Translations under genes and position numbers: made by a program | Notes under the pieces: generated by a model | Seen by the model: only the letters and a program-made list of their open reading frames with translations | What the model was told of the DNA's origin: nothing | The model's database searches: none | Part shown: piece after piece, positions 1-64,000 of the stretch | Numbering within the stretch: position 1 is the first letter of the stretch | How the letters are laid out: each line of letters opens with the position of its first letter | Assembly (NCBI GenBank): GCA_020850535.1 | Contig: JADZEM010000187.1 | Coordinates: 151,840-215,839, forward strand | Source of the DNA: Chloroflexota bacterium | Lineage (GTDB): Bacteria > Chloroflexota > UBA6077 > JACCZL01 | Reading direction: 5' to 3' | DNA: 64,000 nucleotides

Positions 1-282
1 GCACTGGAGACGCTGGACCTGACCGGGGCGACCCTCTACGCCAGCGGCGAGCCCTGCTGGATGTGTGCGACGGTCATCCGACAGACGCGGATCTCACGGG
101 TGGTGATCGGCAGCCTCTCGCGCTGGCCGACCGGCGGCTACTCGTCGCAGCACCCACTGCTGCTGATCGAGGTGCCCGGCCGGTATGCGCCGCCGCCGGA
201 CGTTGTCGCCGGGATTCTCGACGACGAATGCTCGCGGCTGCTCGACGAGGCCGGCTGGAGCATCGCTCCGTCAGACCACTGA
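1..282 (+). CDS. zinc-dependent nucleoside/nucleotide deaminase (CDA/TadA-like fold), C-terminal part; 5' end lies outside the window
   Basis: Frame 1 is open from base 1 to TGA at 280-282. The translation contains SGEPCWMCATVI...RVVIGS, i.e. the PCxxC zinc-ligand motif of cytidine/dCMP/tRNA-adenosine deaminases. Confidence 0.55.
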   Translation, partial: ALETLDLTGATLYASGEPCWMCATVIRQTRISRVVIGSLSRWPTGGYSSQHPLLLIEVPGRYAPPPDVVAGILDDECSRLLDEAGWSIAPSDH

Positions 283-311
283 GGCCTGCTGCCCGCCGGC
301 AGGCCTCACCC

Positions 312-881
312 CTACGCCTCCGGAGGCTCCCAGAGATCGGACACGGCCAGGCCGAACTCCGGCAGAAGCGGTGACGTGAGCATGTCGCCGTCCCAGAGTG
401 TCGCGACGAGGGCCAGAGCCAGACTCGCACGACGGTAGACCTGGACCATTCGCTGCTGCCAGTCGACGATCCAGTACTCGCGAACGCCCTGACGCGAGTA
501 CAGCTTCAGCTTGAACTCGCGATCTCGGCGTTCGTTGGCCGCGCCCGGCGACACGACCTCGACGGCCAGCTCCGGCCCGACGCGCAGGTGCCCAGCCGCG
601 TCCCGCCCAGTCCGAAGTCGCTGGTGGCTGATCCACACGACGTCTGGCGCTACATCGTCATCGCCATCGAACACCAGCCCGGGGGCCGTATAGGGACGAC
701 CCTGGCCGGTGGCCCGGCTCCAGGTGAAGAGGGCGGTACCGATCACGAGACAGACGTACTGATGTTCGAGACTTGGTTGTTTTGACACGAAGAGATCCCC
801 ATCGATGATCTCGTAGCGCGTGCCCTCGACATCGGGCAGCAGTTCGAGATCGCGTGAGGTGTAGCGGGGATAGGTGGTCAT
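312..881 (-). CDS. Uma2 family endonuclease (DUF820, putative restriction endonuclease-like)
   Basis: 189-aa ORF with the characteristic YEIIDG...EVVSP...DR..K...Y...GVREYWIVD pattern of Uma2/DUF820 proteins. Confidence 0.8.
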   Translation of the reverse strand: MTTYPRYTSRDLELLPDVEGTRYEIIDGDLFVSKQPSLEHQYVCLVIGTALFTWSRATGQGRPYTAPGLVFDGDDDVAPDVVWISHQRLRTGRDAAGHLRVGPELAVEVVSPGAANERRDREFKLKLYSRQGVREYWIVDWQQRMVQVYRRASLALALVATLWDGDMLTSPLLPEFGLAVSDLWEPPEA

Positions 882-948
882 GCTGGCCTCACCGACGCGT
901 CGCGCCTCTCGCTCCAGTATACGCGCGGATGTGCAGCCCAGGAACGCC

Positions 949-2475
949 TTACGCCGACTCGGCGAGGCGCGCCAGGGCGCTCAGTGGGATCTCGACCCAG
1001 TCCGGCCGGTTGCTCAGCTCGTAGCCCAGCTCGTAGATCGCCTTTTCGGCCTCCAGCGCCAGGAGCGCCGCCGCCAGCTCATCGGGGTGAGACGGCAGGA
1101 TCGGCGGCCTGGACCCCCGCACGGCGGCGACGTAGCTCGCCAGGAACCGCGCGCGAAGGCGGTCCATCAGCGACGGATCGGGCAGTACGACTCCCTCGCG
1201 GACGACGGTGGCCTCGGCATAGTCCAGCGAACGCAGCAGGCCTGCTACATCACGGAGGGGTGTCTGCTTCGCGCGGCGCTCGTCCAGCGAGCGGGCCGGC
1301 TCCCCCTCGAAGTCGATGATGTACCAGCCGTCTTCGCCGACCAGCGTCTGTCCCAGGTGAAAGTCGCCGTGGTGGCGGGTCTTGGCCACCCGTCCATCGG
1401 CCAGCACGCCGACGCCATCGACGGCAGCACGCAGCCGCCGCTCACCATACAGGGTCGCCGTGCCCAGGTTCCGCGCCGTCGCCGTCCAGCCTGCTGTCGG
1501 GTCGTCGCGCGCCAGCTCGCGTCGAATCGCCGTCAATGCCCCGTCGAGGCTGGCATGGGTGCGTGCGCGCCACCGGTCGAGGTCGGCCGCCGAGATGACC
1601 TCCGGCGCGAACGCGGGGTCGTCGGAGGCCGACGCGAGCGCGAGATGCAGTCCGCCCAGTGTCGCACCCAGCGCGTCGAGGCTGGCCACGAGCGGCGCCT
1701 CGCCGTCCGGCGCGTCCGCCAGCGCCCGGAGCCGAGCCAGCACATTGCTCCAGCCGTCTCCCTGGTTCGGCACGAAGCGCTGGAGCACGGCCACCGGCGC
1801 AATCGAGCCATCTGGCGCATGGTAGTCAGCCCAGCCGAGCATCGCGGGCGTCCGGTCAAACGTGGTGCGCTCGCTCAGGAAGCGCGTGATCTCGACCTCG
1901 GGATGGACCCCGACGACAAGCCGCCGCAGCGCTTTCAGGATCAGCGCGTCCCCGAAGATCACCGAGCTGTTGCTCTGCTCGACGTTGACGTTCCGCACCG
2001 CCAGCTGCGCCGGATCGGCCAGCGCGCGAAACGCCGCGTCGGCTTGCTGCCCGCCCGCCCGCTCGAACACGAGCCGGCCGCCGTTCGCGGTCGGCAGCGA
2101 GCGCCCCTCCAGGATACCCGCCAGCAATGCGCGGCAGGTGTCTGGATCGTAGATGGCATCGCGGACGGCCAGGTCGCCCACCGAGACGATCATTTCGCCA
2201 GGGGCGTCGGCCTCGTCGGCCGGCCACTGCCCGAGCGGCAGAAAGTAGCTCGCCGGCTGCTCGCCGTCGCCGTACACGTCGATCACCGTGAGCAGAGCGC
2301 GGGGATCATCGCCCAAGTCGGCAACGTCCCGGATCGCCACGCGCGAGATGCGACGCCCCTTTGCGCCGTACCAGCGCTGGGCCGGCAAGAACCGTGGCAG
2401 CGCCGCGCAGACGGCCGCCAGGACCGACGCGCGTGCTGACCCGGCCCGCGCGTCGCGCCCGGCGGCCTCACTCAC
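949..2475 (-). CDS. mak: maltokinase (maltose 1-phosphate forming; Mak/Pep2)
   Basis: N-terminal QRWYGAKGR signature and HGDFHLGQ kinase motif. GTG start overlaps the treS stop (GTGA) and sits between treS and glgE pathway genes. Confidence 0.85.
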
Positions 2476-4238
2476 GCCCGGCCGCCCTGCTCTTCAACGC
2501 CTGGCGGCGCGAGCCGAAACCACATGAAGCCGTGCGGCCCGAACGACAGCATGTACGGCAGCTCGCCAACCTTCGGGAACGGCGTCTCCCCGAACAGCTC
2601 GACCGGCGTCCAACCGTCGAACTCGCGCAGGTCGAGCTCGACTGGCTGCACGAACCGCGAAAGGTTGTTGACGCACAGCAGCGTCTCGCCGTTGTACTCA
2701 CGCAAATACGCGAGGATCTTCTGGTTCGCCGGCGTCAGGAATCGGATGGTCCCCCGTCCGAACGCATGGAACCGCCTGCGAATGTGGATGATGCGGCGCA
2801 TCCACTGCAGCAGCGAGGTGGGCGTCCGAAGCTGGGCCTCGACGTTCACCGACTGGTAGCCGAAGACGGGGTCGACGATCACCGGGCTGTACAGGCGAGC
2901 GGCGTCGGCCCGCGAGAACCCAGCGTTGCGGTCGATGCTCCACTGCATCGGCGTTCGGACGCCGTTGCGGTCGCCGAGATAGACGTTGTCGCCCATCCCG
3001 ATCTCGTCGCCGTAGTAGATGACCGGTGTGCCGGGCATCGACAGCAGCAGCGCATTCAGCAGCTCCAACTGGCGACGCCCTCCCTCCATGAGCGGCGCGA
3101 GCCGCCGCCGAATCCCGATGTTGACCCGCATCAGCGGATCGCGGGCGTACTCGCGGTACATGTAGTCCCGCTCGTCGTCGGTCACCATCTCCAGCGTCAG
3201 CTCGTCGTGGTTCCGCAGGAAGATGGCCCACTGGCTGAGAGGCGGCAGGTCCGGCGTCTGCCCCATGATCTCGACGATGGGCCTGCTCTCCTCCCGGCGG
3301 ATCGCCATGAAGATGCGCGGCATCAGCGGGAAGTGAAACGCCATGTGGCACTCGTCGTCGTTGCCGAAGTACGGGCGGACGTCGGCCGGCCACTGGTTCG
3401 CCTCAGCCAGCACGATGCGGCCCTGATAGTTGGCGTCGATGGCCCCACGCACCTCGCGCAGGTAGGCGTGCGTCTCGGGCAGATTCTCGCAGATGGTGCC
3501 TTCGCGCTCGTACAGGTACGGCACGGCATCCAGGCGGATCCCGTCCACGCCCCGATCCAGCCAGAACCGCAGGCTGTCGATCATCGCGCGGCGGACCTCT
3601 GGATTGTCAAAGTTCAGATCTGGCTGCTGGCTGAAGAAGCGGTGCCAGAAGTACTGCCCGGCCTCGGCATCCCAGGTCCAGTTCGAGCGTTCGGTGTCCG
3701 TGAAGATGATGCGCGCGTCCGGATAGTCCTGGTCCGTGTCGGACCACACGTAGTAGTCGCGGTACGGCGAATCCACCGAGGCGCGCGCCGACTGGAACCA
3801 GGCGTGCTGATCCGAGGTGTGGTTCATCACCATCTCGGTCATCACGCGCAGACCACGCCGATGCGCCTCGACCACGAACGTCTCGAAGTCCACCAGCGTG
3901 CCCAGGGACGGGTGAACATCGTGATAGTCCGCGATATCGTAGCCGTCATCCTTGAGCGGCGACGGGAAGAACGGCAGCAGCCAGATACAGGTGATGCCGA
4001 GCGCTTTCAGGTAGTCGAGCTTCTCGATCAGCCCCCGGAAGTCGCCGATGCCGTCGCCATCGCTGTCATAAAACGTCCGGACGTGCAGCTCGTAGATGAT
4101 CGCGTCCTTGTACCAGAGCGGATCGTCGTCGAGTGGCCGGTCATCCGGTGCCCTTCCTGATTCGTTGATCGCCACGCTCGCCTCACAGCAGATCGGAACT
4201 GAAGCTCGTACAGCCACGAGAGCGCCCGACACGTCCAC
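2472..4238 (-). CDS. treS: trehalose synthase / maltose alpha-D-glucosyltransferase (GH13)
   Basis: [29 protein letters not shown] and [10 protein letters not shown] motifs of GH13 TreS. Exact start uncertain (GTG at 4238 or an internal start). Confidence 0.9.
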
Positions 4239-4280
4239 ACGGCGCGGCTGGCCGCGCTCCGACCGCCGGCCGCGTTGGTC

Positions 4281-6410
4281 TTACGGGGCGGCGGCAGAGG
4301 AGGAGGCAGCTTCTGACTGTCCCAGCCGCCGCACTCGCAAGATGTGCGCCGGCTGGACCCGTGGGTCGAGGCGCACCCAGTTGTGGCGGCCGTACCAGCT
4401 GTACGTCGCGCCGTTCAACAGGTCGTCGACCTCGTACACCTCGTCGTCGCGGATGCCGAACTCACCCGGTGGCAGGAAGACCCCGCCGTAGTGGGTCTCG
4501 AACGGATCGAGGTTGAGCGCCACCAGGATGATGTTCGACCGGTCCGGCATGGCCTTGCCGTAAAAGATGATGTTCGGGTCTTCGGAGCCGTAGAAGCGCA
4601 GGTTCGAGTATATCTGCAAGGCCGGGTTCGCGTGGCGAATCCGGTTGATCGCCGTCACGATGTCGATGATGTTCCCCGGCCGGTCCCAATCCCAGACTTT
4701 GTGCTCGTACATCTCGGAGTCGAGATAGTACTCGCTGCCGGGGTAGCGCGGGGTGTTCTCACACAGCTCGTATCCGTTGTAGATGCCGTAGGTCGACCCG
4801 ACCGTCGCGCCAAGCACCAGCCGCATGATGAACGCCGGCCGCCCGCCATGCTGAAGGATGTCTGGCAGGATGTCCGGCGTGTTGATGAAGAGGTTGCCCC
4901 GGAAATACTCCGCGACGGGCGGCTGGGTGATCTCGGTCAGGTACTCCTCGATCTCGGTGCGCTCGTTGCGCCACGTGAAGTAGGTGTACGACTGCGTGAA
5001 CCCAGCCTTCGCCAACGCCCGCATCACCTTCGGGCGCGTGAACGCCTCGGCCAGGAAGATCGTGTCCGGGTACTCCCGCTGCACCTCGCGGATCATCCAC
5101 AGCCAGAAGTCGAGCGGCTTGGTGTGGGGGTTGTCCACCCGGAAAATCCGCACGCCGCGCTGCGCCCAGAACAGGATGATGTCTCGCAGCGCCGCCCACA
5201 ACTCCCGCCACGCCTCGCAGTTGAAGTTGATCGGATAGATGTCCTCGTACTTCTTGGGCGGGTTCTCGGCGAACTTGATGGTGCCGTCCGGGCGGTGATA
5301 GAACCACTCCGGATGCTCCGTGACCCACGGATGGTCCGGCGAGACCTGGATGGCGAAGTCCATCGCCAGCTCCATACCGTGGGCCTTCGCCGTCTGCTCG
5401 AAGTGCGCGAAGTCGTCGAGCGTGCCCAGCTCCGGCGCGATGGCCGTGTGGCCGCCGTCCGCCGAACCGATAGCGTACGGGCTGCCCGGGTCGCCCGGCT
5501 CCGCGACGAGCGTATTGTTCTGGCCCTTGCGATTCGTCGTCCCGATGGGGTGGATCGGCGTCATGTACAGCACGTCGAAGCCCATCGCAGCGATGGCCGG
5601 GATGCGGGCCTCGGCCTCGCGGAACGTCGCGCCGCGGGTCGGGTCCGTCCCCTGTGACCGTGGGAAGATCTCGTACCACGTCCCGAAGCGCGCGCGCACG
5701 CGGTCAACCTTGACCTGGAGCTCGCGGTCGTAGCGGGTCACAATGGCCGGGTCGACATGGCTGCTGACGAGCGCCACCAGGTTGGGGCTGAGGGCGACGT
5801 TCAGGGCGGCTGCCGTGGCGCGCGTATCGCCGATCTTCTCGGCGGCCGCCAGCATCGTGGCGCGGTCGGCCTTGCTCCCGAGCGCCGCCAGACGCGTCAG
5901 CAGGCGCGCGCCCTCGAGGAGGTCACTGCTGACATCCTGGCCGGCGTCGGCCTTCTTGCGCGTATCCGAGGCCCACGAGCGGTACAGGTCAGGGTACGCC
6001 TCGACGGTGTACGTGTACAGCCCGAGGTCTGTCAGCTCGAACGAGGCGCGCCAGCGGTCATTGTCCACGAAGGTCAACGGGGCGGACTGCCAGGCGTCCC
6101 CGGTGGGCGGCCGGAACAGGATGCGCCCGGTGATGATGTCGTGCCCCTCCCTGAAGAGGTCGGCCTCAACGACAAAGGTCGCGCCGACTTCTCGCTTGAC
6201 GGGATAGCGCCCCCCGTCAAGCTCAGGGCTGACCTGCTCGATGACGACCGTTCGGAACGTGTGCGGGAAGGTGTTGCCGGCCGTGGACTCTGCAGGCATC
6301 CTGACGGCACTGCTCCCGTTCTCTGGCGTTCGTGACGAAGACGAGGGTGCCGTGGCTCGCGGATTCTTTCGTGTCGAAGAGGATGCGGGCTGCGGTGCTG
6401 GAGTGGTCAT
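4281..6410 (-). CDS. glgE: alpha-1,4-glucan:maltose-1-phosphate maltosyltransferase
   Basis: N-terminal GlgE domain (ELDGGRYPVKREVGA...FREGHD) and catalytic region with FRVDNPHTKP. The start may be the internal ATG at 6299. Confidence 0.9.
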   Translation of the reverse strand: MTTPAPQPASSSTRKNPRATAPSSSSRTPENGSSAVRMPAESTAGNTFPHTFRTVVIEQVSPELDGGRYPVKREVGATFVVEADLFREGHDIITGRILFRPPTGDAWQSAPLTFVDNDRWRASFELTDLGLYTYTVEAYPDLYRSWASDTRKKADAGQDVSSDLLEGARLLTRLAALGSKADRATMLAAAEKIGDTRATAAALNVALSPNLVALVSSHVDPAIVTRYDRELQVKVDRVRARFGTWYEIFPRSQGTDPTRGATFREAEARIPAIAAMGFDVLYMTPIHPIGTTNRKGQNNTLVAEPGDPGSPYAIGSADGGHTAIAPELGTLDDFAHFEQTAKAHGMELAMDFAIQVSPDHPWVTEHPEWFYHRPDGTIKFAENPPKKYEDIYPINFNCEAWRELWAALRDIILFWAQRGVRIFRVDNPHTKPLDFWLWMIREVQREYPDTIFLAEAFTRPKVMRALAKAGFTQSYTYFTWRNERTEIEEYLTEITQPPVAEYFRGNLFINTPDILPDILQHGGRPAFIMRLVLGATVGSTYGIYNGYELCENTPRYPGSEYYLDSEMYEHKVWDWDRPGNIIDIVTAINRIRHANPALQIYSNLRFYGSEDPNIIFYGKAMPDRSNIILVALNLDPFETHYGGVFLPPGEFGIRDDEVYEVDDLLNGATYSWYGRHNWVRLDPRVQPAHILRVRRLGQSEAASSSAAAP

Positions 6411-6415
6411 GCCAT

Positions 6416-7909
6416 TCAGGCTACCACCACCGCATCCTTTCTGTCCGAATTGCCGGGATGCGGCTCACACCGGTGCCGGTACAACTGACCACGGGAGAAT
6501 GTACCACCCGGCGCGTGCGCAATCGCCTCGGCCAGCAGATCGACCCCCGTTCGGCCGCTCTCGGTGCTGCGCGCCGCCCGCAGGTCGGCGGCGTAGGCGG
6601 TCAGCAGATCGAGCTTGTGGACGCGCTCGGCGTCGCGGAGGGCGCGCAGGCCGTAGCGAATGGCATTGCGCGGCTCGATCCGGTCGAGATCCTCGAAGAA
6701 CCAGGCGCAGCTTGCGAACATGATGTGACGGTAGTACTGAGCGTCCAGGAGCCGTAGCGCCCGCTGCTGACCCACCTTCGGGTTGCGCGCGTGCTGCATC
6801 CAGAACGCGTCAGCCGTCGTCGCGCCCAGCCGTACCCCGATGTACGCCGCCTCGGCAGCCCACGGGTCGCGGAAAAGGCGGCTGGCCGCTGGCTCGTAGA
6901 GGGTGTCGATCTTCACCGCCAGACGCGTCAGCGCCTGCCGCAGATACCACTTCCACTCGCCATCCTCGACGATACAATCGCAGTCACCGCGCCAGCGGTC
7001 CACGCCGTGGTGGCAACTCCAGGAGGTCGCCTCGGCCAGCGTCACTTCCTCCAGCGGCGGGTGGAACTCCAGGTACCGGCCCAGGCTGGTCACCTCGAAC
7101 CCGCGCGAGACGGCGCTCACGCCCAGCAGGTGCGCCAGGAACTTGTCGCGGTACGGCAGGTGGTGGCCATACAGCTCACCATCGGTGGCGATCAGCACCA
7201 GTTGGGGATCGCCGTCCGCCACGCGGGTCCGCTCGATGTGGCGCGGCAAGTCCTGCAGTCCGAACACATCGGCGTTCGTCGTCAGCGTGGAGTCGAACGA
7301 GACACGGCCAGACAGGTCGCCGTTGTAGAAGAAGGCGGCGATCTTGCGGCCATCGGCAAGGCGCACCCAGTACGGCTGCGACGTGTCGACAGGTGCACCA
7401 GCCTGCCAGGGCGCCAGGATGGTGTAGGTGATGCCCTGATCCAGCAGCGCCCCCAGGCTGGCCGAGTCGGCGGCCGTCTCCGCCAGCCACATCCCCTCCG
7501 GCGCGTACCCGAACCGGTGCTGGTAGTCGGCGATGCCCCAGGCCACCTGGATCCGACGCTCGTGCTCGCTCGCCAGCGGCATGATCGCGTGGCTGTACAC
7601 CTGGGCCAGCGCGTTCGGATGGCCGTACGCGAGGAAGTGCGTCCGGGCCTGTGCGATGATGGCGTCGTAGGTGGGACGGTCGTGCGCCTCGAGCCAGGAT
7701 GCCAGCGTCGGGCCGAGATCGAAGCTGATCCGCGAGAAGTTGCCAAGCTCGGCGTTCGGCCGGTAGCACTCGGCGGCGATCTTCTCGTTGAAGTTGCGGA
7801 ACGGGTCAGCGCCCTTTTCGCGCGGCAGCACGCCGGTGAATGGATCTTCCCGGGGCGGCTGGTAAAAGTGCCCGTGTATTGTCAGATGGGGCTTCATCCC
7901 GCCGGCCAT
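6416..7909 (-). CDS. glycoside hydrolase family 57 protein (candidate alpha-glucan branching/amylase-type enzyme)
   Basis: GH57 conserved blocks: HGHFYQPPRED, WLAETAAD (nucleophile Glu), TDGELYGHH. Stop lies 5 nt upstream of the glgE start, so same operon. Confidence 0.8.
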   Translation of the reverse strand: MAGGMKPHLTIHGHFYQPPREDPFTGVLPREKGADPFRNFNEKIAAECYRPNAELGNFSRISFDLGPTLASWLEAHDRPTYDAIIAQARTHFLAYGHPNALAQVYSHAIMPLASEHERRIQVAWGIADYQHRFGYAPEGMWLAETAADSASLGALLDQGITYTILAPWQAGAPVDTSQPYWVRLADGRKIAAFFYNGDLSGRVSFDSTLTTNADVFGLQDLPRHIERTRVADGDPQLVLIATDGELYGHHLPYRDKFLAHLLGVSAVSRGFEVTSLGRYLEFHPPLEEVTLAEATSWSCHHGVDRWRGDCDCIVEDGEWKWYLRQALTRLAVKIDTLYEPAASRLFRDPWAAEAAYIGVRLGATTADAFWMQHARNPKVGQQRALRLLDAQYYRHIMFASCAWFFEDLDRIEPRNAIRYGLRALRDAERVHKLDLLTAYAADLRAARSTESGRTGVDLLAEAIAHAPGGTFSRGQLYRHRCEPHPGNSDRKDAVVVA

Positions 7910-8335
7910 GCCAGATCCCTCACTCCGTCGCGTGCATCGCGCTCAGCTGGGTCTGGGCCGGCGCAACGCCGATGGACGGGCAACGCTGCCTCCATCAACA
8001 TTATCGGCACGTCTTCCAAAAAGCTGAGGCTGAACATCCCTGTCCTCGGCGCTTCGGGGCCGTCCTGGGAGTGTGCATCCACTCCACGGGGCCGCGCATG
8101 CCAGCGCCTGCTGTTCGTCTGGCGTAGGCTAACACGGCCGGGGTGCGAACACAACGCGGTTGGCACACACCCCGAGCGTACGCGTGGCAACAGTATCCGG
8201 CGCATCGCAATGACACACTGATATGCAGTCGTCACGGTCTCTTTACATTCTGTTCACAAGAAACGCGGATACTCCCCACAGGCCTGCGGCCCCGGCCAGG
8301 GTTGGTCCGGTGGACATGCCTGCGTAGGACGGTAG

Positions 8336-9508
8336 ATGCGTTCAGCCCGATGGATTGTCGCGGCATCCTCGGTGGCCCTCAGCCTGGTACTCGCGGAGCT
8401 GCTGGTGCGAGTGGTCGCGCCGGTCAGCGAATCGCGGTTGCTCCCCTTTACATATAACGACGAGCGGGTACACCAGATCATCCGTGGTGACACGTACCTG
8501 ACCTACGATGCTGACCTCGGCTGGAACCTGACGCCGAGCCGCACCCGCCGCTCGGAAGGCAACGTCTACCGCATCAACAGCCAGAGCATCCGCGCCGACC
8601 ACGACTACCAGCTTGACGAAGCGCCGGGCGTCCAGCGGATCACCGCCTTCGGCGACTCGTTCACCCACTGCAGCGAGTCCACCCAGCAAGACTGCTGGAC
8701 CGTGCTGCTGGAAGACGCCCTGCCACGGGCCGAGGTGCTCAACTTCGGCGTACCGGGCTACGGCCCCGACCAGGCGCTGCTGCGCTACGGCCGCGACGGA
8801 CAGAAGTTCGGCGGCTGCGCCGTGATCATCGGGTACTTCGTGGGCGACATCGAGCGCGTCGTCAATCGCTTCAGGCCGTTCATTCACCCTGACGACAGCG
8901 TCGTCTTGAGCAAGCCGCGCTACGTGCTGAACGGTTCTGATCTGGTGCTGATGCCCAACCCGGTGACCGACCTCGATCAGCTCCTGGATGTCCACTGGGT
9001 CGAATCGACACTCGGACAGCACGACTCCTGGTACTTCCCGAACACCTTCACGGCCGGCCCGTTGGACTCCTCCCACCTGGTACGACTGGGGCGGACGGCC
9101 GCCTACACCTGGCATCGACAGCCGCTCCTGCGGACCGAGCGCGGATTCCCGCTCTACGACCAGCAGGGGGAGGCCTATCAGCTGACGCAGCGCATCCTCC
9201 TGAAATTCGTGGACGATGTCCGCGCGAACGGCGCGACCCCGGTGGTCGTCGTGATGCCGGGCATGCTCGACCTGGCGCAGAACGCCACAGGCGTGAAGAC
9301 GTATGCTCCGCTCCTGGAACTGCTCAGCGAGGCCGGCGCGCCGGTCGTCGACGTGACCTCCGAGCTGCTGGTCGAGGTCGAGCGCCACGGCCTCGACGAT
9401 GTCTTCGAGGATACGCACTATTCCCGGCTGGGGAACGCTGCCGTCGCGCAGAAACTCGCGGAGACGTTGCCGCGTCTCACACAGCCGACCTGTGGCCCGG
9501 CACGGTAG
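8336..9508 (+). CDS. SGNH/GDSL hydrolase-family protein with N-terminal signal/TM segment
   Basis: Hydrophobic N-terminus; block I FGDSFT and block V DTHYS (DxxH) of SGNH hydrolases; good coding GC3. Confidence 0.5.
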   Translation: MRSARWIVAASSVALSLVLAELLVRVVAPVSESRLLPFTYNDERVHQIIRGDTYLTYDADLGWNLTPSRTRRSEGNVYRINSQSIRADHDYQLDEAPGVQRITAFGDSFTHCSESTQQDCWTVLLEDALPRAEVLNFGVPGYGPDQALLRYGRDGQKFGGCAVIIGYFVGDIERVVNRFRPFIHPDDSVVLSKPRYVLNGSDLVLMPNPVTDLDQLLDVHWVESTLGQHDSWYFPNTFTAGPLDSSHLVRLGRTAAYTWHRQPLLRTERGFPLYDQQGEAYQLTQRILLKFVDDVRANGATPVVVVMPGMLDLAQNATGVKTYAPLLELLSEAGAPVVDVTSELLVEVERHGLDDVFEDTHYSRLGNAAVAQKLAETLPRLTQPTCGPAR

Positions 9509-9625
9509 CCACCAACGCCCTCTGGTCCCTGCTGCCGCCCCCTGCTGTGACTCAGGTTGATCTTCGAGGCCCGGCGGTTGATACTCCCGACGCGCGCCAT
9601 GACGGCGCCACCAGGGAGGAACCCG

Positions 9626-10048
9626 ATGCCGGCTCGAACCTTTGACTGGCGCGACGATCCGACCGGAACCGTGATCGCCGTGCCAGACGTGCGCGCACGC
9701 TTCCTCAAGCGCAACCCGGACGACGCACTCGGCGGCTTCCACAGCCACGAGGAGTCGAATGGCATCGAGACGTGGGTGGTCCTCGAAGGCAAGGTTCGCT
9801 TCGAGTTCGACGACGGCGAGGTCATCGCCACGCCGGGCCAGTCTGTGGTGGCCTACCCACACGAGAAGCACCGTGTCTCCTGCGCCGGCGATGAGCCCTG
9901 CGTCTACTTCCTGACGCTGACGCCGCACCGCGAGCCGACGCACACCTTCTACGACGACAACGGCAACCGTCTCCCGTCACGCGTCGGGACGGTCAACACG
10001 ACGTGGTGCGGCGAGCCGTCGCTGGGCGAGCTGCCCACGAAGGTCTAG
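9626..10048 (+). CDS. cupin domain protein
   Basis: Conserved cupin barrel motif (GFHSHEE...G...VVLEGKVRFEFDDGEV...AYPHEKH). Start chosen at ATG 9626, preceded by AGGGAGGAA; earlier ATGs at 9557 and 9599 lack an SD. Confidence 0.6.
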   Translation: MPARTFDWRDDPTGTVIAVPDVRARFLKRNPDDALGGFHSHEESNGIETWVVLEGKVRFEFDDGEVIATPGQSVVAYPHEKHRVSCAGDEPCVYFLTLTPHREPTHTFYDDNGNRLPSRVGTVNTTWCGEPSLGELPTKV

Positions 10049-10088
10049 TGCTCGGCCATGCTGGGCATGATGGGTGCACAGCAACCTT

Positions 10089-10222
10089 GTCATCCCGACC
10101 GCGGCGAGGAACGGGCGCAGTGGAGAGATCTTCTTCGCATAACCACGAAGGGGAAGATCCCTCGACTGCGTTCGCAAGGCTTGCCCTGAGCTTGCCGAAT
10201 GGGTCACGTCGCTCGGGATGAC
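10089..10222. repeat. imperfect-palindromic intergenic repeat element, family copy A (termini GTCATCCCGACC...GCTCGGGATGAC; internal GAGAGATCTTC/GAAGATCCCTC arms)
   Basis: Self-complementary arms seen directly. Homologous copies at 16640-16806, 27090-27325 and 60591-60694. Confidence 0.7.
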
Positions 10223-10328
10223 AGGGGGTGTTGACAGCCATCGCTTTCAGCGTGGTGATGTACCAGCCCCAGCGCGCATTCGCTCGGCGCAGTCGGCGGG
10301 CCGCCTCCGGGCGGCCCCGAGGAGAGGT

Positions 10329-11117
10329 ATGGCGAAGATCAAGATCGGCGTACAGATCCGTCCGCAGCACACCACCTGGGAGGCGTACCGCGATGCCTGG
10401 CTCTGGGCGGACCAGGCAGGCGTGGACGTCATCTACAACTGGGACCACTTCTTCCCGCTCTTCGGCACCTGGGATGGCAACCCTCACCAGGGCGACCATC
10501 TGGAGCCGTGGACGCTGCTCGCGGCGCTCGGAGCGCAGACGAAGCAGGCCGCCGTCAGCTGCCTCGTGCTCTGCATGGGCTACCGCAACCCGGCCCTGCT
10601 GTCGAACATGGCCAAGACCATGGATCTCATCACGGACGGACGGTTCGTGCTGGGCATCGGCGCCGGCTGGGCACAACGGGACTACGACGAGTTCGGCTTC
10701 GAGTTCGGGACGCCCGGCAGCCGGCTCAAGCACCTCGAAGAGGGGCTCGCCATCATCAAGGATCGGTGGAGCAAGGACGAGCCGAAACCCGTCAACGGCA
10801 GTATTCCGATCCTGATCGGTGGGGCCGGCGAGAAGGTGACGCTGCGAATCACCGCCCAGTACGCCGACCAGTGGCACACCCACGGCACGCCTGAGGTGTT
10901 CGCCGCCAAGAGCGCCGTCCTCGACGAGTGGTGCGCCAAACTCGGGCGAGACCCGTCGACGATCGAGCGGGTCTGCGCGGCGCGCCCCGAGCAGTTCGAC
11001 ATCCTCGACCAGTACGTGAAGGTCGGCGCGACCCAGCTCATCTACGGCTGGGACGACCCGTGGAAGACGGACCAGATCGAGTGGCTGCTCAAGTGGCGCG
11101 ACGAGGCCAACGCCTGA
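10329..11117 (+). CDS. LLM-class F420-dependent (luciferase-like) oxidoreductase
   Basis: Luciferase-like monooxygenase fold signature (MAKIKIGVQI..., GIGAGW, TIM-barrel pattern). ATG 10329 is preceded by GGAGAGG. The track ORF start at 10218 lies inside repeat A and is rejected. Confidence 0.8.
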   Translation: MAKIKIGVQIRPQHTTWEAYRDAWLWADQAGVDVIYNWDHFFPLFGTWDGNPHQGDHLEPWTLLAALGAQTKQAAVSCLVLCMGYRNPALLSNMAKTMDLITDGRFVLGIGAGWAQRDYDEFGFEFGTPGSRLKHLEEGLAIIKDRWSKDEPKPVNGSIPILIGGAGEKVTLRITAQYADQWHTHGTPEVFAAKSAVLDEWCAKLGRDPSTIERVCAARPEQFDILDQYVKVGATQLIYGWDDPWKTDQIEWLLKWRDEANA

Positions 11118-11180
11118 ACGTGGGTTCTGGGTTCTGGGTTCTGGGTTCTGGGCACACTCTCCCAGAACCCAGAAAGTCCT
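11118..11180. terminator. GC-rich hairpin between convergent genes, built from a GGGTTCT heptamer microsatellite (about 4.4 copies) and its inverted partner CCCAGAACCCAGAA
   Basis: tgggttctgggttctgggttctgggttctgggcacactctcccagaacccagaa lies between the LLM stop (11117) and the cyclase stop (11179). No clear U-tract, so it may act as a structural or bidirectional terminator. Confidence 0.4.
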
Positions 11181-11793
11181 AGCGCACGACCTTGTGCGCC
11201 GTCAGGTCCAGCCCGGAGATGCTGACTGACCACGCCGCGAACGTCGCCACGCCGGCGCTCGCCACGGCCTCGTAGGCTGCCGCCGTCAGCAGGATCTCGC
11301 CACGCTCCGCCAGGTCCTCCCCCAGCTTGCACGCGATGTTCATCTCGTCGCCCCACGCGTCATCCTCGCCAACCAGCAGCATCCGCCCGTAGCCGATGCC
11401 GATGGCCACGTAGATCTCGCTGGCGGCCGGCAGTGGCTCGTTCGCGATCTCGACGTGCTGCTGGATCTCCAGTGCGCAGCGCGTCGCATCCTCCGGCCCC
11501 GTGAACAGCGCGAAGATGTTGTCCGCCTCGACGCGCAGCACGCGCCCATGATGAGCTTCGATGATCGGCCGGACCATCCGCCCGAGTCGCTCCAGCCGAG
11601 CCAGGTAGTTGACGATGCCGTGCTGGCGCACCGACCGCGAGAAGCCGCAGCTGTCCAGCACCATGATCGAGACCGGCTTGCAGAACTCGGCGTGGATCTG
11701 CGTGTCGATCTGCTCCTGCCGCTCCGGATACTCGTTGTACTGCCTCAAGAGCTCCTGCAGCCGCGACCGGCCCGGTCCAAACAGTGCGTCCAT
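11179..11793 (-). CDS. stand-alone class III adenylate/guanylate cyclase catalytic-domain protein
   Basis: 204 aa with VLDSCGFS, RVEADNIFALF and IGIGYG...WGDEMNIACKLGE blocks. These match the class III cyclase homology domain, including both metal-binding Asp positions. Confidence 0.75.
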   Translation of the reverse strand: MDALFGPGRSRLQELLRQYNEYPERQEQIDTQIHAEFCKPVSIMVLDSCGFSRSVRQHGIVNYLARLERLGRMVRPIIEAHHGRVLRVEADNIFALFTGPEDATRCALEIQQHVEIANEPLPAASEIYVAIGIGYGRMLLVGEDDAWGDEMNIACKLGEDLAERGEILLTAAAYEAVASAGVATFAAWSVSISGLDLTAHKVVR

Positions 11794-12306
11794 CAGGTCC
11801 CCCCCGCATCACCGCTTGCGTCTCCGCGTCTGGTATCCAGGCCTGAGGCGCCTCGGCGCCTTCCTCACCTATCGCCGTGACGTTCTCACCTCGGACAGGT
11901 CGTGGCTGGCCACGAACCAGTTGACGACGGTGACCGTCATCAGCACGTAGCCCAGGTACTACAGGATACGGCTGACGCGCGGCAGGGCCGTCGAGCCTGA
12001 GCTGGCCCGCCTACCGATGGTCAGCGCGTCCCAGACGATGCCGAACGCCAGGAGCCCCGTGCCACCACCGGTGCCCAGCGGGCCAGCCGCTCTTCCGCGA
12101 TCCCCGTGACCCAGTAACCCGCCTGCGACCGTCGGCGGCCAGTCCATGCTATCGCCCGCATGGTAGACCACGGCTGGCGAAGGCCGGCAGCCAGCTGCGT
12201 TACACGATCCTGTCGAATCGGAAACAGGTCAGACGTGTCGGTCACGCTGGCGCGAACGCCGCTCCGTGACGCAGCCGCGCGCCGGCGGCCACGTCGAGAC
12301 CGCCCC

Positions 12307-13956
12307 CTATGCCGGCGAATCACCCCGGGCACCCAGGATATCGGCGGCCTGCAGCGCGGCTCGGTAGACATCTGCCAGCGGGACACCGTGCTGGCGGGCC
12401 AGCGCCGAGCAATCCTCGTACTCGGGCGAGGCGGTGGCTCGCTCGTCGAGCAGCTTGAGCTTGACGCGCACCTCACCGTACGGTGTGAGGACGGTCTCGA
12501 CGCGCCGCCGAACGATGAGCCGCTCGGCGCGCGTCATGCGGACCCCGAACGTCGAGGTCTCGCGGAGGATCAGGCCGGCCAGCTCTCGGGCCTGCTCGGG
12601 CCGCGCGATCGCCGCCAGCAGCACGCCCGGGCGGTGCTTCTTCATCTGGAGGGCCGTGAAGGAGACGTCGAGCGCCCCGGCCGCGAGCAGCAACTCCATG
12701 GCGTAGCCGAGCTGTTCAGGCGTGCTGTCGTCCAGGTTGGCCTCGATGACGGTGACCTCGTCGGCGACCAGGGAGTCACCTCCCACCCCCCGACCCCCTC
12801 CCCCGCACGCGGGAGAGGGGGGGTCCGCGCACGACATCTGGCCCTCCCAACTCTCCGCGCCAGATAGCCGAGCTGGGGGGGTGAGGTTACGCGATGGTCC
12901 TGAGGCGGCGAGGTTCCCCTGCGAAGTTGGCGGGGCCACCTCCTCCGGGTGGGCGAGGGCTGTGCGTTCGGCCGCCCGAACTGGCGGCGAGAGGCGCGGC
13001 GGTCCCGGCGTCCAACGCTCGCCCAGCCAGATCCGCACACAGTTCGGCCACGGCAATTCCTTCGTGCCGTAGCCGTACCCGACCCGTCGCACCCGCATCA
13101 TTGGCTGCTCGAAGGTCGCAAGCTCGGCCAGCAGCGCCGCGCCGGTCGGCGTGACCAGTTCTCCCAGGACGGGCGCCGGGCGCGTCGGCGCGGCCACCCC
13201 GGCCAGGATCTCCAACGTGGCTGGCGGCGGGGCTGGCAACAGCCCGTGCTCCATCCGGACCGTCCCGCCGGGCAGCGGCAGGCTCGACGCGTAGACCTCG
13301 CGGATACCCAGCGTGTGCAGCCCGATCAGGTTGCCGACGATGTCCACGAGAGAATCGACCGCCCCGACCTCGTGAAAGTGGATCTGCTCGGGCGTGGTGT
13401 TGTGGATCCTGGCCTCGGCGCGGGCCAGCCGCCAGAACACGGCCACCGCCTTTGTGCGGACCCACGCCGGCAGGGCGCTCCGTTCGAGCATCGCCAGGAT
13501 ATCGCCGAGGCCGCGCGAGGGCTGCACCCGCTCGTCGATGAGCACATCGAACTTGGTGCCGGAGACGCCGAACGACTGCTTCGTCGCTACGCTCAGCTCG
13601 TAGCCGGACAGGTCGAGCGCCGCCAATCCCTCTCGCAGCACGTCGAGCGACAGTCCGGCATCGAGCTGCGCGCCCAGCAGCATGTCGCCGGCCACGCCGC
13701 TGAAGCAGTCCACGTACAGAAGCGGGGTCCGGAGCTCACTCGGGGCGCGCGGCGTCCAGGACGAAAGGATCGAGCGACCCGCACTGGCCGGCGCAGACGG
13801 CGCAGCGTCTGCTGGTGGCTGCTGCTCGTGCGGGTGCGGCTCTGCATGCCCGGGCACCTGCGGCGCCTGATTCTCGCGCGGGTGCGGATGGTCGTGCGGC
13901 TGCCGCCGCGGCTCCGGGTGCGGATGACCGTGGCCGTGCTCGTCCATCTCGCTCAT
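12307..13956 (-). CDS. larC: LarC-family nickel insertion protein (DUF111) with His-rich N-terminal extension and a low-complexity internal linker
   Basis: LLYVDCFSGVAGDMLLGAQLDAGL N-domain signature of LarC. Residues 1-45 contain 11 His (HGHGHPHP...HDHPHP...HPH). The ATG overlaps the folC stop as ATGA. Confidence 0.8.
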   Translation of the reverse strand: MSEMDEHGHGHPHPEPRRQPHDHPHPRENQAPQVPGHAEPHPHEQQPPADAAPSAPASAGRSILSSWTPRAPSELRTPLLYVDCFSGVAGDMLLGAQLDAGLSLDVLREGLAALDLSGYELSVATKQSFGVSGTKFDVLIDERVQPSRGLGDILAMLERSALPAWVRTKAVAVFWRLARAEARIHNTTPEQIHFHEVGAVDSLVDIVGNLIGLHTLGIREVYASSLPLPGGTVRMEHGLLPAPPPATLEILAGVAAPTRPAPVLGELVTPTGAALLAELATFEQPMMRVRRVGYGYGTKELPWPNCVRIWLGERWTPGPPRLSPPVRAAERTALAHPEEVAPPTSQGNLAASGPSRNLTPPARLSGAESWEGQMSCADPPSPACGGGGRGVGGDSLVADEVTVIEANLDDSTPEQLGYAMELLLAAGALDVSFTALQMKKHRPGVLLAAIARPEQARELAGLILRETSTFGVRMTRAERLIVRRRVETVLTPYGEVRVKLKLLDERATASPEYEDCSALARQHGVPLADVYRAALQAADILGARGDSPA

Positions 13957-15428
13957 GCTCCCCCCTCCACCACCTCGGTTGCCGCCTCGGTCGTAGGCGA
14001 CCCGCGTACCGGCGCCCGGCCGCGTTCGTCCTCCTCCAGCGCCTCCCCCACGACGAACAGCGAGCCGGTCACCAGCACGAGGTCGCGCGGGCCGGCCTCG
14101 GCCAGCGTCTCGCCGATGGCGTCGCGGACCTCAGGGATGATGCGCGCCTCGACGCCGCGCGCCGCCACGATCCGCGCCAGCTCGTCCAGCGGCACCGAGC
14201 GCTCGTGGTGCGAGCGGGTCAGCGTCACGCCGTCCATGATGGGCAGCAGCGCGTCGAGCATCCGTGTCACGTCCTTCCCGACCGACGTGCCAAAGACCAG
14301 CCGCCGGCGCTCGCTGGGGAAGCACTCGGACACGGCCTCCGCCAGCCGCCGCGCCGAGTCGCCGTTGTGCGCGCCGTCCAGCACGAGCCAGGGCGACGAC
14401 CGCAGCACCTGGAGTCGGCCCGGCCAGCGGACCGACGCCAGCCCGCTCCGGACGGCGCTCGCCAGGGCCGGCAACCCGGGCGATGCCGCCCGCGGCCCGG
14501 CGCTCGCCCCTGCGCCGAGGGGACGGGGAGCATCGGGCTGCCGCGGGATGTCGGTCACCAGGGCCACAGCCAGGGCGGCGTTCTCGCGCTGGTGCCGCCC
14601 GAGCAGCGGCGTCTGCAAGCGCCGAAACGTCCCGCGCGGCCCCGCCACCACAAACGTCCCGCAGCCGGCCCCACCGTCCTCGGGATGCCACTGCCACTCC
14701 TGCCCGACCATCTCCAGGCGCGCGCCGCTCGCCTCGGCGGCCCGGTCGATCACTGCCTGGGCCTCAGCGGGCTGCCGCGCCGAGGCGGCGAGGCGGCCCG
14801 CTCGAAACACGCCCGTCTTCTCCCTCGTGATGTGGGTGAGGGTCGGCCCAAGGGTCGCCATGTGGTCGTAGCTGACGGGCGTAAGCGCCACGGCGAGCGG
14901 ATCGAGCACATTCGTGGCGTCATGGAGGCCGCCCACCCCCGCCTCGACCACGGCGATCTGCACGCCGGCCGCGACGAATGCCAGCAGCGCGAAGGCGAAG
15001 CCGGCCTCGAACGTGGTGGCCTGCCCGAGGTCTGGCCGCTCGTGCCCGAGCCGATCCACCGCCTCGCGGATCGCCGGCATCAGCCGCGCCACGGTGGACG
15101 GCTCGACATCCTGCCCGTCGATGCGGGTCCGCTCGCACCAGCTGGTCAGGTGCGGCGACGAGACCATCCCGACCGCGTAGCCGGCCGCGCGCAGCATCGA
15201 CTCGGTATACGCCGCCACCGAGCCCTTCCCCTTGGTCCCGGCGACCAGGACGCTGGCAAGCTGCCGGTCGGGGCCGCCCAGCAGGTCGAGCAGCGCGCGC
15301 GTCCTGGCGAGCTTGCGCGGATGGTCGGCCACGATCTGCGCGGCGGTGCGGATGTTCGGCGAGAGGCCGTACAGCCAGTGCAGCGCATCCTGGTAGGCTG
15401 GGTCAGGGATCGCGGAGTCGGCTCGCAT
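13953..15428 (-). CDS. folC: bifunctional folylpolyglutamate synthase / dihydrofolate synthase
   Basis: Mur-ligase family P-loop VAGTKGKGS and the FolC domain layout. Confidence 0.85.
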   Translation of the reverse strand: MRADSAIPDPAYQDALHWLYGLSPNIRTAAQIVADHPRKLARTRALLDLLGGPDRQLASVLVAGTKGKGSVAAYTESMLRAAGYAVGMVSSPHLTSWCERTRIDGQDVEPSTVARLMPAIREAVDRLGHERPDLGQATTFEAGFAFALLAFVAAGVQIAVVEAGVGGLHDATNVLDPLAVALTPVSYDHMATLGPTLTHITREKTGVFRAGRLAASARQPAEAQAVIDRAAEASGARLEMVGQEWQWHPEDGGAGCGTFVVAGPRGTFRRLQTPLLGRHQRENAALAVALVTDIPRQPDAPRPLGAGASAGPRAASPGLPALASAVRSGLASVRWPGRLQVLRSSPWLVLDGAHNGDSARRLAEAVSECFPSERRRLVFGTSVGKDVTRMLDALLPIMDGVTLTRSHHERSVPLDELARIVAARGVEARIIPEVRDAIGETLAEAGPRDLVLVTGSLFVVGEALEEDERGRAPVRGSPTTEAATEVVEGGA

Positions 15429-15591
15429 CTACCGTGCGAGTATACCGGGGCATCGCGGTGGCCGCGCCGGACTCGCAGCGGGGCGGGGGGTGAGGGGCCA
15501 TCCCGGCGGTGAGGGGTTTCCGAACGGCCAACCGGCTACCATAGCCCCACCGGCGCGCCGCCGCGCCCGACCGTCTGCCGCAGGAGGCTCC

Positions 15592-16506
15592 ATGAGCGCC
15601 ACCGTCGTCCTCGATCCCAGGCTCGCAGACCTGGTTGACCCATCGGCCACACCCGAGCAGATCGCCAGCGGCTGTGTCTTCACCGAGGGACCGCTCTGGA
15701 GCCACCGCGACCAGTGGCTGACCTTCAGCGACGTACGCGGCAACACGATGTACCGCTGGACCGAGTCGGGCGGCCAACAGGTCTTCCGGAAGCCGAGTCA
15801 GGTCGCGAACGGGAACACCTACGATCTCGGGCACAACATCGTCACCTGCGAGCACCAGGGCCGGCGCGTGTCGCGGACGTCCCCCGATGGCCGCATCGAG
15901 ACGGTCGTGGACCGCTACGACGGCAAGCGGCTGAACAGCCCCAACGACGTGATCTGCCTCGCGAACGGCGACCTGATCTTCACCGATCCGCCGTACGGCC
16001 TGCGTCAGCCGGACGGGACGTTCGCACCCGGCGAGACGCCATTCAACGGCGTCTATCGGGTGTCGGCGTCGGACGGCAGCATCCGGCTGCTGGTGGACGA
16101 CTTCGAGCGCCCGAACGGCCTCGTCCTCAGGGACGACGGCCGCACGCTGTTGATCGACGACACGGACCGCCACCACGTCCGCGCGTTCGACGTGAACGAC
16201 GACGGCAGCCTGAGCAACGATCGGGTCTTCGCGGAAGTCACCTACGGCAGCACGGTCGGCCGGCCGGACGGCATGAAGCTGGACGTGCTCGGCAACCTCT
16301 ACGTGACGGCGAACACGGAGGACGGCCTGTGGGTCTACGCGCCAGACGGCGCTCCGCTCGGGTTCATCGGCACGCCCGAGCCGCCGGCTAACTGCGCCTG
16401 GGGCGGCCCTGGGAATCGGATGCTGTTCATCACGGCGAACACCGGCGTCTACCGTCTGACCATGAAGGTGTCAGGTCAGGCGATCCACGCCAACCAGCCG
16501 GCGTAG
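15592..16506 (+). CDS. SMP-30/gluconolactonase/LRE family protein
   Basis: Six-bladed propeller lactonase motifs (EGPLW, NSPND, FTDPPYG, PNGL). ATG 15592 preceded by CAGGAGG; the upstream part of the track ORF is rejected. Confidence 0.8.
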   Translation: MSATVVLDPRLADLVDPSATPEQIASGCVFTEGPLWSHRDQWLTFSDVRGNTMYRWTESGGQQVFRKPSQVANGNTYDLGHNIVTCEHQGRRVSRTSPDGRIETVVDRYDGKRLNSPNDVICLANGDLIFTDPPYGLRQPDGTFAPGETPFNGVYRVSASDGSIRLLVDDFERPNGLVLRDDGRTLLIDDTDRHHVRAFDVNDDGSLSNDRVFAEVTYGSTVGRPDGMKLDVLGNLYVTANTEDGLWVYAPDGAPLGFIGTPEPPANCAWGGPGNRMLFITANTGVYRLTMKVSGQAIHANQPA

Positions 16507-16639
16507 ACGGTCCTCACGGCTTCCCAGTCCGCCACACAGAGCAGAACTTCGCCACGCTCCCCCGTACTCTGCTCGTCATTTCGGCCGCGACGCGCAATGA
16601 ACATCCCCGCCCTGACAACCGCAGTGCAGCGCGAAACAA

Positions 16640-16806
16640 CCATCCCAAGGTTGTCCCGACCGAAACGAGGGATGAACTTCCCTCCGTCATCCCGACCGTA
16701 GCGAGGAACGAGCGAAGCGGAGGGATCTTCTCCCTCTGTCCGGCACATTTCAGGCAGGGAAGATCCCTCGACTTCGTTCGCAGGCTCACTTCGCTCGGGC
16801 TGACCC
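16640..16806. repeat. imperfect-palindromic intergenic repeat element, family copy B (plus a partial extra arm at 16651-16685)
   Basis: gtcatcccgaccgtagcgaggaacgagcgaagcggagggatcttc ... gaagatccctcgacttcgttcgcaggctcacttcgctcgggctgac. The right half is about 85% identical to copy A. Confidence 0.7.
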
Positions 16807-16822
16807 GGTTCAGCGCACGTGC

Positions 16823-17095
16823 GTGTCGACGCCTCGCTACGACACGCCGTATCGTGAACGCATGGACTCGCTGCCCTCGCGCATCACCATCGATTCGAAC
16901 ATCTGCCACGGCAAGCCGGTGATTCGCGGTCTGCGCTATCCCGTGCAGTCGATGCTGGAGTGCCTAGCTGGCGGCGACTCCATCGAGGACATTGTGGCCG
17001 CGTTCCCTGACCTGAAGCGCGGCGATCTCCTCACCTGCCTGGAGTTCGCGGCGCGCTCGCTTGAGGTCAAGCGCTCGCACCTGACGGCGGCGTGA
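16823..17095 (+). CDS. DUF433 domain protein (antitoxin-like partner of DUF5615 PIN-like toxins)
   Basis: ITIDSNICHGKPVIRGLRYPV...AGGDSIEDIVAAFPDLKRGDLLTCLEFAA matches the DUF433 consensus. The true start may be the internal ATG at 16862. Confidence 0.7.
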   Translation: MSTPRYDTPYRERMDSLPSRITIDSNICHGKPVIRGLRYPVQSMLECLAGGDSIEDIVAAFPDLKRGDLLTCLEFAARSLEVKRSHLTAA

Positions 17096-17190
17096 AGTTC
17101 ATGATCGATGCCCGGCATCCCCAAGAAGGAAATACCCAGAGCGATTTCGGATTGACGGCCCGCCGCCACGCCCGTATACTCCCCCACTAG
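17092..17190 (+). pseudogene. degenerate remnant of a DUF5615-type toxin gene (32 codons)
   Basis: GTG overlaps the DUF433 stop (GTGA), as in intact DUF433/DUF5615 pairs. Translation VKFMIDARHPQ... resembles the MKxLxDENLP N-terminus of DUF5615, then diverges and stops at 17190. Confidence 0.3.
17152..17180 (+). promoter_or_regulatory. sigma-70-like promoter (TTGACG-17 nt-TATACT) driving the T-box leader and trpS-trp operon
   Basis: TTGACG at 17152-17157 and TATACT at 17175-17180 with a 17-nt spacer. Located inside the decayed toxin remnant, about 440 nt upstream of trpS. Confidence 0.5.
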
Positions 17191-17545
17191 ACACAACCGC
17201 ATACTCAAAGACTGCGAACGGGACGAGTACCCGTCAGCGAGCGCCTCAGAGAGCCGGGGTTGGTGTGAACCGGTGGCGCAGACGGCGGCGAATGGACCCG
17301 GGAGTCGCGATCCGAACGCGCAGGACGGTCACCCGCTGACCGACAGGCACCAAGTAGGCATCGCCGGAGTTGCCACCGTTATCAGGGTGTAGGGCATCGC
17401 CGTGAGGCCGGCAGCAGCACGCTGCAAGGTTCAGGGCCGCGCCCGCGAAGGGCTTGTCACGCAGTCCCCTGCACGACGGCCGAAACAGGGTGGCACCACG
17501 AGACGCCCCTCGTCCCTGGCTGGACGAGGGGCGTTTGCCGTTCAC
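17187..17545 (+). promoter_or_regulatory. T-box riboswitch leader (probable Trp specifier UGG) with intrinsic terminator
   Basis: T-box consensus AGGGUGGcACCaCG at 17487-17500. Immediately followed by a perfect 12-bp terminator stem (cgcccctcgtcc/ggacgaggggcg, 17504-17533) and UUUGCCGUU. A stem I-like AGAGA motif lies near 17255 and a candidate specifier gaaUGGa at 17293-17295. An aminoacyl-tRNA synthetase gene follows. Confidence 0.55.
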
Positions 17546-17619
17546 ACAGGATCTCGCTCTGCCTCCCTCTCCGCCCCGGAGATCGGAACACGGCGAGGTC
17601 AGCGGAGGGGTGCTACCAG

Positions 17620-18671
17620 ATGACCGCAGGTTCTCAGGCCAAGAAGGGCCGCATTCTCACTGGCGACCGGCCCACCGGCAAGCTCCACCTGGGGCACTAC
17701 GTCGGCTCGCTCGCCAACCGCGTCAAGCTCCAGGACACCTACGACTGCTACTTCATCGTCGCCGACTACCACGCGCTGACCACCCGCTTCGACAACCCCC
17801 GCGACATCGGCGAGAACGTCCATGAGCTGGTGCTCGACTACCTGAGCGTCGGCATGGACCCCGACAAGAGCGTCATCTACCTGCAGTCGCTCGTCCCCGA
17901 GACCTGCGAGCTCCACTTGCTGTTCAGCATGCTCGTCTCGGTGCCGAGGCTGGAGCGCCTTCCCACGCTCAAGGACGTCGTGCGCGATCTCAAGCTGGAG
18001 ACGGCCTCGTACGGGCTGCTCGGCTACCCGGTGCTCCAAAGTGCTGACATCCTGATCGTGCGGGGCAACCTCGTGCCGGTCGGCAAGGACCAGTCGTCGC
18101 ACATCGAGATCACCCGCGAGATCGGTCGCCGCTTCAACGACCTCTACGGCGAAGTCTTCCCCATCGCCGAGGCGCTCATCGGCGACGTGCCCACCCTCGT
18201 CGGGATCGATGGCAAGGCCAAGATGAGCAAGAGCCTCAACAATGCCATCATGCTGGCCGACTCGCCCGAGGAGGTCAAGCGCAAGGTCATGGGGATGTAC
18301 ACCGACCCGACCCGCCTGCGCGCCACCGATCCGGGGACGGTCGAGGGCAACCCCGTCTTCCAGTACCACGACGCCTTCAACCCGAACCTGGACGAGGTCA
18401 ACGACCTGAAGGACCGCTACCGCGTCGGGAAGGTCGGCGACGTCGAGGTCAAGCGCAAGCTGATCGCCGCCCTGGAGAACTTCCTCGAGCCGATCCGCGA
18501 GCGCCGCGCCAAGGTCGAGAGCCAGCCCGGCCTGGTGGACGACGTCATCGCCGAGGGCAGCCGCAAGGCTCGCCGCGAGGCCGAGGAGACGATCCGCATG
18601 GCCCGAGACGCCATGGGCATCAACTACTTCGCCAGCGAGCGGCCGGACATGGCCGGATCACGGAGGGGCTG

Positions 18672-18672
<1 letters not shown>
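17620..18672 (+). CDS. trpS: tryptophan--tRNA ligase
   Basis: Class I aaRS HIGH-like (GKLHLGHYVG) and KMSKS motifs with the TrpS-specific layout. Confidence 0.9.
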
Positions 18673-20860
<2,188 letters not shown>

Positions 20861-20864
20861 GGCG

Positions 20865-21896
20865 ATGGCGATCAAGGAGATGATCGTCAAGGTGGTGGAA
20901 GGCCGGTCCCTCCGCGAGACCGAGGCCGCTGCCGCCATGCTCGACATCGTGGAGGGGCTGGCGACGCCCTCGCAGATCGCGGCGTTCGTGACGGCGCTCC
21001 GCATGAAGGGGGAGACCGCCGAGGAGATCGCCGGGCTCGCGCGGATCATGCGCCGCTACGCCAACCGCGTCGAGGCCGACTCAGACGCCATCGACATCGT
21101 CGGGACCGGCGGCGACGGCGGCAACACGTTCAACATCTCGACCCTCTCGGCCATCGTGGTGGCGGCGGCCGGCGGGAAGGTCGCCAAGCACGGCAACCGT
21201 GGCATCACCAGCAAGTGCGGCGCGGCGGACATCCTCGAAGCGCTCGGGGTGGCGTTCGATCTGCCGCCAGACGGCGTCGCCGAGTGCGTGCGCCGGACCG
21301 GCTTCGGCTTCATGTTCGCGCCGCTGTACCATCCGGCCATGCGTCACGCCGTGGTGCCGCGCCGCGAGATCGGCGTGCGGACGGCGTTCAACCTGCTCGG
21401 CCCGATCACCAACCCGGCCGGCGTCACGTCCCAGGTGACGGGCGTGGCCGTTGGCCCGGTCGCGCCGATCATCGCCGAGGTGCTGCGGCTGCTCGGGTCG
21501 CGGCGGGCGCTGGTCGTCCACGGCAGCGACGGCCTGGACGAGCTGTCGATCTCGGCGCCGACGAAGGTCTACGACGTGGCCGATGGCGTCGTCAGCGACT
21601 ACGAGATCACCCCCGAGCGGATCGGGTTGCAGTCGCACCCGAGCGAGGCGATCCGGGGCGGCACCGTCGAGGCGAACCTGCGCTACGCCCAGTCGATCCT
21701 GGCCGGCGAGCGCGGGGCGGCCCGCGACGCCGTCCTGCTGAACGCCGCCGCCGGCATGGTGGTGGCCGGCCTCTCGGAGGACATGCGGCGCGGGGCGCTG
21801 CGAGCGGCCGAGGCCATCGACAGCGGCGCGGCCAGGGCCAAGCTCGACGAGGTGCGCGAGGTCTCGCAGTCGCTGAAGGGGGCGGTGCCAGCCTGA
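20865..21896 (+). CDS. trpD: anthranilate phosphoribosyltransferase
   Basis: IVGTGGDGGNTFNIST...KHGNRG signature. Confidence 0.9.
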   Translation: MAIKEMIVKVVEGRSLRETEAAAAMLDIVEGLATPSQIAAFVTALRMKGETAEEIAGLARIMRRYANRVEADSDAIDIVGTGGDGGNTFNISTLSAIVVAAAGGKVAKHGNRGITSKCGAADILEALGVAFDLPPDGVAECVRRTGFGFMFAPLYHPAMRHAVVPRREIGVRTAFNLLGPITNPAGVTSQVTGVAVGPVAPIIAEVLRLLGSRRALVVHGSDGLDELSISAPTKVYDVADGVVSDYEITPERIGLQSHPSEAIRGGTVEANLRYAQSILAGERGAARDAVLLNAAAGMVVAGLSEDMRRGALRAAEAIDSGAARAKLDEVREVSQSLKGAVPA

Positions 21897-22699
21897 TGAT
21901 CCTCGACGACATCCTCGCCAACAAACGCAACGAGGTTGCCGAGCGGCTGGCCCGCGTCCCGCAGGCGGAGCAGGCCGCCCGGGCGGCCGCCGCCGCGCCG
22001 GCCCGCGACTTCCTGGGGGCGCTGCGCCGGCCCGGCGTCTCGATCATCTCGGAGATCAAGCGGCAGTCGCCGGCCAAGGGCGCGCTGCGGCTCGACATGG
22101 ACGCCCCGACGATGGCCCGGACCTACGCGGCGGCCGGCACATCCTGCATCTCGGTCCTCACCGACGAGAAGTACTTCAAAGGCTCGGACGCCGACCTCAC
22201 CGCCGTGCGCGAGCGGGTCACCGTCCCGGTCCTGCGCAAGGACTTTGTCGTCTCGCCGTACCAGGTCTACGAGGCGCGGGCCATCGGCGCAGACTGCGTG
22301 CTCTTGATCGTCCTGGCGCTCACCCCCGACGAGATCGTCAGCACGAGCGCGCTGGCAACGTCGCTCGGGATGGCCGCGCTGGTGGAGGTCCACACCGAGG
22401 ACGAGTTGCGGATCGCCCTGGACTGCGGCTCGGAGCTGATCGGCATCAACAACCGCGATCTGACCCGCATGGTCACCGACGTAGCGACCACCGCGAAGCT
22501 GCGACCGCTGGTCCCGGCCGGCGTCACCCTCGTCAGCGAGAGTGGCATCCGGACCGCCGAGGACATCGCCATGCTGCGCGATCTCGGCGTTGATGCCGCC
22601 CTGATCGGCGAGTCGCTGGTCACGGCCCCGGACGCTGGCGACCTGCTGCGGAGCTTTCTGGCAGCCGGCGCACCGCTTCCCACCCGGACGCCCGCATGA
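21896..22699 (+). CDS. trpC: indole-3-glycerol phosphate synthase
   Basis: ISEIKRQSPAKG...ISVLTDEKYFKGS motifs. The ATG overlaps the trpD stop; the long N-terminal extension in the track ORF is rejected. Confidence 0.85.
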   Translation: MILDDILANKRNEVAERLARVPQAEQAARAAAAAPARDFLGALRRPGVSIISEIKRQSPAKGALRLDMDAPTMARTYAAAGTSCISVLTDEKYFKGSDADLTAVRERVTVPVLRKDFVVSPYQVYEARAIGADCVLLIVLALTPDEIVSTSALATSLGMAALVEVHTEDELRIALDCGSELIGINNRDLTRMVTDVATTAKLRPLVPAGVTLVSESGIRTAEDIAMLRDLGVDAALIGESLVTAPDAGDLLRSFLAAGAPLPTRTPA

Positions 22700-23323
22700 G
22701 CCGGACCCGCGTCAAGATCTGCGGCATCAAGACGGTCGAGCAGGCCGCCATGGCGCTGGAGGCTGGAGCCGACTTCCTCGGCTTCATTTTCTACCCGCCG
22801 AGCCATCGGTACGTCGCGCCGCGGACGGTGGGGGAGATCGTGGCGGCGGCGCGGTCGCGCTTCGGCGGGCCAGACCGCTGGCAGGCGGTCGGCGTCTTCG
22901 TCGACGAGCCGCTGGAGGTCGTCCAGTCAACCGTGCGAACGGCCGGGCTGGACTTCGCGCAGTTGTGCGGAGCAGAAGTTGCCGCCTACGCGGCTGCCGT
23001 CGGCTCACCGGTGATCCGCGTGGTGCACGTCGATGGCAGCGGCCAGCCGCAAGCCTCGACCGTCGCCGCCGACCACGGGGCTGCCCGCCTGCTGCTCGAC
23101 GCCAAGGCCGACGGCCAGTACGGCGGCACCGGCACGACCTATCCCTGGCCGGCCGTACGAGCCGCCGCCGCCGAGGCGTTCCTGGCCGGCGGCCTGACGC
23201 CCGGCAACGTGGCCGAGGCGATCGAGGCGACGCGCCCCTGGGCCGTGGACGTCAGCAGCGGCGTGGAGTCGTGCCGGGTGAAAGACCCGGACCTGATTCG
23301 CGCGTTCATCTCGGAGGTCAGAC

Positions 23324-24552
<1,229 letters not shown>

Positions 24553-24556
<4 letters not shown>

Positions 24557-25374
24557 GCGCCCAGAATCGGATCGACCGGGCCTTTGCCGGCCTCAAGCAG
24601 GAGGGGCGCATCGGGCTGTTCCCCTACCTGACGGCCGGCTACCCGGACCGGGCCGCCTGCGTGCGGCTGCTGCGGGTCATGGCCGACGCCGGCGCGGACG
24701 CGTTCGAGCTTGGCATCCCGTTCTCGGACCCGCTGGCCGACGGCGTCACGATGCAGATCACCAGCGCGAAGTCGCTGGCGCAGGGGACCACCCTGGCGGA
24801 CGCCTTCGACATCGTGGCCGAGTTCCGGCAGACGCACGACACGCCCATTGTGATGATGAGTTACGTCAATCCATTGATGGCCTACGGCTTCGAACGGCTC
24901 TGTGCGGACGCCGCGCGCATCGGCGTGGACGGATTCATCGTCCCCGATATGCCGCTGGAGGAGGCCGCCGAGCTGGCCGACGCCGCCCGGCAGCACGGCC
25001 TGCACTACGTCTACTTCCTGGCCCCGACCAGCGACGCCGGCCGGATCGAGGCGGTCGGCGGGCAGTCGAGCGGCTTCATCTACTGCGTGGCGCTCGTCGG
25101 CACCACCGGCGCTCGCTCGGAGCTGTCGGCGGAGCTGCCCGACTTCCTGGCTCGCGCCCGCGCCGCGACTGCGACGCCGCTGGTGGTCGGCTTCGGCATC
25201 TCGACGCCGGCCCACGTCGCGCGGCTGGTCGGGATGGCGGACGGGGCCATCGTGTCGAGCGCCATCGCCAACCTGATCGAAGCCACGCCACCCGAGCAGG
25301 TTGAGGCTGCCGTCGACGAATTCGTGCGCCAGCTGCGGGCCGCCACGGCCGGCACGACGGCGGCCACACGTTGA
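24553..25374 (+). CDS. trpA: tryptophan synthase alpha chain
   Basis: TrpA signature [11 protein letters not shown] / [13 protein letters not shown]. Confidence 0.9.
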
Positions 25375-25423
25375 CTCGCACCTGCGAGGAGGCCCTCACG
25401 CCCAGGCCGGCGAGTGCAAGACG

Positions 25424-26215
25424 GTGACCGTCAGCCGCCGACCGGCCCCGCCCGTCCTCCAGCTCGGCGAGTTCTCCGGGCCGCTCGACCTGCTGCTGAC
25501 GCTGGTCGAGCGGCGGCGGCTGCCCATCGCCGAGCTGAGCCTGGTGGCCGTCGCGGATCAGTATCTCGCGCAGGTGCGCTCGCTCAACGAGGTCGACCCG
25601 GACCTGCTCTCGGAGTTCCTGGCGATTGCCGCCCGCCTGCTCCTGCTAAAGTCGCGGTCGCTGCTGCCGGCCATCGAGCCGCCGGCCCCGCCCGAGCTGG
25701 CCGAGGAGACAGACGGCGCGGAGCTGGTGCGTCGGCTGGAGGCATACCGCTCGTTCAGGGCGCTGGCCGAGGCGCTCGGACGGCTCGACGCAGCCGGCCT
25801 CTCGTCGTACGGGCACGGCGCACACAAGCTTGATCTGCCGCCGGAGTCAGTCGCACTCCAGGCGATTGCCCCAGAGATTCTCCGCTCGCTCTACCTCGCC
25901 ATCGAGAAGCGGCGCAATCCCGGCACGGCTGACGAGGAGACCATCCGCCCGCGTATCAGCGTGGCCGAGCGGCTGTTCCTGCTGCGCGGCCTGCTCACCA
26001 CCGAGAAGCGCATCAACTGGCAGGCCGTCTGCGGCGAGACGGTTGACGAGATCGTGGCGACGCTGCTGGCGGTGCTGGAGCTGGTCCGGCGCGGCGAGAT
26101 AGTGATCGTACAGTCAGCCCTGTTCGGGCCGATCACGCTCGAAGCCGGCGACCAGCCGTCGATACCGGTCGGGGACGACGCTCTCCCCAGCGAGTCCGAG
26201 CTCGCGGGTCAGTAG
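25424..26215 (+). CDS. scpA: segregation and condensation protein A
   Basis: GEFSGPLDLLLTLVERRRL and EFLAIAARLLLLKSRSLLP kleisin ScpA motifs. Start codon uncertain: GTG 25424 chosen, because the ATG at 25301 overlaps trpA by 74 nt. Confidence 0.7.
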   Translation: MTVSRRPAPPVLQLGEFSGPLDLLLTLVERRRLPIAELSLVAVADQYLAQVRSLNEVDPDLLSEFLAIAARLLLLKSRSLLPAIEPPAPPELAEETDGAELVRRLEAYRSFRALAEALGRLDAAGLSSYGHGAHKLDLPPESVALQAIAPEILRSLYLAIEKRRNPGTADEETIRPRISVAERLFLLRGLLTTEKRINWQAVCGETVDEIVATLLAVLELVRRGEIVIVQSALFGPITLEAGDQPSIPVGDDALPSESELAGQ

Positions 26216-27154
26216 GGTGTCATGCTCCTGGCGTAGGGCGCGAACGGCGCTCGGGCGCGCGCCATCGATGGCCGCCTGCCGTTCCCGCGCGAGAAACGTG
26301 CGGATGCGGTCGCATCCATACGCATCGCGGAGCATCTTCGGCGTCACCTTGCCGCTCGGTCGCACGCTCGCCTTTCGACCGCACGTCTCCACGATGAAGT
26401 CAACGCCGCGCGCACTCACGCCGAAGACGGCCTCACGACCGGCCACGCTGGCGTCGGCAAGCTGCTCGCGAAGGGCGGCGGCCAGCCGCACGGTCAGGGC
26501 CAGCGTCCGCTGCCGCACGCGCCCGGTTTGCCGCCGATGCCGGATATGCAGCCGTCCTGGGGACTCCACACCGTCCACAAACTCGACATCCTCGCAGCGG
26601 AGGGCCACGGCCTCGTCGCGCTTGAGGCCGGCGTCGATCAGGCACAGTACCAGCGCCTGCCAACTCGCCGTGTGGGCCGCCGCCACCACCTGCTCGACCT
26701 CCGCGGGCGTCAGCACCGACAGCTCGGGCGCGACGAAGCTCGGATACAGCAGCTCGGCTGACGGGTCGTGCTCCAGGTCGCCGGCGGCGTGCAACTGCCG
26801 AAAGAAGCCCTTGACGGTCGCCGTCTTCCGCCGCAAGGACGACGTGCTGTTCCCCTGCTGCCGCCCGAGCCACGCGAAGAAGCCGCGCAGATCGTCGGCG
26901 GTCACGCTGCCCAGCGTCAGCCGCCCGAGATACCGCGCCAGCTGCTGGAGATCGAGGCGGGTGCTGGCGACGGTATGCGCCGTCTTGCCGGCCTCGGTCA
27001 GGCTGTCAAGATAGGTTGTCAGAGCGTCGTGCAACGTCCACCGCGCAAGAGCGTACCTGGGAACAGCGCCTGCATCCCTTGCGTCCCTCCCATCATTCCG
27101 AGCGGAGTGGGCCTGCGAACGCAGTCGAGGGATCTTCCCCTTCGATTCGCTCAT
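26114..27154 (-). CDS. divergent tyrosine-recombinase/phage-integrase family protein (SAM-like core-binding domain plus degenerate catalytic domain)
   Basis: N-terminal LHDALTTYLDSL...FFAWL integrase SAM-like domain and a downstream Arg-containing catalytic-domain pattern. The canonical HxxR/H/Y spacing is not conserved (KMLRD...H...Y). The ATG at 27154 lies inside repeat copy C, and the 3' end overlaps scpA by about 100 nt. Confidence 0.5.
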   Translation of the reverse strand: MSESKGKIPRLRSQAHSARNDGRDARDAGAVPRYALARWTLHDALTTYLDSLTEAGKTAHTVASTRLDLQQLARYLGRLTLGSVTADDLRGFFAWLGRQQGNSTSSLRRKTATVKGFFRQLHAAGDLEHDPSAELLYPSFVAPELSVLTPAEVEQVVAAAHTASWQALVLCLIDAGLKRDEAVALRCEDVEFVDGVESPGRLHIRHRRQTGRVRQRTLALTVRLAAALREQLADASVAGREAVFGVSARGVDFIVETCGRKASVRPSGKVTPKMLRDAYGCDRIRTFLARERQAAIDGARPSAVRALRQEHDTLLTRELGLAGESVVPDRYRRLVAGFERDRPEQG

Positions 27155-27325
27155 CTTTGTCTGAGGAAGATCCCTCCACGTCGCTCGTGCCTCGCTTCGG
27201 TCGGGATGACAATGGCAGGCGCTCGTGCCTCGCTTCGGTCGGGATGACAACGGCACGCACTCGTGCCTCGCCGCGGTCGGGATGACAACGGCACGCACTC
27301 GTGCCTCGCTTCGGTCGGGATGACG
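27090..27325. repeat. imperfect-palindromic intergenic repeat element, family copy C, with a 4 x 38-bp tandem array of the right terminus
   Basis: Left arm cctgcgaacgcagtcgagggatcttcc is the reverse complement of the right arm of copy A. The unit ctcgtgcctcgcttcggtcgggatgac(aaYggcaSgcR) is repeated at 27184, 27222, 27260 and 27298. Confidence 0.7.
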
Positions 27326-27366
27326 CACCAGGGATCGTACGCGCGCCCCAGGCAGCGCCACAACCG

Positions 27367-28782
27367 CTACGCTGTGCTGCCCAGGCTCAGGCTGGCGAGG
27401 TCGGACGCCGTCCGACCCAGCGCGATCCGCACGCCCGTCTGCTCCTCGATCCCCTCCACGCTCCACTCGTCCAGCGTGCGGTTCCCCTCGAAGCCGAAGG
27501 CGTTGCGCGGCAGAATCGCCAGATCGGCCGGCGACTCCCGCAGCACCCGCACGATGTCCACGCCGCTCATCAGGCCTGACACGGTGATCGACGCGCCGAA
27601 CAGGGTGTTTTCGACCACGCACACCCGGACGGACAGCCCATCGACGGCGCTCATCTCCTCGCCGATCTGGCGCAACGCCGGCGCTGCCGCCCGACCGCAC
27701 AACCACGCCACCGTCCGCGCCGGCTCGACGCTGGCCGGCAGGCGGCGACGGGATCGACGCCAGTCCGCCAGCATCACGCGAGTCAGCCCGACGCCATTCT
27801 GAATCTGCGGGAAATCCTCGTAGTAGGCCGCCCCCGGCAGCTTGCGCCCGGCCAGCAGGAACAGCTCATCGCTCGGGAAGATCAGGCCGCTGCCGTGTTC
27901 GCGCTTGAAGCGCCGACGCAGCCGCGCGATCCGGTCCAGCGTGTCGGCGGCGTCGGCTGGGGTGACAGGCCGCAGCGTGCGGACCCGCAGATGATCGCTG
28001 ATGCCGACCGGTACGACGGCCATGGACGCCACCACGCCGTCGAGGGCGGCAAGCTCCGTGGCCGTCTGCTCCAGCACCTCACCATCGTTCAGGCCCGGGC
28101 AGAGCACGATCTGGACGTGGACCTGGATGCCGGCCCTCCCAAGCCACTGCAATTGGGGAAGGATCGGGGCAGCCCCGGGATGCTCCAACAGCCGGGCGCG
28201 CAGGTCCGGGTCCGTGGCATGGACCGACACGCGCAACGGCGTCAATCGCTGGAACGCGATCCGGTGCCAATCCTCCTCGGCGAGGTTGGTCAGCGTGACG
28301 AAGCTGCCGAACAGAAACGAGTAGCGGTAGTCGTCGTCGCGGACGTACAGCGAGCGCCGCAGCCCCTTCGGCAGGCCCCGAATGAAGCAGAACTCGCAGT
28401 TGTTGATGCACTGCCGCAGGCCGTCGAAGGTCGGCTGCTCGAAGTCCACGCCCAGGTCGAGGTCGTCCTCGTCCAGACGGACCCGCTTGACCAGCGGCAC
28501 GCCATCCCGCTCCAGGTCGAGCACCACCCGCGCACTGTCCTGCACGGCGATCCGCACGTCGGTCAGGTCGCGCGGCACGACGCCGTCGATGGCGATCAGA
28601 CGATCCCCCGCCTGCACGCCAGCGCGGCCAGCCGGGCCGTCCGGCCGCACACTGACGATGACCGCGCCCACGGCGTTGACCGGCCGGCGCTGGTCGCGGT
28701 CGATGATGACGCCGAACGCCAGGCGCGACGGCGACGCCGCCGCGCCGTCGCCCTCCCCGAGCAGCGGGATCGGCAGGCTCAC
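27367..28782 (-). CDS. PDZ-domain / radical SAM (CxxxCxxC) protein of the DUF512 family
   Basis: CINNCEFCFIRGLP radical-SAM cysteine triad; N-terminal PDZ-like region (GAVIVSVRPDGPAGRAGVQAGDRLIAIDG). Confidence 0.7.
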   Translation of the reverse strand: MSLPIPLLGEGDGAAASPSRLAFGVIIDRDQRRPVNAVGAVIVSVRPDGPAGRAGVQAGDRLIAIDGVVPRDLTDVRIAVQDSARVVLDLERDGVPLVKRVRLDEDDLDLGVDFEQPTFDGLRQCINNCEFCFIRGLPKGLRRSLYVRDDDYRYSFLFGSFVTLTNLAEEDWHRIAFQRLTPLRVSVHATDPDLRARLLEHPGAAPILPQLQWLGRAGIQVHVQIVLCPGLNDGEVLEQTATELAALDGVVASMAVVPVGISDHLRVRTLRPVTPADAADTLDRIARLRRRFKREHGSGLIFPSDELFLLAGRKLPGAAYYEDFPQIQNGVGLTRVMLADWRRSRRRLPASVEPARTVAWLCGRAAAPALRQIGEEMSAVDGLSVRVCVVENTLFGASITVSGLMSGVDIVRVLRESPADLAILPRNAFGFEGNRTLDEWSVEGIEEQTGVRIALGRTASDLASLSLGSTA

Positions 28783-29486
28783 CGCCCGGCCTCAGCCGCC
28801 CGCGGCGTCGCGACGCGCTCGGTCAGCAGCTCGCGGATCAGCCTCACCACCTGCTCGATGCTCTTGCCGTCCGAGTCGATCTCCACGGCATCGTCGGCCT
28901 TGACCATCGGCGCGATGGCCCGCGAGGCGTCCTTGCGGTCGCGCTCGACGATGGCAGCCTCCATCTCGCCCAGTCGATCGGGCGCACCGCCGACCTGGAC
29001 CAGCCGCCGGTGGGCGCGCTCGGCCGGGCTGGCCGTCAGGTAGATCTTGAGATCGGCATCGGGGCAGACCACGGTGCCGATGTCGCGGCCGGCCAGGATT
29101 GTGCCGACGCCCTGCACCTGTCGTCGCTGAAGATCGATCAGCCCGGCCCGCACGGCTGGCGAGGCCGCCACCCGCGACACGACGGCATCGACCTCCGGAG
29201 TCCGAATGGCGTGGCTGATGTCCCGCCCGTGCAGCAGCACGTCGATCTGGCGTCCGTCCTCGACGCTGGCTGGCCGCACCTGGATGTCGATCTCGCCCAC
29301 CAGCTGCCCCAGCCGCGTCTCGTCAGAGAGATCGACGCCCTCCTCCAGGCACCGCACGGACACGGCCCGGTACAGCGCGCCGGTGTCGAAGTAGAAGTAG
29401 CCAAGCTCGTTCGCCAGCAACTCGGCCACGGTGCTCTTGCCGGCCCCAGCCGGGCCGTCGATGGCCAGCACGATTGGTCTGTTCAA
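28779..29486 (-). CDS. cmk: cytidylate kinase
   Basis: IAIDGPAGAGKST P-loop and Cmk layout. TTG start at 29486 is preceded by GAGGAA and overlaps the rluB stop (TTGA). Confidence 0.8.
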   Translation of the reverse strand: MNRPIVLAIDGPAGAGKSTVAELLANELGYFYFDTGALYRAVSVRCLEEGVDLSDETRLGQLVGEIDIQVRPASVEDGRQIDVLLHGRDISHAIRTPEVDAVVSRVAASPAVRAGLIDLQRRQVQGVGTILAGRDIGTVVCPDADLKIYLTASPAERAHRRLVQVGGAPDRLGEMEAAIVERDRKDASRAIAPMVKADDAVEIDSDGKSIEQVVRLIRELLTERVATPRAAEAGR

Positions 29487-30205
29487 ACGCCGTTCCTCTG
29501 GAGCGCCGCCACTTCGGCTGGGCGCAAGTCTCGCCAGGCGCCGGTTGGCAGGTCGCCCAGCAAGAGTGTGCCGATTCTGACACGGATCAGGCGAATCACG
29601 TCCAGGCCGACCTCGGCCGCCATCCGCCGGATCTGCCGGTTCCGCCCCTCGTGCAGCACGACCCGCAGCCACGTTCCAGCCTCGCGACGCTCCTCAACGG
29701 TGAATCGTGCCGGGGCCGTACGCCGGCCGTCCAGCTCCACCCCGCGCGCCAACTGCCCGAGCAGCCGGTCTGGCACGTCGCCGCGCACGAACGCCCGGTA
29801 CTCCTTCTCGACGTCGTGGCGCGGGTGGGTCAGCATCATGGCAAGATCGCCGTCGTCGGTCAGGATCAGCAGCCCTTCGGAATCGTAGTCGAGGCGGCCG
29901 ACCGGGTAGAGCCGGCGGTCGAGGTCCGAGACGAGGTCGATCACCGTCCGGCGACCCTGCGGATCGCTGGCCGTCGAGACGACGCCGGTCGGCTTGTTCA
30001 GCGCCAGGTAGGTGTGGGCGGTCGGCGGCATCACTCGCCGGCCGTCCACTTCGACCCGGTCCTGGTCAGGATCGACCGACGTCCCCAGCTCCGAGACGAC
30101 GACCCCGTTCACCCAGACGCGGCCCGCGACGATGATCGCCTCGCTGGCCCGCCGCGAGGCCACGCCGCAGCGGGCAAGGTACTTCTGAAGCCGCTCGCGG
30201 CTCAC
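29483..30205 (-). CDS. rluB: rRNA pseudouridine synthase (RsuA/RluB family) with S4 domain
   Basis: N-terminal S4 RNA-binding (RLQKYLARCGVASRR) and catalytic YLALNKPTGVVST...GRLDYDSEGLL motifs. Confidence 0.85.
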   Translation of the reverse strand: MSRERLQKYLARCGVASRRASEAIIVAGRVWVNGVVVSELGTSVDPDQDRVEVDGRRVMPPTAHTYLALNKPTGVVSTASDPQGRRTVIDLVSDLDRRLYPVGRLDYDSEGLLILTDDGDLAMMLTHPRHDVEKEYRAFVRGDVPDRLLGQLARGVELDGRRTAPARFTVEERREAGTWLRVVLHEGRNRQIRRMAAEVGLDVIRLIRVRIGTLLLGDLPTGAWRDLRPAEVAALQRNGV

Positions 30206-30224
30206 GGGGACGCCTGCCTGCCAT

Positions 30225-31241
30225 TCACGGGGATGTCCGTTGCGCCGTGGCCGTCAGCGCCAGCCGCCCCGCCTGTCCGAGCGAGGCGGGCGCACCGTCG
30301 ACGCCGAGGTCGGCGCGCAGCATCGAGATGCGCGCCGCAGACGGGGACTGTGCCCTCTGGCGGACTGCAGGCCCGTCAGCCGCTCCGCCACGCCGACCCC
30401 ACCGCTCATCCGCGAAGGCGTAGTCCAGCAATGCCGCGGCCTCGTCGCCGTAGGCCGGGCTGTTCATCACCACCGCGATGGCCCGTCGGCCGTCGCGCTC
30501 GGCCGTCGCCACGAGGCAGCGCCCGGCGTTGTCGTCGAAGCCGGTCTTGATGCCGTCCACTCCCTCGTAGGTGCCAAGCAGCGGGTTGGTGCTGCGGAAC
30601 ACCCAGCGAGGCGGCCCTTCGACCACGTACCGTCCATGCCCGACGACCTCTCGGAGGGCCGGCTGCCGCATCAGGGTCCGCCCGATGATCGCCATGTCGT
30701 ACGCGGACGACAGGTGCCCGTCCTGATCGAGTCCGTGCGGGTTCTTGAACGTCGTGTGCTCGAGACCCAGCCGCCGGGCGAGGTCGTTCATCCAGCCGAC
30801 GAAGCGCTCGGTCGAGCCGTCGCCGGCCGTCTCGGCGATGGCGAGGGCGGCGTCGTTGCCGGAGTTGAGCAGCAGCCCGTAGAGGGCGTCGCCCAGCGCC
30901 AGCGAGTCGCCCGGCTCCAGCCCGATGACGACGGGCGTGACGTTGTAGGCGTGGCTCGGCCGCACCGGCCTGTCGAGCGGCGCGCGCTCGACGGCCACCA
31001 GGGCGGTCGCCATCTTGGTCAAACTGGCGGGCGCGAGGGGCGTCCGGGCGTCCCGCTCGTAGAGCACCGCCCCGGTCTCGGCGTCCACCACGATGGCCGC
31101 TCGCGCCCGGGACGCCGGGGCCGGCCGCTCCTGGGCAGCGGCCGGCAGCACGGAGGCGCACGCCAGCATCAGAGTAACCACGGCGGCAAGCACTGCCCGG
31201 AGGCTCTCACCCCCCGCCCCCCTCCGCTGCGCGGCCATCAC
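30225..31241 (-). CDS. D-alanyl-D-alanine carboxypeptidase (serine-type, PBP5/6-like)
   Basis: Signal peptide, SLTKM (SxxK), SGND (SxN) motifs. Confidence 0.8.
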   Translation of the reverse strand: MMAAQRRGAGGESLRAVLAAVVTLMLACASVLPAAAQERPAPASRARAAIVVDAETGAVLYERDARTPLAPASLTKMATALVAVERAPLDRPVRPSHAYNVTPVVIGLEPGDSLALGDALYGLLLNSGNDAALAIAETAGDGSTERFVGWMNDLARRLGLEHTTFKNPHGLDQDGHLSSAYDMAIIGRTLMRQPALREVVGHGRYVVEGPPRWVFRSTNPLLGTYEGVDGIKTGFDDNAGRCLVATAERDGRRAIAVVMNSPAYGDEAAALLDYAFADERWGRRGGAADGPAVRQRAQSPSAARISMLRADLGVDGAPASLGQAGRLALTATAQRTSP

Positions 31242-31600
31242 AGGTACGCCCCGCGCACGTGCGCCAGCCGCACGATCTGCCCGCTGCGCGCCAGCACAAT
31301 CGCCACCACGTCCACCCGCCAGGGCTGTTCCGGCTGTCCGACGCTGTCGGCGTACTGCTGCGCGAGGCGATCCAGGCGGCTCAGCTTGGCCGGCGTCACG
31401 GCCTCATCGGGAGTGGTCTCGTCGTCGCCGACGCGGGTCTTGACCTCGACCACCACCACCTCGCCGCCGTCCCGCGCAACGATGTCGATCTCGCCGGCCG
31501 GCAGCCGCACGTTCCGCGCGACGATCTCCAGCCCCGCCGCCGCAAGGTGCCGGGCCGCCAGCTCCTCACCGCGCATGCCGACGCCCCGTCGCTCATTCAT
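31238..31600 (-). CDS. YraN/UPF0102 family endonuclease-like protein
   Basis: GE(E)LAARHL...EIDIVARDG...VVEVK pattern; conserved position after rnhB. Confidence 0.75.
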   Translation of the reverse strand: MNERRGVGMRGEELAARHLAAAGLEIVARNVRLPAGEIDIVARDGGEVVVVEVKTRVGDDETTPDEAVTPAKLSRLDRLAQQYADSVGQPEQPWRVDVVAIVLARSGQIVRLAHVRGAYL

Positions 31601-31615
31601 GGCTCCGATTATGGC

Positions 31616-32281
31616 TTACGGACGGCCCATCAGTGTGCGAAGCGGCGCGTACGAAAGCCGGTGAATCGGGCAGGGGCCGACGCGATCCAGGGCCTCCTGG
31701 TGGATCGCCACGCCGTACCCGACGTGCTGGTTGAAGCCGTACTCCGGGTACTCGTCGGCGTAGCGGGCCATCCAGCGGTCCCGGGTCACCTTGGCGACAA
31801 TCGACGCGGCGGCGATGGACAGGCTCCTGGCATCGCCCTCGATCAACGCGCGCTGCGGGAGCAGAACCGACCTCAGCACGAACGCATCGACCAGCAGCGC
31901 CTGGGGCTGAACCGGGAGCGCCCGCACGGCCCTGGCCATCGCCAGCTCGTTGGCGGCGGTCAACCCGAGCAGGTCGATCTCAGCGGGGGCCACCGAGCCA
32001 ACGCCGACGGCCAGCGCTGACGCCTGGATCAGCTCGAAGGCGGCAGCGCGCTGCTCGGGTGAGAGCAGCTTCGAGTCGCGCACGCCGGCCCAGCGGCCCG
32101 CCAGATCGTCGGGATCGATCTGGCCGACGATGACGGCGCCGGCCACCAGCGGTCCGGCCCAGGCACCCCGGCCGGCCTCGTCGACGCCGGCGACAAGAGA
32201 AAAGCCGCCCTGCTGGAGGGCGGCTTCCTCATCGAGGTGGGGTCGTCTGCCGGGGCCAGCGCCCCGCTGAGACGCCGTCAC
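31616..32281 (-). CDS. rnhB: ribonuclease HII
   Basis: VAGVDEAGRGAWAGPLVAGAV and DSK motifs. Confidence 0.85.
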   Translation of the reverse strand: MTASQRGAGPGRRPHLDEEAALQQGGFSLVAGVDEAGRGAWAGPLVAGAVIVGQIDPDDLAGRWAGVRDSKLLSPEQRAAAFELIQASALAVGVGSVAPAEIDLLGLTAANELAMARAVRALPVQPQALLVDAFVLRSVLLPQRALIEGDARSLSIAAASIVAKVTRDRWMARYADEYPEYGFNQHVGYGVAIHQEALDRVGPCPIHRLSYAPLRTLMGRP

Positions 32282-32294
32282 GCCAGGATGCGCC

Positions 32295-32672
32295 TCAGGC
32301 GCGGTTCTTCGTTGACACGGGCCGCCGCTCCTTGATGCGGGCAGCCTTCCCGGTCAGCTCGCGGAGGTAGTACAGCTTGGCGCGGCGAACGATACCGCGA
32401 CGCGCAACCTCGACCTTGTCCACGCGCGGCGAGTTGTACATGAACGTACGCTCGACCCCGACGCTGTGGCTGGCGATGCGCCGCACCGTGAAGGTGCCTT
32501 CTGGTGACTTCGGCCGGTGCGTGGCGATCACGACGCCCTCGAAGACCTGAAGCCGCTCGCGGCTGCCTTCGACGACGCGGACGGATACGCGGACAGTGTC
32601 TCCCTCGGAGAAATCGGGCAGCGACTCCGCTCGCGGAGTCGCCATAAGCTGGGCTACATCGGGCATGCTCAT
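32295..32672 (-). CDS. rplS: 50S ribosomal protein L19
   Basis: [27 protein letters not shown] signature. Confidence 0.9.
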
Positions 32673-32732
32673 CCACCTGGCGTGTTAGCTCTCGATCCGA
32701 ACAACGGAGCAGTATACCCAGAATGCGCGCAG

Positions 32733-34649
32733 TCAGACCACGCGACGGCGCGTTCTGGCCTTCTTGCGGTCCGCCGCCGTCGCCAGAATCGAAGTGACGC
32801 GTCGTCCGAGCGCCTCCAGACGGGCGACGCTGAGGACCGCTTCGAGTTGTAGCCGCGTGGCCGTCAGATCGCGCTGCCCGTCCACGACCTCGGGAGCGAC
32901 TCGCCGCGCGATCTCCAGGCCCATCCAGGCTGCCTCGGCGGCACTCCCAGAGAGCGCCGCTGCTCGCCCAGGCTGAGCCGGCTCGGCGCGAATGCCCGGA
33001 TCGATGTCCACCGGCAGGCCAGCCGCCGCCAGCTCGGCCAGGAGCGACGGCAGCGCCGCACCAGCAACTCGCGCCTGAGTGGGTGAGAGCAGCTCAGCCA
33101 CGCCATCGGCGGCGGCGGGCACACCCAGCGCCTCGGCCAGAAGCGCCGGGTCGCCGGCCGACAGGATCAGCCCGGCCGTCAAGCGCAACCGCCCCTCGTC
33201 GCGCGTCCAGCGGTCGATGCTCACTCCCCAGGAGGTGGGGACGGCGTCCCCCGTGAGATTCGCCAGCAATTGGAGCAGAACCTCGCTGCTGCCGCCAGCC
33301 CGCTCGGCGCGCTCCAATGACGGCGGCGTCAAACGGTAGCGTCGCCCGCCCTCGTCTGCTCCGACATAGTGCAGGTACGGCTCGACGCGGTACAGCGCCG
33401 CGAGATCAGCGCCCGGCGGGGCGGTCAGCGCCAGGTCATCGGTCGCCAGACAGGGGCGGGGCGCAATGGGTGTCTCGCCCTCCGGCCGACCGGACACCAG
33501 CCCGCGCAGCTCCGGAGTCGGCTGCACGAGCGTCCACGGCTCTGCGGTGCGTCCCCAGGTCACCAGCCCCAGCCAGAACCAGCGGCCGGCCAGCCATCGC
33601 GCGACCGTCCGTCTGACCTGATCTGGTCGGAGCGGACGCGCGCCGCCAGCGTCCGGACGGTCTGCAAGCTGCGCGGCCAGCCAGTCTGCCAGCGAGGCGG
33701 CCTCGACCCAGGCGTCGGCCGGCTGCTCGCTCAGCAGTTGGAGGGCATCGGCCTGGAGTCGGCGCGAACGATGTGCAGCGTCAGCCGGGGCCGATGCCCC
33801 TCCCTCTGGACGCGCCGGGCCAGCCGACAGCGCGCGGGCGGGGAGAACGGCAGCGTCGCGCAACAGCCGGTCCACAAGGTCGTCGTGTGGGCGGGGAAAC
33901 GCGTCCCGGCTGATCCAGCCGGCCCGCTGGGCCAGCCAGAGCAGGAATCGCCACCGCTGTACGGGCTGGCCGGGACCGGCTCCTGATCGCGCTCGCAGCC
34001 GCCCCAGGATCTGCCCGACGCTGCGTGGCGGCTGCCCGGCCAGCACGCGCGACGGTGCGTTCCAGACCTCGCGGCGCAGCGCGCTCGCCAGCACGAAGAG
34101 ATCGTCCGCCACCCGGCAGCGGGCGACGGCTGCTGGTTGCGCCGCGCCTGACTCGACGCCGGCCACACGGGGATCGTCGGCCAGCACCTGGGCGCCCGCG
34201 CGCAGCTCCTCCGGCAGCACGAGGTACACGCCCTGGCGCTGCTCATCCGCCTCGAACTGGCGGTACAGCAGGCCTCCCTCCACGAGCGTCGTGACGGTCG
34301 CGTGAAAGGCCCGCATCGCCGCATCGTAGGCGTCGCCGGCCGGCCGGGTGATCAGCCGGCGCGCCAGCAGGTCAAGCTCGTGGCGACCACCCGCGCGCAC
34401 CAGTGCGCCCAGGATCCTGCGCTCGCCCGGCGGACGGGACTGCCAGAACAACGGCTCGGAGACTGCCGCCTCCAGGCGCGCCGCGATCAGCTCGACCAGC
34501 TCGCGCCGAAGCGTCCCGGCCTCGATCTCCAGGCTCCAGGCCGCGGCGATCCGCGCCAATTGACCGCTGGAACACCCCTGGAGCACCTGACGCAGCCGCA
34601 TGCCGTGAGCGTACCAGAGCGCCGCCCCGAGAAATCGACAATCCGCCAT
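32733..34649 (-). CDS. hypothetical protein, 638 aa, Ala/Arg/Leu-rich, no recognisable catalytic motif
   Basis: Long ORF with genome-typical GC3, directly upstream of rplS on the same strand. No family assignable from sequence alone. Confidence 0.5.
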   Translation of the reverse strand: MADCRFLGAALWYAHGMRLRQVLQGCSSGQLARIAAAWSLEIEAGTLRRELVELIAARLEAAVSEPLFWQSRPPGERRILGALVRAGGRHELDLLARRLITRPAGDAYDAAMRAFHATVTTLVEGGLLYRQFEADEQRQGVYLVLPEELRAGAQVLADDPRVAGVESGAAQPAAVARCRVADDLFVLASALRREVWNAPSRVLAGQPPRSVGQILGRLRARSGAGPGQPVQRWRFLLWLAQRAGWISRDAFPRPHDDLVDRLLRDAAVLPARALSAGPARPEGGASAPADAAHRSRRLQADALQLLSEQPADAWVEAASLADWLAAQLADRPDAGGARPLRPDQVRRTVARWLAGRWFWLGLVTWGRTAEPWTLVQPTPELRGLVSGRPEGETPIAPRPCLATDDLALTAPPGADLAALYRVEPYLHYVGADEGGRRYRLTPPSLERAERAGGSSEVLLQLLANLTGDAVPTSWGVSIDRWTRDEGRLRLTAGLILSAGDPALLAEALGVPAAADGVAELLSPTQARVAGAALPSLLAELAAAGLPVDIDPGIRAEPAQPGRAAALSGSAAEAAWMGLEIARRVAPEVVDGQRDLTATRLQLEAVLSVARLEALGRRVTSILATAADRKKARTRRRVV

Positions 34650-34716
34650 TCTGTCAAAATGTCGATGCTGTCAGCGGGGGTATCCCGCCCGCGCCGCACT
34701 CGGCGGCCGTTCCCGC

Positions 34717-36951
34717 CTACTCGAAGCGGGCCTCCAGGCTCGGCGGCTCGACCACGACCGCCACCGGGGCGGCCTGGGTCACGTCCACGCGCACCTCGTT
34801 GCCCTCGCGGTGAACGTCGAGGTCGATCTGGTGCGAGCCGACCGTCAACCGCCGCATCGACAGATGGGTGACGGCCTTCGGCAACGTCGGCCGGAGCGTC
34901 ACGCGCCCGGCCGCCGCGTCCACCCGCAGGCCCAGCAGCGACTGCACGATCAGGAACACGCTGCCGGCCGCCCACGCCTGCGGACTGCACGAGACCGGAT
35001 ACTGCGCCGGCATCGAGTAGTAGCGGCGGTCCCGGGCGAAGCCGCAGTACAGCTCCGGCAGCCGATACAGCGGGAAGCGAACGGCGGCATCCAGCATCTC
35101 CTGCGAGACCCGGACGGCGCGCTCGTCCATGCCGTACCGCTTCAGGCCAGCCACCAGGATCGAGTTGTCGTGCGGCCAGACCGAGCCGTTGTGGTAGCTC
35201 ATCGGGTTGAACGAGCGTTCCTTGCTGCTCAGGGTCCGCACGCCCCAGCCGCAGAGCATGTCGTCCTGCACCAGGCGATCCGAGACCGCCCAGGCCGGCC
35301 CCTGATCCAGCAGGCCGGTCCACAGGCAGTGACCGACGTTTGAAGTGACGGTCAGCAGCGGGCGCTTGCTGGAGTCGAGCGCCGCCGCGAAGTACTGGTC
35401 CGACGCCGACCACCAGCGCTCCTGGAACCGGGCGCGCAGATCGTCCGCTCGGGCCTGGCAGTGGGCCGCCCGTTCGTCGTCGCCGAGCGCACGATACAGC
35501 ACGCCGGCATCGATCAGGGCCGCGTAGACGTACCCTTGCACCTCGACCAGCGCGATGGGCGGCTCGGCCTGCGAACCGTCGCGGTGGCGGGTCGAGTCTG
35601 CCGAGTCCTTCCAGCCCTGGTTCCGGATGCCGCGCGTCGAGCGGCAGAGGTACTCGACAAAGCCATCGCCGTCGAGATCCCCGAACTGCTCGATCCACCC
35701 CAGCGCGGCGTCGAGGTTCGGGCGCAGTTGTTGGAGCAGCGCCAGGTCGTTCGTCCAGCGCCAATACGCGCCCAGTGTCATGATCCAGAGGGGCGTCGCA
35801 TCCACGCTGCCGTAGTACGGCGTGTGCGGCACCTGCCCGAGCGCCGCCAGCTCCCCCAGGCGGATCTCGTGGAGGATCTTGCCGGGCTGCTCGTCGCGGA
35901 AGTCGTTGACCTGCTTGCCCTGGTGCTCGGCCAGGAAGATCAGCGAGGCCCGCGCGATGTCCGGCTGCAAGCTGAGTGTCTGGAGGGCGGTAATCAGGCT
36001 GTCCCGCCCGAACGGCACGCTGAACCAGGGGATGCCCGCCGAGGGCAGGTATCCGTCGTCCACGCGGTCGCTGAGCAGCCGCAGGTCATGCAGCGACCGT
36101 TTGAGGACGGCGTTCAGCACCTCGTCGTCGGTCACGATCTCGGTGCAGGTCGACTCCCACTCGTCGTAGGAGCCGCGCATCTGGGTGAACGCCGTGTCGA
36201 GCGCGGCCGGCCCACCGTTCTGCGGCAACAGATCGCCCTGACTCACGCGGACCTCAGAGGTCAGGCTGACGAACTGCCCGGACGGCACGTCCAGCTCGAA
36301 AACGGCGGCAGCGGTCGGCGGGCGGATCGGGGCCTCGGCGCGCGGGTCGCCGGCCCCACTGATGCCAGGGATCAGCTCCAGAGCGCCAGCCGGCAGCGGG
36401 TCTGGCTCTTGCACCTCGACGCGCACAGGCGGCCGGTCGAAGCGGACCCTCGTCTCGCGCCGCAACTGATCCAGCCCCACGTACCCGAGGACGACCTCGT
36501 TGCCCTCGACGCGCGGCTGGTCGATGTCCCCGTGCTTGGAGCGACGTGCATACCCCCGGATGTCGAACATGTCGCGGAAGTCCGAGCCAAAGCGCAGCGT
36601 CAGGGTCAAGGTGACGGGGAAGGCGTTGTAGTTGAAGATCCCGATGCGCTCGTGCAGGGCCGCGTGCAGAAAGCGGTTCCGCCGAATGCTGAGCGAGCGG
36701 GCCGGCACGTCCAGGCCGTCCGCCGTCTGAAACGCCTGATTGGCGAACTGCAGCGTCATCATGAAGTTGTGCTCGCCTGATGACGACAGCAGCTGCGGCG
36801 ACCCGGTGTTCAGCTCCAGGTCGAAGACGCTCAGGAAGCGTGTATCGTGCCAGTACAGGCCGCTGCCGTCCTGGTTGTGCGCGGCGATGTTGCCATTGCC
36901 GTCGCACACCAGGAACATCTGGTGCTCTTTCAGCACGATTCGGTCGAGCAC
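34717..36951 (-). CDS. glycogen debranching enzyme / amylo-alpha-1,6-glucosidase family protein (GDE N-terminal plus (alpha/alpha)6 barrel)
   Basis: N-terminal KEHQMFLVCDGNGNI...GLYWHDTRFLS matches the archaeal-type GDE N-domain. The C-terminal part shows the (alpha/alpha)6 glucoamylase-like pattern. Confidence 0.65.
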   Translation of the reverse strand: MLDRIVLKEHQMFLVCDGNGNIAAHNQDGSGLYWHDTRFLSVFDLELNTGSPQLLSSSGEHNFMMTLQFANQAFQTADGLDVPARSLSIRRNRFLHAALHERIGIFNYNAFPVTLTLTLRFGSDFRDMFDIRGYARRSKHGDIDQPRVEGNEVVLGYVGLDQLRRETRVRFDRPPVRVEVQEPDPLPAGALELIPGISGAGDPRAEAPIRPPTAAAVFELDVPSGQFVSLTSEVRVSQGDLLPQNGGPAALDTAFTQMRGSYDEWESTCTEIVTDDEVLNAVLKRSLHDLRLLSDRVDDGYLPSAGIPWFSVPFGRDSLITALQTLSLQPDIARASLIFLAEHQGKQVNDFRDEQPGKILHEIRLGELAALGQVPHTPYYGSVDATPLWIMTLGAYWRWTNDLALLQQLRPNLDAALGWIEQFGDLDGDGFVEYLCRSTRGIRNQGWKDSADSTRHRDGSQAEPPIALVEVQGYVYAALIDAGVLYRALGDDERAAHCQARADDLRARFQERWWSASDQYFAAALDSSKRPLLTVTSNVGHCLWTGLLDQGPAWAVSDRLVQDDMLCGWGVRTLSSKERSFNPMSYHNGSVWPHDNSILVAGLKRYGMDERAVRVSQEMLDAAVRFPLYRLPELYCGFARDRRYYSMPAQYPVSCSPQAWAAGSVFLIVQSLLGLRVDAAAGRVTLRPTLPKAVTHLSMRRLTVGSHQIDLDVHREGNEVRVDVTQAAPVAVVVEPPSLEARFE

Positions 36952-37023
36952 GAGCCGCGCCTCCCGCCAAACGGTGTGTGGACAGCATAGCGCGTGCCGG
37001 CTCGCAGCGGGTGAGGTCGCTCC

Positions 37024-38307
37024 CTACGGCAGCGCCCCCGTGAAGATCGTCTTCTCGCGTTCCTGACCGACGCCGATCAGCCCGGCCGGCGCCCCCACAC
37101 AATCCTCGATCAGCTTCACGTACGCCTGTGCCTGCCCCGGCAGATCTTTCCAGGTCTGCGCGTCGCCGGTCGGCGTGCCCCACCCGGAGACGCCCTCGTA
37201 GACCGGTGTACAGTACGCCAGATCCTCGATCTGACTCGGGATGTGCTCGACGCGCTGGCCGTTCATCTCGTACGCCACACAGACCCGCAGCTCGTCCAGC
37301 TCGTCCAGGATGTCGATGCGCGTCAGCGCGATAGTGTGGAACCCGTTCACGTTCATCGAGTGGCGCGCGGCGACGGCATCGAACCAGCCCACTCGACGCG
37401 GCCGGCCGGTCGTCGTGCCGTACTCGTGACCGCGCTCGCGAATGTAGTCCCCGGTCGCATCGGCCAGCTCGGACGGCATCGCACCGGCCCCGACGCGGGA
37501 CTGGTACGCCTTGAACACCCCGATGGCGTTGGTCAGGTGCTTCGGGCCGATGCCGGCCCCGTTGAGCAGCCCGCCCACCGTGCACGACGTGGTCGTGACG
37601 TACGGATACGTCCCATGATCGAGGTCGAGCAGCGTCCCGTGCCCGCCCTCCAGCAGGATGGTCCGGCCGTCCTTGATCGCCTGTTCGAGGATCGGCTCGG
37701 ACTCGGCGATGTACTTCCCGAGACGTTCGGCGTGCCCGCGATACCGCTCGATGATGGCATCGGCGTCAACCGGGTCCGCGCCGTAGATCTTCTCGAGCAG
37801 CACGTTCTTGCGGGAGACGTTCGTCCGGACCTTCTGGGCCAGCCGATCCAGGTGCAGCAGATCGCCCGCCACGATCCCGCCGCGCGCCACCTTGTCAGCG
37901 TAGGTCGGCCCGATGCCCTTGCCGGTCGTCCCGATAGCGCCCTGACCACGGGCCTGCTCTTCGAGTCGGTCGAACAGCGGGTGATACGGCATCACGAGGT
38001 GCGCGCGGGCGCTGATGACGAGGTTGTCTGTCACCACGCCCCGGCGCGCCAGCTCGTCCATCTCGGAGAGGAGCGTTTCGGGATTCAGCGCGACGCCCGG
38101 GCCGATCAGGCAGCGGGTCTGCTCGTTGAAGATCCCGGCGGGCACGAGGTGCAGGGCGAACTTGCCGCGCGGGTTGACGACGGTATGGCCGGCGTTGTCG
38201 CCGCCCTGGGCCCTGACGACGACGTGGGCACGTCCCGCCAGCAGATCGATGATCTTCCCCTTGCCCTCGTCACCCCACTGGCCACCAACAACGGCGAGAA
38301 CCGGCAT
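37024..38307 (-). CDS. purA: adenylosuccinate synthetase
   Basis: GGQWGDEGKGK P-loop and GHTV motifs. Confidence 0.9.
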   Translation of the reverse strand: MPVLAVVGGQWGDEGKGKIIDLLAGRAHVVVRAQGGDNAGHTVVNPRGKFALHLVPAGIFNEQTRCLIGPGVALNPETLLSEMDELARRGVVTDNLVISARAHLVMPYHPLFDRLEEQARGQGAIGTTGKGIGPTYADKVARGGIVAGDLLHLDRLAQKVRTNVSRKNVLLEKIYGADPVDADAIIERYRGHAERLGKYIAESEPILEQAIKDGRTILLEGGHGTLLDLDHGTYPYVTTTSCTVGGLLNGAGIGPKHLTNAIGVFKAYQSRVGAGAMPSELADATGDYIRERGHEYGTTTGRPRRVGWFDAVAARHSMNVNGFHTIALTRIDILDELDELRVCVAYEMNGQRVEHIPSQIEDLAYCTPVYEGVSGWGTPTGDAQTWKDLPGQAQAYVKLIEDCVGAPAGLIGVGQEREKTIFTGALP

Positions 38308-38443
38308 CGCTCGGCTCCTTACGGTGATGCGCCGCCGGCGAATCCGGCCGCGCTCGCGCGTAGAGTCGCGCCGTTGCGTGAGTATAGCAGGGAGCGCGAA
38401 GCCGTCAGTGGTCAGCCAATGGCAAGCGACGCCTGACCGCTCG

Positions 38444-39454
38444 CTAGATCAGCGCGGCCCGGTTGCCGTAGTTCTTCTTGTAGTACTCGAGGTACTCGCC
38501 CGACTTCAGCGGTCGCCACCATGCCTCGTTGTCGACGTACCAGTCCACCGTGGCATTCAGTGAGGTCTCGAACGTGTAGTCCGGCTCCCAGCCCAACGCC
38601 TTCAGCTTCGAGCAGTCGACGCTGTAGCGGCGGTCGTGGCCCGGCCGGTCTGGCACGAAGGTCATCAAGCTCTCGGACTTGCCCAGCCGCGCGAGGATCG
38701 CCTTCGCCAGCACGATGGTGTTGATCTCGTTGCCGCCGCCCACGTTGTAGATCTCGCCGGGCGTGCCCTTCCGCAGGACCGTGTCGATGCCGGCGCAGTG
38801 GTCGGTCACGAAGATGTAGTCGCGCAGCGCGCCGCCGTCGCCGTAGATCGGCAGGGCAATGTCGTCGATGGCGTTCGTCACGAAGACGGGTACCACCTTC
38901 TCGGGGAACTGGTACGGCCCGACGTTGTTCGAGCCCCGCGTGATCAGGACCGGCAGGTCGTACGTCGTCTTGTAGGCCAGCACCATCAGGTCGCCGCCGG
39001 CCTTGCTGGCAGCGTACGGGCTGCGCGGCTCCAGCTGATCAGTCTCCTTCGAGTGACCGGTGGGGACGCTGCCGTAGACCTCGTCCGTGCTGACCTGGAG
39101 GAACCGCCCCAGCCTCGCCTTGCGGGCCGCTTCGAGCAGGATCCAGGTGCCGCGCACGTCCGTCTCGATGAACGCGCCGGCGTCCAGGATCGAGCGGTCC
39201 ACGTGGGTCTCGGCCGCGAAGTTGACCACGGCGTCCACCGAGGCCACCAGCGGCTCGACCACCGCCGCATCGGCGATGTCGCCCTGGACGAAGCTGAACC
39301 GGGCGTTGCCGCGCAGATCCGCGAAGTTTTGCGGGTTGCCCGCATAGGTCAGCTTATCCAGCACGACGATCTGGTCGTCGGGATACCGGCTCAGCACGTA
39401 CCGCGCGAAGTTGCTGCCGATGAACCCAGCCCCGCCGGTCACGAGCAACTTCAT
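38444..39454 (-). CDS. rfbB: dTDP-glucose 4,6-dehydratase
   Basis: MKLLVTGGAGFIGSNF Rossmann motif and YAASKAG (YxxxK). Confidence 0.9.
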   Translation of the reverse strand: MKLLVTGGAGFIGSNFARYVLSRYPDDQIVVLDKLTYAGNPQNFADLRGNARFSFVQGDIADAAVVEPLVASVDAVVNFAAETHVDRSILDAGAFIETDVRGTWILLEAARKARLGRFLQVSTDEVYGSVPTGHSKETDQLEPRSPYAASKAGGDLMVLAYKTTYDLPVLITRGSNNVGPYQFPEKVVPVFVTNAIDDIALPIYGDGGALRDYIFVTDHCAGIDTVLRKGTPGEIYNVGGGNEINTIVLAKAILARLGKSESLMTFVPDRPGHDRRYSVDCSKLKALGWEPDYTFETSLNATVDWYVDNEAWWRPLKSGEYLEYYKKNYGNRAALI

Positions 39455-40221
39455 CAGGAGACCCCCGCCCCGCCGGTGACGGTCTTCTTGTTGACGCCGT
39501 GCGCCCTGACGTAGTCGATCACGTCGTAGTACACGTCAATCGACTCGCCGGCGTCGCCCCAGAAGCCGTTGATGACGTCGTACTCCATCTCGCCACGGTT
39601 GATGTAGGCGTTGTTGACGTCTGTGATCTCCAGCTCGCCGCGCGCCGATGGCTGCACCGCCGCCACGATGTCGAAGACCGAGGCGTCGTACATGTAGATG
39701 CCGATCACCGCGTACTGCGACGGCGGATCCTGCGGCTTCTCCTTGACGTAGGCGATCTTGCCGTTCTCGATCTTCGGGACGCCGAGGTGGCGCAGGTGCT
39801 GCGGGTCGCTCATCTCCTTGAGCAGCACGCGCCCGCCCCTCTCCTGCTTGCGGAAGTTCTCCACGTACGGCTCGATGGACTCTTCGAGGATGTTGTCTCC
39901 GAGCATCACGACGAACTTGTCGCCGTCGACGAAGTTCTCGGTCAACCCGAGCGCCTCGGCGATGCCGCCGGCCTTCTCCTGGTACGCGTAGCTGAGATGC
40001 TTCAGCCCAAACTCGCTGCCGTTGCCCAGCAAACGCAGGAACTCGCCCGCGTGGTTGCCGCCCGTCACCACCATGATGTCGTTGATGCCGGCGTTCACCA
40101 GCGTCTCGATGGGGTAGTAGATCATCGGCTTGGTGTAGACCGGCAGCAGGTGCTTGTTGGTGATGCGCGTCATCGGGTGGAGCCGGGTGCCCGTGCCGCC
40201 CGCCAGAATCACGCCCTTCAT
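39454..40221 (-). CDS. rfbA: glucose-1-phosphate thymidylyltransferase (short form)
   Basis: MKGVILAGGTGTRLHPMT nucleotidyltransferase motif. Start overlaps the rfbB stop. Confidence 0.85.
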   Translation of the reverse strand: MKGVILAGGTGTRLHPMTRITNKHLLPVYTKPMIYYPIETLVNAGINDIMVVTGGNHAGEFLRLLGNGSEFGLKHLSYAYQEKAGGIAEALGLTENFVDGDKFVVMLGDNILEESIEPYVENFRKQERGGRVLLKEMSDPQHLRHLGVPKIENGKIAYVKEKPQDPPSQYAVIGIYMYDASVFDIVAAVQPSARGELEITDVNNAYINRGEMEYDVINGFWGDAGESIDVYYDVIDYVRAHGVNKKTVTGGAGVS

Positions 40222-40259
40222 CGCGTCGTTCTCCTCCGCTTCGTGCGAACCAGGAAAGT

Positions 40260-40949
40260 CTACTTCGAGACGCTGAGGTAGTCGTTCTGGCCCTTCTCGG
40301 CCTTCACGTTTGTGAGCACGACGCCCAGCAGCCGTGCGCCAACCCGTTCGAGCTGTTCCCGCGCTCGGCGGGCCGGATCGCGGCGAGTGCGGCCAGAATC
40401 GACCACCAGCAGCACGCCGTCCACGCGGGCCGCCAGAATCGCGGCATCCGAGACACTCGTCACGGGCGCGGCATCCAGCAGGATGACGTCACCCTGCGCG
40501 GCAATGGTATCAAGCGCCCGCCCAAACCGCGCGGACGCGAGCAGTTCTGACGGGTTCGGGGGCGGCGGACCGGCCGCCACGACGCTCACGCCGCTCAGCC
40601 CCGTCGCCTGAAGCGGCGGCGCGAGGCCCTCGTCCAGCACCATCGAGGTCAGGCCGGGCGTGTCCGTGAGCCCGAACAGCCCGTGCAACGTCGGCCGCCG
40701 CAGGTCGCAATCCACCGCCACGATGCGCCGCCCACTCTCGGCCATCGCCGCTGCAAGGTTCGCCAGCACCACCGTCTTGCCCTCGTTGGGCGCCACGCTG
40801 GTGACCAGCAGGGTTTTCACGTCCTGATCGAGGCTGGAGAACCTGATGTTCGTGCTGAGGGATCGATACGCCTCGGCGGCTGCCGAGCGCGGAGCCTGGA
40901 TCATCACCAGGCCGGTGCCGCTCTTCGCGGTATCCGAGACGCCACTCAT
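40260..40949 (-). CDS. polysaccharide biosynthesis tyrosine autokinase (CpsD/CapB, BY-kinase ATPase)
   Basis: Walker A (PNEGKT), Walker A' (VVAVDCDLRRP) and Walker B (ILLDAAPV) motifs. Confidence 0.75.
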   Translation of the reverse strand: MSGVSDTAKSGTGLVMIQAPRSAAAEAYRSLSTNIRFSSLDQDVKTLLVTSVAPNEGKTVVLANLAAAMAESGRRIVAVDCDLRRPTLHGLFGLTDTPGLTSMVLDEGLAPPLQATGLSGVSVVAAGPPPPNPSELLASARFGRALDTIAAQGDVILLDAAPVTSVSDAAILAARVDGVLLVVDSGRTRRDPARRAREQLERVGARLLGVVLTNVKAEKGQNDYLSVSK

Positions 40950-41614
40950 CGAGCTTGCTCCGTCGCTCGTCCGACCACCGACGGCGTGTCTGCCGGCGTG
41001 CTGGCGCGGGCATCGGCGCGGGGAATCCGTCCGAGCACGACGGTCCCGAGCGCCTTCTCCACATCAGCGGCGGTCTTGAGCGTGTCATCAAGATAGTCGA
41101 CGATCAGGGCCAGGAGCGCCCCGACCAGCAGCCCGAGCAGCAGCGCCACTCCGGCGATCGCACGAGTTTGCGGCCAGACCAGCCGCGCAGGCGACGGCCG
41201 GTCGAGGATCGAGACGATGGCGCGGTCGCCGGTCGGGATGCCCTGGTTGCGGGCCGCGTGCTGCTCCTCGAAGACCTGCGCCGTCGCCAGCACGATGGTC
41301 TCGACGCGGCCGGGGTTCACGTCATCTGCTTCGATCTGGATCTGCCCGCTCGGCACAATCGCCTCGGCGCGCAGCTTGTCGAGGACGGCCTGCGCGCCCA
41401 GGTCGAGCCGCTGCCGCTGATCGACCTCGCGGGCAACATCTGTCGTGCGGACACGCTGCGCGAGCTGCGGCAGCTGCCGTTCGAGCGCGAGCTGCTGGCC
41501 GTTGTCGAAGCGCGCGCTGACTTCGAGTCGGATCGACGACCGGTAGATCGGCGTCTGCATCCGTGCGTAGACCATAGCCACGGCTGTGGCGCTGATGGCG
41601 ACCAACAGTATCAC
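40946..41614 (-). CDS. Wzz/CpsC-like chain-length determinant (polysaccharide co-polymerase) membrane protein
   Basis: N- and C-terminal TM helices flanking a periplasmic coiled region. 4-bp overlap with the BY-kinase gene, which is typical of CpsC-CpsD pairs. Confidence 0.6.
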   Translation of the reverse strand: MILLVAISATAVAMVYARMQTPIYRSSIRLEVSARFDNGQQLALERQLPQLAQRVRTTDVAREVDQRQRLDLGAQAVLDKLRAEAIVPSGQIQIEADDVNPGRVETIVLATAQVFEEQHAARNQGIPTGDRAIVSILDRPSPARLVWPQTRAIAGVALLLGLLVGALLALIVDYLDDTLKTAADVEKALGTVVLGRIPRADARASTPADTPSVVGRATEQAR

Positions 41615-41757
41615 CCACCAGCGCCGGCGCAGAATTCCGAGCGAGTCCCTCAGGTCCAGAACAAACCTCGACCACCTGGCGACGACCCGGCCGTGTCGTC
41701 ACGGCGCGGGATTATGCGGACGCCTTTTGCATGCTGTCAAGATATGCGAGCCGTCGT

Positions 41758-43584
41758 TCAGCCCGGCTGCGCTCCGAGTGCGCGCTCCAGAAAGTCCGCG
41801 ATCTTCGGGTAGGCGTCGAGCTTGTTCGGCAGCTTCGCCAATCCGTGACCCTCGTTCTCGTAGCGGTGGTACTCGACCGGCCGGCCCAGCTCCGTCAGCT
41901 TCGCGACCAGTTGCTCGGCCTCGTGGATCGGGACGCGTGGATCGTTGGCCCCGTGCACCACGAACAGCGGCGCGACGATCCTGTCCGCCTTGTGGATCGG
42001 CGAGATCGAGACCAGGAAGTCGTAGTGGTGCTCCAGAGAGCCATACTCAGCCTCCCGGAGACGCCGCCGCCAGGGGCCGGTCCGCTCCATGAATGTGACG
42101 AAGTTGGCGATGCCGACGATGTCCACGCCCGCCGCCCAGAGCTCCGGGTGCTCGGTCAGGGCGGCCAGCACCATGAAGCCGCCGTAGCTGCCGCCCATCA
42201 CGCCGATGCGCTTCGGATGCGCCAGCCCGGCCTGGACTGCCCAGGCCGCGCCGGCCGCCAGATCCTTGACCGAGTCCATGCGCTTCTCGACATCGTCCAG
42301 CTTGAGGTAGGTCTTGCCGTAGCCAGAGCTGCCGCGCACGTTCGGCGCGATCACCGTGAGCCCACGATTCGCCAGGAACTGGATCACCGGGTTGAAGACG
42401 GCCCGCGTCTGTGACTCCGGCCCGCCGTGCACGAAGAAGACAGCAGCCCCAGTACCATCCCGAGGCGCGTCGGGCGGCGAGAAGACGAAGGCCGGGATCG
42501 TCCGCCCGTCGAAGGTCGGGTACTCGATCAGCTCAGCAGGAGCCAGCTCGGCGACAGCCAGGCCAGCGCGCCAGGCGCTCGTCACCTGCGAGGCACGCGC
42601 CGTGGCGACGGACACGCTGAAGATGTCCGGCGGACAGGTCGGCTCGCTGAACGCGAACAGCGCCGCGCTGGAGTCCGGCAGCCACGAGAAGGTCGGCACC
42701 CAGCGGTAGCCGTCGTGCGCCTGCCCGGCCGGCAGGTCGATCTTGCGGTCTCCGCCGTCAGCAAGCTCGCGCAGGCGGACCTCGGAGATCCCGCCGCGAT
42801 TGAGCGTGTAGATCAGTTGCTCGCCGTTGGGCGAGAGCGCGAACGCGTCCACATCGCAGGCCGGCGTGAGCCGGGGCACCAGTTGCCCCGTCTCCGCGTC
42901 GAAGGCCACCAGCGCCAGGAACTCACGGCCGACGTCAGAGATCGCCAGGATCTGCCGGCCGTCCTCGGTCCAGGTCAGATTCTCGTAGACGGCCGGGGTG
43001 CCGCCCGGCGTGAGACGGGTCACCCCGCCCGTCTGCACGTCCAGGATGAAGACGGTCTGTTCGGACGGCGTGTCCAGGCGGCGCACCAGCAGCCGCTGCC
43101 CGTCTGGCGAGAACTGACTGGCGTAGCTGCTCCCGTCGGTCTGCCAGAGCACGCGCCGCGCTCCGGTCTCGACGTTCAACAGCTCCACGTCGAAGCAGCG
43201 TGGATCGCGACGATTCGTCGAGAGCGCAATCGTCTTGTTGTCCGGGTGCCAGCTTCCGAACAGATGGATCGTCTCGGGATCGTCAGTCAGCGGGACGGGC
43301 AGCTCGCCCGGGCGGTCCAGCAGAAACAGCTGCGTACGCTCGGCCCCACCCACGTCCGCCGCGACGATCAGCCGGCCCGGCAGCCGCGATGGGTACGCCG
43401 CCTGGGCCCGGTCGAGATTCACCACCAGCGGCTCGGGCCATGCGCCTTCCTCGCCCAGGGGCAGCGACCAGAGGGCCGGCACGCCTGTCAGGTCAGACAG
43501 GAAATACAGGCGGCGACCGCTGCCGTCGACCGTCGGACCGTACACTGACCGGGCGTTCAGAAACTGCTCGAACCGATACGTCAT
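41758..43584 (-). CDS. S9 family peptidase (prolyl oligopeptidase/acylaminoacyl peptidase type) with N-terminal beta-propeller
   Basis: C-terminal GGSYGG nucleophile elbow and alpha/beta hydrolase fold pattern; N-terminal TolB-like propeller repeats. Confidence 0.8.
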   Translation of the reverse strand: MTYRFEQFLNARSVYGPTVDGSGRRLYFLSDLTGVPALWSLPLGEEGAWPEPLVVNLDRAQAAYPSRLPGRLIVAADVGGAERTQLFLLDRPGELPVPLTDDPETIHLFGSWHPDNKTIALSTNRRDPRCFDVELLNVETGARRVLWQTDGSSYASQFSPDGQRLLVRRLDTPSEQTVFILDVQTGGVTRLTPGGTPAVYENLTWTEDGRQILAISDVGREFLALVAFDAETGQLVPRLTPACDVDAFALSPNGEQLIYTLNRGGISEVRLRELADGGDRKIDLPAGQAHDGYRWVPTFSWLPDSSAALFAFSEPTCPPDIFSVSVATARASQVTSAWRAGLAVAELAPAELIEYPTFDGRTIPAFVFSPPDAPRDGTGAAVFFVHGGPESQTRAVFNPVIQFLANRGLTVIAPNVRGSSGYGKTYLKLDDVEKRMDSVKDLAAGAAWAVQAGLAHPKRIGVMGGSYGGFMVLAALTEHPELWAAGVDIVGIANFVTFMERTGPWRRRLREAEYGSLEHHYDFLVSISPIHKADRIVAPLFVVHGANDPRVPIHEAEQLVAKLTELGRPVEYHRYENEGHGLAKLPNKLDAYPKIADFLERALGAQPG

Positions 43585-43835
43585 CCCGTGGTCCTCGCCT
43601 CACCGTCGCACTCGGCAGCGGCGGTCATCCACGTCGACCGCGTCAACCGCGCGCCTGGCGTCAACTCCCGGGCGTTCGGATACCGCCCAGACGCTCGCCA
43701 GACGGGAATGATACCGTGCGCGCCGCACTCAGTCGGCACGCATCCTGCTTTACCACCTCGCGAGCGGCCAAGGCCGCCGGGGTGCAGGGCGCTTTGGCCC
43801 TGCTCACGATACTCGGACTGAGGAGCAAGACACCA

Positions 43836-44084
43836 TGGCTGGACGCAAGGATGAGATCGTTGGCGGCGTGAAGAAGGGTCTCGGCAAGCTGACCGGCGAC
43901 CGTGCGCTTGAAGCCGAAGGCACGGCGCAGCAGGCCCACGGCGAGGCCGAGCGCAAGATGAGCGGCGCGGCCCAGGAGGTCAAGGGCAACATCAAGAAGG
44001 CGGCAGGGTCGGTCCTCGGGTCGCCGACGCTGAAGGCTGAGGGCGAGGCCGACAAGATCGCGGGGCGCGTCGAGCGCGCCTGAT
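43836..44084 (+). CDS. CsbD-family stress response protein
   Basis: 82 aa, Lys/Gly/Ala-rich repeats GKLTGD...EGTAQQAHGEAE...KGNIKK typical of CsbD. Confidence 0.75.
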
Positions 44085-44113
44085 CCACGCCATCACCTTG
44101 AGAGCCTGTTGCA

Positions 44114-44160
44114 GCCGCCACCCTCGTCGGAATCTCACCGCGAGGGTGGCGGCAATTGTT
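44114..44160 (+). terminator. intrinsic terminator-like hairpin after csbD
   Basis: Perfect 13-bp inverted repeat gccgccaccctcg / cgagggtggcggc, followed by AATTGTT. Confidence 0.5.
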
Positions 44161-44207
44161 ACGGCCCGCATATAGTGCGCGCACATCGAACGACAGGTGG
44201 AGCGCAG

Positions 44208-44618
44208 GTGGCGCCGTCTATCGTCTGGGGCATCGGTATCGGCCTCGTGATCGGGCTGGCGGACTCGATCACGGTCTTCCTCGAGGCGCATGCGATGGCG
44301 CCCGAATTGCCGATCTCTGAAGTCAACCTTCTGCTGAATATCGGGCTGTACTCGCTGATCGGCTTTCGGGTCGGCCGGGCGATGGGTCTCGTGCGCGACG
44401 CTGCCGAGGGCGGCGTCCTGGCCGGCTTCGTGGTCGCCCTGATCGACATCGGCTTCCTGCTGCTGCTCAAGCCAACGGTCGGGAGCCTCGCCGTCAGCTC
44501 GTGGATCGACGCCGTAGCGATCCTGGCGCAAAACGTTGCGATGGGCGGCGTCATCGGGATCGTCACCGGGTGGTTCGGCAGCCGGGACGAGGAGAGTAAC
44601 TCGGCGTCGCGCCTGTAA
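44208..44618 (+). CDS. small integral membrane protein (hypothetical)
   Basis: Four hydrophobic helices, good GC3. GTG 44208 chosen because the upstream part of the track ORF overlaps the csbD terminator hairpin. Confidence 0.4.
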   Translation: MAPSIVWGIGIGLVIGLADSITVFLEAHAMAPELPISEVNLLLNIGLYSLIGFRVGRAMGLVRDAAEGGVLAGFVVALIDIGFLLLLKPTVGSLAVSSWIDAVAILAQNVAMGGVIGIVTGWFGSRDEESNSASRL

Positions 44619-44680
44619 CGGCGTGATCCCGCCAGGCCGCCGGATCAGGCCACTCTGACCGATCCGAGAGCGCCGCCCGA

Positions 44681-45115
44681 TCAGGGAGCGATCACCGCGT
44701 AGACCCGTGGTCCGAGGATCACCGCGCCGGTCGTCGCCGCCGCCATCGCCGCCAGCAGCACCCCGCCGGCCGCCACGTCCTTCGCCACCTTTGCCAGCGG
44801 ATGGACGACCGGCGTCGTCAGGTCAACCACGGCCTCGATGGCCGTGTTGACGGCCTCGCCCACCATCACGAGCCCGATTGCCAGCACGAGCACCCCGAAC
44901 TCGGCCGCCGTGACGCCGACGCCGACGGCCACAGCCAGCACGGCGGCCATCGCCGTCAGATGGACCCGGAAGTTGGGCTGCGTGCGGGCGAGATAGCCGA
45001 TCCCCTCCCAGGCGTACCCAAAGCTGCGAAGAGTTCGCATCCAGGCCGCTCGCGACGGGACTGGTCGTTCCGGTCGTTCGATGAGCGGGAGCCTCTCGTC
45101 AGCGGTCACGACCAC
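44681..45115 (-). CDS. dgkA: diacylglycerol kinase (prokaryotic DgkA family)
   Basis: Three TM helices and a GEAVNTAIEAVVD-like active-site region. Conserved position after ybeY. Confidence 0.75.
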   Translation of the reverse strand: MVVTADERLPLIERPERPVPSRAAWMRTLRSFGYAWEGIGYLARTQPNFRVHLTAMAAVLAVAVGVGVTAAEFGVLVLAIGLVMVGEAVNTAIEAVVDLTTPVVHPLAKVAKDVAAGGVLLAAMAAATTGAVILGPRVYAVIAP

Positions 45116-45117
45116 GC

Positions 45118-45630
45118 TCAGGCGTCGCGCGTCAGTCCGGCGACGAGCAGCGCCGCCTCTTCGCGCGCACGCATCGTCGCCTGCTCGTCGGGCGCCTCGT
45201 GGTCGTGCCCCATAATGTGCAGCACGCCGTGCACGATCAGGTAGGCCAGCTCCCGCTCCACGGAGTGGCCGTACTCCTCGGCCTGCTCCACGGCGCGCGG
45301 ATACGAGACGATCACGTCGCCAAGCTCGCGCGGCACATCTGGCGGCAGCAGAAACCGCCCGTCCGCCTCGTCGTCGGCCTCCAACAGCGGAAACGAGAGC
45401 ACGTCCGTGGCCTTGTCGATGCCGCGATGCTGCTGGTTGATCTGCCGGATCTCCTCGTCGTCCACCAGCGTGACGGTGAGCACGACCGGACCCGAGACCC
45501 CCTCGCCTCGCAGGGCCGCCTCGCAGACGGCCCGGATGCGCCGGCGGTCCGGCTTCGCCCCGCTCTTGCGGCGGACGTGAAAGCGCAGGTCGAGATTCAG
45601 GGTCGGCGTCTGGGGAGCGTCGAGCGTCAT
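45118..45630 (-). CDS. ybeY: rRNA maturation RNase YbeY
   Basis: HGVLHIMGHDH zinc-binding motif. Confidence 0.9.
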   Translation of the reverse strand: MTLDAPQTPTLNLDLRFHVRRKSGAKPDRRRIRAVCEAALRGEGVSGPVVLTVTLVDDEEIRQINQQHRGIDKATDVLSFPLLEADDEADGRFLLPPDVPRELGDVIVSYPRAVEQAEEYGHSVERELAYLIVHGVLHIMGHDHEAPDEQATMRAREEAALLVAGLTRDA

Positions 45631-45643
45631 CGTGGGTCAGTCC

Positions 45644-47815
45644 CTAGCGGCCCGGCTCGCCAGCCGGCGCGACCAGCTCGCCGGCAACGGCCGGCGGCGC
45701 GACCACCACCGGGGCCGGTGCGCGCTCCGGGTACTCGATGCGCGGATGGTACATGCCGATCAGGATGGCCCGGAAGGCGTCCTTGATCCGTTGCACGTCC
45801 CGCAGCGTCAGGTCGCAGTCGTCAAGCTGCCCCTCGGACACGCGCCCCATCACCAGCTTCTCGACCAGGTTCGTGATCGCCTCAGCAGAGTGGTCGCGGC
45901 TGGCGCGGGCCGCCGCCTCGACCGAGTCCGCCATCATCAAAATCGCGCCTTCCTTGGTCTGCGGGCGCGGACCCGGGTATTTGAAGCGCTGTGGGTCTGG
46001 CGGGTGCTGCCCGGTCGAGGCCGCCGCATCGACCGCCTGGTCGTAGAAGAAGCTCACCAGGCGGGTGCCGTGGTGCTGCGGGATCAGCTCGCGGACGGCC
46101 GGCGGCACCCCATACTGCTCGCACAGCTCGACGCCGTCCCGCACGTGCGCCCGCACGATGTCGGCGCTGACTTCCGGCTCCAGCGTCTCGTGGACGTTCT
46201 CGCCACCGGCCTGATTCTCGACGAAGAAGTACGGTCGGCGCAGCTTCCCGATGTCGTGGTAGTACGCTCCGACGCGAACCAGGAGCGGGTCGGCCCCGAC
46301 TTCCTCGGCGGCGCGCTCGGCGAGATTGCCGACCATGATGCTGTGGTGGTAGGTGCCGGGCGCTTCCATGAGCAGGCGGCGCAGCAGCGGCTGGGTCGGA
46401 TTTGCCAGCTCCAGGAGCTGCATGGTCGTCGTGATGCCGAACAGGCGGCCCAGCACATAGGTCGCGCCGAGGGCCAGCGTGGACGAGACCACGCCGTTCA
46501 CGCCGCAGAACGCGGCGATCCGCGCAAGCGTCCAGACATCCTCACCGCGCTGGGCGAGCTGGAACGCGACGACCACGGCGATCTGGGTGAGCGCCACCAG
46601 GAGTCCGGCGACGAAGAAGACGTGCAGGCGTTCCCGCCGCCAGACCGCCCCCGCCGCCACCACACTGGTCGCGAGCGCCAGGGTCGCGGCCTCCAGCGAC
46701 GTGCCCGCCACGAAGCCAACCAGCACCCCGAGCAGCGCGCCGATCACAATGGCGAGGCGGCCGTCGATGAGCGTCGCGATGAGCATCGCGACGGCCGGCA
46801 GCGGGAAGGCGTAGATGAGGATCGGGAACGACGGGAGCACGAACTTCGCCGACACCACCGTCACAATCACCAGCAGCGCGATCAGGCCGAGGCTCCGATC
46901 CTGGGTGGCGAGGTTCTGGTGGAACGCCACGATGTAGGCCGCGATCATCGACATCGTCAGCACCGCGAATGCCGCCGCCGCCCCGACCTTCCGCCAGTCG
47001 GTCGTCGGGTTGCGTAGACCCAGCAGGTCGAGCTTCTCGATGTCCGCCGCCCCGACCACCTGGCCTTCGCGCAGCACCGTCTCATCCCGCTCGACGGTGA
47101 CCTGCACCGGCGCGACGGCCTCTTCCGCCTCCTTACGCAGCCGCTGCGTCGCTTCCTTGTTCGGGACAAGGTTCCCACCGACGAACCGGCTGGCAAGATC
47201 GACCGCCAGCAATCGCTCGGACTCGGTCAACTGGTCGCTGACCCGCAGCGGCAGCTCCCGGACCACCTCCGAGACGCGCCATTCTGGCAGCTTGTCCTTG
47301 AGCGCTTCCCAGAGCAGGCGTTGCGCCTCGCTGGAGACCGAGTACCAGCGGGCATCGTCAAGGGCGGCCAGGGCTGTGATCGACGGCTCCTCAAGTGGCG
47401 GCTGCCCGAGGCGCGACAACTGGCCTTTCCGCTGGTCGATGCTCTGCCCCGGGGCGTTCCGCGCCGCCGAGATGCTCTGCAGCAGGCTGTTCAGACCGGC
47501 CCGCTGACGCTGCACCATCGACGGGTCGATCTCGACGACTTCCTGGACCCGCTCGGCCGCCTTCTCACGCTCGGCCTTGGTGAGGACCGGGCTGGTATAG
47601 GTCAGCTTGCGCGGCGAAGAGATGTTGCGAAGGCTGACTTCGCCCTCGCGGACCTCGACGGCCAACGGCACGATGTTGACGCTCAGCAGGCCCCAGACCA
47701 CCAGCGAGAGCAGCCCGAACACGCCGGCAATACGCAACGCGCTGCGAGGCGCCTCCTGGCGAGCGCGCGTGCGCGAGCGGCGCTGGCGCGGCAGCGAGCC
47801 ACTGACAGAACTCAT
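45644..47815 (-). CDS. pgpH: 7TM-receptor HD-GYP/HDIG phosphohydrolase (PgpH/YqfF family, candidate c-di-AMP phosphodiesterase)
   Basis: Extracellular domain, 7TM block, and C-terminal HD domain (HHSIMVGNLAE..., HDIGK). Conserved neighbourhood with ybeY and dgkA. Confidence 0.8.
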   Translation of the reverse strand: MSSVSGSLPRQRRSRTRARQEAPRSALRIAGVFGLLSLVVWGLLSVNIVPLAVEVREGEVSLRNISSPRKLTYTSPVLTKAEREKAAERVQEVVEIDPSMVQRQRAGLNSLLQSISAARNAPGQSIDQRKGQLSRLGQPPLEEPSITALAALDDARWYSVSSEAQRLLWEALKDKLPEWRVSEVVRELPLRVSDQLTESERLLAVDLASRFVGGNLVPNKEATQRLRKEAEEAVAPVQVTVERDETVLREGQVVGAADIEKLDLLGLRNPTTDWRKVGAAAAFAVLTMSMIAAYIVAFHQNLATQDRSLGLIALLVIVTVVSAKFVLPSFPILIYAFPLPAVAMLIATLIDGRLAIVIGALLGVLVGFVAGTSLEAATLALATSVVAAGAVWRRERLHVFFVAGLLVALTQIAVVVAFQLAQRGEDVWTLARIAAFCGVNGVVSSTLALGATYVLGRLFGITTTMQLLELANPTQPLLRRLLMEAPGTYHHSIMVGNLAERAAEEVGADPLLVRVGAYYHDIGKLRRPYFFVENQAGGENVHETLEPEVSADIVRAHVRDGVELCEQYGVPPAVRELIPQHHGTRLVSFFYDQAVDAAASTGQHPPDPQRFKYPGPRPQTKEGAILMMADSVEAAARASRDHSAEAITNLVEKLVMGRVSEGQLDDCDLTLRDVQRIKDAFRAILIGMYHPRIEYPERAPAPVVVAPPAVAGELVAPAGEPGR

Positions 47816-47875
47816 CGCGACACTCCAACCACGCCGGGACTGGCCGTTCCGCCCTGCGCGGGCGTGGCGGGCAGG

Positions 47876-48427
47876 CTATCCAGCTGCACCCGTCAGGATG
47901 TTGCGGACGATCTCGCTGACGATCTTCATGTCAGCCTTGCCGCGCAGCTTCGGAGAGAGCGCCGCCATGGCCGCGCCCTGGGCCTTGAGTCCAGTGCTGA
48001 GGTCCATGCCGGCCAGCGTCTCGCGCACCACGACCTCGACCTGCTCGCGCGGCATCAGCTGCGGCAGGTACTTCTCGATCACCGCGAGCTGAGCCTCCTC
48101 GCGGGCGGCGAGGTCAGCCCGGTTGCCCTTGCGGAACTGGTCAATCGACTCGCGGTGCTGCTTCACCTGGCGGTTGACGACCCGCACGGCGTCATCGTCG
48201 GTCAACGTGTACGGTGCTCCCAGGTTCAGGACGCTGACGTCCACCGAGTTGAGGTTCGGGTAGCCGGCCTTCTTGGCGGCCGCGAGCACCTGCTGCTGCT
48301 GAAGGTCCAGCTCCTCCTTCTTGAGGGCAGCCCGCAACATCCGGACCGCGTCGCGGCGCACTTCATCGCCCGACCGCATGGCATCCTTCAGTTCATCCGT
48401 TAGCTTCTGCTCGATCTCGGTGGCCAC
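47876..48427 (-). CDS. GatB/YqeY domain protein
   Basis: Full-length similarity pattern to YqeY (LKDAMRSGD...LKKEE...IEKYLP). Confidence 0.8.
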   Translation of the reverse strand: MATEIEQKLTDELKDAMRSGDEVRRDAVRMLRAALKKEELDLQQQQVLAAAKKAGYPNLNSVDVSVLNLGAPYTLTDDDAVRVVNRQVKQHRESIDQFRKGNRADLAAREEAQLAVIEKYLPQLMPREQVEVVVRETLAGMDLSTGLKAQGAAMAALSPKLRGKADMKIVSEIVRNILTGAAG

Positions 48428-48673
48428 AGCTCGCTCTCACCAGGAGTCGGTCTCTCGGGATCGAGTATACACCCGTCCCGCGCCGCGCACGCGCATTGCG
48501 CGGGCAGGGCAATCGCATGTTCGTTGGCGTTCCCAGAACGTGGTGAGACGCGCTCAACATGCACGCCCATTGTGCGGCATTCGGGCAACCACCGGCCCGA
48601 CGCGGACTGCGGGGTCTGGCCCCCTGCGTCCGAGATTGCCTTTGCACCTGGAACGGTCTACCATCAGCACGCG

Positions 48674-49144
48674 ATGGAGATCCTGGAACGGCTTCTGCCC
48701 TCGTACTGGTGGACCGATCCCTCGGACGCGATTGGCGGGCCGCTGTGGGCGGCTTTCGCAGCGCTGCTCGGGCTGATGCTGGTGGCCGGAGTTGCCGCGT
48801 GGCTGTTGGCCCCACGCCTCGCGCCACACCACAGCCTGCACCGACGCCTGATCGTGCGGGCTGCGAAGTGGGTCGTGGGGTTTGCCGTCTGCGGGCTGTT
48901 CCTGCTGCTCTTCCGCTGGCAGCAGACGCCGTTCCTGTCCAGGCGGCTCTGGCTGTTCGTCTGGCTGGGGGCGGTGGTCGCCGCTGGCGTGTTCGCCCAA
49001 CGCTACCGCACGCGGACCTACCCGGAGGCGCTGGCCGCCTGGAACGACGAGGACCGCATCCGCCGGTACCTGCCGAAGCGCAGCCAGAGCGGCGGGCACC
49101 GGGGCGGCCACGCTCACCGCCCCAAGGGCCGCCGTCGCCGTTAG
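48674..49144 (+). CDS. hypothetical membrane protein with basic C-terminal tail
   Basis: Three hydrophobic helices. ATG 48674 chosen; the upstream part of the track ORF is low-quality. Confidence 0.35.
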   Translation: MEILERLLPSYWWTDPSDAIGGPLWAAFAALLGLMLVAGVAAWLLAPRLAPHHSLHRRLIVRAAKWVVGFAVCGLFLLLFRWQQTPFLSRRLWLFVWLGAVVAAGVFAQRYRTRTYPEALAAWNDEDRIRRYLPKRSQSGGHRGGHAHRPKGRRRR

Positions 49145-49270
49145 GACGAGCACCCCGTCCGGAGGCCCCGGATGTGGCGGGAGAATCAGGGTTGGCATCG
49201 TTCCAAGAACGGGTCCGAAACCGGACAGACGCTGCTACAATCATCGAGACGTAGGCGCGGTCGAGGAGAG

Positions 49271-50341
49271 ATGTCGATGGACCCGATGGGCGGCCAATCA
49301 GGGTATGCACCTGCGGGTCAGCAGGGAGGCGACGGCAGCGGCGCCTGTGGCACGTGCGGACGCCCGCTCCCGGCCCCTGACCTTGAGGCGGTCGCATCCG
49401 GCATCGACCAGACGCTGAGCGTCGAGACCGGCAAGATGGTGGCCCGCACAGCCTGGGCCGGGCGCGCCCCTGACGGCATGATGGATTCGCTGCTCTCGTT
49501 CATGCCGGGCGTCAAGGCGCGCCGGCAGCTCTGGGAGCGCGGTCAGGCCCTCTGGACCGAGCGGATGACCCAGGCGATCTCCGGGCCGTGCGACGCCTGC
49601 CTGGGCGTCTCGCAGGGAGCGGCCAACCCCGGCCTCTCGGCGTCACCGTACGGCGGGCAGCAGCCGTACCAGCCCACCTACCAGCCCCAGGAGTATCAGC
49701 CCCAGGGCGCCGGCGCGCCGCCTGACACGCCGTATGGCGCAACATCGGTCATGCCGGGGTACGGCGCACCGGCCGGCCAGCCTCCGCTGGACGACGACAG
49801 CAGCAAGACGGCGATGGTCTCGCCGTACACGCCGTCGCCGCCAGCCACCGAAGACGAGGACAATGCCACGTCGGCGGTCCCGGCGTTCTTGAGCCACGCC
49901 GCCCAGTCGCCGGCGGCCCCGGCGAACCCGAACGTGGCATCGCAGCCGCCGGCCAGCGCGCCACCTCCACCGCCAGCGTACGAGGGGGACGAGCACGAGT
50001 CACACACGGTCATGCTGACCGTTCCACCCAACCTCAATCTCCGAGGCGGCCCCCGTCTGGTGGTGCTGGAAGGGCCGGTTCACGGTCGGCAGTTCACGCT
50101 CGGCCGCCAGTTGACCACCATCGGGCGCAGCATCGGGTGTCACGTGACGGTGGAGGCGGACATCGTCGGCTACGATCACGCCCGCGTGGTGCGCGGCGAC
50201 GGCGGCTGGCACGTCGAGCCGATTGGCGGCGCGGGTGAGACCTACGTCAACGACGATCTGGTGACGGCCCCACGGTCGCTGCGGAACGGCGACGTGATCC
50301 GCATCGGTCCCGCGCGCATGCGCTTCGAATCGGCGGGTTGA
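49271..50341 (+). CDS. FHA-domain protein with N-terminal Cys pair and Pro/Gln/Tyr-rich low-complexity region
   Basis: C-terminal FHA signature (TIGRS..CHV......VSR.HA......W.V.......TYVND). N-terminal CGTCGRP; the central PYGGQQPYQPTYQPQ region is low complexity. Confidence 0.7.
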   Translation: MSMDPMGGQSGYAPAGQQGGDGSGACGTCGRPLPAPDLEAVASGIDQTLSVETGKMVARTAWAGRAPDGMMDSLLSFMPGVKARRQLWERGQALWTERMTQAISGPCDACLGVSQGAANPGLSASPYGGQQPYQPTYQPQEYQPQGAGAPPDTPYGATSVMPGYGAPAGQPPLDDDSSKTAMVSPYTPSPPATEDEDNATSAVPAFLSHAAQSPAAPANPNVASQPPASAPPPPPAYEGDEHESHTVMLTVPPNLNLRGGPRLVVLEGPVHGRQFTLGRQLTTIGRSIGCHVTVEADIVGYDHARVVRGDGGWHVEPIGGAGETYVNDDLVTAPRSLRNGDVIRIGPARMRFESAG

Positions 50342-50345
50342 CCCG

Positions 50346-51404
50346 ATGATGATGCAGCCGCCCCGCTGCCCCACCTGCGGCAACGAGAACCCGCCGGAGT
50401 ACCCGCCCGAAGAGTATCCGTTCTGCATCGAATGTGGGGCGCAGCTTGGCCCGTTTCGACCGCAAGCGCCGCAGGATCCGTACAACCGGCCGCAGCTCGA
50501 CCAGTACGGCCGGCCGCAGCCCGGCGGCCCGCCGTACGACCCCTACGGGCAGCAGCAAGGGCCGTACGGCGGCCAGCAGGGTGGCTATGGACAGGGCAAT
50601 CCCGGCTACGGTCCGGGCCCCGGACCTACGCCGTACGGCGGCCAGGACCAACAACCGTATGGCGGTGGGCAGCAAAGTCCGTATGGAAACCCGTATGGCG
50701 GCGGTGGGCAGCAGCAGGGTGGCTATGGGCCGCCCGGACCGGCGCCGTACGGAGGCCAGGACCAGCAGCCGTACAGCGCACCGGCACCGGCCGCCGCTCG
50801 GCTCGTCCTCGAGAGTGGCGTCGGCAAGGTCGAGTACCCGCTTGACGCGCCCGTTGTGACGATTGGCCGCTCACGCTCGAACGATATCAGCCTTGAGGAT
50901 GCGCGGGTCTCCCGACATCACGCGCGCGTCGTGCGGCAGGATCGTGGGTACGCCGTCGAAGACCTCAACAGCCGCAACGGCACCCGCGTGGACGACCGCT
51001 CGGTGCGAGACAGCGTGCCGCTGGCCGAGGGGTCGGTCATCAAGATCGGGGACGCGGTCTTCCGGTTCACCCAGGCCGCGGCAGCAGCAGGCGGCGGGCA
51101 GCTTGGCGGCCGCCCATCGCCGGCGCCGTGGGGCAGCCCGATCCCCGGCCCGGGTGCGCCGGTCCCGCAGGCGGCTCCGGTGGTCTACATGTCAGCCTGG
51201 AGCCCGGTGCAGTGCCCCAACTGCCAGGGCATGCGTACGATGGTGCAGATCGTCTACGGGCCGGCGGCACAGACGCCGGGGGCGCAGGCCGCTGCGCGGC
51301 AGGGCCAGATCGTCCTGGGCGAAGGTCCGGGCCATCCAGAAGGGCCGAACGCGGAGTGCAGAGCCTGCGGCACGCGCGTTCGGATCGTGCAGTCCGGATC
51401 GTAG
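50346..51404 (+). CDS. FHA-domain protein flanked by N- and C-terminal zinc-ribbon motifs, with PYGGQ-type disordered repeats
   Basis: CPTCG...CIECG at the N-terminus. Central FHA (VTIGRSRSNDISLEDARVSRHHARVV...YAVEDLNSRNGTRVDD). CPNCQG...CRACG at the C-terminus. Nucleotide-level repeats encode PYGGQDQQPY. Confidence 0.75.
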   Translation: MMMQPPRCPTCGNENPPEYPPEEYPFCIECGAQLGPFRPQAPQDPYNRPQLDQYGRPQPGGPPYDPYGQQQGPYGGQQGGYGQGNPGYGPGPGPTPYGGQDQQPYGGGQQSPYGNPYGGGGQQQGGYGPPGPAPYGGQDQQPYSAPAPAAARLVLESGVGKVEYPLDAPVVTIGRSRSNDISLEDARVSRHHARVVRQDRGYAVEDLNSRNGTRVDDRSVRDSVPLAEGSVIKIGDAVFRFTQAAAAAGGGQLGGRPSPAPWGSPIPGPGAPVPQAAPVVYMSAWSPVQCPNCQGMRTMVQIVYGPAAQTPGAQAAARQGQIVLGEGPGHPEGPNAECRACGTRVRIVQSGS

Positions 51405-51472
51405 GCTGGCTGGCGGCGCGATGATCACCCTGGCACTTCAGACGCCATCCTCATGAGCGAGCGAGCGCCGGC

Positions 51473-52432
51473 ATGCTCGTCTTGATCGCGGACCCCGAAC
51501 CCTCGGCGCGCGCTGCCCTCCGCGCTGCGCTCGACCGCTTCGGCTACCGCTGCCAGGAGGTCGCAGACGGCGCGACCGCCTGGACCCACCTTGCCGACGG
51601 CTCGCCGGATGTGGTGCTGGTGTCCGCCGACCTCGCAGACGTGAGCATCCTGGAGCTGGCGACTCGCCTGCGCGCGCTCAAGCGCACCCCGGCCCCGTAC
51701 TTCGTCGCCCTGGTCAACGCGGACGATCCCGAGATGCTCCTCAGGGCGATGGGCAGCGGCGCAGACGACTTCCTGGCCCGCCCGTTTCACGACGAGCAGT
51801 TGCACGCCCGGATTCAGGTGGCAGAACGACTCCTGCTCCTGACGCGCCGGCTGCTGGATCAGGAGACGCAGCTCGAGCGCGCCCGCTACGCGCTGCGGGC
51901 GAGCGCGCGCACGGACGCGCTCACCAACCTCTGGAACCGCGTCCAGCTCACGGACGACCTGGAGCTGTTCCAGGGCCAGCTGCAGCGGTACGGCCACCGC
52001 TACGCCGCGATGCTCGTCAACCTCGACCGTTTCCGCGCCTACAACGAGGCGAACGGCCAGCTTGCCGGCGATGAGGTGCTGCGACTCATCGCGCAGACCG
52101 TCTCCGAGACGCTCAGGACCGGCGACCGCGCCTATCGCTACGCTGGCGACGAGATCGTGGTGCTGCTCCCGGAGCAGACGGCAGAGTCAGCCTGCATCGC
52201 CGCCGAGCGCATCCGCTCCGCCATCGAGCAGCTTCAGTTGCCCCACCAGGGAAATCAGCCCGCCGGCGTGGTCACGGTCAGCGCCGGCGTGGGCGCATTC
52301 CAGGCAGAGGGCACGCTCACATATGACGCGCTGCTCGGGTGGACCGAAGCGGCGCTGTTGCGGGCGCAGGCGAACGGCGGCAACCGCGTCGAGCTGAGCG
52401 ACCCGGCGACTGACGCCGCCGCGACGCCATAG
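51473..52432 (+). CDS. response regulator with REC domain and GGDEF-type diguanylate cyclase domain (variant AGDEI active-site motif)
   Basis: N-terminal receiver fold (DVVLVSADL...). C-terminal GGDEF fold with RYAGDEIVVLL in place of GG(D/E)EF, and an RxxD-like I-site context. Confidence 0.8.
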   Translation: MLVLIADPEPSARAALRAALDRFGYRCQEVADGATAWTHLADGSPDVVLVSADLADVSILELATRLRALKRTPAPYFVALVNADDPEMLLRAMGSGADDFLARPFHDEQLHARIQVAERLLLLTRRLLDQETQLERARYALRASARTDALTNLWNRVQLTDDLELFQGQLQRYGHRYAAMLVNLDRFRAYNEANGQLAGDEVLRLIAQTVSETLRTGDRAYRYAGDEIVVLLPEQTAESACIAAERIRSAIEQLQLPHQGNQPAGVVTVSAGVGAFQAEGTLTYDALLGWTEAALLRAQANGGNRVELSDPATDAAATP

Positions 52433-52451
52433 CCGCTGCCGCCGGCCGGAT

Positions 52452-52479
52452 GCCCTCACCCCTGAGCCGGGGTGAGGGC
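52452..52479. terminator. perfect GC-rich hairpin between convergent genes (gccctcacccc-tgagcc-ggggtgagggc)
   Basis: 11-bp perfect stem with a 6-nt loop, between the GGDEF stop (52432) and the dehydratase stop (52489). Confidence 0.5.
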
Positions 52480-52488
52480 ACGGCGCTT

Positions 52489-53697
52489 CTAGCTCGCGCG
52501 CGTGATCCGGACGTTTGCGTCGGCGCGCGAGATCAGGTCAGGCAGGAGCTTCGTGCCGAGTCCCGGGCCTTCCAACGGACGGATCGTACCATCGACCACC
52601 GGCGGCAGCTCGGTGACAAGGTTCGGGTAGACGCCGTGCAGGTACGCCCGCACCACCTCCTGGATGAAGACGTTCGGCACGGCGTAGTCGAGGTGAACGG
52701 CCGCCACCAGGGTGATCGGGCCGACGCAGTCGTGCGGCGCGATCGGCAACTGGTACGCCTCAGCCATCGTGGCGATCTTCCGCGCCTCGGACAAGCCGCC
52801 GACCCAGCCGATATCGAACATCACCACCGACAGCGCGCCCTTCTCGAACGCCTCGCGGAACTGCCACCGCGTGGACATCGTCTCGGAGGCCGTCGTCGGG
52901 ATGCGCGTGCTCTGGCGGAACTGGAGCAAGGCGTCCAGATTGTCCATGCGGACCGGGTCCTCAAACCAGAGCGGATCGTACTGCTCGACCGCCCGAGCGA
53001 TGCGCTGCGCGGCCGGCAGCCCGAACACCGAGTGCATCTCCAGCGCGATCTCGATCTTGTTGCCGACGGCCTTGCGGATCTTCTCGAACGGCTCGCAGCC
53101 CTTCACGATGTCTTCGGCTGAGATCTGGTGGCCGTTCGTGGCCGGCCCGAACTGATCGAACGGCCAGATCTTCATGGCCCGATACCCCTCGGAGAGGAGA
53201 TCGTGCGCCAGTTCGTCGGCCCGGTTCAGGAAGGCGTCGAGATCCTCGTACGGTCCCTCGCTGCGGCCATCCACGTAGTTAGCCGTCGAGCCGGCCGGCT
53301 TCTTTCCACCGTAGCGATAGCCAGCGCAGGTGTTGTAGACCCGCAGCGACTCGCGCGTCGGCCCGCCCATCAGCCGGTAGAGCGGCAAGTTCATGGCCTG
53401 GCCCGCGATGTCCCAGAGGGCCACGTCGATGCCCGAAAGCCCGCGCATCTCGGCGCTTCGCATCGAGAGCCCGCCGCGCACGGTGCTGGCGAACAGGCTG
53501 CTCCAGAGCGCCTCGATGGCGAGCGGATCCTTGCCGAGCAGGAACGGCGCGGCCACCTCGTGGACGTAGGTCTGGACGGACGCGGACCCGAAGAACGTAT
53601 CGCCCAGCCCGATCAGCCCCTCGTCGGTGTGAATCCGCACAAACGTGATCTGCGGATAGGCTTCGATATTGACGGTTTCGAGTGCAGTGATCTTCAC
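52489..53697 (-). CDS. enolase-superfamily (mandelate racemase/muconate lactonizing enzyme family) sugar-acid dehydratase
   Basis: MR/MLE N-terminal capping domain and barrel with KxK...D...E...D metal-ligand pattern (e.g. ...EDPV...). D-galactonate/L-fuconate dehydratase-like length of 402 aa. Confidence 0.8.
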   Translation of the reverse strand: MKITALETVNIEAYPQITFVRIHTDEGLIGLGDTFFGSASVQTYVHEVAAPFLLGKDPLAIEALWSSLFASTVRGGLSMRSAEMRGLSGIDVALWDIAGQAMNLPLYRLMGGPTRESLRVYNTCAGYRYGGKKPAGSTANYVDGRSEGPYEDLDAFLNRADELAHDLLSEGYRAMKIWPFDQFGPATNGHQISAEDIVKGCEPFEKIRKAVGNKIEIALEMHSVFGLPAAQRIARAVEQYDPLWFEDPVRMDNLDALLQFRQSTRIPTTASETMSTRWQFREAFEKGALSVVMFDIGWVGGLSEARKIATMAEAYQLPIAPHDCVGPITLVAAVHLDYAVPNVFIQEVVRAYLHGVYPNLVTELPPVVDGTIRPLEGPGLGTKLLPDLISRADANVRITRAS

Positions 53698-53774
53698 CAG
53701 TGTTCTCCCTTGGTCTGGTGGGTGGCGTCGGCCGACCGCCGCCCGTCCGGCCGACGCCTGCGAGTCGCGCTCAC

Positions 53775-54653
53775 CTACTCCACGCCGAAGATCGCAGCCG
53801 CATTTCGGTAGAAGATTTTGTCCTGATCGTCCGCCGACATGCCCATCGCGTTGAAGGCATCCATCCAGGCCGTCAACTCACGGCTCATGTGGGTGACGTC
53901 GCAGTCCGAGCCCCAGACGAGCTTCTCGGGCAGGATCTCCTTGTAGATCATCTGGCGGTCGAGGATGTGACGTCGCACGACCGCACCGCCAGAGATGTCG
54001 AACGTCACGTTGCGCCGCCAGCGAGCGACGGCTGCCGCGCTGTCGTACAACCCGTAGCCCAGGTGCGCCCCGATGATCCTGAGCTTCGGGAAGGCGATCC
54101 CGATGGTGTCGAGGAAGATCGGCTGCATGCGGGCCGCGCCCTTGGTCGAGCCGCGCCCGCGCTCCTCGTGCTCGGCGGCTGTCCGCGCGGCCAGATCCTC
54201 GTCGCGGGGGTGAAACAGCAGGAAGTCGATGGGGCCGCCACGAATCCCCGTGTGGAAGAGGATCGGCATGCCCAGCTCTTCGCAGCGCTCGTACAGCGGG
54301 TAGTACGACTCGTGGTCGTAGTCGAAGCTGGGGCCGGTGATCTTCAGCCCTTTGAAGCCTCGGCCATGCAGCCGCGAGATCTGATCCGGTCCGTCTTCGT
54401 CCAGCCAGACCTGGGCCAGCGGGATGAACAGGTCGGGATGTGCCCGGTGCGCGTCGAGCGTGGTCTCCCAGTCATCGTCGCCCTTCCGCCCGAGCAGCGC
54501 CACCTTGCGGATGTTCAGCCTGCGGCAGGCGTAGGCCAGCATCTCACGATGGAACTCGGTGGACTGGTTTGCCGGGCCGCCGGGGCGCGGTCCGTAGTGG
54601 ACGTGAACGTCAAAGACGCGCGGCGGCGCGTCCTTCAGGTACTCCTCGGGCAT
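53775..54653 (-). CDS. amidohydrolase-2 family metal-dependent hydrolase (candidate sugar lactonase)
   Basis: FDVHVHYGP metal-binding HxH start, TIM-barrel amidohydrolase_2 pattern. ATG 54653 preceded by GAGGAGAGAGG; the upstream part of the track ORF is rejected. Confidence 0.75.
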   Translation of the reverse strand: MPEEYLKDAPPRVFDVHVHYGPRPGGPANQSTEFHREMLAYACRRLNIRKVALLGRKGDDDWETTLDAHRAHPDLFIPLAQVWLDEDGPDQISRLHGRGFKGLKITGPSFDYDHESYYPLYERCEELGMPILFHTGIRGGPIDFLLFHPRDEDLAARTAAEHEERGRGSTKGAARMQPIFLDTIGIAFPKLRIIGAHLGYGLYDSAAAVARWRRNVTFDISGGAVVRRHILDRQMIYKEILPEKLVWGSDCDVTHMSRELTAWMDAFNAMGMSADDQDKIFYRNAAAIFGVE

Positions 54654-54675
54654 CGGCACCTCTCTCCTCAGGGGT

Positions 54676-54752
54676 CGTGGATCGTCGGTCGTAGATCGTG
54701 GGCGCTGGAAGCATACCCCTCCCCACGATCTACGATCCTCGACCCACGATCC
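54676..54752. repeat. long imperfect inverted repeat (about 16-bp perfect core gatcgtagatcgtggg) between the SDR and amidohydrolase genes
   Basis: cgtggatcgtcggtcgtagatcgtggg ... cccacgatctacgatcctcgacccacgatcc. Not followed by a U-tract. Confidence 0.5.
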
Positions 54753-54754
54753 GC

Positions 54755-55585
54755 TCACAGGGCACTGGTCGCGAGCCAGCCGCCGTCGACGAAGATCGTC
54801 TGTCCCGTCACGTAGCTGGCGAGATCCGACAGCAGGAACGCTACCACCCGCCCGACCTCCTCCGGCTCGCCCCAACGCCCGAGCGGCGTCCGTCTGTTCA
54901 CGCCATCCACGCTGAAGACTCCCTGGCGAACCATCGACTCGGCCTGTTCGGTGCGGATGAAGGCCGGCCCTACGGCATTGACGCGAATGCCGCGCGCCGC
55001 CCACTCAACGGCAAGGCTGGTGGTCAGCCCGATCACCCCGGCGCGGCTGGCCGTGTACGACGCCCGGCCGGGCAGGCTGACCACCCCCATCACCGAGGTG
55101 GTGTTGACGACGGCGCCCGGCCGACCCTCGGCCAGCAGCCGCCGGCTGAACTCGCGGCAGCAGAGAAACGTGCCTTTGAGCGCCACGTCCGACACGTGGT
55201 CCCAGTCTGAGACGCCCAGGCTCTCCGTCGCGCCGATCCGCCGATTGCCGGCGCAGTTCACCAGCAGGTCGGGCGTCCCGTAGCGGTCAGTGGCAGCGTC
55301 GAATAGCCGTGCGATGCTCGCTTCGTCGGTGACGTCCACGTCCCAGGCGAACGCCTCGCCGCCCAGCGCCACGATCTGGTCGACGGTCTCCTGGCAGGCC
55401 TCACGTCGCCGCTGCGCCGCCACCACCCGGCCGCCCGCCTCCGCGATACACCGCGCGATGCCCCGGCCGATCCCCGCTCCGCCACCCGTCACGACCGCCA
55501 CGCGGCCCGTCAGATCGATCTGCACGCACCCTCCCGCGCCGCATCGTAGCGCCGACCCCGGCTGTCTGTCCATCTGGGCGGGCAT
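54755..55585 (-). CDS. SDR-family NAD(P)-dependent oxidoreductase (candidate sugar 1-dehydrogenase)
   Basis: TGGGAGIG Rossmann motif, NCAG, YTASRAG (YxxxK equivalent). ATG 55585 chosen; the track N-terminal extension is rejected. Confidence 0.8.
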   Translation of the reverse strand: MPAQMDRQPGSALRCGAGGCVQIDLTGRVAVVTGGGAGIGRGIARCIAEAGGRVVAAQRRREACQETVDQIVALGGEAFAWDVDVTDEASIARLFDAATDRYGTPDLLVNCAGNRRIGATESLGVSDWDHVSDVALKGTFLCCREFSRRLLAEGRPGAVVNTTSVMGVVSLPGRASYTASRAGVIGLTTSLAVEWAARGIRVNAVGPAFIRTEQAESMVRQGVFSVDGVNRRTPLGRWGEPEEVGRVVAFLLSDLASYVTGQTIFVDGGWLATSAL

Positions 55586-55680
55586 CGCCGCCTCTGCTAC
55601 GATGAGAGCGACGTATTCGCAGATGGTGTCGCGATCTGCCGTCGCGCAGATCCGAACAGAACCAAGAGGGACGCCGACCG

Positions 55681-55917
55681 ATGACTGCTGCCCCACGCCG
55701 GACGGTCCTGGTGACCGGCGCTACTGGCTACATCGCTTCCCAGATGCTCCCGACCTTCCGCGAGCGCTACGACGTTCGCCTGATCGACGTGCGCGACACC
55801 GATCGCGCGGGCAATCCCGTTCAGGGCGCACAGGTCGTCGATCTGCTGCACGTCGGCAAGATGGACATGGTCGATCCCGACCTGACGCCGTCGAAGTCGG
55901 ACAGCTTCTACGGCTGA
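55681..55917 (+). pseudogene. internally deleted, truncated paralog fragment of the adjacent NAD-dependent epimerase/dehydratase gene
   Basis: Residues 8-50 are about 80% identical to residues 8-50 of the 56099-56986 product, and the last 24 aa match its residues 137-160. About 85 codons are missing in between and everything after is lost. Confidence 0.6.
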
Positions 55918-56098
55918 CCTATGTAGTTAACCCCTACGAAACGAGTTTCTGAATTGGAACCTTCCGAGACCAGTCTGTTCACTAGCGCAAGCTCGATCAG
56001 AGGGCTGCCGCTCGGATACTATCGAAACAGGTCATCTTGAACTTTCTGGCCGCCGGAATCGTGAAACTGGTCGCTCCGGGGCCAATCGGAGCCAACCA

Positions 56099-56986
56099 AT
56101 GTCCGGAGCCAAGCCGACCGTCCTTGTGACGGGCGCAACGGGGTACATCGCCTCCCAGATGCTGCCGACCTTTCGCGAACGGTACGACCTGCGCCTGATC
56201 GACATGAGGGACACCGACCGAGATGGCAACCGGGTGGAGGATGCCCAGGTCGCGAGCATGCTGGACGGCCCCGACGAGGAGATCCGACCGCTTTTCACGG
56301 GCGCAGACGCCGTCGTGCATCTTGCCTACCACCGTGGATCTCTTGGTACTGGGCCGAGCGGGGACGGGCGTGACTTCGAAGATGAAGAGCCCAACGTCGC
56401 GATGGCGAACCGAGTCTACCGGCTCGCGCTTCAAGAGGGCGTGCGCCGCGTTGTGGTCGCCAGCTCCAATCATGCCGCCGACTGGTATGAGGAGCTGCTG
56501 CACATTGGGAAGATGGACATGGTCGATCCCGACCGCACGCCTCCTCGCTCCGACAATTTCTATGGTTGGAGCAAATTGGCATATGAAAGTCTCGGGTTCT
56601 TGTACGCGAGCGGCTCTCGCGGTCGAAAGTTGGGGAATGTCCAGATCCGGATTGGCGCGCCGCGCCCGATTGTCGCCGCCCGGTTCTTTCCGAATGGCCC
56701 GACTGGCGACGGGGCGAATCCTACGGGCTATAAGCGTGACCTCGGTGCCTACATTAGCCCTCGCGACCTGACTCAGCTTTTCGTCAAGTCAATTGAGACG
56801 CCGAGCATTGAGGATGAGTACGGTATTCCGTTCCAGGTCTTCTACGGGATCTCCGGCAACGCCCGCGCCTTCTGGAGCATCGTCAACGCCCACAGGGTGA
56901 TCGGCTACGCGCCCCAGGACGATGCCGAGCTCAAGTTCTCGGACGACATCCGAGCATACCTCGTGGAGCCAGCAGCCGGCCGGTAA
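56099..56986 (+). CDS. NAD(P)-dependent epimerase/dehydratase family protein (extended SDR)
   Basis: VTGATGYIASQ Rossmann motif and YGWSK (YxxxK). Preceded by an AT-rich 180-bp region; the 3' half of the gene has lower GC than its surroundings. Confidence 0.8.
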   Translation: MSGAKPTVLVTGATGYIASQMLPTFRERYDLRLIDMRDTDRDGNRVEDAQVASMLDGPDEEIRPLFTGADAVVHLAYHRGSLGTGPSGDGRDFEDEEPNVAMANRVYRLALQEGVRRVVVASSNHAADWYEELLHIGKMDMVDPDRTPPRSDNFYGWSKLAYESLGFLYASGSRGRKLGNVQIRIGAPRPIVAARFFPNGPTGDGANPTGYKRDLGAYISPRDLTQLFVKSIETPSIEDEYGIPFQVFYGISGNARAFWSIVNAHRVIGYAPQDDAELKFSDDIRAYLVEPAAGR

Positions 56987-57000
56987 CCCTTCGACGGAGA

Positions 57001-57217
57001 CAGGGCGATTGCATGACAAGCACGTCCTGCGACCTCGTCGGGGGCTGAAGTCCCCGCCTGCCATCATGCTGTCGCTCTGCGACGCTCCTGTCTCACGTGG
57101 CGATGGTTGATCCGGTCCTTCGTCGCGCAGCGACTGAATGACGGTAGGCGGGGACTTCAGTCCCTGACCGCCCGATTCACCGTCTTCAGGAACACCAGAG
57201 ATCATGCAATCGCCCTG
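57001..57217. mobile_element. MITE-like non-autonomous element: 217 bp, perfect 16-bp terminal inverted repeats CAGGGCGATTGCATGA, internal nested palindromes, flanked by 9-bp direct repeat CGACGGAGA
   Basis: TIRs at 57001-57016 and 57202-57217 are exact reverse complements. Flanking CGACGGAGA at 56992-57000 and 57219-57227 is a candidate target-site duplication. No ORF of its own. Confidence 0.55.
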
Positions 57218-57370
57218 CCGACGGAGAGACGGCCGGGCGATCGCGCTGACCGAACCGGACGGCTGCGGCGGGTTCGATCGACGAGTTGCTATCATCAGCC
57301 CCGATGCGGGAAGACCGTTCTGGTGGCGTGTGCGCCTGCCAACATCGATCGCGAGCGGGCGGACGCGCAG

Positions 57371-59572
57371 ATGGCAGCAACTGACAGCGCTCTCGGGCGT
57401 GCCCGCGCGGTGGCCATCCCGAGTCTGCGCCCGCTGACCGCCCGCGACGCCGTCTTCGCCGCCGGGCTGCTGCTGGCGCTGGCCGGAGCGGCCGTCGTGC
57501 AGACGCCCTGGCTGGCGGCCGGCGCGCTGGGCTGGGCGCTCGGCCTCCTGGTCATGGTGGCCAGCACCACCTATCGCCAGACAATCCGCGATCTGCTCGC
57601 CATCCGCATCGGCCGCCTGGAAGCCGTGAGCCTCGGCGTCGTGCTTGCCTGCGCCGCCGCCGCCCGCCTGTGGTCGCTGGCCGACCTGCCGCTCGGGATC
57701 CACATCGACGAGGCCGTGATGGGCCTGATCGCCCGGGACATCCTCCAGGGTCGAGGGCCGCACCCGTTCGGCTTCGCGTTCATCTCCGATCCCGCCCCGC
57801 TCATGTACGTCAAGGCGGCCGCAATGGCCCTCTTCGGCCAGGGGATGTTCCCGCAGCGGCTGGTGGCAGCCCTGGCCGGCATCGGGAGTGTGGCCGCGCT
57901 GTGGGTCTTCGCACGCCCACTCTTCGGGAGCGGCGTCGCGCTGCTCGCCACGACCCTCCTCGCCGTCACCGTGTCACACATCTTCTTCAGCCGCCTCGCC
58001 CTCACCATCATCGAGATCCCGTTCCTGGGACTGCTGGCTGTCGCGCTGATCTGGCGCGGCCTGCGAACGGAGCAGGTGGCCTGGCACACCCTCGGCGGCG
58101 TCGCGCTCGGCTTCGCACAGTACGCCAACTTCGGGGCGCGGGCGTTCGTGTTGGCAGTGGCCGCGCTCTATCTGGTCATGATGGCCACGCACTACCGCTC
58201 GTGGTGGCCGATCTTCCGTGGCGGCGTGCTGGCAGCCATCGGGATGCTGGCCGTGCTCGGGCCGCAGCTTGCCTATGTCCGCGACGATCCGTACCAGTTG
58301 TACGACCGGCTCCAGTTTCGGTCGGTCTTCCGGCGTTGGGATCAGGCGACCGAGATCCACCAGACCACCGACCCGGTTCGGGTGATGCTTGGACAGGCGA
58401 TCATCAACGTGCGGGCCTTCGTCGACGTGCCGGATCGCGGCACCTTCTTCGAGTTCGCCCACGAGCCCCTGCTGTACGGGCCGGTGGCGGCGCTGCTGGT
58501 AGTGGGGGTCGCCGTGGCGCTCTGGCGCGTCGGCCAGCCCCGCTACGCCTGCCTCTTCCTGATCTCCGGCGGCGTGCTGCTGGGCGGCATCATGAGCGCC
58601 GGCGCGCCGCAGTTTCACCGCCTCGTCGCGCTGACGCCGGTGGCCTGCCTGTTTGCGGCCATCGGACTGCTGACGGTGTGCCAGGGGATCGACCGCGTCA
58701 TCGGGCGATTCCGGCCCTCGCTGGTCGGCGTCGTGCCGCTGGCGATGTCGCTGCTGCTGGTCGGCGCGACAACTGCCGACACCGCCAACGCGATGCTGGT
58801 GCGCTACCCGGCCGAGCTGCCCTGGCAGCCACACTCGGCCTGGGCGCGCTGGGTGGCAGAGCAGCCAGCCGGCCGGACGGTGTATGTCGCTGGCGCACCG
58901 GAGGTGCGGGCCTGGGACGAGCGGCTGCGCTTCCTGGCGGAATCTCGCCCGCTGACCGACCTGACCAACCTCAGCGAGGCGGTCCCGGCGCTGTTGGCCG
59001 ATCCGCGGCCGGCCACCATCGCGCTCAGCCCCCGGCTGGCGGACTGGCAGCCAACCCTCGAGCAGATGATCCCCGGCGCGACGTTCGGGGCGGCGCTGGG
59101 GCCAGACGGCAAGGTCGCCATCGTCACCGTGGACGTGCCGGCCGGCCCGCGCCCGGCCGCCGAGCCGCGCGGCCTGCAAGGCGTCCTGCTGATCGACGAC
59201 AGCCAGGGCGAGGAAGAGCGCCATCGCCTCGACGCCGTGCTGGCCTTTCGCGAGGCGTCGGCCCTGACCGGCAACCGGCCGTTCGACGTGACCTGGACCG
59301 GCAGCCTGCTGGCGGACCGGGACGGGGCCTACCGCTTCGAATGTCTCACCGATGGCGTGGCCGAGTTGACGATTGACGGCAAACCCGTGCTCAGCGCAAA
59401 ACGGGCTGCCGAGCCACGGGTCGCGCGGGGCGAGGCCCGACTGACTCCCGGCCAGCACGCCGTGACGGTCACCTACAGCTACCAGCGCGGCCCCGGCACG
59501 TTCGAGCTGCGCTGGCAGCCGCCGGACGGCGCGCGCACGCTCATCCCGCCATCGGCGTTTCGGCCGGAGTAG
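57371..59572 (+). CDS. glycosyltransferase family 39 (ArnT/PMT-like) membrane protein fused to a C-terminal PA14 domain
   Basis: About 12 TM helices with the GT39 DE-like loop (IHIDEAV). C-terminal beta-rich domain with the PA14-like pattern (GAYRFECLTDGVAELTIDGKPVL...GQHAVTVTYSYQRGPGTFELRW). ATG 57371 chosen downstream of the MITE. Confidence 0.7.
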   Translation: MAATDSALGRARAVAIPSLRPLTARDAVFAAGLLLALAGAAVVQTPWLAAGALGWALGLLVMVASTTYRQTIRDLLAIRIGRLEAVSLGVVLACAAAARLWSLADLPLGIHIDEAVMGLIARDILQGRGPHPFGFAFISDPAPLMYVKAAAMALFGQGMFPQRLVAALAGIGSVAALWVFARPLFGSGVALLATTLLAVTVSHIFFSRLALTIIEIPFLGLLAVALIWRGLRTEQVAWHTLGGVALGFAQYANFGARAFVLAVAALYLVMMATHYRSWWPIFRGGVLAAIGMLAVLGPQLAYVRDDPYQLYDRLQFRSVFRRWDQATEIHQTTDPVRVMLGQAIINVRAFVDVPDRGTFFEFAHEPLLYGPVAALLVVGVAVALWRVGQPRYACLFLISGGVLLGGIMSAGAPQFHRLVALTPVACLFAAIGLLTVCQGIDRVIGRFRPSLVGVVPLAMSLLLVGATTADTANAMLVRYPAELPWQPHSAWARWVAEQPAGRTVYVAGAPEVRAWDERLRFLAESRPLTDLTNLSEAVPALLADPRPATIALSPRLADWQPTLEQMIPGATFGAALGPDGKVAIVTVDVPAGPRPAAEPRGLQGVLLIDDSQGEEERHRLDAVLAFREASALTGNRPFDVTWTGSLLADRDGAYRFECLTDGVAELTIDGKPVLSAKRAAEPRVARGEARLTPGQHAVTVTYSYQRGPGTFELRWQPPDGARTLIPPSAFRPE

Positions 59573-59650
59573 TGGCGCGCGGCCCCCAGACCGGCACGTA
59601 GACGCAATGTGGCCCGGCCGATGAGACGAGGACGGTCACAGGCGGGCCGC

Positions 59651-60064
59651 TCAGGCGTCGGGGCTGATGCCCAGCGCCGCCAACCGCTCGTCCACGAAGC
59701 GTCGGACGTCGCCGGCCACTTCCAGCGCGCGCGCCGAGTCGGTCGCTTCGTACGCATCGCCCGGGACGCCGCCGGGCAGCGTGGTAGGATAGCGCGCCCC
59801 GAGGAAGTGCTTGTCGAGCAGCACGGCCACCGTCTTGATCAGATCAAAAGACGGATCGAGCGCCAGCGCGTCCTCGCAGAGGTCGGCCAGGGCATGCCCC
59901 CAGACCCGCTCAGCCCCGCGCGCCAGCAGGTACGCGGTGACAGCTTTCTCGGCGGCCTGGTGGCTGAGGAAACAGGCCAGCGCGTGCCGGCCGCTCTCGG
60001 CCACAAAGCCCGCGTCCGCGAGATCGAGCGCCGACTGCCGGAGCCAGGCCCTGACCGGTCGCAT
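59651..60064 (-). CDS. HEPN domain protein (toxin component of a HEPN-MNT module)
   Basis: HEPN four-helix pattern with conserved Arg/His region (AERVWGHAL). Start either ATG 60064 or GTG 60091; lies immediately downstream of the MNT gene. Confidence 0.7.
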   Translation of the reverse strand: MRPVRAWLRQSALDLADAGFVAESGRHALACFLSHQAAEKAVTAYLLARGAERVWGHALADLCEDALALDPSFDLIKTVAVLLDKHFLGARYPTTLPGGVPGDAYEATDSARALEVAGDVRRFVDERLAALGISPDA

Positions 60065-60071
60065 CCTGCTG

Positions 60072-60410
60072 TCAGCCAAGCAGCGCCTCACCTTCGGTCA
60101 TCGCGTGCTGAAGCAGCGGGTCAGACTCGGCGCACTCGTCGACCTCGTCGGGCGTGTAGACGAGGTAGCGCGTCCCGACTCGCGGTCGCAGGTGGCTCTC
60201 CCAGAACTCGCCGCGCCGCTGGAACGGCTCGTCAGTCTCTTGCACGATGACCAGCTCAAGCTCGGTTTCAGGATCGACCTGCCCGCGCGCGAACTCCCCG
60301 ACGATCCAGGTGGCCATCGCACCGTAGGGCGGAGCCTCCTGGGCAAATCGGCGAGCCTCAGCCTCGAGCTGCTGCCGACGGTGATCTGAGAATCCGAACA
60401 TCATCGGCAC
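60072..60410 (-). CDS. minimal nucleotidyltransferase (MNT, antitoxin component of HEPN-MNT module)
   Basis: GEFARGQVDPETELELVIV, i.e. the G(S/E)xARG...D.E nucleotidyltransferase motif. Start GTG 60410 or ATG 60404. Confidence 0.7.
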   Translation of the reverse strand: MPMMFGFSDHRRQQLEAEARRFAQEAPPYGAMATWIVGEFARGQVDPETELELVIVQETDEPFQRRGEFWESHLRPRVGTRYLVYTPDEVDECAESDPLLQHAMTEGEALLG

Positions 60411-60435
60411 GAAGGAGACTCCAGAGAAAAAGAGT

Positions 60436-60527
60436 GGCCCTCACCCCACCGACTGTGGGAGTGACGGGGGACGGCCGTCCTGGGCGCTATGACCTGCCCC
60501 TCACCCCAACGACTGCGGGAGTGAGAC
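60436..60527. repeat. two tandem copies (59-bp period) of a small hairpin-forming unit gcccctcacccca(c/a)cgactg(t/c)gggagtga
   Basis: Direct repeat seen at 60436-60466 and 60495-60527. Each unit is itself an imperfect palindrome. Confidence 0.55.
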
Positions 60528-60590
60528 GAAGCTGCAACAGGCTCAGCACGCAACCATGCGACGCAGCACCATTGGTCACCCTCGGCGCCA

Positions 60591-60694
60591 ACTGTCATCC
60601 TGAGCTTGCGAAGGATCTCACCGACCGACACGACAGATCAGGTTGTGAGATCCTTCGACTCCGCTCGCAAGCTCGCCACGCTCAGGATGACAAT
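60591..60694. repeat. imperfect-palindromic intergenic repeat element, family copy D (termini GTCATCCTGAGC...GCTCAGGATGAC; arms gaaggatctcac/gtgagatccttc)
   Basis: The right arm tccttcgactccgctcgcaagctc...gctcaggatgac aligns with the right arms of copies A-C. The left arm is its inverted partner. Confidence 0.65.
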
Positions 60695-60739
60695 CGAGGC
60701 CTGAGTTTGTCCTCTAGACGTACCTGGAGTTGCTCACGC

Positions 60740-61792
60740 CTACACGTTGTAGAGGAACGGGTGGTTCTGCTCCGGCCAGATGTCTTCCTCGGTCAGCGGA
60801 TACGCTTCCTTCTTGTACACCTGGATGCGGTGCGAGCCGAAATCCGGGACGTACATCAGGTCGCCATCGATGCGGACGGAGGCCGGGCCACGGAACCGCT
60901 TCTGGATCTCCAGGGTCGTCATCTCACGACCACGGAGCACCTTCGGGTTCGCCATGATGTAGGTCCGCCCGCTCTTCGAGAGCGTCGCATCGCCGATGAA
61001 CTGCTCGACATACCGCCCGGTCAGGTCGAACAGGCAGATGCGATGGTTGCCACGGTCGGCCACGTAGATGTCGCCGTGCGCGTCAACCGCGATACCGGCC
61101 GGCAGCTTCAACTCGCCGTCGCCACTGCCTTCCTTGCCGAAGCTCAGCAGGTGCGTGCCGTCCGGAGAGAACTTCTGGACCCGGTTGTTGCCCCAGTCGC
61201 TGACGTAGAGGTCGCCCTTGATATCGATGGCGATGCCCCACGGCTGGTTCAACTGGCCGGCGCCACTGCCCCGCTCGCCAAACCCCTTGATGAACGTCCC
61301 GTCCTTGGCGAACTGCTGGACGCGATGGTTCTGGGTATCGACAACCCACAGGTTCTCGTCGGCGTCGAAGGCGATGCCCGACGGGCGGTTGAGCTGGCCC
61401 GGCTCGGTGCCGAACTGGCCCCAGGTGCCCAGGTGCGTGCCGTCAGGGTTGAACGCCGTGATCGTGTGCAGCCCCTCGTCGGAGACGTACAGCGTCTCGG
61501 CCTTGTCGCGGATGAGCTGGACCGGCCACATCAGCTTGCCCGGCTCCATGCCGCCGCCGCTGATGGTCCCCAGATCCTCGTCGGCCCAGTTAGTGCGGCG
61601 GATCGTCCCGCCCTGGCCGTCCTCGCGGCAGAGCACGAACAGCCGCTGGTCGTTGCCGATCACCACGTCCATGCAGAACGTGGTGACGCGACGCATCCCG
61701 AGCGTGGTGTAGTACGGGAAGCCGGCCCGCAGCAGCGCGTACGGAAACGTCTTCGTCGCGGCCTGCTGCGCGACTGGCGAATCAATTGCCAT
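60740..61792 (-). CDS. NHL-repeat six-bladed beta-propeller protein
   Basis: Six repeats of the (L/I)YV(A/S)D..N.R(V/I)Q.F...G NHL motif. ATG 61792 preceded by GAGGGGAGAG. Confidence 0.75.
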   Translation of the reverse strand: MAIDSPVAQQAATKTFPYALLRAGFPYYTTLGMRRVTTFCMDVVIGNDQRLFVLCREDGQGGTIRRTNWADEDLGTISGGGMEPGKLMWPVQLIRDKAETLYVSDEGLHTITAFNPDGTHLGTWGQFGTEPGQLNRPSGIAFDADENLWVVDTQNHRVQQFAKDGTFIKGFGERGSGAGQLNQPWGIAIDIKGDLYVSDWGNNRVQKFSPDGTHLLSFGKEGSGDGELKLPAGIAVDAHGDIYVADRGNHRICLFDLTGRYVEQFIGDATLSKSGRTYIMANPKVLRGREMTTLEIQKRFRGPASVRIDGDLMYVPDFGSHRIQVYKKEAYPLTEEDIWPEQNHPFLYNV

Positions 61793-61805
61793 GCTCGCTC
61801 TCCCC

Positions 61806-62978
61806 TCAGGCGCCCGCGGCCGTCTTGAACGGGCGAAGCTGCTCGTAGGTGCCGCCAACGATCTCGGTCGGGTCGAGGCCGAGCCACTGCTCCAACAGCG
61901 TGCCGTAGACGCCCCGGAAGTCGAAGGTGTGCCGCAGATCCTCGCCGTTCAGCCAGTCGGCCGGCTTCACGGACGGATACTCGGAGTAGAGGCCGCCCTG
62001 GATGCGGTCGCCGATCAGGAACGCGCCGCCGCCCGAGCCGTGGTCGGTGCCGCTGCCGTTGTCCTTCATGCGGCGGCCGAACTCGGTGAAGACCAGCACC
62101 GTCACGTTGTCCGAGGCGTTGTGCTCGCGCAGATCCTGCATGAACGCCCGCAGCGACTGGGTCAGCTCCGAGAGCAGGCGGAAGTGCGACGGGTTCTCCT
62201 GCGCGTGGTAGTCGTACCCGCCGTGCTGGGTGTAGAAGATCCGCGTGCCGAGGTTGGCCGTGTGGACCCGCACCACGTCGCGCAGGGACTTGCCGATGGC
62301 ACAGTCGGGATACTGCACCGAGGACGTGTACAGCCTCGGGGCCTCCTTCAGCATATCTGCGCCGGCCAGCACGCCGTTGCCGGTGTGCGCGAGGTAGTCG
62401 AGCACCATACCGGTGCCGATGGCCGGGGTGTACATGCGCTTGAAGAAGGAGAGGTCTTCCTGGCGCTGCTCGGCCGTCTGAATCGAGTTCAGCAGGCCGT
62501 AGTTGTCCAGGTTGTCGACCGAGGTTGCCGTGACGCCCGGCGCGGCCAGCGCGCGCGGCAGGCCACGCCCGAAGCTGACCGCCGTCAGCGGGTTGGAGCC
62601 CTGCGGATCGATCTCACGAACGACCTTCGCCAGCCAGCCCTCGGTGGCGATCTTCAGCGGCTCGCAGGTGTGCCAGATGTCCATCGCCCGGAAGTGCGAG
62701 CGGCTGGAGTTCTCGTAGCCGATGCCCTGGATGATGGCGACATCGCCCGCGAGGTACATGTCGCGCAGCGGGGCAGCTGCCGGGTGGAAGGCGAGCGTGT
62801 CTGTGAACGGAAGCTGATCCTTCTTGGCAACGTGCACCAGCGGACGTGCGTCGTAGTACGCGCCCTCGGTGAACGGGATGACGGTGTTCATGAAGTCGTT
62901 GCCGCCCGAAAGCTGCACGACGACCAGAACCGGATCCTTCTTCTTCGCGTGGCCGTTGGTGTGGCCGCTGACTGCCAT
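61806..62978 (-). CDS. DUF1501 (sulfatase-like) family protein
   Basis: VVVQLSGGNDFMNTVIP start typical of DUF1501, alkaline-phosphatase-like core, C-terminal GSGTDHGSGG. Start at the internal ATG 62978, or 63005. Confidence 0.75.
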   Translation of the reverse strand: MAVSGHTNGHAKKKDPVLVVVQLSGGNDFMNTVIPFTEGAYYDARPLVHVAKKDQLPFTDTLAFHPAAAPLRDMYLAGDVAIIQGIGYENSSRSHFRAMDIWHTCEPLKIATEGWLAKVVREIDPQGSNPLTAVSFGRGLPRALAAPGVTATSVDNLDNYGLLNSIQTAEQRQEDLSFFKRMYTPAIGTGMVLDYLAHTGNGVLAGADMLKEAPRLYTSSVQYPDCAIGKSLRDVVRVHTANLGTRIFYTQHGGYDYHAQENPSHFRLLSELTQSLRAFMQDLREHNASDNVTVLVFTEFGRRMKDNGSGTDHGSGGGAFLIGDRIQGGLYSEYPSVKPADWLNGEDLRHTFDFRGVYGTLLEQWLGLDPTEIVGGTYEQLRPFKTAAGA

Positions 62979-63068
62979 GAGGTCTGTCCCTCCTGCCGCC
63001 TGCATCGGCGGGCTGGTCGAGAACCGAGGCCTCGGGCCGTTGGCGGCCCGGGGCTGTTGTACGAACGA

Positions 63069-64000
63069 TCAGGCGAACTGGTACTCGCGGGAGGCGACCG
63101 TCAGGCGCAGCAAGCGGCCCACGCGCTCCTCACTCTTCTGGCGCTCGTCGTCCGAGCCGAAGCGCAGCTCGCCGTCGCGGGCGGCCAGCTCGACCAGCGC
63201 CTGCCGGGTCTCCGGCTGCACCTGCAACGGCCCGGCCAGGTCGAGCACGGTGTCCACCAGCTCCTCGGGGCCGAGCGGCCGGCCGTAGTCCGCCAGCCGT
63301 CGGATGATCGACTGCGGGCCGGGTTTCTTGACGTCGCTCACCTGGCTCACGGCGAAGTTGACGCGCTCGGTGAGCGTGCCGCCGTCGATCCACTCCTTGC
63401 CGGTGTGCCAGCCCTCCACGGTGGGCGGGTCCATCAGCGTCTGGCCCATGACGCGGGTCGCGCCGTCGAACGCCACGAGGCCCGGGTCCACCCCACGATG
63501 GGTGCCGGCCAGCTTGATGACGCCGGCCACCAGCTCGATGGGGCACTTGACCCGCTGGAACTGCGCGGCCTTGAAGAAGTCGCTGTTAAACAGCACGCGC
63601 ATGACCGAGCGGATGTCCGCATCCGAGTCCAGGAACGCCTTCGAGAGGGTAGCGATGGCCTCAGGGTCGCGCGGCTCCTGGACGCTCCAGGCCGGCACCT
63701 GCGCCTCATCCGCGACGAAGAAGTTGTACAGGTGGCGGCTCACGAAGCGAGCCGTCGCCGGCTGGCGGCAGATGATATCGACGATATCCTCGCCGTTGAA
63801 CTTGCCGGTGTTCCCGAGGAATGTCTTCTCGCTGTTGTCGTGGTCTTCCGGCTTGAACACGAACTTCGAAGCGTAGTGCCCGTACGGGTACAGCGGGATC
63901 GGCTGCTCGAACGTCCAGCCCGTGAAGGCGCGGGCCACGTTCTTGATGTCCGTCTCGGAGTAGTTGCCGATGCCCATCGAGAACAGCTCGAGGATCTCGC
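63069..64000 (-). CDS. DUF1800 family protein, C-terminal portion (continues beyond the window end)
   Basis: Open frame to the window edge. Conserved DUF1800 C-terminal region; canonical pairing with the downstream DUF1501 gene. Confidence 0.7.
   Translation of the reverse strand, partial: EILELFSMGIGNYSETDIKNVARAFTGWTFEQPIPLYPYGHYASKFVFKPEDHDNSEKTFLGNTGKFNGEDIVDIICRQPATARFVSRHLYNFFVADEAQVPAWSVQEPRDPEAIATLSKAFLDSDADIRSVMRVLFNSDFFKAAQFQRVKCPIELVAGVIKLAGTHRGVDPGLVAFDGATRVMGQTLMDPPTVEGWHTGKEWIDGGTLTERVNFAVSQVSDVKKPGPQSIIRRLADYGRPLGPEELVDTVLDLAGPLQVQPETRQALVELAARDGELRFGSDDERQKSEERVGRLLRLTVASREYQFA

Follow-up and report, generated by a model that had tools for sequence, protein, structure and literature searches.

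Introduction

Tryptophan-specific T-box leaders are known both from trpS, encoding tryptophan--tRNA ligase, and from trp biosynthetic operons. RegPrecise records them on trpS in Herpetosiphon aurantiacus or on trpB in Chloroflexus and Roseiflexus (PMC3766115 Additional file 2), and Wels 2008 reported T-boxes of trpE and of a trpB-like gene in Dehalococcoides (Chloroflexi) (PMC2494555). For the Firmicutes, RegPrecise lists 'trpS; trpEGDCFBA' as separate units (PMC3766115). In Lactococcus lactis, Lactobacillus plantarum, clostridia and the B. cereus group a tRNA-Trp T-box governs trpEGDCFBA (PMC2494555; PMC3766115). In these bacteria trpS and the trp operon are listed as distinct T-box units, and tandem T-boxes occur in many of the Firmicute trpE leaders. 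Operons that fuse a synthetase gene to a biosynthetic gene under one T-box have been recorded as cysES (cysE-cysS) and asnA-asnS (PMC3766115 Additional file 2). The T-box of B. subtilis rtpA (anti-TRAP) represents a further arrangement, in which sensing of uncharged tRNA-Trp ultimately raises trp operon expression, indirectly, via anti-TRAP and TRAP (PMC10327191).

We analysed a locus of an uncultured Chloroflexota bacterium, lying within a stretch of 64,000 nucleotides (the window), in which a T-box leader stands ahead of trpS and trpEGDCFBA. It resembles the trpS T-boxes of Firmicutes and H. aurantiacus in RNA family, UGG specifier, UGG(C/U) bulge, predicted terminator/antiterminator logic and the placing of trpS first. 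It differs from them in that trpS is fused to a complete trpEGDCFBA and in that both Stem II and the segment ahead of Stem III contain long insertions. The predicted control of trpEGDCFBA by a tRNA-Trp T-box is shared with the Firmicute trp operons; unlike those, the window has a single T-box before one fused trpS-trp operon. As in cysES and asnA-asnS, one T-box would co-regulate a synthetase and the production of its amino acid. Those operons, however, carry one biosynthetic gene and serve another amino acid, whereas the window carries a seven-gene pathway and related Chloroflexota vary the position of trpS. With rtpA the locus would share the raising of trp operon expression in response to uncharged tRNA-Trp, but its control would be direct and in cis. 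The gene combination and its spread among Chloroflexota are mildly new. No description of a trpS-trp operon fusion was found in the searchable literature, and an earlier account in T-box reviews is possible.

Results

A full-length T-box match below the Rfam gathering score

The Rfam T-box model RF00230 aligns to the region upstream of trpS over its entire length (model positions 1-219 of 219). The promoter and the leader as a whole are placed as follows.

17152-17180, plus strand: sigma-70-type promoter, -35 TTGACG at 17152-17157, spacer of 17 nt, -10 TATACT at 17175-17180
17205-17534, plus strand: complete T-box leader (Stem I, Stem II, IIA/B, Stem III region, antiterminator/terminator), with the RF00230 match at 17205-17520

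The match scores 73.8 bits with a bias term of 19.3. Its E value is 4.4e-16 locally (651 nt) and 4.3e-14 for the whole 64-kb window against all 4227 families, and RF00230 is the sole Rfam match at E <= 0.01 in the window. The curated gathering score of the family is 93 bits, which is an operational annotation threshold and not a biological feature. A default gathering scan of the 64-kb window consequently reported nothing, and the T-box surfaced in E-value mode only. The score falls below 93 because of lineage-specific insertions in Stem II and before Stem III and the T-box sequence; the alignment to RF00230 contains an insertion of 30 nt in Stem II and one of 76 nt before the T-box sequence. 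Nine relatives from the same clade score between 69.1 and 93.6 bits, and two of these reach the cutoff. The clade straddles the Rfam threshold and is therefore invisible to default Rfam annotation.

The initial annotation had named an RF00230 scan as the check on its T-box proposal. The score is formally below the 93-bit threshold. We do not regard this as a real refutation, since the full model is matched at E 4e-14, relatives score 69-94 bits, the insertions explain the deficit and independent covariation, described below, supports the structure.

The promoter matches 10 of 12 consensus positions and is the sole promoter-like site called by a consensus scan of 16500-26500. Its core, TTGAC[GA]-17-TATA[CG]T, is kept in seven relatives, where the flanks are not conserved. 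The near-consensus promoter that had been proposed ahead of trpS is thus present and conserved, and transcription would start at about 17186-17189.

Relatives were drawn from 163 loci gathered from genome and metagenome collections and contig look-ups. The genome collection gave TrpS relatives of at most 69% identity and closer ones came from metagenome contigs; the closest are 70-89% identical, all from uncultured Chloroflexota.

Stem I and the specifier

Stem I is full length and carries each of the elements listed here.

17210-17306, plus strand: Stem I, from the RF00230 alignment, RNAalifold and a 46-sequence alignment
17210-17212/17304-17306, 17219-17222/17297-17300 and 17231-17235/17284-17288, plus strand: first three of the five Stem I helices
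17241-17245/17275-17279 and 17253-17257/17270-17274, plus strand: last two of the five Stem I helices
17213-17215 and 17216-17217/17302-17303, plus strand: Stem I K-turn (bulge, then tandem G.A pairs), read from the sequence
17248-17252, plus strand: AGAGA 'AG bulge' of the Stem I distal platform, aligned to the RF00230 AGAGA and conserved across the 46-sequence alignment
17258-17269, plus strand: Stem I distal loop GGUUGGUGUGAA, partner of the AG bulge, aligned to the RF00230 consensus GgUUGGUGaaA
17293-17295, plus strand: Trp specifier codon UGG within the loop CGAA-UGG-A, next to the closing helix on its 5' side, from the Rfam alignment

In Stem I, the RF00230 alignment places a basal GA motif, the AGUA of the specifier loop, AGAGA, the distal loop GGUUGGUG and GAA-UGG-A. 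Further downstream it places the Stem II GAA/AGUA motif, the F-box CCGUUA and AGGGUGGCACCACGAG...CUCGUCCCU. A GA/AGAGA motif near 17255 had been proposed as the K-turn. The AGAGA is indeed present, at 17248-17252; it is the AG bulge, and the K-turn lies elsewhere, at 17213-17217/17302-17303.

The fold is supported by covariation. RNAalifold applied to ten Stem I sequences aligned with MAFFT found compensatory changes in 13 of 22 pairs. A covariance model built from the same ten-sequence alignment had exactly one match in the window and 46 across all loci. In the 46-sequence alignment (A3), which was fitted to the Stem I model and so favours structure, 92.9% of cells are paired, compared with 64.3% in column shuffles and 32-41% in slid registers, and both sides change in 20 of the 22 pairs. 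The MAFFT/RNAalifold result is independent of this fitting and agrees with it.

GAA-UGG is found in all 46 related leaders and is followed by a purine in 41 of them; in the window this is A at 17296, giving GAA-UGG-A at 17290-17296. The UGG specifier that the initial annotation had assigned to a gaaUGGa loop is therefore placed by the Rfam alignment and carried by 46 of 46 leaders. Reading the specifier in the AUG or GGA frame was rejected, as neither matches the downstream genes. Either frame would also need another discriminator partner in the tRNA. Trp is the only specifier frame that agrees both with the downstream genes and with the C at the variable position of UGGN.

Stem II to the putative Stem III

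The elements of the central part of the leader are as follows.

17307-17364, plus strand: Stem II, with the GAA...AGUA S-turn motif and a lineage-specific distal insertion of ~30 nt, from the Rfam alignment
17365-17367/17376-17378, plus strand: Stem IIA, within the IIA/B region 17365-17388
17376-17381, plus strand: F-box CCGUUA, from the Rfam alignment
17372-17374 with 17386-17388, plus strand: IIB pseudoknot between the loop and the downstream segment (G.U, C-G, C-G)
17392-17482, plus strand: variable region with a lineage-specific hairpin (~17392-17444), from RNAalifold, with some compensatory pairs
17456-17477, plus strand: putative Stem III, from single-sequence pairing only

For Stem II, RNAalifold on seven relatives gave seven pairs, four with compensatory changes. 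Stem II with its S-turn, the IIA/B pseudoknot and the F-box are shared by most T-boxes, though not by all. The F-box (CCGUUA or a close variant) is present in 44 of 46 leaders. Mean complementarity between the IIA loop and the downstream IIB segment is 3.57 bp, which 0 of 1000 controls with mismatched partners reach (2.97 +/- 0.11); the IIB helix of the window itself is weak, with two Watson-Crick pairs and one wobble. None of the mechanically called open reading frames that overlap the leader has a Pfam match.

These results bear on whether the leader could be a degenerate or non-functional T-box remnant, or simply a chance GC-rich structure. Such a reading could draw on the shortfall of 73.8 bits against 93, the bias term of 19.3 and a minimum free energy of the whole leader that is only marginally better than that of shuffles (z = -1.54), a measure that is uninformative for a GC-rich RNA with several states. 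It is hard to reconcile with a match over the full model at E 4e-14 in which every conserved motif is intact, with strong covariation in 46 relatives, with the conserved promoter, or with a specifier that fits the regulated genes in 46 of 46 cases. We consider it extremely improbable. On comparative sequence evidence, the prediction that 17205-17534 is a genuine, complete Trp-specific T-box leader is confirmed.

Predicted antiterminator and terminator

The 3' part of the leader contains two overlapping predicted structures.

17487-17500, plus strand: T-box sequence AGGGUGGCACCACG, the conserved 14-nt element
17487-17517, plus strand: antiterminator, with helices A1 (17487-17490/17514-17517) and A2 (17498-17502/17509-17513)
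17491-17497, plus strand: 7-nt bulge UGGCACC, whose UGGC (17491-17494) is predicted to pair with the tRNA 3' GCCA
17503-17542, plus strand: intrinsic-terminator-like hairpin of 13 bp (17503-17515/17522-17534) with loop CUGGCU, followed by the U-tract UUUGCCGUU

Of 44 relatives, 41 have the arrangement of A1 (4 bp), a 7-nt UGGNACC bulge and A2 (at least 5 bp), with covariation at the outermost pair of A1, which is A-U in 18, G-C in seven and U-A in seven. At the N of UGGN, the window and 39 of these 41 relatives have C, and the other two have U. According to TBDB the discriminator of bacterial tRNA-Trp is G, with C or U at the matching T-box position (PMC7778990), and the C of the window is consistent with this. 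A search of the window and of 40 related loci for a tRNA-Trp gene found none.

The antiterminator and the terminator hairpin have 17503-17517 (15 nt) in common and are hence mutually exclusive. Calculated energies are -28.3 kcal/mol for the 13-bp hairpin 17503-17534, -30.7 for a 15-bp form and -9.0 for the antiterminator. As modelled, a weak antiterminator set against a stable terminator is the classical asymmetry that would require stabilisation by tRNA. These findings bear out much of what had been proposed for this region. The T-box sequence lies at 17487-17500 as described; the perfect 12-bp stem at 17504-17533 is present and extends to 13 bp (17503-17534) or 15 bp; and pairing of the T-box with the 5' half of the terminator as antiterminator is consistent with the shared segment and with the architecture of 41 of 44 relatives. 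The U-rich tail, in contrast, had been overstated: the tract is no more than UUUGCCGUU, which is weak.

A consensus terminator scan did not call the T-box terminator. The U-tract of the window is suboptimal and those of L081, L086 and L088 contain even less U. Across relatives, the hairpin abuts a run of at least three U in 40 of 45, and lower-GC relatives have U5-7. The degenerate tract means that termination may be inefficient or may need NusA/NusG. Degenerate U-tracts in the window and its closest high-GC relatives are the main uncertainty on termination efficiency.

The poor U-tract, in a high-GC organism, invites the view that the leader acts on translation, as in the class II ileS T-boxes of Actinobacteria, with the 3' hairpin as a sequestrator of the ribosome-binding site and not a terminator. 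Translational T-boxes are the rule in high-GC Actinobacteria (PMC7778990), and in some distant relatives (for example L092, L096 and L102) the hairpin does end a few nucleotides from the start codon. In the window, however, the hairpin ends at 17534, ~70-72 nt before the Shine-Dalgarno sequence at ~17606, and so cannot sequester it. No conserved structure is seen in the 85-nt spacer, whose folding is no more stable than that of shuffled sequences (z = -0.08, with spacer coordinates in the relatives being approximate). Clean U5-7 tracts occur in most relatives, and Stem I, being full length and having both AG bulge and distal loop, is of the class I form. The features that define class II, a shortened Stem I without the distal platform and a sequestering hairpin, are absent from the leader. 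Translational control is accordingly very unlikely here.

The trpS-trp gene cluster

Downstream of the leader lie the genes for tryptophan charging and biosynthesis, in the order given below.

~17606-17612, plus strand: trpS Shine-Dalgarno sequence GGAGGGG, ahead of the ATG at 17620
17620-18672, plus strand: trpS, tryptophan--tRNA ligase of 350 aa (TIGR00233, 307 bits against a cutoff of 176.75)
18672-20237, plus strand: trpE (NCBIfam models)
20234-20860, plus strand: trpG (NCBIfam models)
20865-21896, plus strand: trpD (NCBIfam models)
21893-22699, plus strand: trpC (NCBIfam models)
22696-23358, plus strand: trpF (NCBIfam models)
23324-24556, plus strand: trpB (NCBIfam models), with the start assumed to be GTG at 23324
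24553-25374, plus strand: trpA (NCBIfam models)
25424-26215, plus strand: scpA-like gene (Pfam SMC_ScpA), 50 nt after trpA

At the trpS/trpE junction stop and start overlap by 1 nt in TGATG, and the Shine-Dalgarno sequence of trpE lies inside the end of trpS. The other junctions comprise three or four overlaps of the ATGA type and one gap of 4 nt, while trpF and trpB overlap by 35 nt if GTG 23324 is the start. The gene order and tight packing reported earlier therefore hold; overlaps of 0-4 nt throughout do not, given the 35 nt of trpF/trpB. The consensus scan called no further promoter-like site in 17181-26500, which accords with the expectation that none separates trpS from trpE; promoters inside coding regions could escape such a scan. 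Terminator-like sites numbered 4 against 2.4 +/- 1.4 expected, which is within chance.

From the stop/start overlaps, the trpE Shine-Dalgarno sequence inside trpS and the lack of other promoter-like sites, we infer that the eight genes trpS-trpEGDCFBA would be carried on a single transcript. The scpA-like gene may be a read-through passenger, and its membership of the unit is uncertain. No terminator-like site was called between trpA and scpA; in L081 scpA likewise comes after trpA, and in the P0011 contig the two genes overlap.

The T-box might instead control trpS only, with trpEGDCFBA expressed mainly from an internal promoter or regulated separately. Many Chloroflexota do have a T-box followed by trpS alone, and non-canonical promoters inside genes would be invisible to a consensus scan. 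The TGATG overlap, the position of the trpE Shine-Dalgarno sequence within trpS and the empty promoter scan of 17181-26500 argue against this separation. So does the conservation of trpS-trpE adjacency in L081, L082, L085, L087, L101, L026 and the P0011 contig. Elsewhere trpS follows a T-box-led trpE, a position that is sensible only if the genes are co-transcribed. Control restricted to trpS is thus very improbable. In sum, sequence features and covariation support a Trp-specific T-box that has a terminator/antiterminator decision domain and precedes a tightly packed trpS-trpEGDCFBA cluster.

Operon layouts in related Chloroflexota

The layout of the window recurs. L081 (an NCBI Chloroflexi MAG, GCA_020845495.1, TrpS 82% identical) has T-box-trpS-trpEGDCFBA-scpA, an identical arrangement, and the P0011 contig has the same gene order as the window. 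A T-box-trpS-trpE start is common to L082, L085, L101 and L026; L087, whose leader is cut off, has trpS-EGDCFBA. In other Chloroflexota, UGG T-boxes stand before trpS alone, trpE-trpS-trpGDCFBA, trpB2-trpS-trpE... or trpB2-trpE-trpS-trpG..., and there are also loci in which trpS comes behind trpC or trpA. At least five gene orders are thus represented, with trpS either first or behind trpE, a trpB2-like gene, trpC or trpA. Predicted transcription of trpS together with trp genes under a Trp T-box is common in the phylum, and the gene order is variable. We tentatively suggest, short of favouring it outright, that trpS inside Trp-T-box-led trp operons is a recurrent Chloroflexota design whose T-box clade falls largely below the Rfam cutoff.

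Discussion

The leader is very probably a class I transcriptional T-box that controls trpS-trpEGDCFBA by tRNA-Trp-dependent antitermination. In the mechanism we propose, (i) RNA synthesis would begin at the conserved promoter 17152-17180; (ii) tRNA-Trp would dock on Stem I, its CCA anticodon pairing with UGG at 17293-17295 and its elbow stacking on the platform formed by the AG bulge and distal loop; (iii) if the tRNA is uncharged, its 3' GCCA would pair with UGGC at 17491-17494 and stabilise the weak antiterminator 17487-17517; (iv) RNA polymerase would then continue into trpS and the translationally coupled trpEGDCFBA; (v) if the tRNA is charged, the hairpin 17503-17534 would form and transcription would halt ~85 nt before trpS. 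A single sensor of uncharged tRNA-Trp would in this way co-induce the charging enzyme and the entire biosynthetic pathway. Termination by a hairpin with a weak U-tract, and the dependence of readthrough on uncharged tRNA-Trp, are presumed steps of this mechanism.

Other modes of trp regulation were considered for the same leader. A leader-peptide trp attenuator of the RF00513 type was rejected, as the leader lacks an open reading frame with tandem Trp codons and RF00513 gives no match at E <= 0.01. TRAP attenuation would call for 9-11 (G/U)AG triplets spaced 2-3 nt apart; the longest such chain in 17181-17622 is 1, and this mode was likewise rejected.

The locus reveals no new mechanism. It is a clean example, from uncultured Chloroflexota, of one tRNA-sensing RNA that would coordinate tRNA charging with amino acid synthesis. 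For riboswitch censuses of metagenomes it is relevant that an entire clade of bona fide T-boxes with lineage-specific insertions is missed at the Rfam cutoff. The varied position of trpS in trp operons offers a small, tidy example of how operons evolve around a regulator that they share. If the cell has no TrpRS other than the operon-borne copy, an essential charging enzyme and the supply of Trp would be hard-wired in one autoregulatory transcript.

Gene order around trpS

The position of trpS (tryptophan--tRNA ligase) varies among Chloroflexota trp operons, for which at least five gene orders were found. The variant orders are listed below by locus, the L-numbers denoting members of a set of 163 collected with TrpS relatives from genomes and metagenomes.

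trpE-trpS-trpG... order: L012, L046, L050, L130, L137, L146, L158
trpB2-like gene at the operon head: L075, L066
trpS 3' of trpC: L093/L094
trpS 3' of trpA: L122

A T-box with a UGG specifier lies upstream in those variant-order trp operons whose contig includes the leader. This pattern suggests that rearrangement or insertion has taken place repeatedly around a shared regulator. Separately, L088 (1003-3433; TrpS identity 73%) carries a T-box and trpS followed directly by trpD instead of trpE.

In locus L003 (7973-9872) the T-box with a Trp specifier is complete, with Stem I at 7973-8083 and the T-box sequence near 8198, and two further genes follow it:

8272-9039, xylose-isomerase-like TIM-barrel ORF (AP_endonuc_2), directly 3' of the T-box
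9111-9872, short-chain dehydrogenase, after the AP_endonuc_2 ORF

Since trpS-trpE-trpG come only after the dehydrogenase, this order places enzymes with no assigned role within a Trp T-box unit.

TrpS of the window type has relatives of 57-64% identity in assemblies labelled Spirochaetia, Saccharimonadales, Streptomyces, Micromonospora and Chlamydiae (L007, L013, L015, L043, L051, L055 and others). The distribution of this TrpRS lineage is thus wide and patchy, and some of the MAG taxonomic labels may be unreliable.

Flanking genes and spacer

Downstream of trpA, both the window (interval 25374-26215) and L081, a Chloroflexi MAG locus (interval 8379-9315), carry a gene resembling scpA, the gene for chromosome segregation/condensation protein A. 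The two genes stand 50 nt apart in the window; in L081 the gap measures 150 nt, and in the P0011 contig, which has the same gene order, they overlap. No terminator-like site was called in the trpA/scpA interval, so T-box-controlled transcripts may reach scpA by read-through.

One small gene lies upstream of the leader in the window:

16823-17095, + strand, DUF433-family gene (90 aa), immediately 5' of the T-box promoter

In L082 the corresponding site is occupied by a PIN-domain gene together with a small partner; these observations suggest that small toxin-antitoxin-like genes may flank the locus.

The terminator-to-trpS spacers of the window (17550-17600), L082, L084 and L085 each contain a GC-rich hairpin at a similar position, and these hairpins have no sequence similarity to one another. 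The window hairpin is no more stable than shuffled sequences (z = -0.08) and is therefore probably a composition effect.

Detection of the T-box clade

The bona fide T-boxes of this clade (window 17205-17520, L081, L082, L085, L088, L096, L097 and L101) score 69-87 bits against an Rfam gathering score of 93, owing to insertions in Stem II and before Stem III. Only L098 and L156 attain the cutoff, and barely. Most T-boxes of this clade would therefore escape default Rfam-based annotation.

Follow-up and report, generated by a model that had tools for sequence, protein, structure and literature searches.

Three neighbouring + strand genes, g1, g2 and g3, were called as ORFs in an uncultured Chloroflexota bacterium, the first two encoding FHA proteins and the third a protein with receiver (REC) and GGDEF domains. 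This arrangement raises the question whether g3 makes c-di-GMP or senses it, and whether the FHA proteins have a part in the process. The locus was analysed within a window of 64,000 nt, i.e. the whole stretch of DNA under study, and its features are collected in Table 1. The ORF listing returned the coordinates originally predicted for the three genes, and Pfam confirmed the predicted domains, an FHA domain in each of g1 and g2 and a REC and a GGDEF domain in g3. The spacings of 5 nt and 69 nt given in the prediction are end-to-start differences, the untranslated gaps being 4 nt between g1 and g2 and 68 nt between g2 and g3. With the three genes side by side on the same strand, co-transcription is possible, and no terminator-like site was seen between them, which is a weak test. 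They probably form a single operon in which g1 and g2, given the 4-nt gap, are probably translationally coupled. The window had been described as free of kinases and phosphatases, and this held both in a motif search, where HRDxKxxN was absent from every ORF of at least 150 aa in the window, and in a Pfam scan, which returned no Pkinase or PP2C family among the about 40 ORFs scanned. The small protein encoded upstream of g1 had no match in Pfam or PADLOC; inspection of its sequence suggests that it is probably a membrane protein, and it is a possible member of the g1-g2-g3 module.

Table 1. Features of the locus, in window positions, with the basis of each assignment.
Feature	Positions	Strand	Length	Basis
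Small hydrophobic protein, basic C-terminal tail	48674..49144	+	156 aa	Conserved neighbour upstream of g1
g1	49271-50341	+	356 aa	ORF; Pfam FHA; AlphaFold model; orthologue alignment A5
g1 N-terminal orphan domain (residues 24-116)	49340..49618	+		Five helices between two CxxC pairs
g1 disordered linker, P/Q/Y/A-rich	49619..50047	+		pLDDT below 50 (AlphaFold model)
g1 FHA domain, degenerate	50048..50332	+		Foldseek match to OdhI; alignments to OdhI/GarA and g2
g2	50346-51404	+	352 aa	ORF; Pfam FHA; AlphaFold model; 44-orthologue alignment A4
g2 N-terminal putative zinc ribbon, CPTC-x15-CIEC	50367..50435	+		Sequence; pLDDT 79-89; conserved in orthologues
g2 low-complexity PY-repeat linker	50451..50780	+		pLDDT below 50 (AlphaFold model)
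g2 FHA domain, canonical	50790..51074	+		A4 alignment; PDB matches; pLDDT above 90
g2 C-terminal conserved domain, CPNC and CRAC 44 residues apart	51180..51392	+		Near-invariant A4 columns; pLDDT 80-94
g3	51473-52432	+	319 aa	Pfam; PDB match to PleD; family analysis
g3 pseudo-receiver	51473..51826	+		Family column counts; alignment to PleD D2 adaptor
g3 GGDEF domain	51908..52390	+		Pfam GGDEF, sequence, published residue roles

Receiver and GGDEF domains of g3

The receiver domain of g3 was recognised by Pfam (Response_reg PF00072, E=8.4e-16, 58.6 bits vs a cut-off of 30.2) and none of the acceptor Asp, Thr/Ser and Lys of a functional receiver was found in it, the three positions being occupied by S51 (51623-51625), V81 and R103. 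The same holds for the family. Among the 51 g3 orthologues with a residue in the acceptor column, Ser occurs in 34, Ala in 8, Pro and Gly in 3 each, and Cys, Thr and Trp in one each, with Asp in 0/51; the Thr position holds V, A or I overall (V34/A9), and the Lys position R, W or Q (R45) and never Lys. Since the acceptor Asp is missing, the domain was assigned as an adaptor-type pseudo-receiver that is not phosphorylatable on Asp.

The GGDEF domain was identified with high scores (PF00990, E=1.3e-35, 123 bits vs 23.8; TIGR00254, 114.6 vs 37.4). The top PDB match of g3 was PleD, the REC-REC'-GGDEF diguanylate cyclase of Caulobacter (2.5e-36), and phmmer aligned g3 residues 12-306 to PleD 162-448, corresponding to the D2 adaptor and GGDEF domain and including the I-site and R390. 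Unlike PleD, g3 has no phosphorylatable D1 domain and lacks D327, H340, F372, K442 and R446. Membership of the PleD family (NF007135) was rejected at 157.1 vs a cut-off of 474, and of SiaD (NF038266) at 113.6 vs 290.

As originally predicted, the GG(D/E)EF signature of g3 reads AGDEI (A224-G-D-E-I228, 52142-52156), a variant confined to this genome, the family consensus being GGDEL. The catalytic site (A-site) carries further changes, which in PleD numbering are D327N, H340Q, G368A, F372I, K442Q and R446G, and in place of the GG(D/E)EF, D327, K442 and R446 of an active cyclase g3 has AGDEI, N183 (52019-52021), Q299 and G303 (Q299..G303, 52367-52381), with Q196 at the H340 position. D327 coordinates Mg and is reported to be essential, while K442 and R446 bind the GTP phosphates (PMC7288161). 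At least two A-site deviations occur in 56/56 g3 orthologues and the full catalytic set in none; R446G is present in 50 of the 56 and H340Q in 48, and some subclades have drifted to HGTEV, DDSEV, DGSEL or ADDSI. Of the 64 closest canonical homologues, 62-64 retain the same A-site residues, and 55 retain F372.

The I-site of g3 consists of R215-T-G-D218 (52115-52126), five residues ahead of the motif, together with R222 and R246. Throughout the family the equivalents of R359, D362 and R366 are present in 56/56 members, and both the R390 equivalent and the full RTGD in 55/56. The sequence features of an I-site receptor, namely RxxD, a secondary Arg equivalent to R390 and a degenerate A-site, thus occur together in g3. 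Active cyclases, too, normally have their I-site intact. Stronger conservation of the I-site than of the A-site is the pattern of receptor-type GGDEF proteins such as PopA and SgmT, the latter having been judged inactive from the loss of K442/R446 (PMC3509222). Moreover, since the HGTEV and DDSEV subclades, whose motifs are wholly ruined, keep the I-site perfectly, catalysis is not under selection. The eroded A-site and the kept I-site make a degenerate receptor, which the original prediction had mentioned in parentheses, the better-supported reading, whereas a receiver-regulated cyclase with a single odd motif is contradicted by the pseudo-receiver, the six catalytic-site changes and the retained I-site. 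Judged from its residues, g3 probably senses c-di-GMP rather than making it, both the binding and the lack of catalysis being predicted.

The resemblance to PopA, SgmT and ActA extends to the GGDEF fold, an RxxD placed five residues ahead of the motif, the kept secondary Arg and the lost catalytic residues, which in SgmT include K442 and R446, changed in g3 also; PopA and ActA likewise have a receiver joined to the GGDEF domain. In contrast to these proteins, g3 has a single pseudo-receiver without acceptor Asp, the erosion of its A-site has gone only part of the way (AGDEI or GGDEL) and not to wholesale loss, and it is sequence-unrelated to them beyond the domain level, its c-di-GMP binding being a prediction. 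The published account (PMC3509222) mentions no FHA neighbours of PopA, SgmT or ActA.

The FHA proteins g1 and g2

g1 and g2 encode paralogues with a Cys4/linker/FHA layout, whose FHA domains align ungapped with 39% identity. The g1 protein, whose start MSMDPMGG agrees with those of its orthologues, has a Cys4-stapled helical N-terminal domain followed by a disordered linker and a degenerate FHA domain. Its CxxC pairs (residues 26-29, 49346-49357, and 107-110, 49589-49600) are separated by 77 residues, and in the AlphaFold model they lie on either side of a helical domain (helices 38-53, 59-63, 70-74, 79-104 and 108-116; pLDDT 82-96). Because of this distance around helices the Cys4 site is not a ribbon, and the zinc ribbon proposed for g1 was not borne out. 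The orphan domain matched no Pfam family and no PDB sequence, and only 23 representative clusters among 1.84 billion proteins.

The g1 linker contains two islands of the type Thr-x-x-hydrophobic(-Pro), ATSAVP (49865-49882) and ESHTVM (49997-50014), which are seen in most g1 orthologues, the rest of the linker being unalignable. The islands are candidate phospho-Thr sites, and they could also be ordinary linear motifs with no tie to phosphorylation. The FHA domain of g1 (residues 282-346; PF00498, E=1.7e-10, 41.6 bits vs a cut-off of 20.7) matched OdhI with a TM of 0.88 and an rmsd of 1.5 Å in a Foldseek search with the AlphaFold model. It retains G285-R286 and H303 and shows G300 at the Ser of SxxH and G322 at the Asn of NG; in alignment A5 the Ser position is occupied by G, A, E or N, and the Asn of NG is absent throughout. 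The phospho-Thr-binding signature is therefore broken at the Ser of SxxH and the Asn of (S/T)xNG, and because the phosphate-binding Ser and the Asn are lost g1 may act as an adaptor.

In g2 a putative N-terminal zinc ribbon precedes a Tyr/Pro/Gly/Gln repeat linker, a canonical FHA domain and a C-terminal Cys4 domain, with CxxC pairs at residues 8-11/27-30 and 290-293/338-341. The ribbon scored weakly against DZR PF12773 (18.3 vs a cut-off of 27.3) and DUF7577 (18 vs 28), and the C-terminal domain had no PDB sequence match. PYGGQDQQPY occurs twice in the linker (residues 96-105 and 134-143), and the repeats expected at the DNA level were found as two copies (50619-50664 and 50733-50778) with 85% identity over 46 nt; across the orthologues of alignment A4 the Tyr spacing is kept and the repeat type is variable. 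The FHA domain (residues 171-235, E=5.9e-19, 68.7 bits vs the cut-off of 20.7) carries the signature G174 R175, S189 R190 H192, S209 N211 G212 T213, invariant in 44 orthologues, and includes all the phospho-Thr-binding residues (G174, R175, S189, H192 and N211), with roles taken from DgcB and ArnA (PMC6733907, PMC6509490). A lack of phosphopeptide-binding residues in the FHA domains had been named in advance as evidence against the original prediction; it applies to one half of the pair, g1 lacking the Ser and Asn and g2 keeping the complete set. Three of the four signalling domains of the locus are degenerate, a point absent from that prediction.

The top PDB matches of the g2 FHA domain were EmbR (3e-14), FhaA, GarA and DgcB, and the g1 and g2 FHA models matched OdhI/GarA with TM values of 0.75-0.92 (Foldseek), so that both have the 11-stranded beta-sandwich of FHA domains. 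The nearest FHA domains by sequence and fold are those of GarA/OdhI and FhaA/FhaB of Actinobacteria, and a proposed Thr motif preceding the g1 FHA domain recalls the GarA switch; however, no 2-oxoglutarate dehydrogenase or cell-wall genes lie nearby, and g1 has no phospho-Thr pocket. Assignment of g1 and g2 to FhaB/FipA (NF049868; 59.5 and 76.7 vs a cut-off of 125) and to OdhI (NF041660; 38.5 and 49.2 vs 200) was rejected. The architecture of g2 is like that of Anabaena FraH, in which a double zinc ribbon and a Pro-rich linker accompany the FHA domain. It also resembles ArnA, a zinc-finger and FHA regulator of Sulfolobus (PMC6509490) in which a Cys4 zinc module at the N-terminus is followed by a linker and, at the C-terminus, by an FHA domain that is a PDB match (5a8i). 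ArnA has no sequence kinship with g2 outside the FHA domain, g2 adds the C-terminal Cys4 domain and the Tyr-rich repeats, and the partner of ArnA is the vWA protein ArnB, not a GGDEF protein.

Relation between the FHA proteins and g3

Domain identities and folds, residue-level degeneracy with its conservation pattern, and gene order are what the locus itself displays. They are best explained by a cytoplasmic module for signalling or scaffolding that is specific to one lineage, an uncultured clade of Chloroflexota. In this reading, to which we give a probability of about 0.5, g3 is a c-di-GMP receptor of the PopA/SgmT type without catalytic activity, and g1 and g2 may be its partners as an adaptor and phospho-Thr reader duo. 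g3 would bind c-di-GMP from elsewhere and change partners or localisation, like PopA and SgmT, and g2 would read phospho-Thr through its canonical pocket with g1 as adaptor. A Ser/Thr kinase encoded elsewhere may phosphorylate the Thr islands of the g1 linker, which are plausible targets, and the phosphorylated islands would be plausible ligands of the g2 FHA domain in a putative g1-g2 complex; a contact of g1/g2 with g3 and a cellular output are likewise conjectural.

The order g1-g2-g3 was found in 12 loci (L001/2, L003, L007-L012, L015, L016, L018 and the P0052 contig), and g2 lies directly upstream of g3 in 12/13 g3 loci with upstream sequence. Adjacency is broken in three loci, L019 and L020 carrying g1-g2 without g3, and L017 g3 without g1-g2. 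A homologue of the small protein lies directly upstream of g1 in L001, L003, L016, L018 and L020 and upstream of g3 in L017; in L019, as in L020, it accompanies g1 and g2. The flanks are syntenic across all the compared genomes, which are close relatives, and because the whole neighbourhood is syntenic the conserved order carries little independent weight. For the predicted feeding of the FHA proteins into c-di-GMP signalling the evidence is this operon adjacency, holding in 12 loci and broken in three, and such gene order suggests an FHA-GGDEF link weakly. A precedent for the control of GGDEF by FHA, with the two domains fused, is Bdellovibrio DgcB (PMC6733907).

The FHA pair and g3 might instead be functionally unrelated neighbours sharing a syntenic slot, g1-g2, possibly with the small, probable membrane protein, being a phospho-Thr module of their own and g3 an independent c-di-GMP-related gene. 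The three loci with broken adjacency, all of which hold the small protein, the synteny of the flanks, and the gap of 4 nt vs 68 nt agree with such independence, which is nevertheless doubtful in view of the common strand, the terminator search, the nearly constant position of g2 before g3, and the similar, fast rates of g1, g2 and g3 (47-59% identity among relatives vs 80-91% for the flanks). It is unlikely, on the other hand, that g3 works as a diguanylate cyclase, perhaps a slow one, with the pseudo-receiver as a dimerisation handle and g1/g2 as its phospho-Thr-dependent switch. This would divide among separate, possibly co-transcribed genes the logic of DgcB (PMC6733907; PDB 6hbz, 6hc0, 6hc1), in which FHA is fused to GGDEF and the phospho-Thr tail of the protein itself brings about activation; DgcB shows that activation of a GGDEF domain by FHA is possible. 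DgcB also combines a phospho-Thr reader with GGDEF, and its FHA domain is a significant PDB match to g1 and g2; however, its GGDEF domain is fused and active, whereas that of the locus is degenerate and encoded separately, any coupling being putative.

Some residues are compatible with activity. G-G-D-E is present in 42/56 family members, the R366 equivalent is invariant, and g3 retains N191 and D200, the counterparts of the guanine-binding N335 and D344, as well as D226 at the position of the metal/phosphate ligand E370. Ala at the first motif position is tolerated in V. cholerae VCA0965, which is active with AGDEF (PMC3974145), and L or I stands at the Phe position in 9/64 canonical homologues. 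Weak or altered catalysis by g3 is thus conceivable, given that GGDE[LF] together with N335 and D344 persists in most family members. Against a working cyclase stand the widespread R446G and H340Q, the full catalytic set in 0/56, the D327N and K442Q changes of g3, and the perfect I-site of the HGTEV and DDSEV subclades. Quite improbable is a single phospho-Thr-gated hub of all three proteins that senses c-di-GMP and integrates second-messenger and phospho-signals. In such a hub a distant Ser/Thr kinase would phosphorylate the g1 islands, the g2 FHA domain would read them multivalently, the Tyr/Pro/Gly/Gln low-complexity linkers would drive clustering, and g3 would be recruited or released by the c-di-GMP level; if true, the protein set would consist almost wholly of catalytically dead domains and an orphan Zn-stapled helical domain.

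The locus combines familiar signalling parts in a new way, and it brings to attention two small conserved Cys4 domains without family assignment. It opens no long-standing question. Its domains are familiar, the uncultured clade is narrow and any functional connection among the parts is putative. If the receptor reading is correct, a Chloroflexota example would join the few GGDEF proteins that act as sensors of c-di-GMP and not as its producers, one in which the receiver phosphorylation site is lost too and whose neighbours are a pair of canonical and degenerate FHA proteins. This would hint at a cross-talk between Ser/Thr phosphorylation and c-di-GMP, both little studied in Chloroflexota.

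Layout and surroundings of the three-gene module

The ORF call returned the three adjacent plus-strand genes of the original prediction (g1, g2 and g3), and Pfam matched FHA in g1 (E=1.7e-10) and g2 (E=5.9e-19), and Response_reg (8.4e-16) and GGDEF (1.3e-35) in g3. The CxxC pairs, the AGDEI motif and both PYGGQDQQPY copies were also found in the sequence. The DNA copies encoding the latter (50619-50664 and 50733-50778) share 85% identity over 46 nt and were missed by TRF because they are not arranged head-to-tail. The g3 and g2 products were 100% identical to the Chloroflexi/Chloroflexota MAG proteins P0001 and P0126 respectively.

The module lies in an ordinary chromosomal setting with a G+C content of 65-73%. 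About 40 ORFs of the window were surveyed with Pfam, which recognized the genes of a GlgE alpha-glucan pathway and of a trp operon, those for ScpA and PurA, and a ybeY/7TMR-HD/dgkA cluster. The same survey detected neither a protein kinase nor a PP2C phosphatase and the kinase catalytic-loop motif was absent from all window ORFs of at least 150 aa, in agreement with the earlier statement that the window encodes no such enzyme. Rfam returned zero family matches across the whole window, c-di-GMP riboswitches included, and a promoter/terminator scan gave no match, this test being uninformative in a GC-rich genome. A defence-system reading was dropped, as PADLOC gave no match.

Among the other window genes, the PMT_2 and PA14 fusion is uncommon, and the related locus L001 carries a PMT_2 gene at the same relative position. 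The HEPN gene and the small ORF overlapping it (59651-60440) may form a HEPN/nucleotidyltransferase toxin-antitoxin pair.

Coordinates of the module genes and of other features in the window
Feature	Position	Strand	Remarks
GlgE-type alpha-glucan cluster	949-7942	-	maltokinase N-cap, TreS-like alpha-amylase, GlgE, GH57/DUF3536 protein
Tryptophan biosynthesis operon	18048-25374	+	Pfam matches to trpE, G, D, F, B, A
ScpA	25277-26215		after trp operon
7TMR-HD gene	45644-47815		flank gene in identity comparison
Small hydrophobic protein	48674-49144	+	very basic C-terminal tail; no Pfam or PADLOC family
g1	49271-50341	+	start MSMDPMGG common to orthologues
g2	50346-51404	+	begins 4 nt past g1 stop
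g3	51473-52432	+	preceded by 68-nt gap
MR_MLE gene	52489-53697		flank gene in identity comparison
PMT_2-type membrane glycosyltransferase, 821 aa	57107-59572	+	C-terminal PA14 domain
HEPN-domain protein	59651-60097	-	E=6e-19
Small ORF	60072-60440	-	overlaps HEPN gene, upstream
DUF1501 and DUF1800 adjacent pair	61806-63998	-	second gene runs past window end

Receiver and GGDEF domains of g3

The window g3 was aligned with 55 orthologues of about 310 aa at 47-71% identity, which come from metagenomes and two MAGs, and also with 64 canonical REC-GGDEF proteins of greater divergence. Among the 51 residues in the phospho-acceptor column of the receiver, Asp never occurs (Ser 34, Ala 8, Pro 3, Gly 3, Cys 1, Thr 1, Trp 1), while Val, Ala or Ile stands in for the conserved Thr and Arg, Trp or Gln for the conserved Lys; in the window protein these three positions are S51, V81 and R103. 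D53 was discarded as an alternative acceptor since its column varies (G18, D7, A7, others), and the Ser at the acceptor position was discarded as an FHA target, as FHA domains read phospho-Thr and a Thr is present there in a single family member. The best solved relative of g3 is PleD (2.5e-36), whose residues 162-448, comprising the non-phosphorylatable D2 adaptor and the GGDEF domain, align with g3 12-306. By this alignment, the g3 layout is that of PleD minus the phosphorylatable first receiver.

In active GGDEF domains (PleD numbering), two Mg ions are held by D327, the I328 backbone and E370, the guanine is bound by N335 and D344, and the phosphates are bound by K442 and R446, with D327, N335 and D344 reportedly essential (PMC7288161). 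The window g3 retains N191, D200, R222, D226 and E227 and shows changes at six catalytic-site positions, with N183 at D327, Q196 at H340, A224 at G368, I228 at F372, Q299 at K442 and G303 at R446. Every one of the 56 family members carries at least two such deviations: Gly stands at R446 in 50, Gln at H340 in 48 and Leu at F372 in 43, and the motif has diverged to HGTEV, DDSEV, DGSEL or ADDSI in a number of subclades. In the canonical relatives D327, H340, G368, K442 and R446 are kept in 62-64 of 64 proteins and F372 in 55. A Hypr-type GGDEF, which would make cGAMP and is judged by the residue at the D344 equivalent, was rejected because that residue is Asp in 53/56 members.

In contrast with the catalytic site, the allosteric c-di-GMP site (I-site) is essentially frozen on residue conservation, with the equivalents of R359, D362 and R366 present in 56/56 members and both R390 and the RTGD tetrapeptide in 55/56. 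Retention of the I-site with loss of the catalytic site has been described for PopA, SgmT and similar GGDEF domains of the receptor type, and the loss of K442 and R446 has been used as an argument for inactivity (PMC3509222). The AGDEI signature is unique to this genome within a family whose consensus is GGDEL, and the original prediction was too narrow in focusing on AGDEI alone. VCA0965 shows that an Ala at the first motif position need not abolish activity (PMC3974145). The case for a predicted inactive enzyme rests instead on D327N, K442Q and R446G together with the family-wide conservation pattern, and judged on its residues g3 is degenerate in both domains.

The FHA pair and its Cys4 domains

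The FHA domains of g1 and g2 share 39% identity without gaps and are probably old paralogues. Across 44 g2 orthologues no other region is nearly as well conserved as the FHA domain, in which G174-R175, S189-R190-x-H192 and S209-x-N211-G-T213 are invariant. Among solved structures it is closest to EmbR, FhaA, GarA/OdhI and the FHA domain of Bdellovibrio DgcB. The g1 domain is confidently modelled with an FHA fold (AlphaFold pLDDT >90; Foldseek against OdhI, TM 0.88, rmsd 1.5 A) and retains G285-R286 and H303, with G300 at the phosphate-binding Ser position and G322 at the Asn position. In none of 13 g1 orthologues is the Asn retained, and their Ser position is occupied by G, A, E or N. Phosphopeptide binding, proposed earlier for both proteins, can thus be maintained for g2 and not for g1, and from these residues the pair is predicted to consist of one reader (g2) and one degenerate copy (g1).

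Both linkers are predicted by AlphaFold to be disordered. The g2 linker is a Tyr-spaced P/G/Q/D repeat whose unit varies among orthologues while the Tyr residues persist. The g1 linker is unalignable except for two islands, ATSAVP (199-204) and ESHTVM (243-248), both of the form acidic-x-x-Thr-x-x-hydrophobic(-Pro), which recur in most orthologues, sometimes duplicated, and are candidate kinase and FHA sites by inference alone. A conserved RA(D/E)TP(Y/F)LP motif precedes the FHA domain by about 12 residues in 22 of 65 g2 orthologues, where it may act as a self-ligand in the manner of the GarA or DgcB tails; RADTP[YF]LP was excluded as part of the window locus, being absent from the window g2.

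At the g2 N-terminus, CPTC-x15-CIEC (pLDDT 79-89, sub-threshold Pfam zinc-ribbon matches) makes a small zinc ribbon plausible. The conserved g2 C-terminal domain (residues ~279-349, pLDDT 80-94) has CPNC and CRAC 44 residues apart, and in g1 CGTC (26-29) and CDAC (107-110) bracket a confidently predicted five-helix domain (pLDDT 82-96) that has no Pfam family. Neither domain gave anything significant in PDB sequence searches, and Foldseek with whole-protein models returned FHA matches only. An exhaustive profile search, on which the rarity of the g1 N-domain is based, covered 1.84 billion representative proteins and found only 23 clusters, nearly all g1-like; a word-index search found only 5 fragments. 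The most divergent g1 members lack the cysteines and retain the helical core.

Gene order, proposed mechanism and significance

The g1-g2-g3 order occurs, with one exception, in every locus with sequence upstream of the g3 orthologue (L001/2, L003, L007, L008, L009, L010, L011, L012, L015, L016, L018 and the P0052 contig). All informative loci share a wider synteny (CsbD ... YbeY, 7TMR-HD, YqeY, the small hydrophobic protein, the module, MR_MLE, amidohydrolase), so that gene order adds little independent weight to an FHA-g3 link and tells little more than common descent. Locus L017 contains the small protein and g3 without g1 or g2, and L019 and L020 contain g1-g2 without g3. Independent support for the link was not obtained from distant genomes, as the g3 family occurs in only 2 of 185,579 GTDB species representatives and the metagenome scan returned mostly short contigs.

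Genes that the other related loci carry intact are called as several short pieces in the long contigs L018 (ENA ERZ25039588, 617 kb) and L019 (ERZ25039504, 186 kb), where tblastn also matched them in split segments. This suggests frameshift-rich assemblies and calls for some caution on presence/absence calls such as the lack of g3 in L019. The small protein, probably a membrane protein, immediately precedes the module in all related loci, those without g1/g2 or g3 among them. In the same related genomes the module genes are 47-59% identical versus 80-91% for the flank genes; the module (49271-52432) evolves much faster than its neighbours.

The reading that we prefer, with a probability of about 0.5, is that g3 is a non-catalytic receptor with an adaptor-type pseudo-receiver, which would bind c-di-GMP and not make it, and that g2 and g1 form a phospho-Thr-dependent pair, in which g2 would be the reader and g1 an adaptor or substrate, and which may dock on g3. 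Degenerate GGDEF receptors have precedents in PopA, SgmT and ActA, and the pseudo-receiver in the PleD D2 adaptor. There are two main rivals. In one, which seems rather unlikely, the FHA pair adjoins g3 with no functional relation between them. A weak cyclase under the control of the FHA proteins, i.e. the logic of DgcB split across genes, has its model in the FHA-controlled GGDEF of DgcB itself; set beside the catalytic-site changes of the g3 family, we regard it as quite unlikely.

ArnA provides a precedent for a zinc-finger and FHA regulator, and FraH is another. Every element of the module thus has a precedent, and none of the three proteins reached a curated equivalog model. The significance is modest, since the FHA pair is only putatively coupled to g3 and the clade, which is uncultured, is narrow. 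Four features are new: the way the parts are combined, the degeneracy of g3 in both domains, the pairing of a canonical with a degenerate FHA domain and the orphan Cys4 domains.

Follow-up and report, generated by a model that had tools for sequence, protein, structure and literature searches.

A 217-bp palindromic element upstream of a GT39-PA14 gene in a Chloroflexota genome is probably an ISAs1-derived MITE

Introduction

The intergenic region between an epimerase gene and a glycosyltransferase gene of a Chloroflexota bacterium contains a strongly palindromic segment of 217 bp, and the question that it raises is whether it is a transposable element, the remnant of one, a structured regulatory sequence, or a product of chance. 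The segment is located at positions 57001 to 57217 of the window, which here means the whole 64-kb stretch of DNA that was analyzed (64,000 nucleotides of contig JADZEM010000187.1). A preliminary description, made from the sequence alone, had regarded it as a MITE-like insertion. It is well known that IS families give rise to MITEs, and bacterial examples include Correia/NEMIS in Neisseria, RUP in Streptococcus pneumoniae, ERIC/IRU, and Nezha. The MaeMITEs of Microcystis are bacterial IS-derived MITEs (PMC2779907).

Results and Discussion

Location of the element between two co-directional genes

The element, with both of its terminal inverted repeats (TIRs) included, extends from 57001 to 57217. 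The ORF upstream of it (56099-56986) encodes an NAD-dependent epimerase/dehydratase-family protein that is 100% identical to MCC7372123.1, and the TAA stop codon of this ORF is at 56984-56986. The ORF downstream (57371-59572) had been designated a GT39-PA14 gene, and its product, which is 100% identical to MCC7372124.1, is a GT39 (PMT_2) plus PA14 protein with its start at 57371. The element is intergenic between these co-directional genes, with 153 bp between the end of its right TIR and the GT39-PA14 start codon. MCC7372123.1 and MCC7372124.1 are consecutive accessions on one 218,587-bp NCBI contig, which means that the annotation has no gene in the interval. Each ORF overlapping the element is either short or an upstream extension of the GT39 frame, in agreement with the earlier statement that the interior encodes nothing; none of them is credible as a gene. 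The element had also been placed in the promoter or 5'-UTR region of the glycosyltransferase gene. The position is as described, but neither a sigma-70-type promoter consensus nor an intrinsic-terminator consensus was found in 56700-57600.

Terminal inverted repeats and flanking duplication

A repeat search of the window recovered the TIRs as a pair at 57001-57016 and 57202-57217, 185 nt apart, with 16 of 16 bases complementary, just as had been claimed. The left TIR reads CAGGGCGATTGCATGA on the plus strand. The right TIR has this 16-mer on the minus strand, so that the plus strand reads TCATGCAATCGCCCTG. Exact copies of CAGGGCGATTGCATGA are present at two sites only in the 64-kb window, both of them the TIRs of the element.

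The 10-bp sequences that abut the TIRs, TCGACGGAGA at 56991-57000 and CCGACGGAGA at 57218-57227, are identical at 9 positions. Measured from the epimerase stop codon, the left copy starts 5 bases and ends 14 bases downstream. A 9-bp target-site duplication had been described here, and the 9-mer CGACGGAGA is indeed present on both sides (56992-57000 and 57219-57227), with a single base, C at 57218, separating the right TIR from the right copy. The length of the duplication required refinement. Judged from these flanks, it would best fit the ISAs1 family, discussed below, either as 10 bp of which one is mismatched or as 9 bp and an additional base, in which case 57218 is a spacer preceding the repeat at 57219-57227.

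Palindromes abound in genomes of high GC content, and the 9-mer CGACGGAGA by itself is nothing unusual, with 3 copies in the 64-kb window compared with 2.1 expected. Both points would be compatible with an inverted repeat produced by chance in GC-rich intergenic DNA. However, with the 9-mer alone near its expected count, it is the placement of its two copies that matters rather than their rarity. The probability of a 9/10 match between the sequences abutting both TIRs is ~9e-5 from base composition, and empirically a match of at least 9/10 at the spacing of the element was found at 5 of 63,760 window positions. The 16-mer with up to 3 mismatches has 6 matches in the 64-kb window, compared with 0.76 expected. 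A chance origin is effectively refuted by the finding, described next, that the ends are exactly those of ISAs1, and we regard it as scarcely credible.

The same 16-mer terminates ISAs1-family ISs

A species-representative genome collection was scanned for the exact 16-mer, which yielded at least 120 loci (L028 to L147). Of the 129 matches listed, 82 have an A directly after the 16-mer, indicating that most of these matches are real element ends and not chance occurrences. Inverted pairs of the 16-mer enclose 1251-1283 bp in four loci (L080, L099, L100, and L132), and L132 is a 1264-bp contig that is essentially the element alone. The single long ORFs (382-384 aa) of the full-length elements match the NCBIfam model NF033564 (ISAs1 family transposase; E = 9e-123 and 3e-123), as well as the Pfam domains DDE_Tnp_1_assoc and DDE_Tnp_1. 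The geometry is consistent: in 20 of the 120 loci listed, the coding sequence of an ISAs1 transposase is found 23-108 bp inward of the 16-mer. Thus, the transposase with matching ends that the preliminary description had proposed to look for is of the ISAs1 family and was found in other bacteria; none is encoded in the 64-kb window. Elements with the exact 16-mer end were found in Pseudomonadota, Bdellovibrionota, Chlamydiota, Desulfobacterota, Acidobacteriota, and Chloroflexota, which is at least six phyla. A scan of viral contigs returned 17 single matches to the 16-mer, which is the level expected by chance.

Well-known members of the ISAs1 family are ISAs1 of Aeromonas salmonicida, the H-repeat/ISEc1 of Escherichia coli, and IS1358 of Vibrio cholerae. 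Members of the family have IRs of 14-22 bp that start with CAGGG and generate 10-bp DRs (PMC11946415). The IRs of the window element are 16 bp long, start with CAGGG, and are identical to the ends of the autonomous ISAs1-family ISs in L080, L099, L100, and L132. Its direct repeat matches at 9 of 10 positions over 10 bp, in a family in which direct repeats are 8-10 bp and typically 10 bp. The likeness to ISAs1-family ISs is confined to the ends and the 9- to 10-bp duplication. ISs of this family are ~1.2-1.5 kb long and have a transposase gene, whereas the window element is 217 bp long and has none, and its foldback interior is unrelated to the ISAs1-family ISs sampled. The hosts differ as well, the full-length ISs having been recovered mostly from Burkholderiales, plus a Bdellovibrionales MAG, and the window element from a Chloroflexota MAG.

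MITE-sized elements with the same ends in other genomes

When up to 3 mismatches were allowed in one partner of a TIR pair, the loci listed contained at least 25 pairs in total, of which at least 19 enclose 155-584 bp and at least 6 more enclose 1003-1602 bp. Small gene-less elements (155-584 bp) with the 16-mer ends are therefore many, and they are distributed over at least six phyla. Among the 19 sub-600-bp pairs listed, the 10-bp duplication is exact in 6 and matches at 9/10 positions in 4. Those with an exact 10-bp duplication are elements of 155 bp in a Desulfobacter MAG (L125, 1114-1268), 215 bp in Accumulibacter (L067, 1605-1819), 263 bp in Burkholderiaceae (L050, 2362-2624), 275 bp in Rhizobacter (L133), 310 bp in Undibacterium (L096), and 584 bp in Chlamydiota (L070, 2059-2642). 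The 9/10 duplications flank elements of 184 bp in Acidobacteriota (L038, 710-893), 190 bp in Undibacterium (L135), 206 bp in a Chloroflexota MAG (L057, 7616-7821), and 215 bp in Acidobacteriaceae (L114). With its 217 bp and its 9/10 duplication, the window element fits exactly into this series. The earlier designation of the window element as a non-autonomous transposable element is borne out by these comparisons, in that the same 16-mer ends both full-length ISAs1 ISs and MITE-sized elements with 10-bp duplications.

Small elements similar in length to the window element (L125, L067, L050, L057, and the 205-bp metagenomic element L157 being examples) have an identical TIR and a 10-bp duplication that is exact or matches at 9/10 positions. 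Their interiors are unrelated to the window interior, save for weak similarity in L057 and L157 (z ~3.6); one end of L157 shares 27 of 29 bases (93%) with the right end of the window element. Some of the small elements are strong foldbacks like the window element, and others are not. To judge from these interiors, the small elements are probably separate MITE lineages that have only the transposase-binding ends in common.

Three of the five elements with a 9/10 duplication, namely the window element, L038 710-893, and L057 7616-7821, have their single mismatch at the first repeat position, which on the left is the base farthest from the TIR and on the right the base adjoining it. This recurrence hints at a 9-bp duplication with an extra base at the right end rather than at random substitution, and from their sequences the three elements can equally be read as having a 9-bp duplication plus an extra base beside the right end. 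A clean 9-bp duplication flanks L072. The 9-bp and 10-bp readings are both within the range of the ISAs1 family.

Structure of the interior

The non-coding interior (57017-57201) is a foldback with imperfect inverted arms. The nested palindromes that had been described within it correspond to arms of 48 nt, at 57037-57084 and 57121-57168, that are 83% complementary in the repeat search. Each arm contains a small palindrome, GGGGnCTKMAGnCCC, and the two halves of the element can be aligned when one of them is reverse-complemented. The element also contains two degenerate TIR-like sequences, one on the minus strand at 57064-57079 (3 mismatches) and one on the plus strand at 57126-57141 (5 mismatches). 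Taken as boundaries, these inner sequences split the element into two TIR-hairpin-TIR units, one of 79 bp and the other of 92 bp, arranged as a foldback. The foldback and the decayed inner TIR-like sequences suggest that the element might have originated by inverted duplication of a smaller TIR-hairpin-TIR unit, an origin that we offer as speculation from the sequence. The palindrome GGGGnCTTCAGnCCC was considered as a genome-wide REP-like repeat, and this was rejected for the 64-kb window, where it was found inside the element only.

The RNA fold predicted for the element with its flanks (236 nt, 56992-57227) has an energy of -129.9 kcal/mol, with z = -8.4 relative to shuffled sequences, and the interior without the TIRs still has z = -6.1. 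An extremely stable fold 153 bp upstream of GT39-PA14 is what might be expected of a conserved structured regulatory RNA or DNA of that gene, such as a leader or attenuator, with the TIR-like ends and the flanking repeat being coincidental or secondary. However, every base of the ends agrees with transposase-associated IS ends of other phyla, and the family-typical 10-bp duplication is present. An Rfam scan produced no match in the element, its two hits (E = 3.9 and 7.9) being at chance level and both outside the element, and the lack of promoter and terminator consensus reported above likewise argues against such a function. The evidence from relatives that bears on this explanation is considered below.

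Search for further copies

No second intact copy of the element was found in the 64-kb window, and a plasmid collection searched in distant mode contained no match. Exact 20-mers of either end, consisting of the TIR and four degenerate bases, were found at 13 loci in JGI metagenome contigs, none of which is a copy of the window element. Among the matches listed from the at least 120 genome loci, which do not include the source genome, none matches the window interior.

Only one intact copy in the 64-kb window and in the metagenome contigs searched is also what would be seen if the element were not a member of an amplified MITE family and instead were a one-off remnant of a full-length ISAs1 that lost its transposase at this site by internal deletion. 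The TIRs and the duplication would look alike in either case, and intermediate deletion derivatives with the same TIRs that retain transposase fragments do exist (L072, 1003 bp; L123, 544 bp). However, the window interior has no tblastn similarity to ISAs1 transposases and none to the sub-terminal regions of the sampled ISs, and a foldback with inner TIR-like sequences is an architecture typical of MITEs. A diverged related element at a contig end in another genome (L165, see below) is a further point against a one-off deletion, which we consider unlikely.

Elsewhere in the window, the sequence GGCAGGGCAATCGCATGTTCGTTGGCGTTCCCAGAAC at 48503-48533 resembles the right end of the element read inward (80% over 31 nt; E = 0.012 within the window). 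The intergenic region around it measures 250 bp in the window and only ~90 bp in the relative L001, and from its resemblance to the right end this sequence may represent a solitary, decayed end of an ISAs1-type element related to this one. When window 48395-48700 was aligned with L001 to test for a relic end at this site, the intergenic DNA was highly diverged.

The junction after the epimerase gene is variable among relatives

The empty site expected from joining the flanks is GGCCGGTAACCCT[T/C]CGACGGAGAGACGGCCGGGCG, with one copy of [T/C]CGACGGAGA. The comparison covered the epimerase homologues L001 to L010 and L148 to L151, together with L165, which has the closest GT39-PA14 homologue. The same junction without the element was found in none of these loci, because the relatives, whose epimerases are 81-89% identical, have different genes after the epimerase. 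An ALGX-domain (ALGX/GDSL-like) gene follows it in L001, L151, and L005/L006 (85% and 81-83% identical), and in L005/L006 GT39-PA14 is located upstream of the epimerase. In L148 (89% identical) the epimerase is followed by unrelated genes of lower GC content. A blastn search of the window intergenic region against the relatives' loci returned nothing. These differences indicate that the segment after the epimerase is a variable spot and that the MITE is located exactly at its edge. The segments compared were window 56987-60410, L001 10880-12940, L005 7600-12110, and L148 4580-5900. In the window and in L165 the variable segment contains GT39-PA14 and the MITE, or in L165 a related element.

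Just upstream of the intact epimerase gene, at 55681-55917 of the window, lies a second, truncated copy of its 5' part. It is 82% identical to L001 10001-10167 and 83% identical to L001 10397-10473. In the closest relative, L148, a 160-aa epimerase fragment likewise precedes the full-length gene. The positions of these fragments in the window and L148 suggest that a local duplication or rearrangement took place here long ago.

A diverged relative of the element upstream of an orthologous GT39-PA14 gene

The sole close homologue of GT39-PA14 that was found (71% amino-acid and 75% nucleotide identity) is on L165, a 3-kb Logan contig of SRR33230288. It is the only relative with the same arrangement downstream, GT39-PA14 being followed by the same HEPN gene as in the window, and the contig begins inside sequence related to the element. 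Positions 1-34 of L165 match the reverse complement of window 57035-57068 at 85%, positions 8-24 (GTAGGCGGGGGCTTCAG) match window 57144-57160 at 16 of 17 bases, and positions 52-66 (ATGCAAAACCCCTGG) resemble the right TIR, with a local alignment score ~6 sd above that of shuffled sequences. The remaining intergenic DNA of L165 is not alignable with the window. L165 1-67 thus has the appearance of a decayed relative of the element, composed of a hairpin arm and a degenerate right TIR; it occupies the very beginning of the contig, and ~105 bp separate it from the orthologous GT39-PA14 gene downstream. A good promoter-like sequence, TTGACA-N17-TACCAT, is located directly after L165 1-67; the window does not have such a sequence.

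The presence of related sequence in a relative had been named in the preliminary description as a finding that would favor a conserved structured RNA or regulatory region over an insertion. What L165 has is related upstream sequence, as anticipated there, but it is decayed, and its degenerate TIR and the contig end point to an older family member. A similar hairpin arm and an end-like motif upstream of an orthologue, while the other intergenic DNA is unalignable, could be taken as support for a regulatory function. However, the decayed TIR and a 10-nt deletion look like neutral decay rather than conservation, and nothing similar is present upstream of the L005 and L006 orthologues of GT39-PA14. 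Considering all of this evidence together, we judge a regulatory RNA or DNA to be very improbable. From its sequence, L165 1-67 looks like a member of the same MITE family, which would agree with a repeated family, and the decayed TIR, the deletion, and the assembly break make it look like an older or independent member.

Interpretation and proposed mechanism

ISAs1 ends, a duplication typical of the family, and the lack of a transposase gene lead to the conclusion that window 57001-57217 is, with high probability, an ISAs1-derived non-autonomous transposable element (MITE). It has the size of a MITE (tens to ~600 bp), TIRs, and a target-site duplication. Against this reading stand the single intact copy in the sequences searched, the lack of an ISAs1 transposase in the 64-kb window, and the imperfect duplication. 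It resembles the known bacterial MITEs in being small and non-coding, in its TIRs and target-site duplication, in its intergenic position between co-directional genes, and in its strong hairpin potential, and it differs from them in its parent family, ISAs1.

The element presumably was moved in trans by an ISAs1-family transposase. In the mechanism that we propose, a DDE transposase of this family, encoded elsewhere in the genome now or formerly, would have bound both CAGGG... ends; the element would have been inserted at a staggered 9- to 10-bp cut in the intergenic region between the epimerase and GT39-PA14 genes; and repair of the gaps would have produced the target-site duplication. Perfect canonical TIRs and an almost intact duplication speak for an insertion that is recent compared with the divergence of the available relatives. 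The similarity to L165 also allows an old orthologous element instead of a recent jump, and it is compatible both with an ancient orthologous insertion that was refreshed in the window lineage and with independent insertions with a target preference.

Hairpins formed by other bacterial MITEs (Correia, ERIC, and RUP) in transcripts have been described as RNase III targets or as causes of pausing. By analogy, the long hairpin of the window element, in a possible read-through transcript, could be an RNase III target or could cause transcription pausing, and it could affect mRNA processing or stability; any such effect on the neighboring genes would be incidental.

Implications

In the literature searched, no description of ISAs1-derived MITEs or of the TIR string was found, which makes the assignment to this family and the breadth of such elements across phyla mildly new. 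The element is selfish DNA of an ordinary kind, although the ISAs1 family has seldom been connected with MITEs, and the current understanding of transposition is unchanged by it. A more far-reaching proposal is that the ISAs1 end CAGGGCGATTGCATGA(A), which is conserved base for base in at least six phyla, gave rise in each of them to independent MITE lineages with unrelated interiors, that these lineages together constitute an undescribed pan-bacterial superfamily of ISAs1-mobilized MITEs, that its Chloroflexota member marks and may have promoted the rearrangement of GT39-PA14 downstream of the epimerase, and that the relative in L165 could reflect co-option upstream of GT39-PA14. We consider this proposal doubtful.

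With the assignment to ISAs1, an anonymous palindromic intergenic segment in the genome of an uncultured Chloroflexota bacterium is now placed in a specific transposon family. The assignment explains why no gene is called at this position and warns against reading the hairpin as a regulatory RNA. The ends of ISAs1 elements are unusually invariant across phyla, and MITEs of the ISAs1 type are widespread. Recognizing them is useful for the annotation of repeats in MAGs because such repeats break assemblies, many of the matches listed being located ~100-150 bp from contig ends. In the Chloroflexota genome, an insertion at a junction that varies among relatives is a candidate marker of recent rearrangement around a cell-envelope glycosylation gene.
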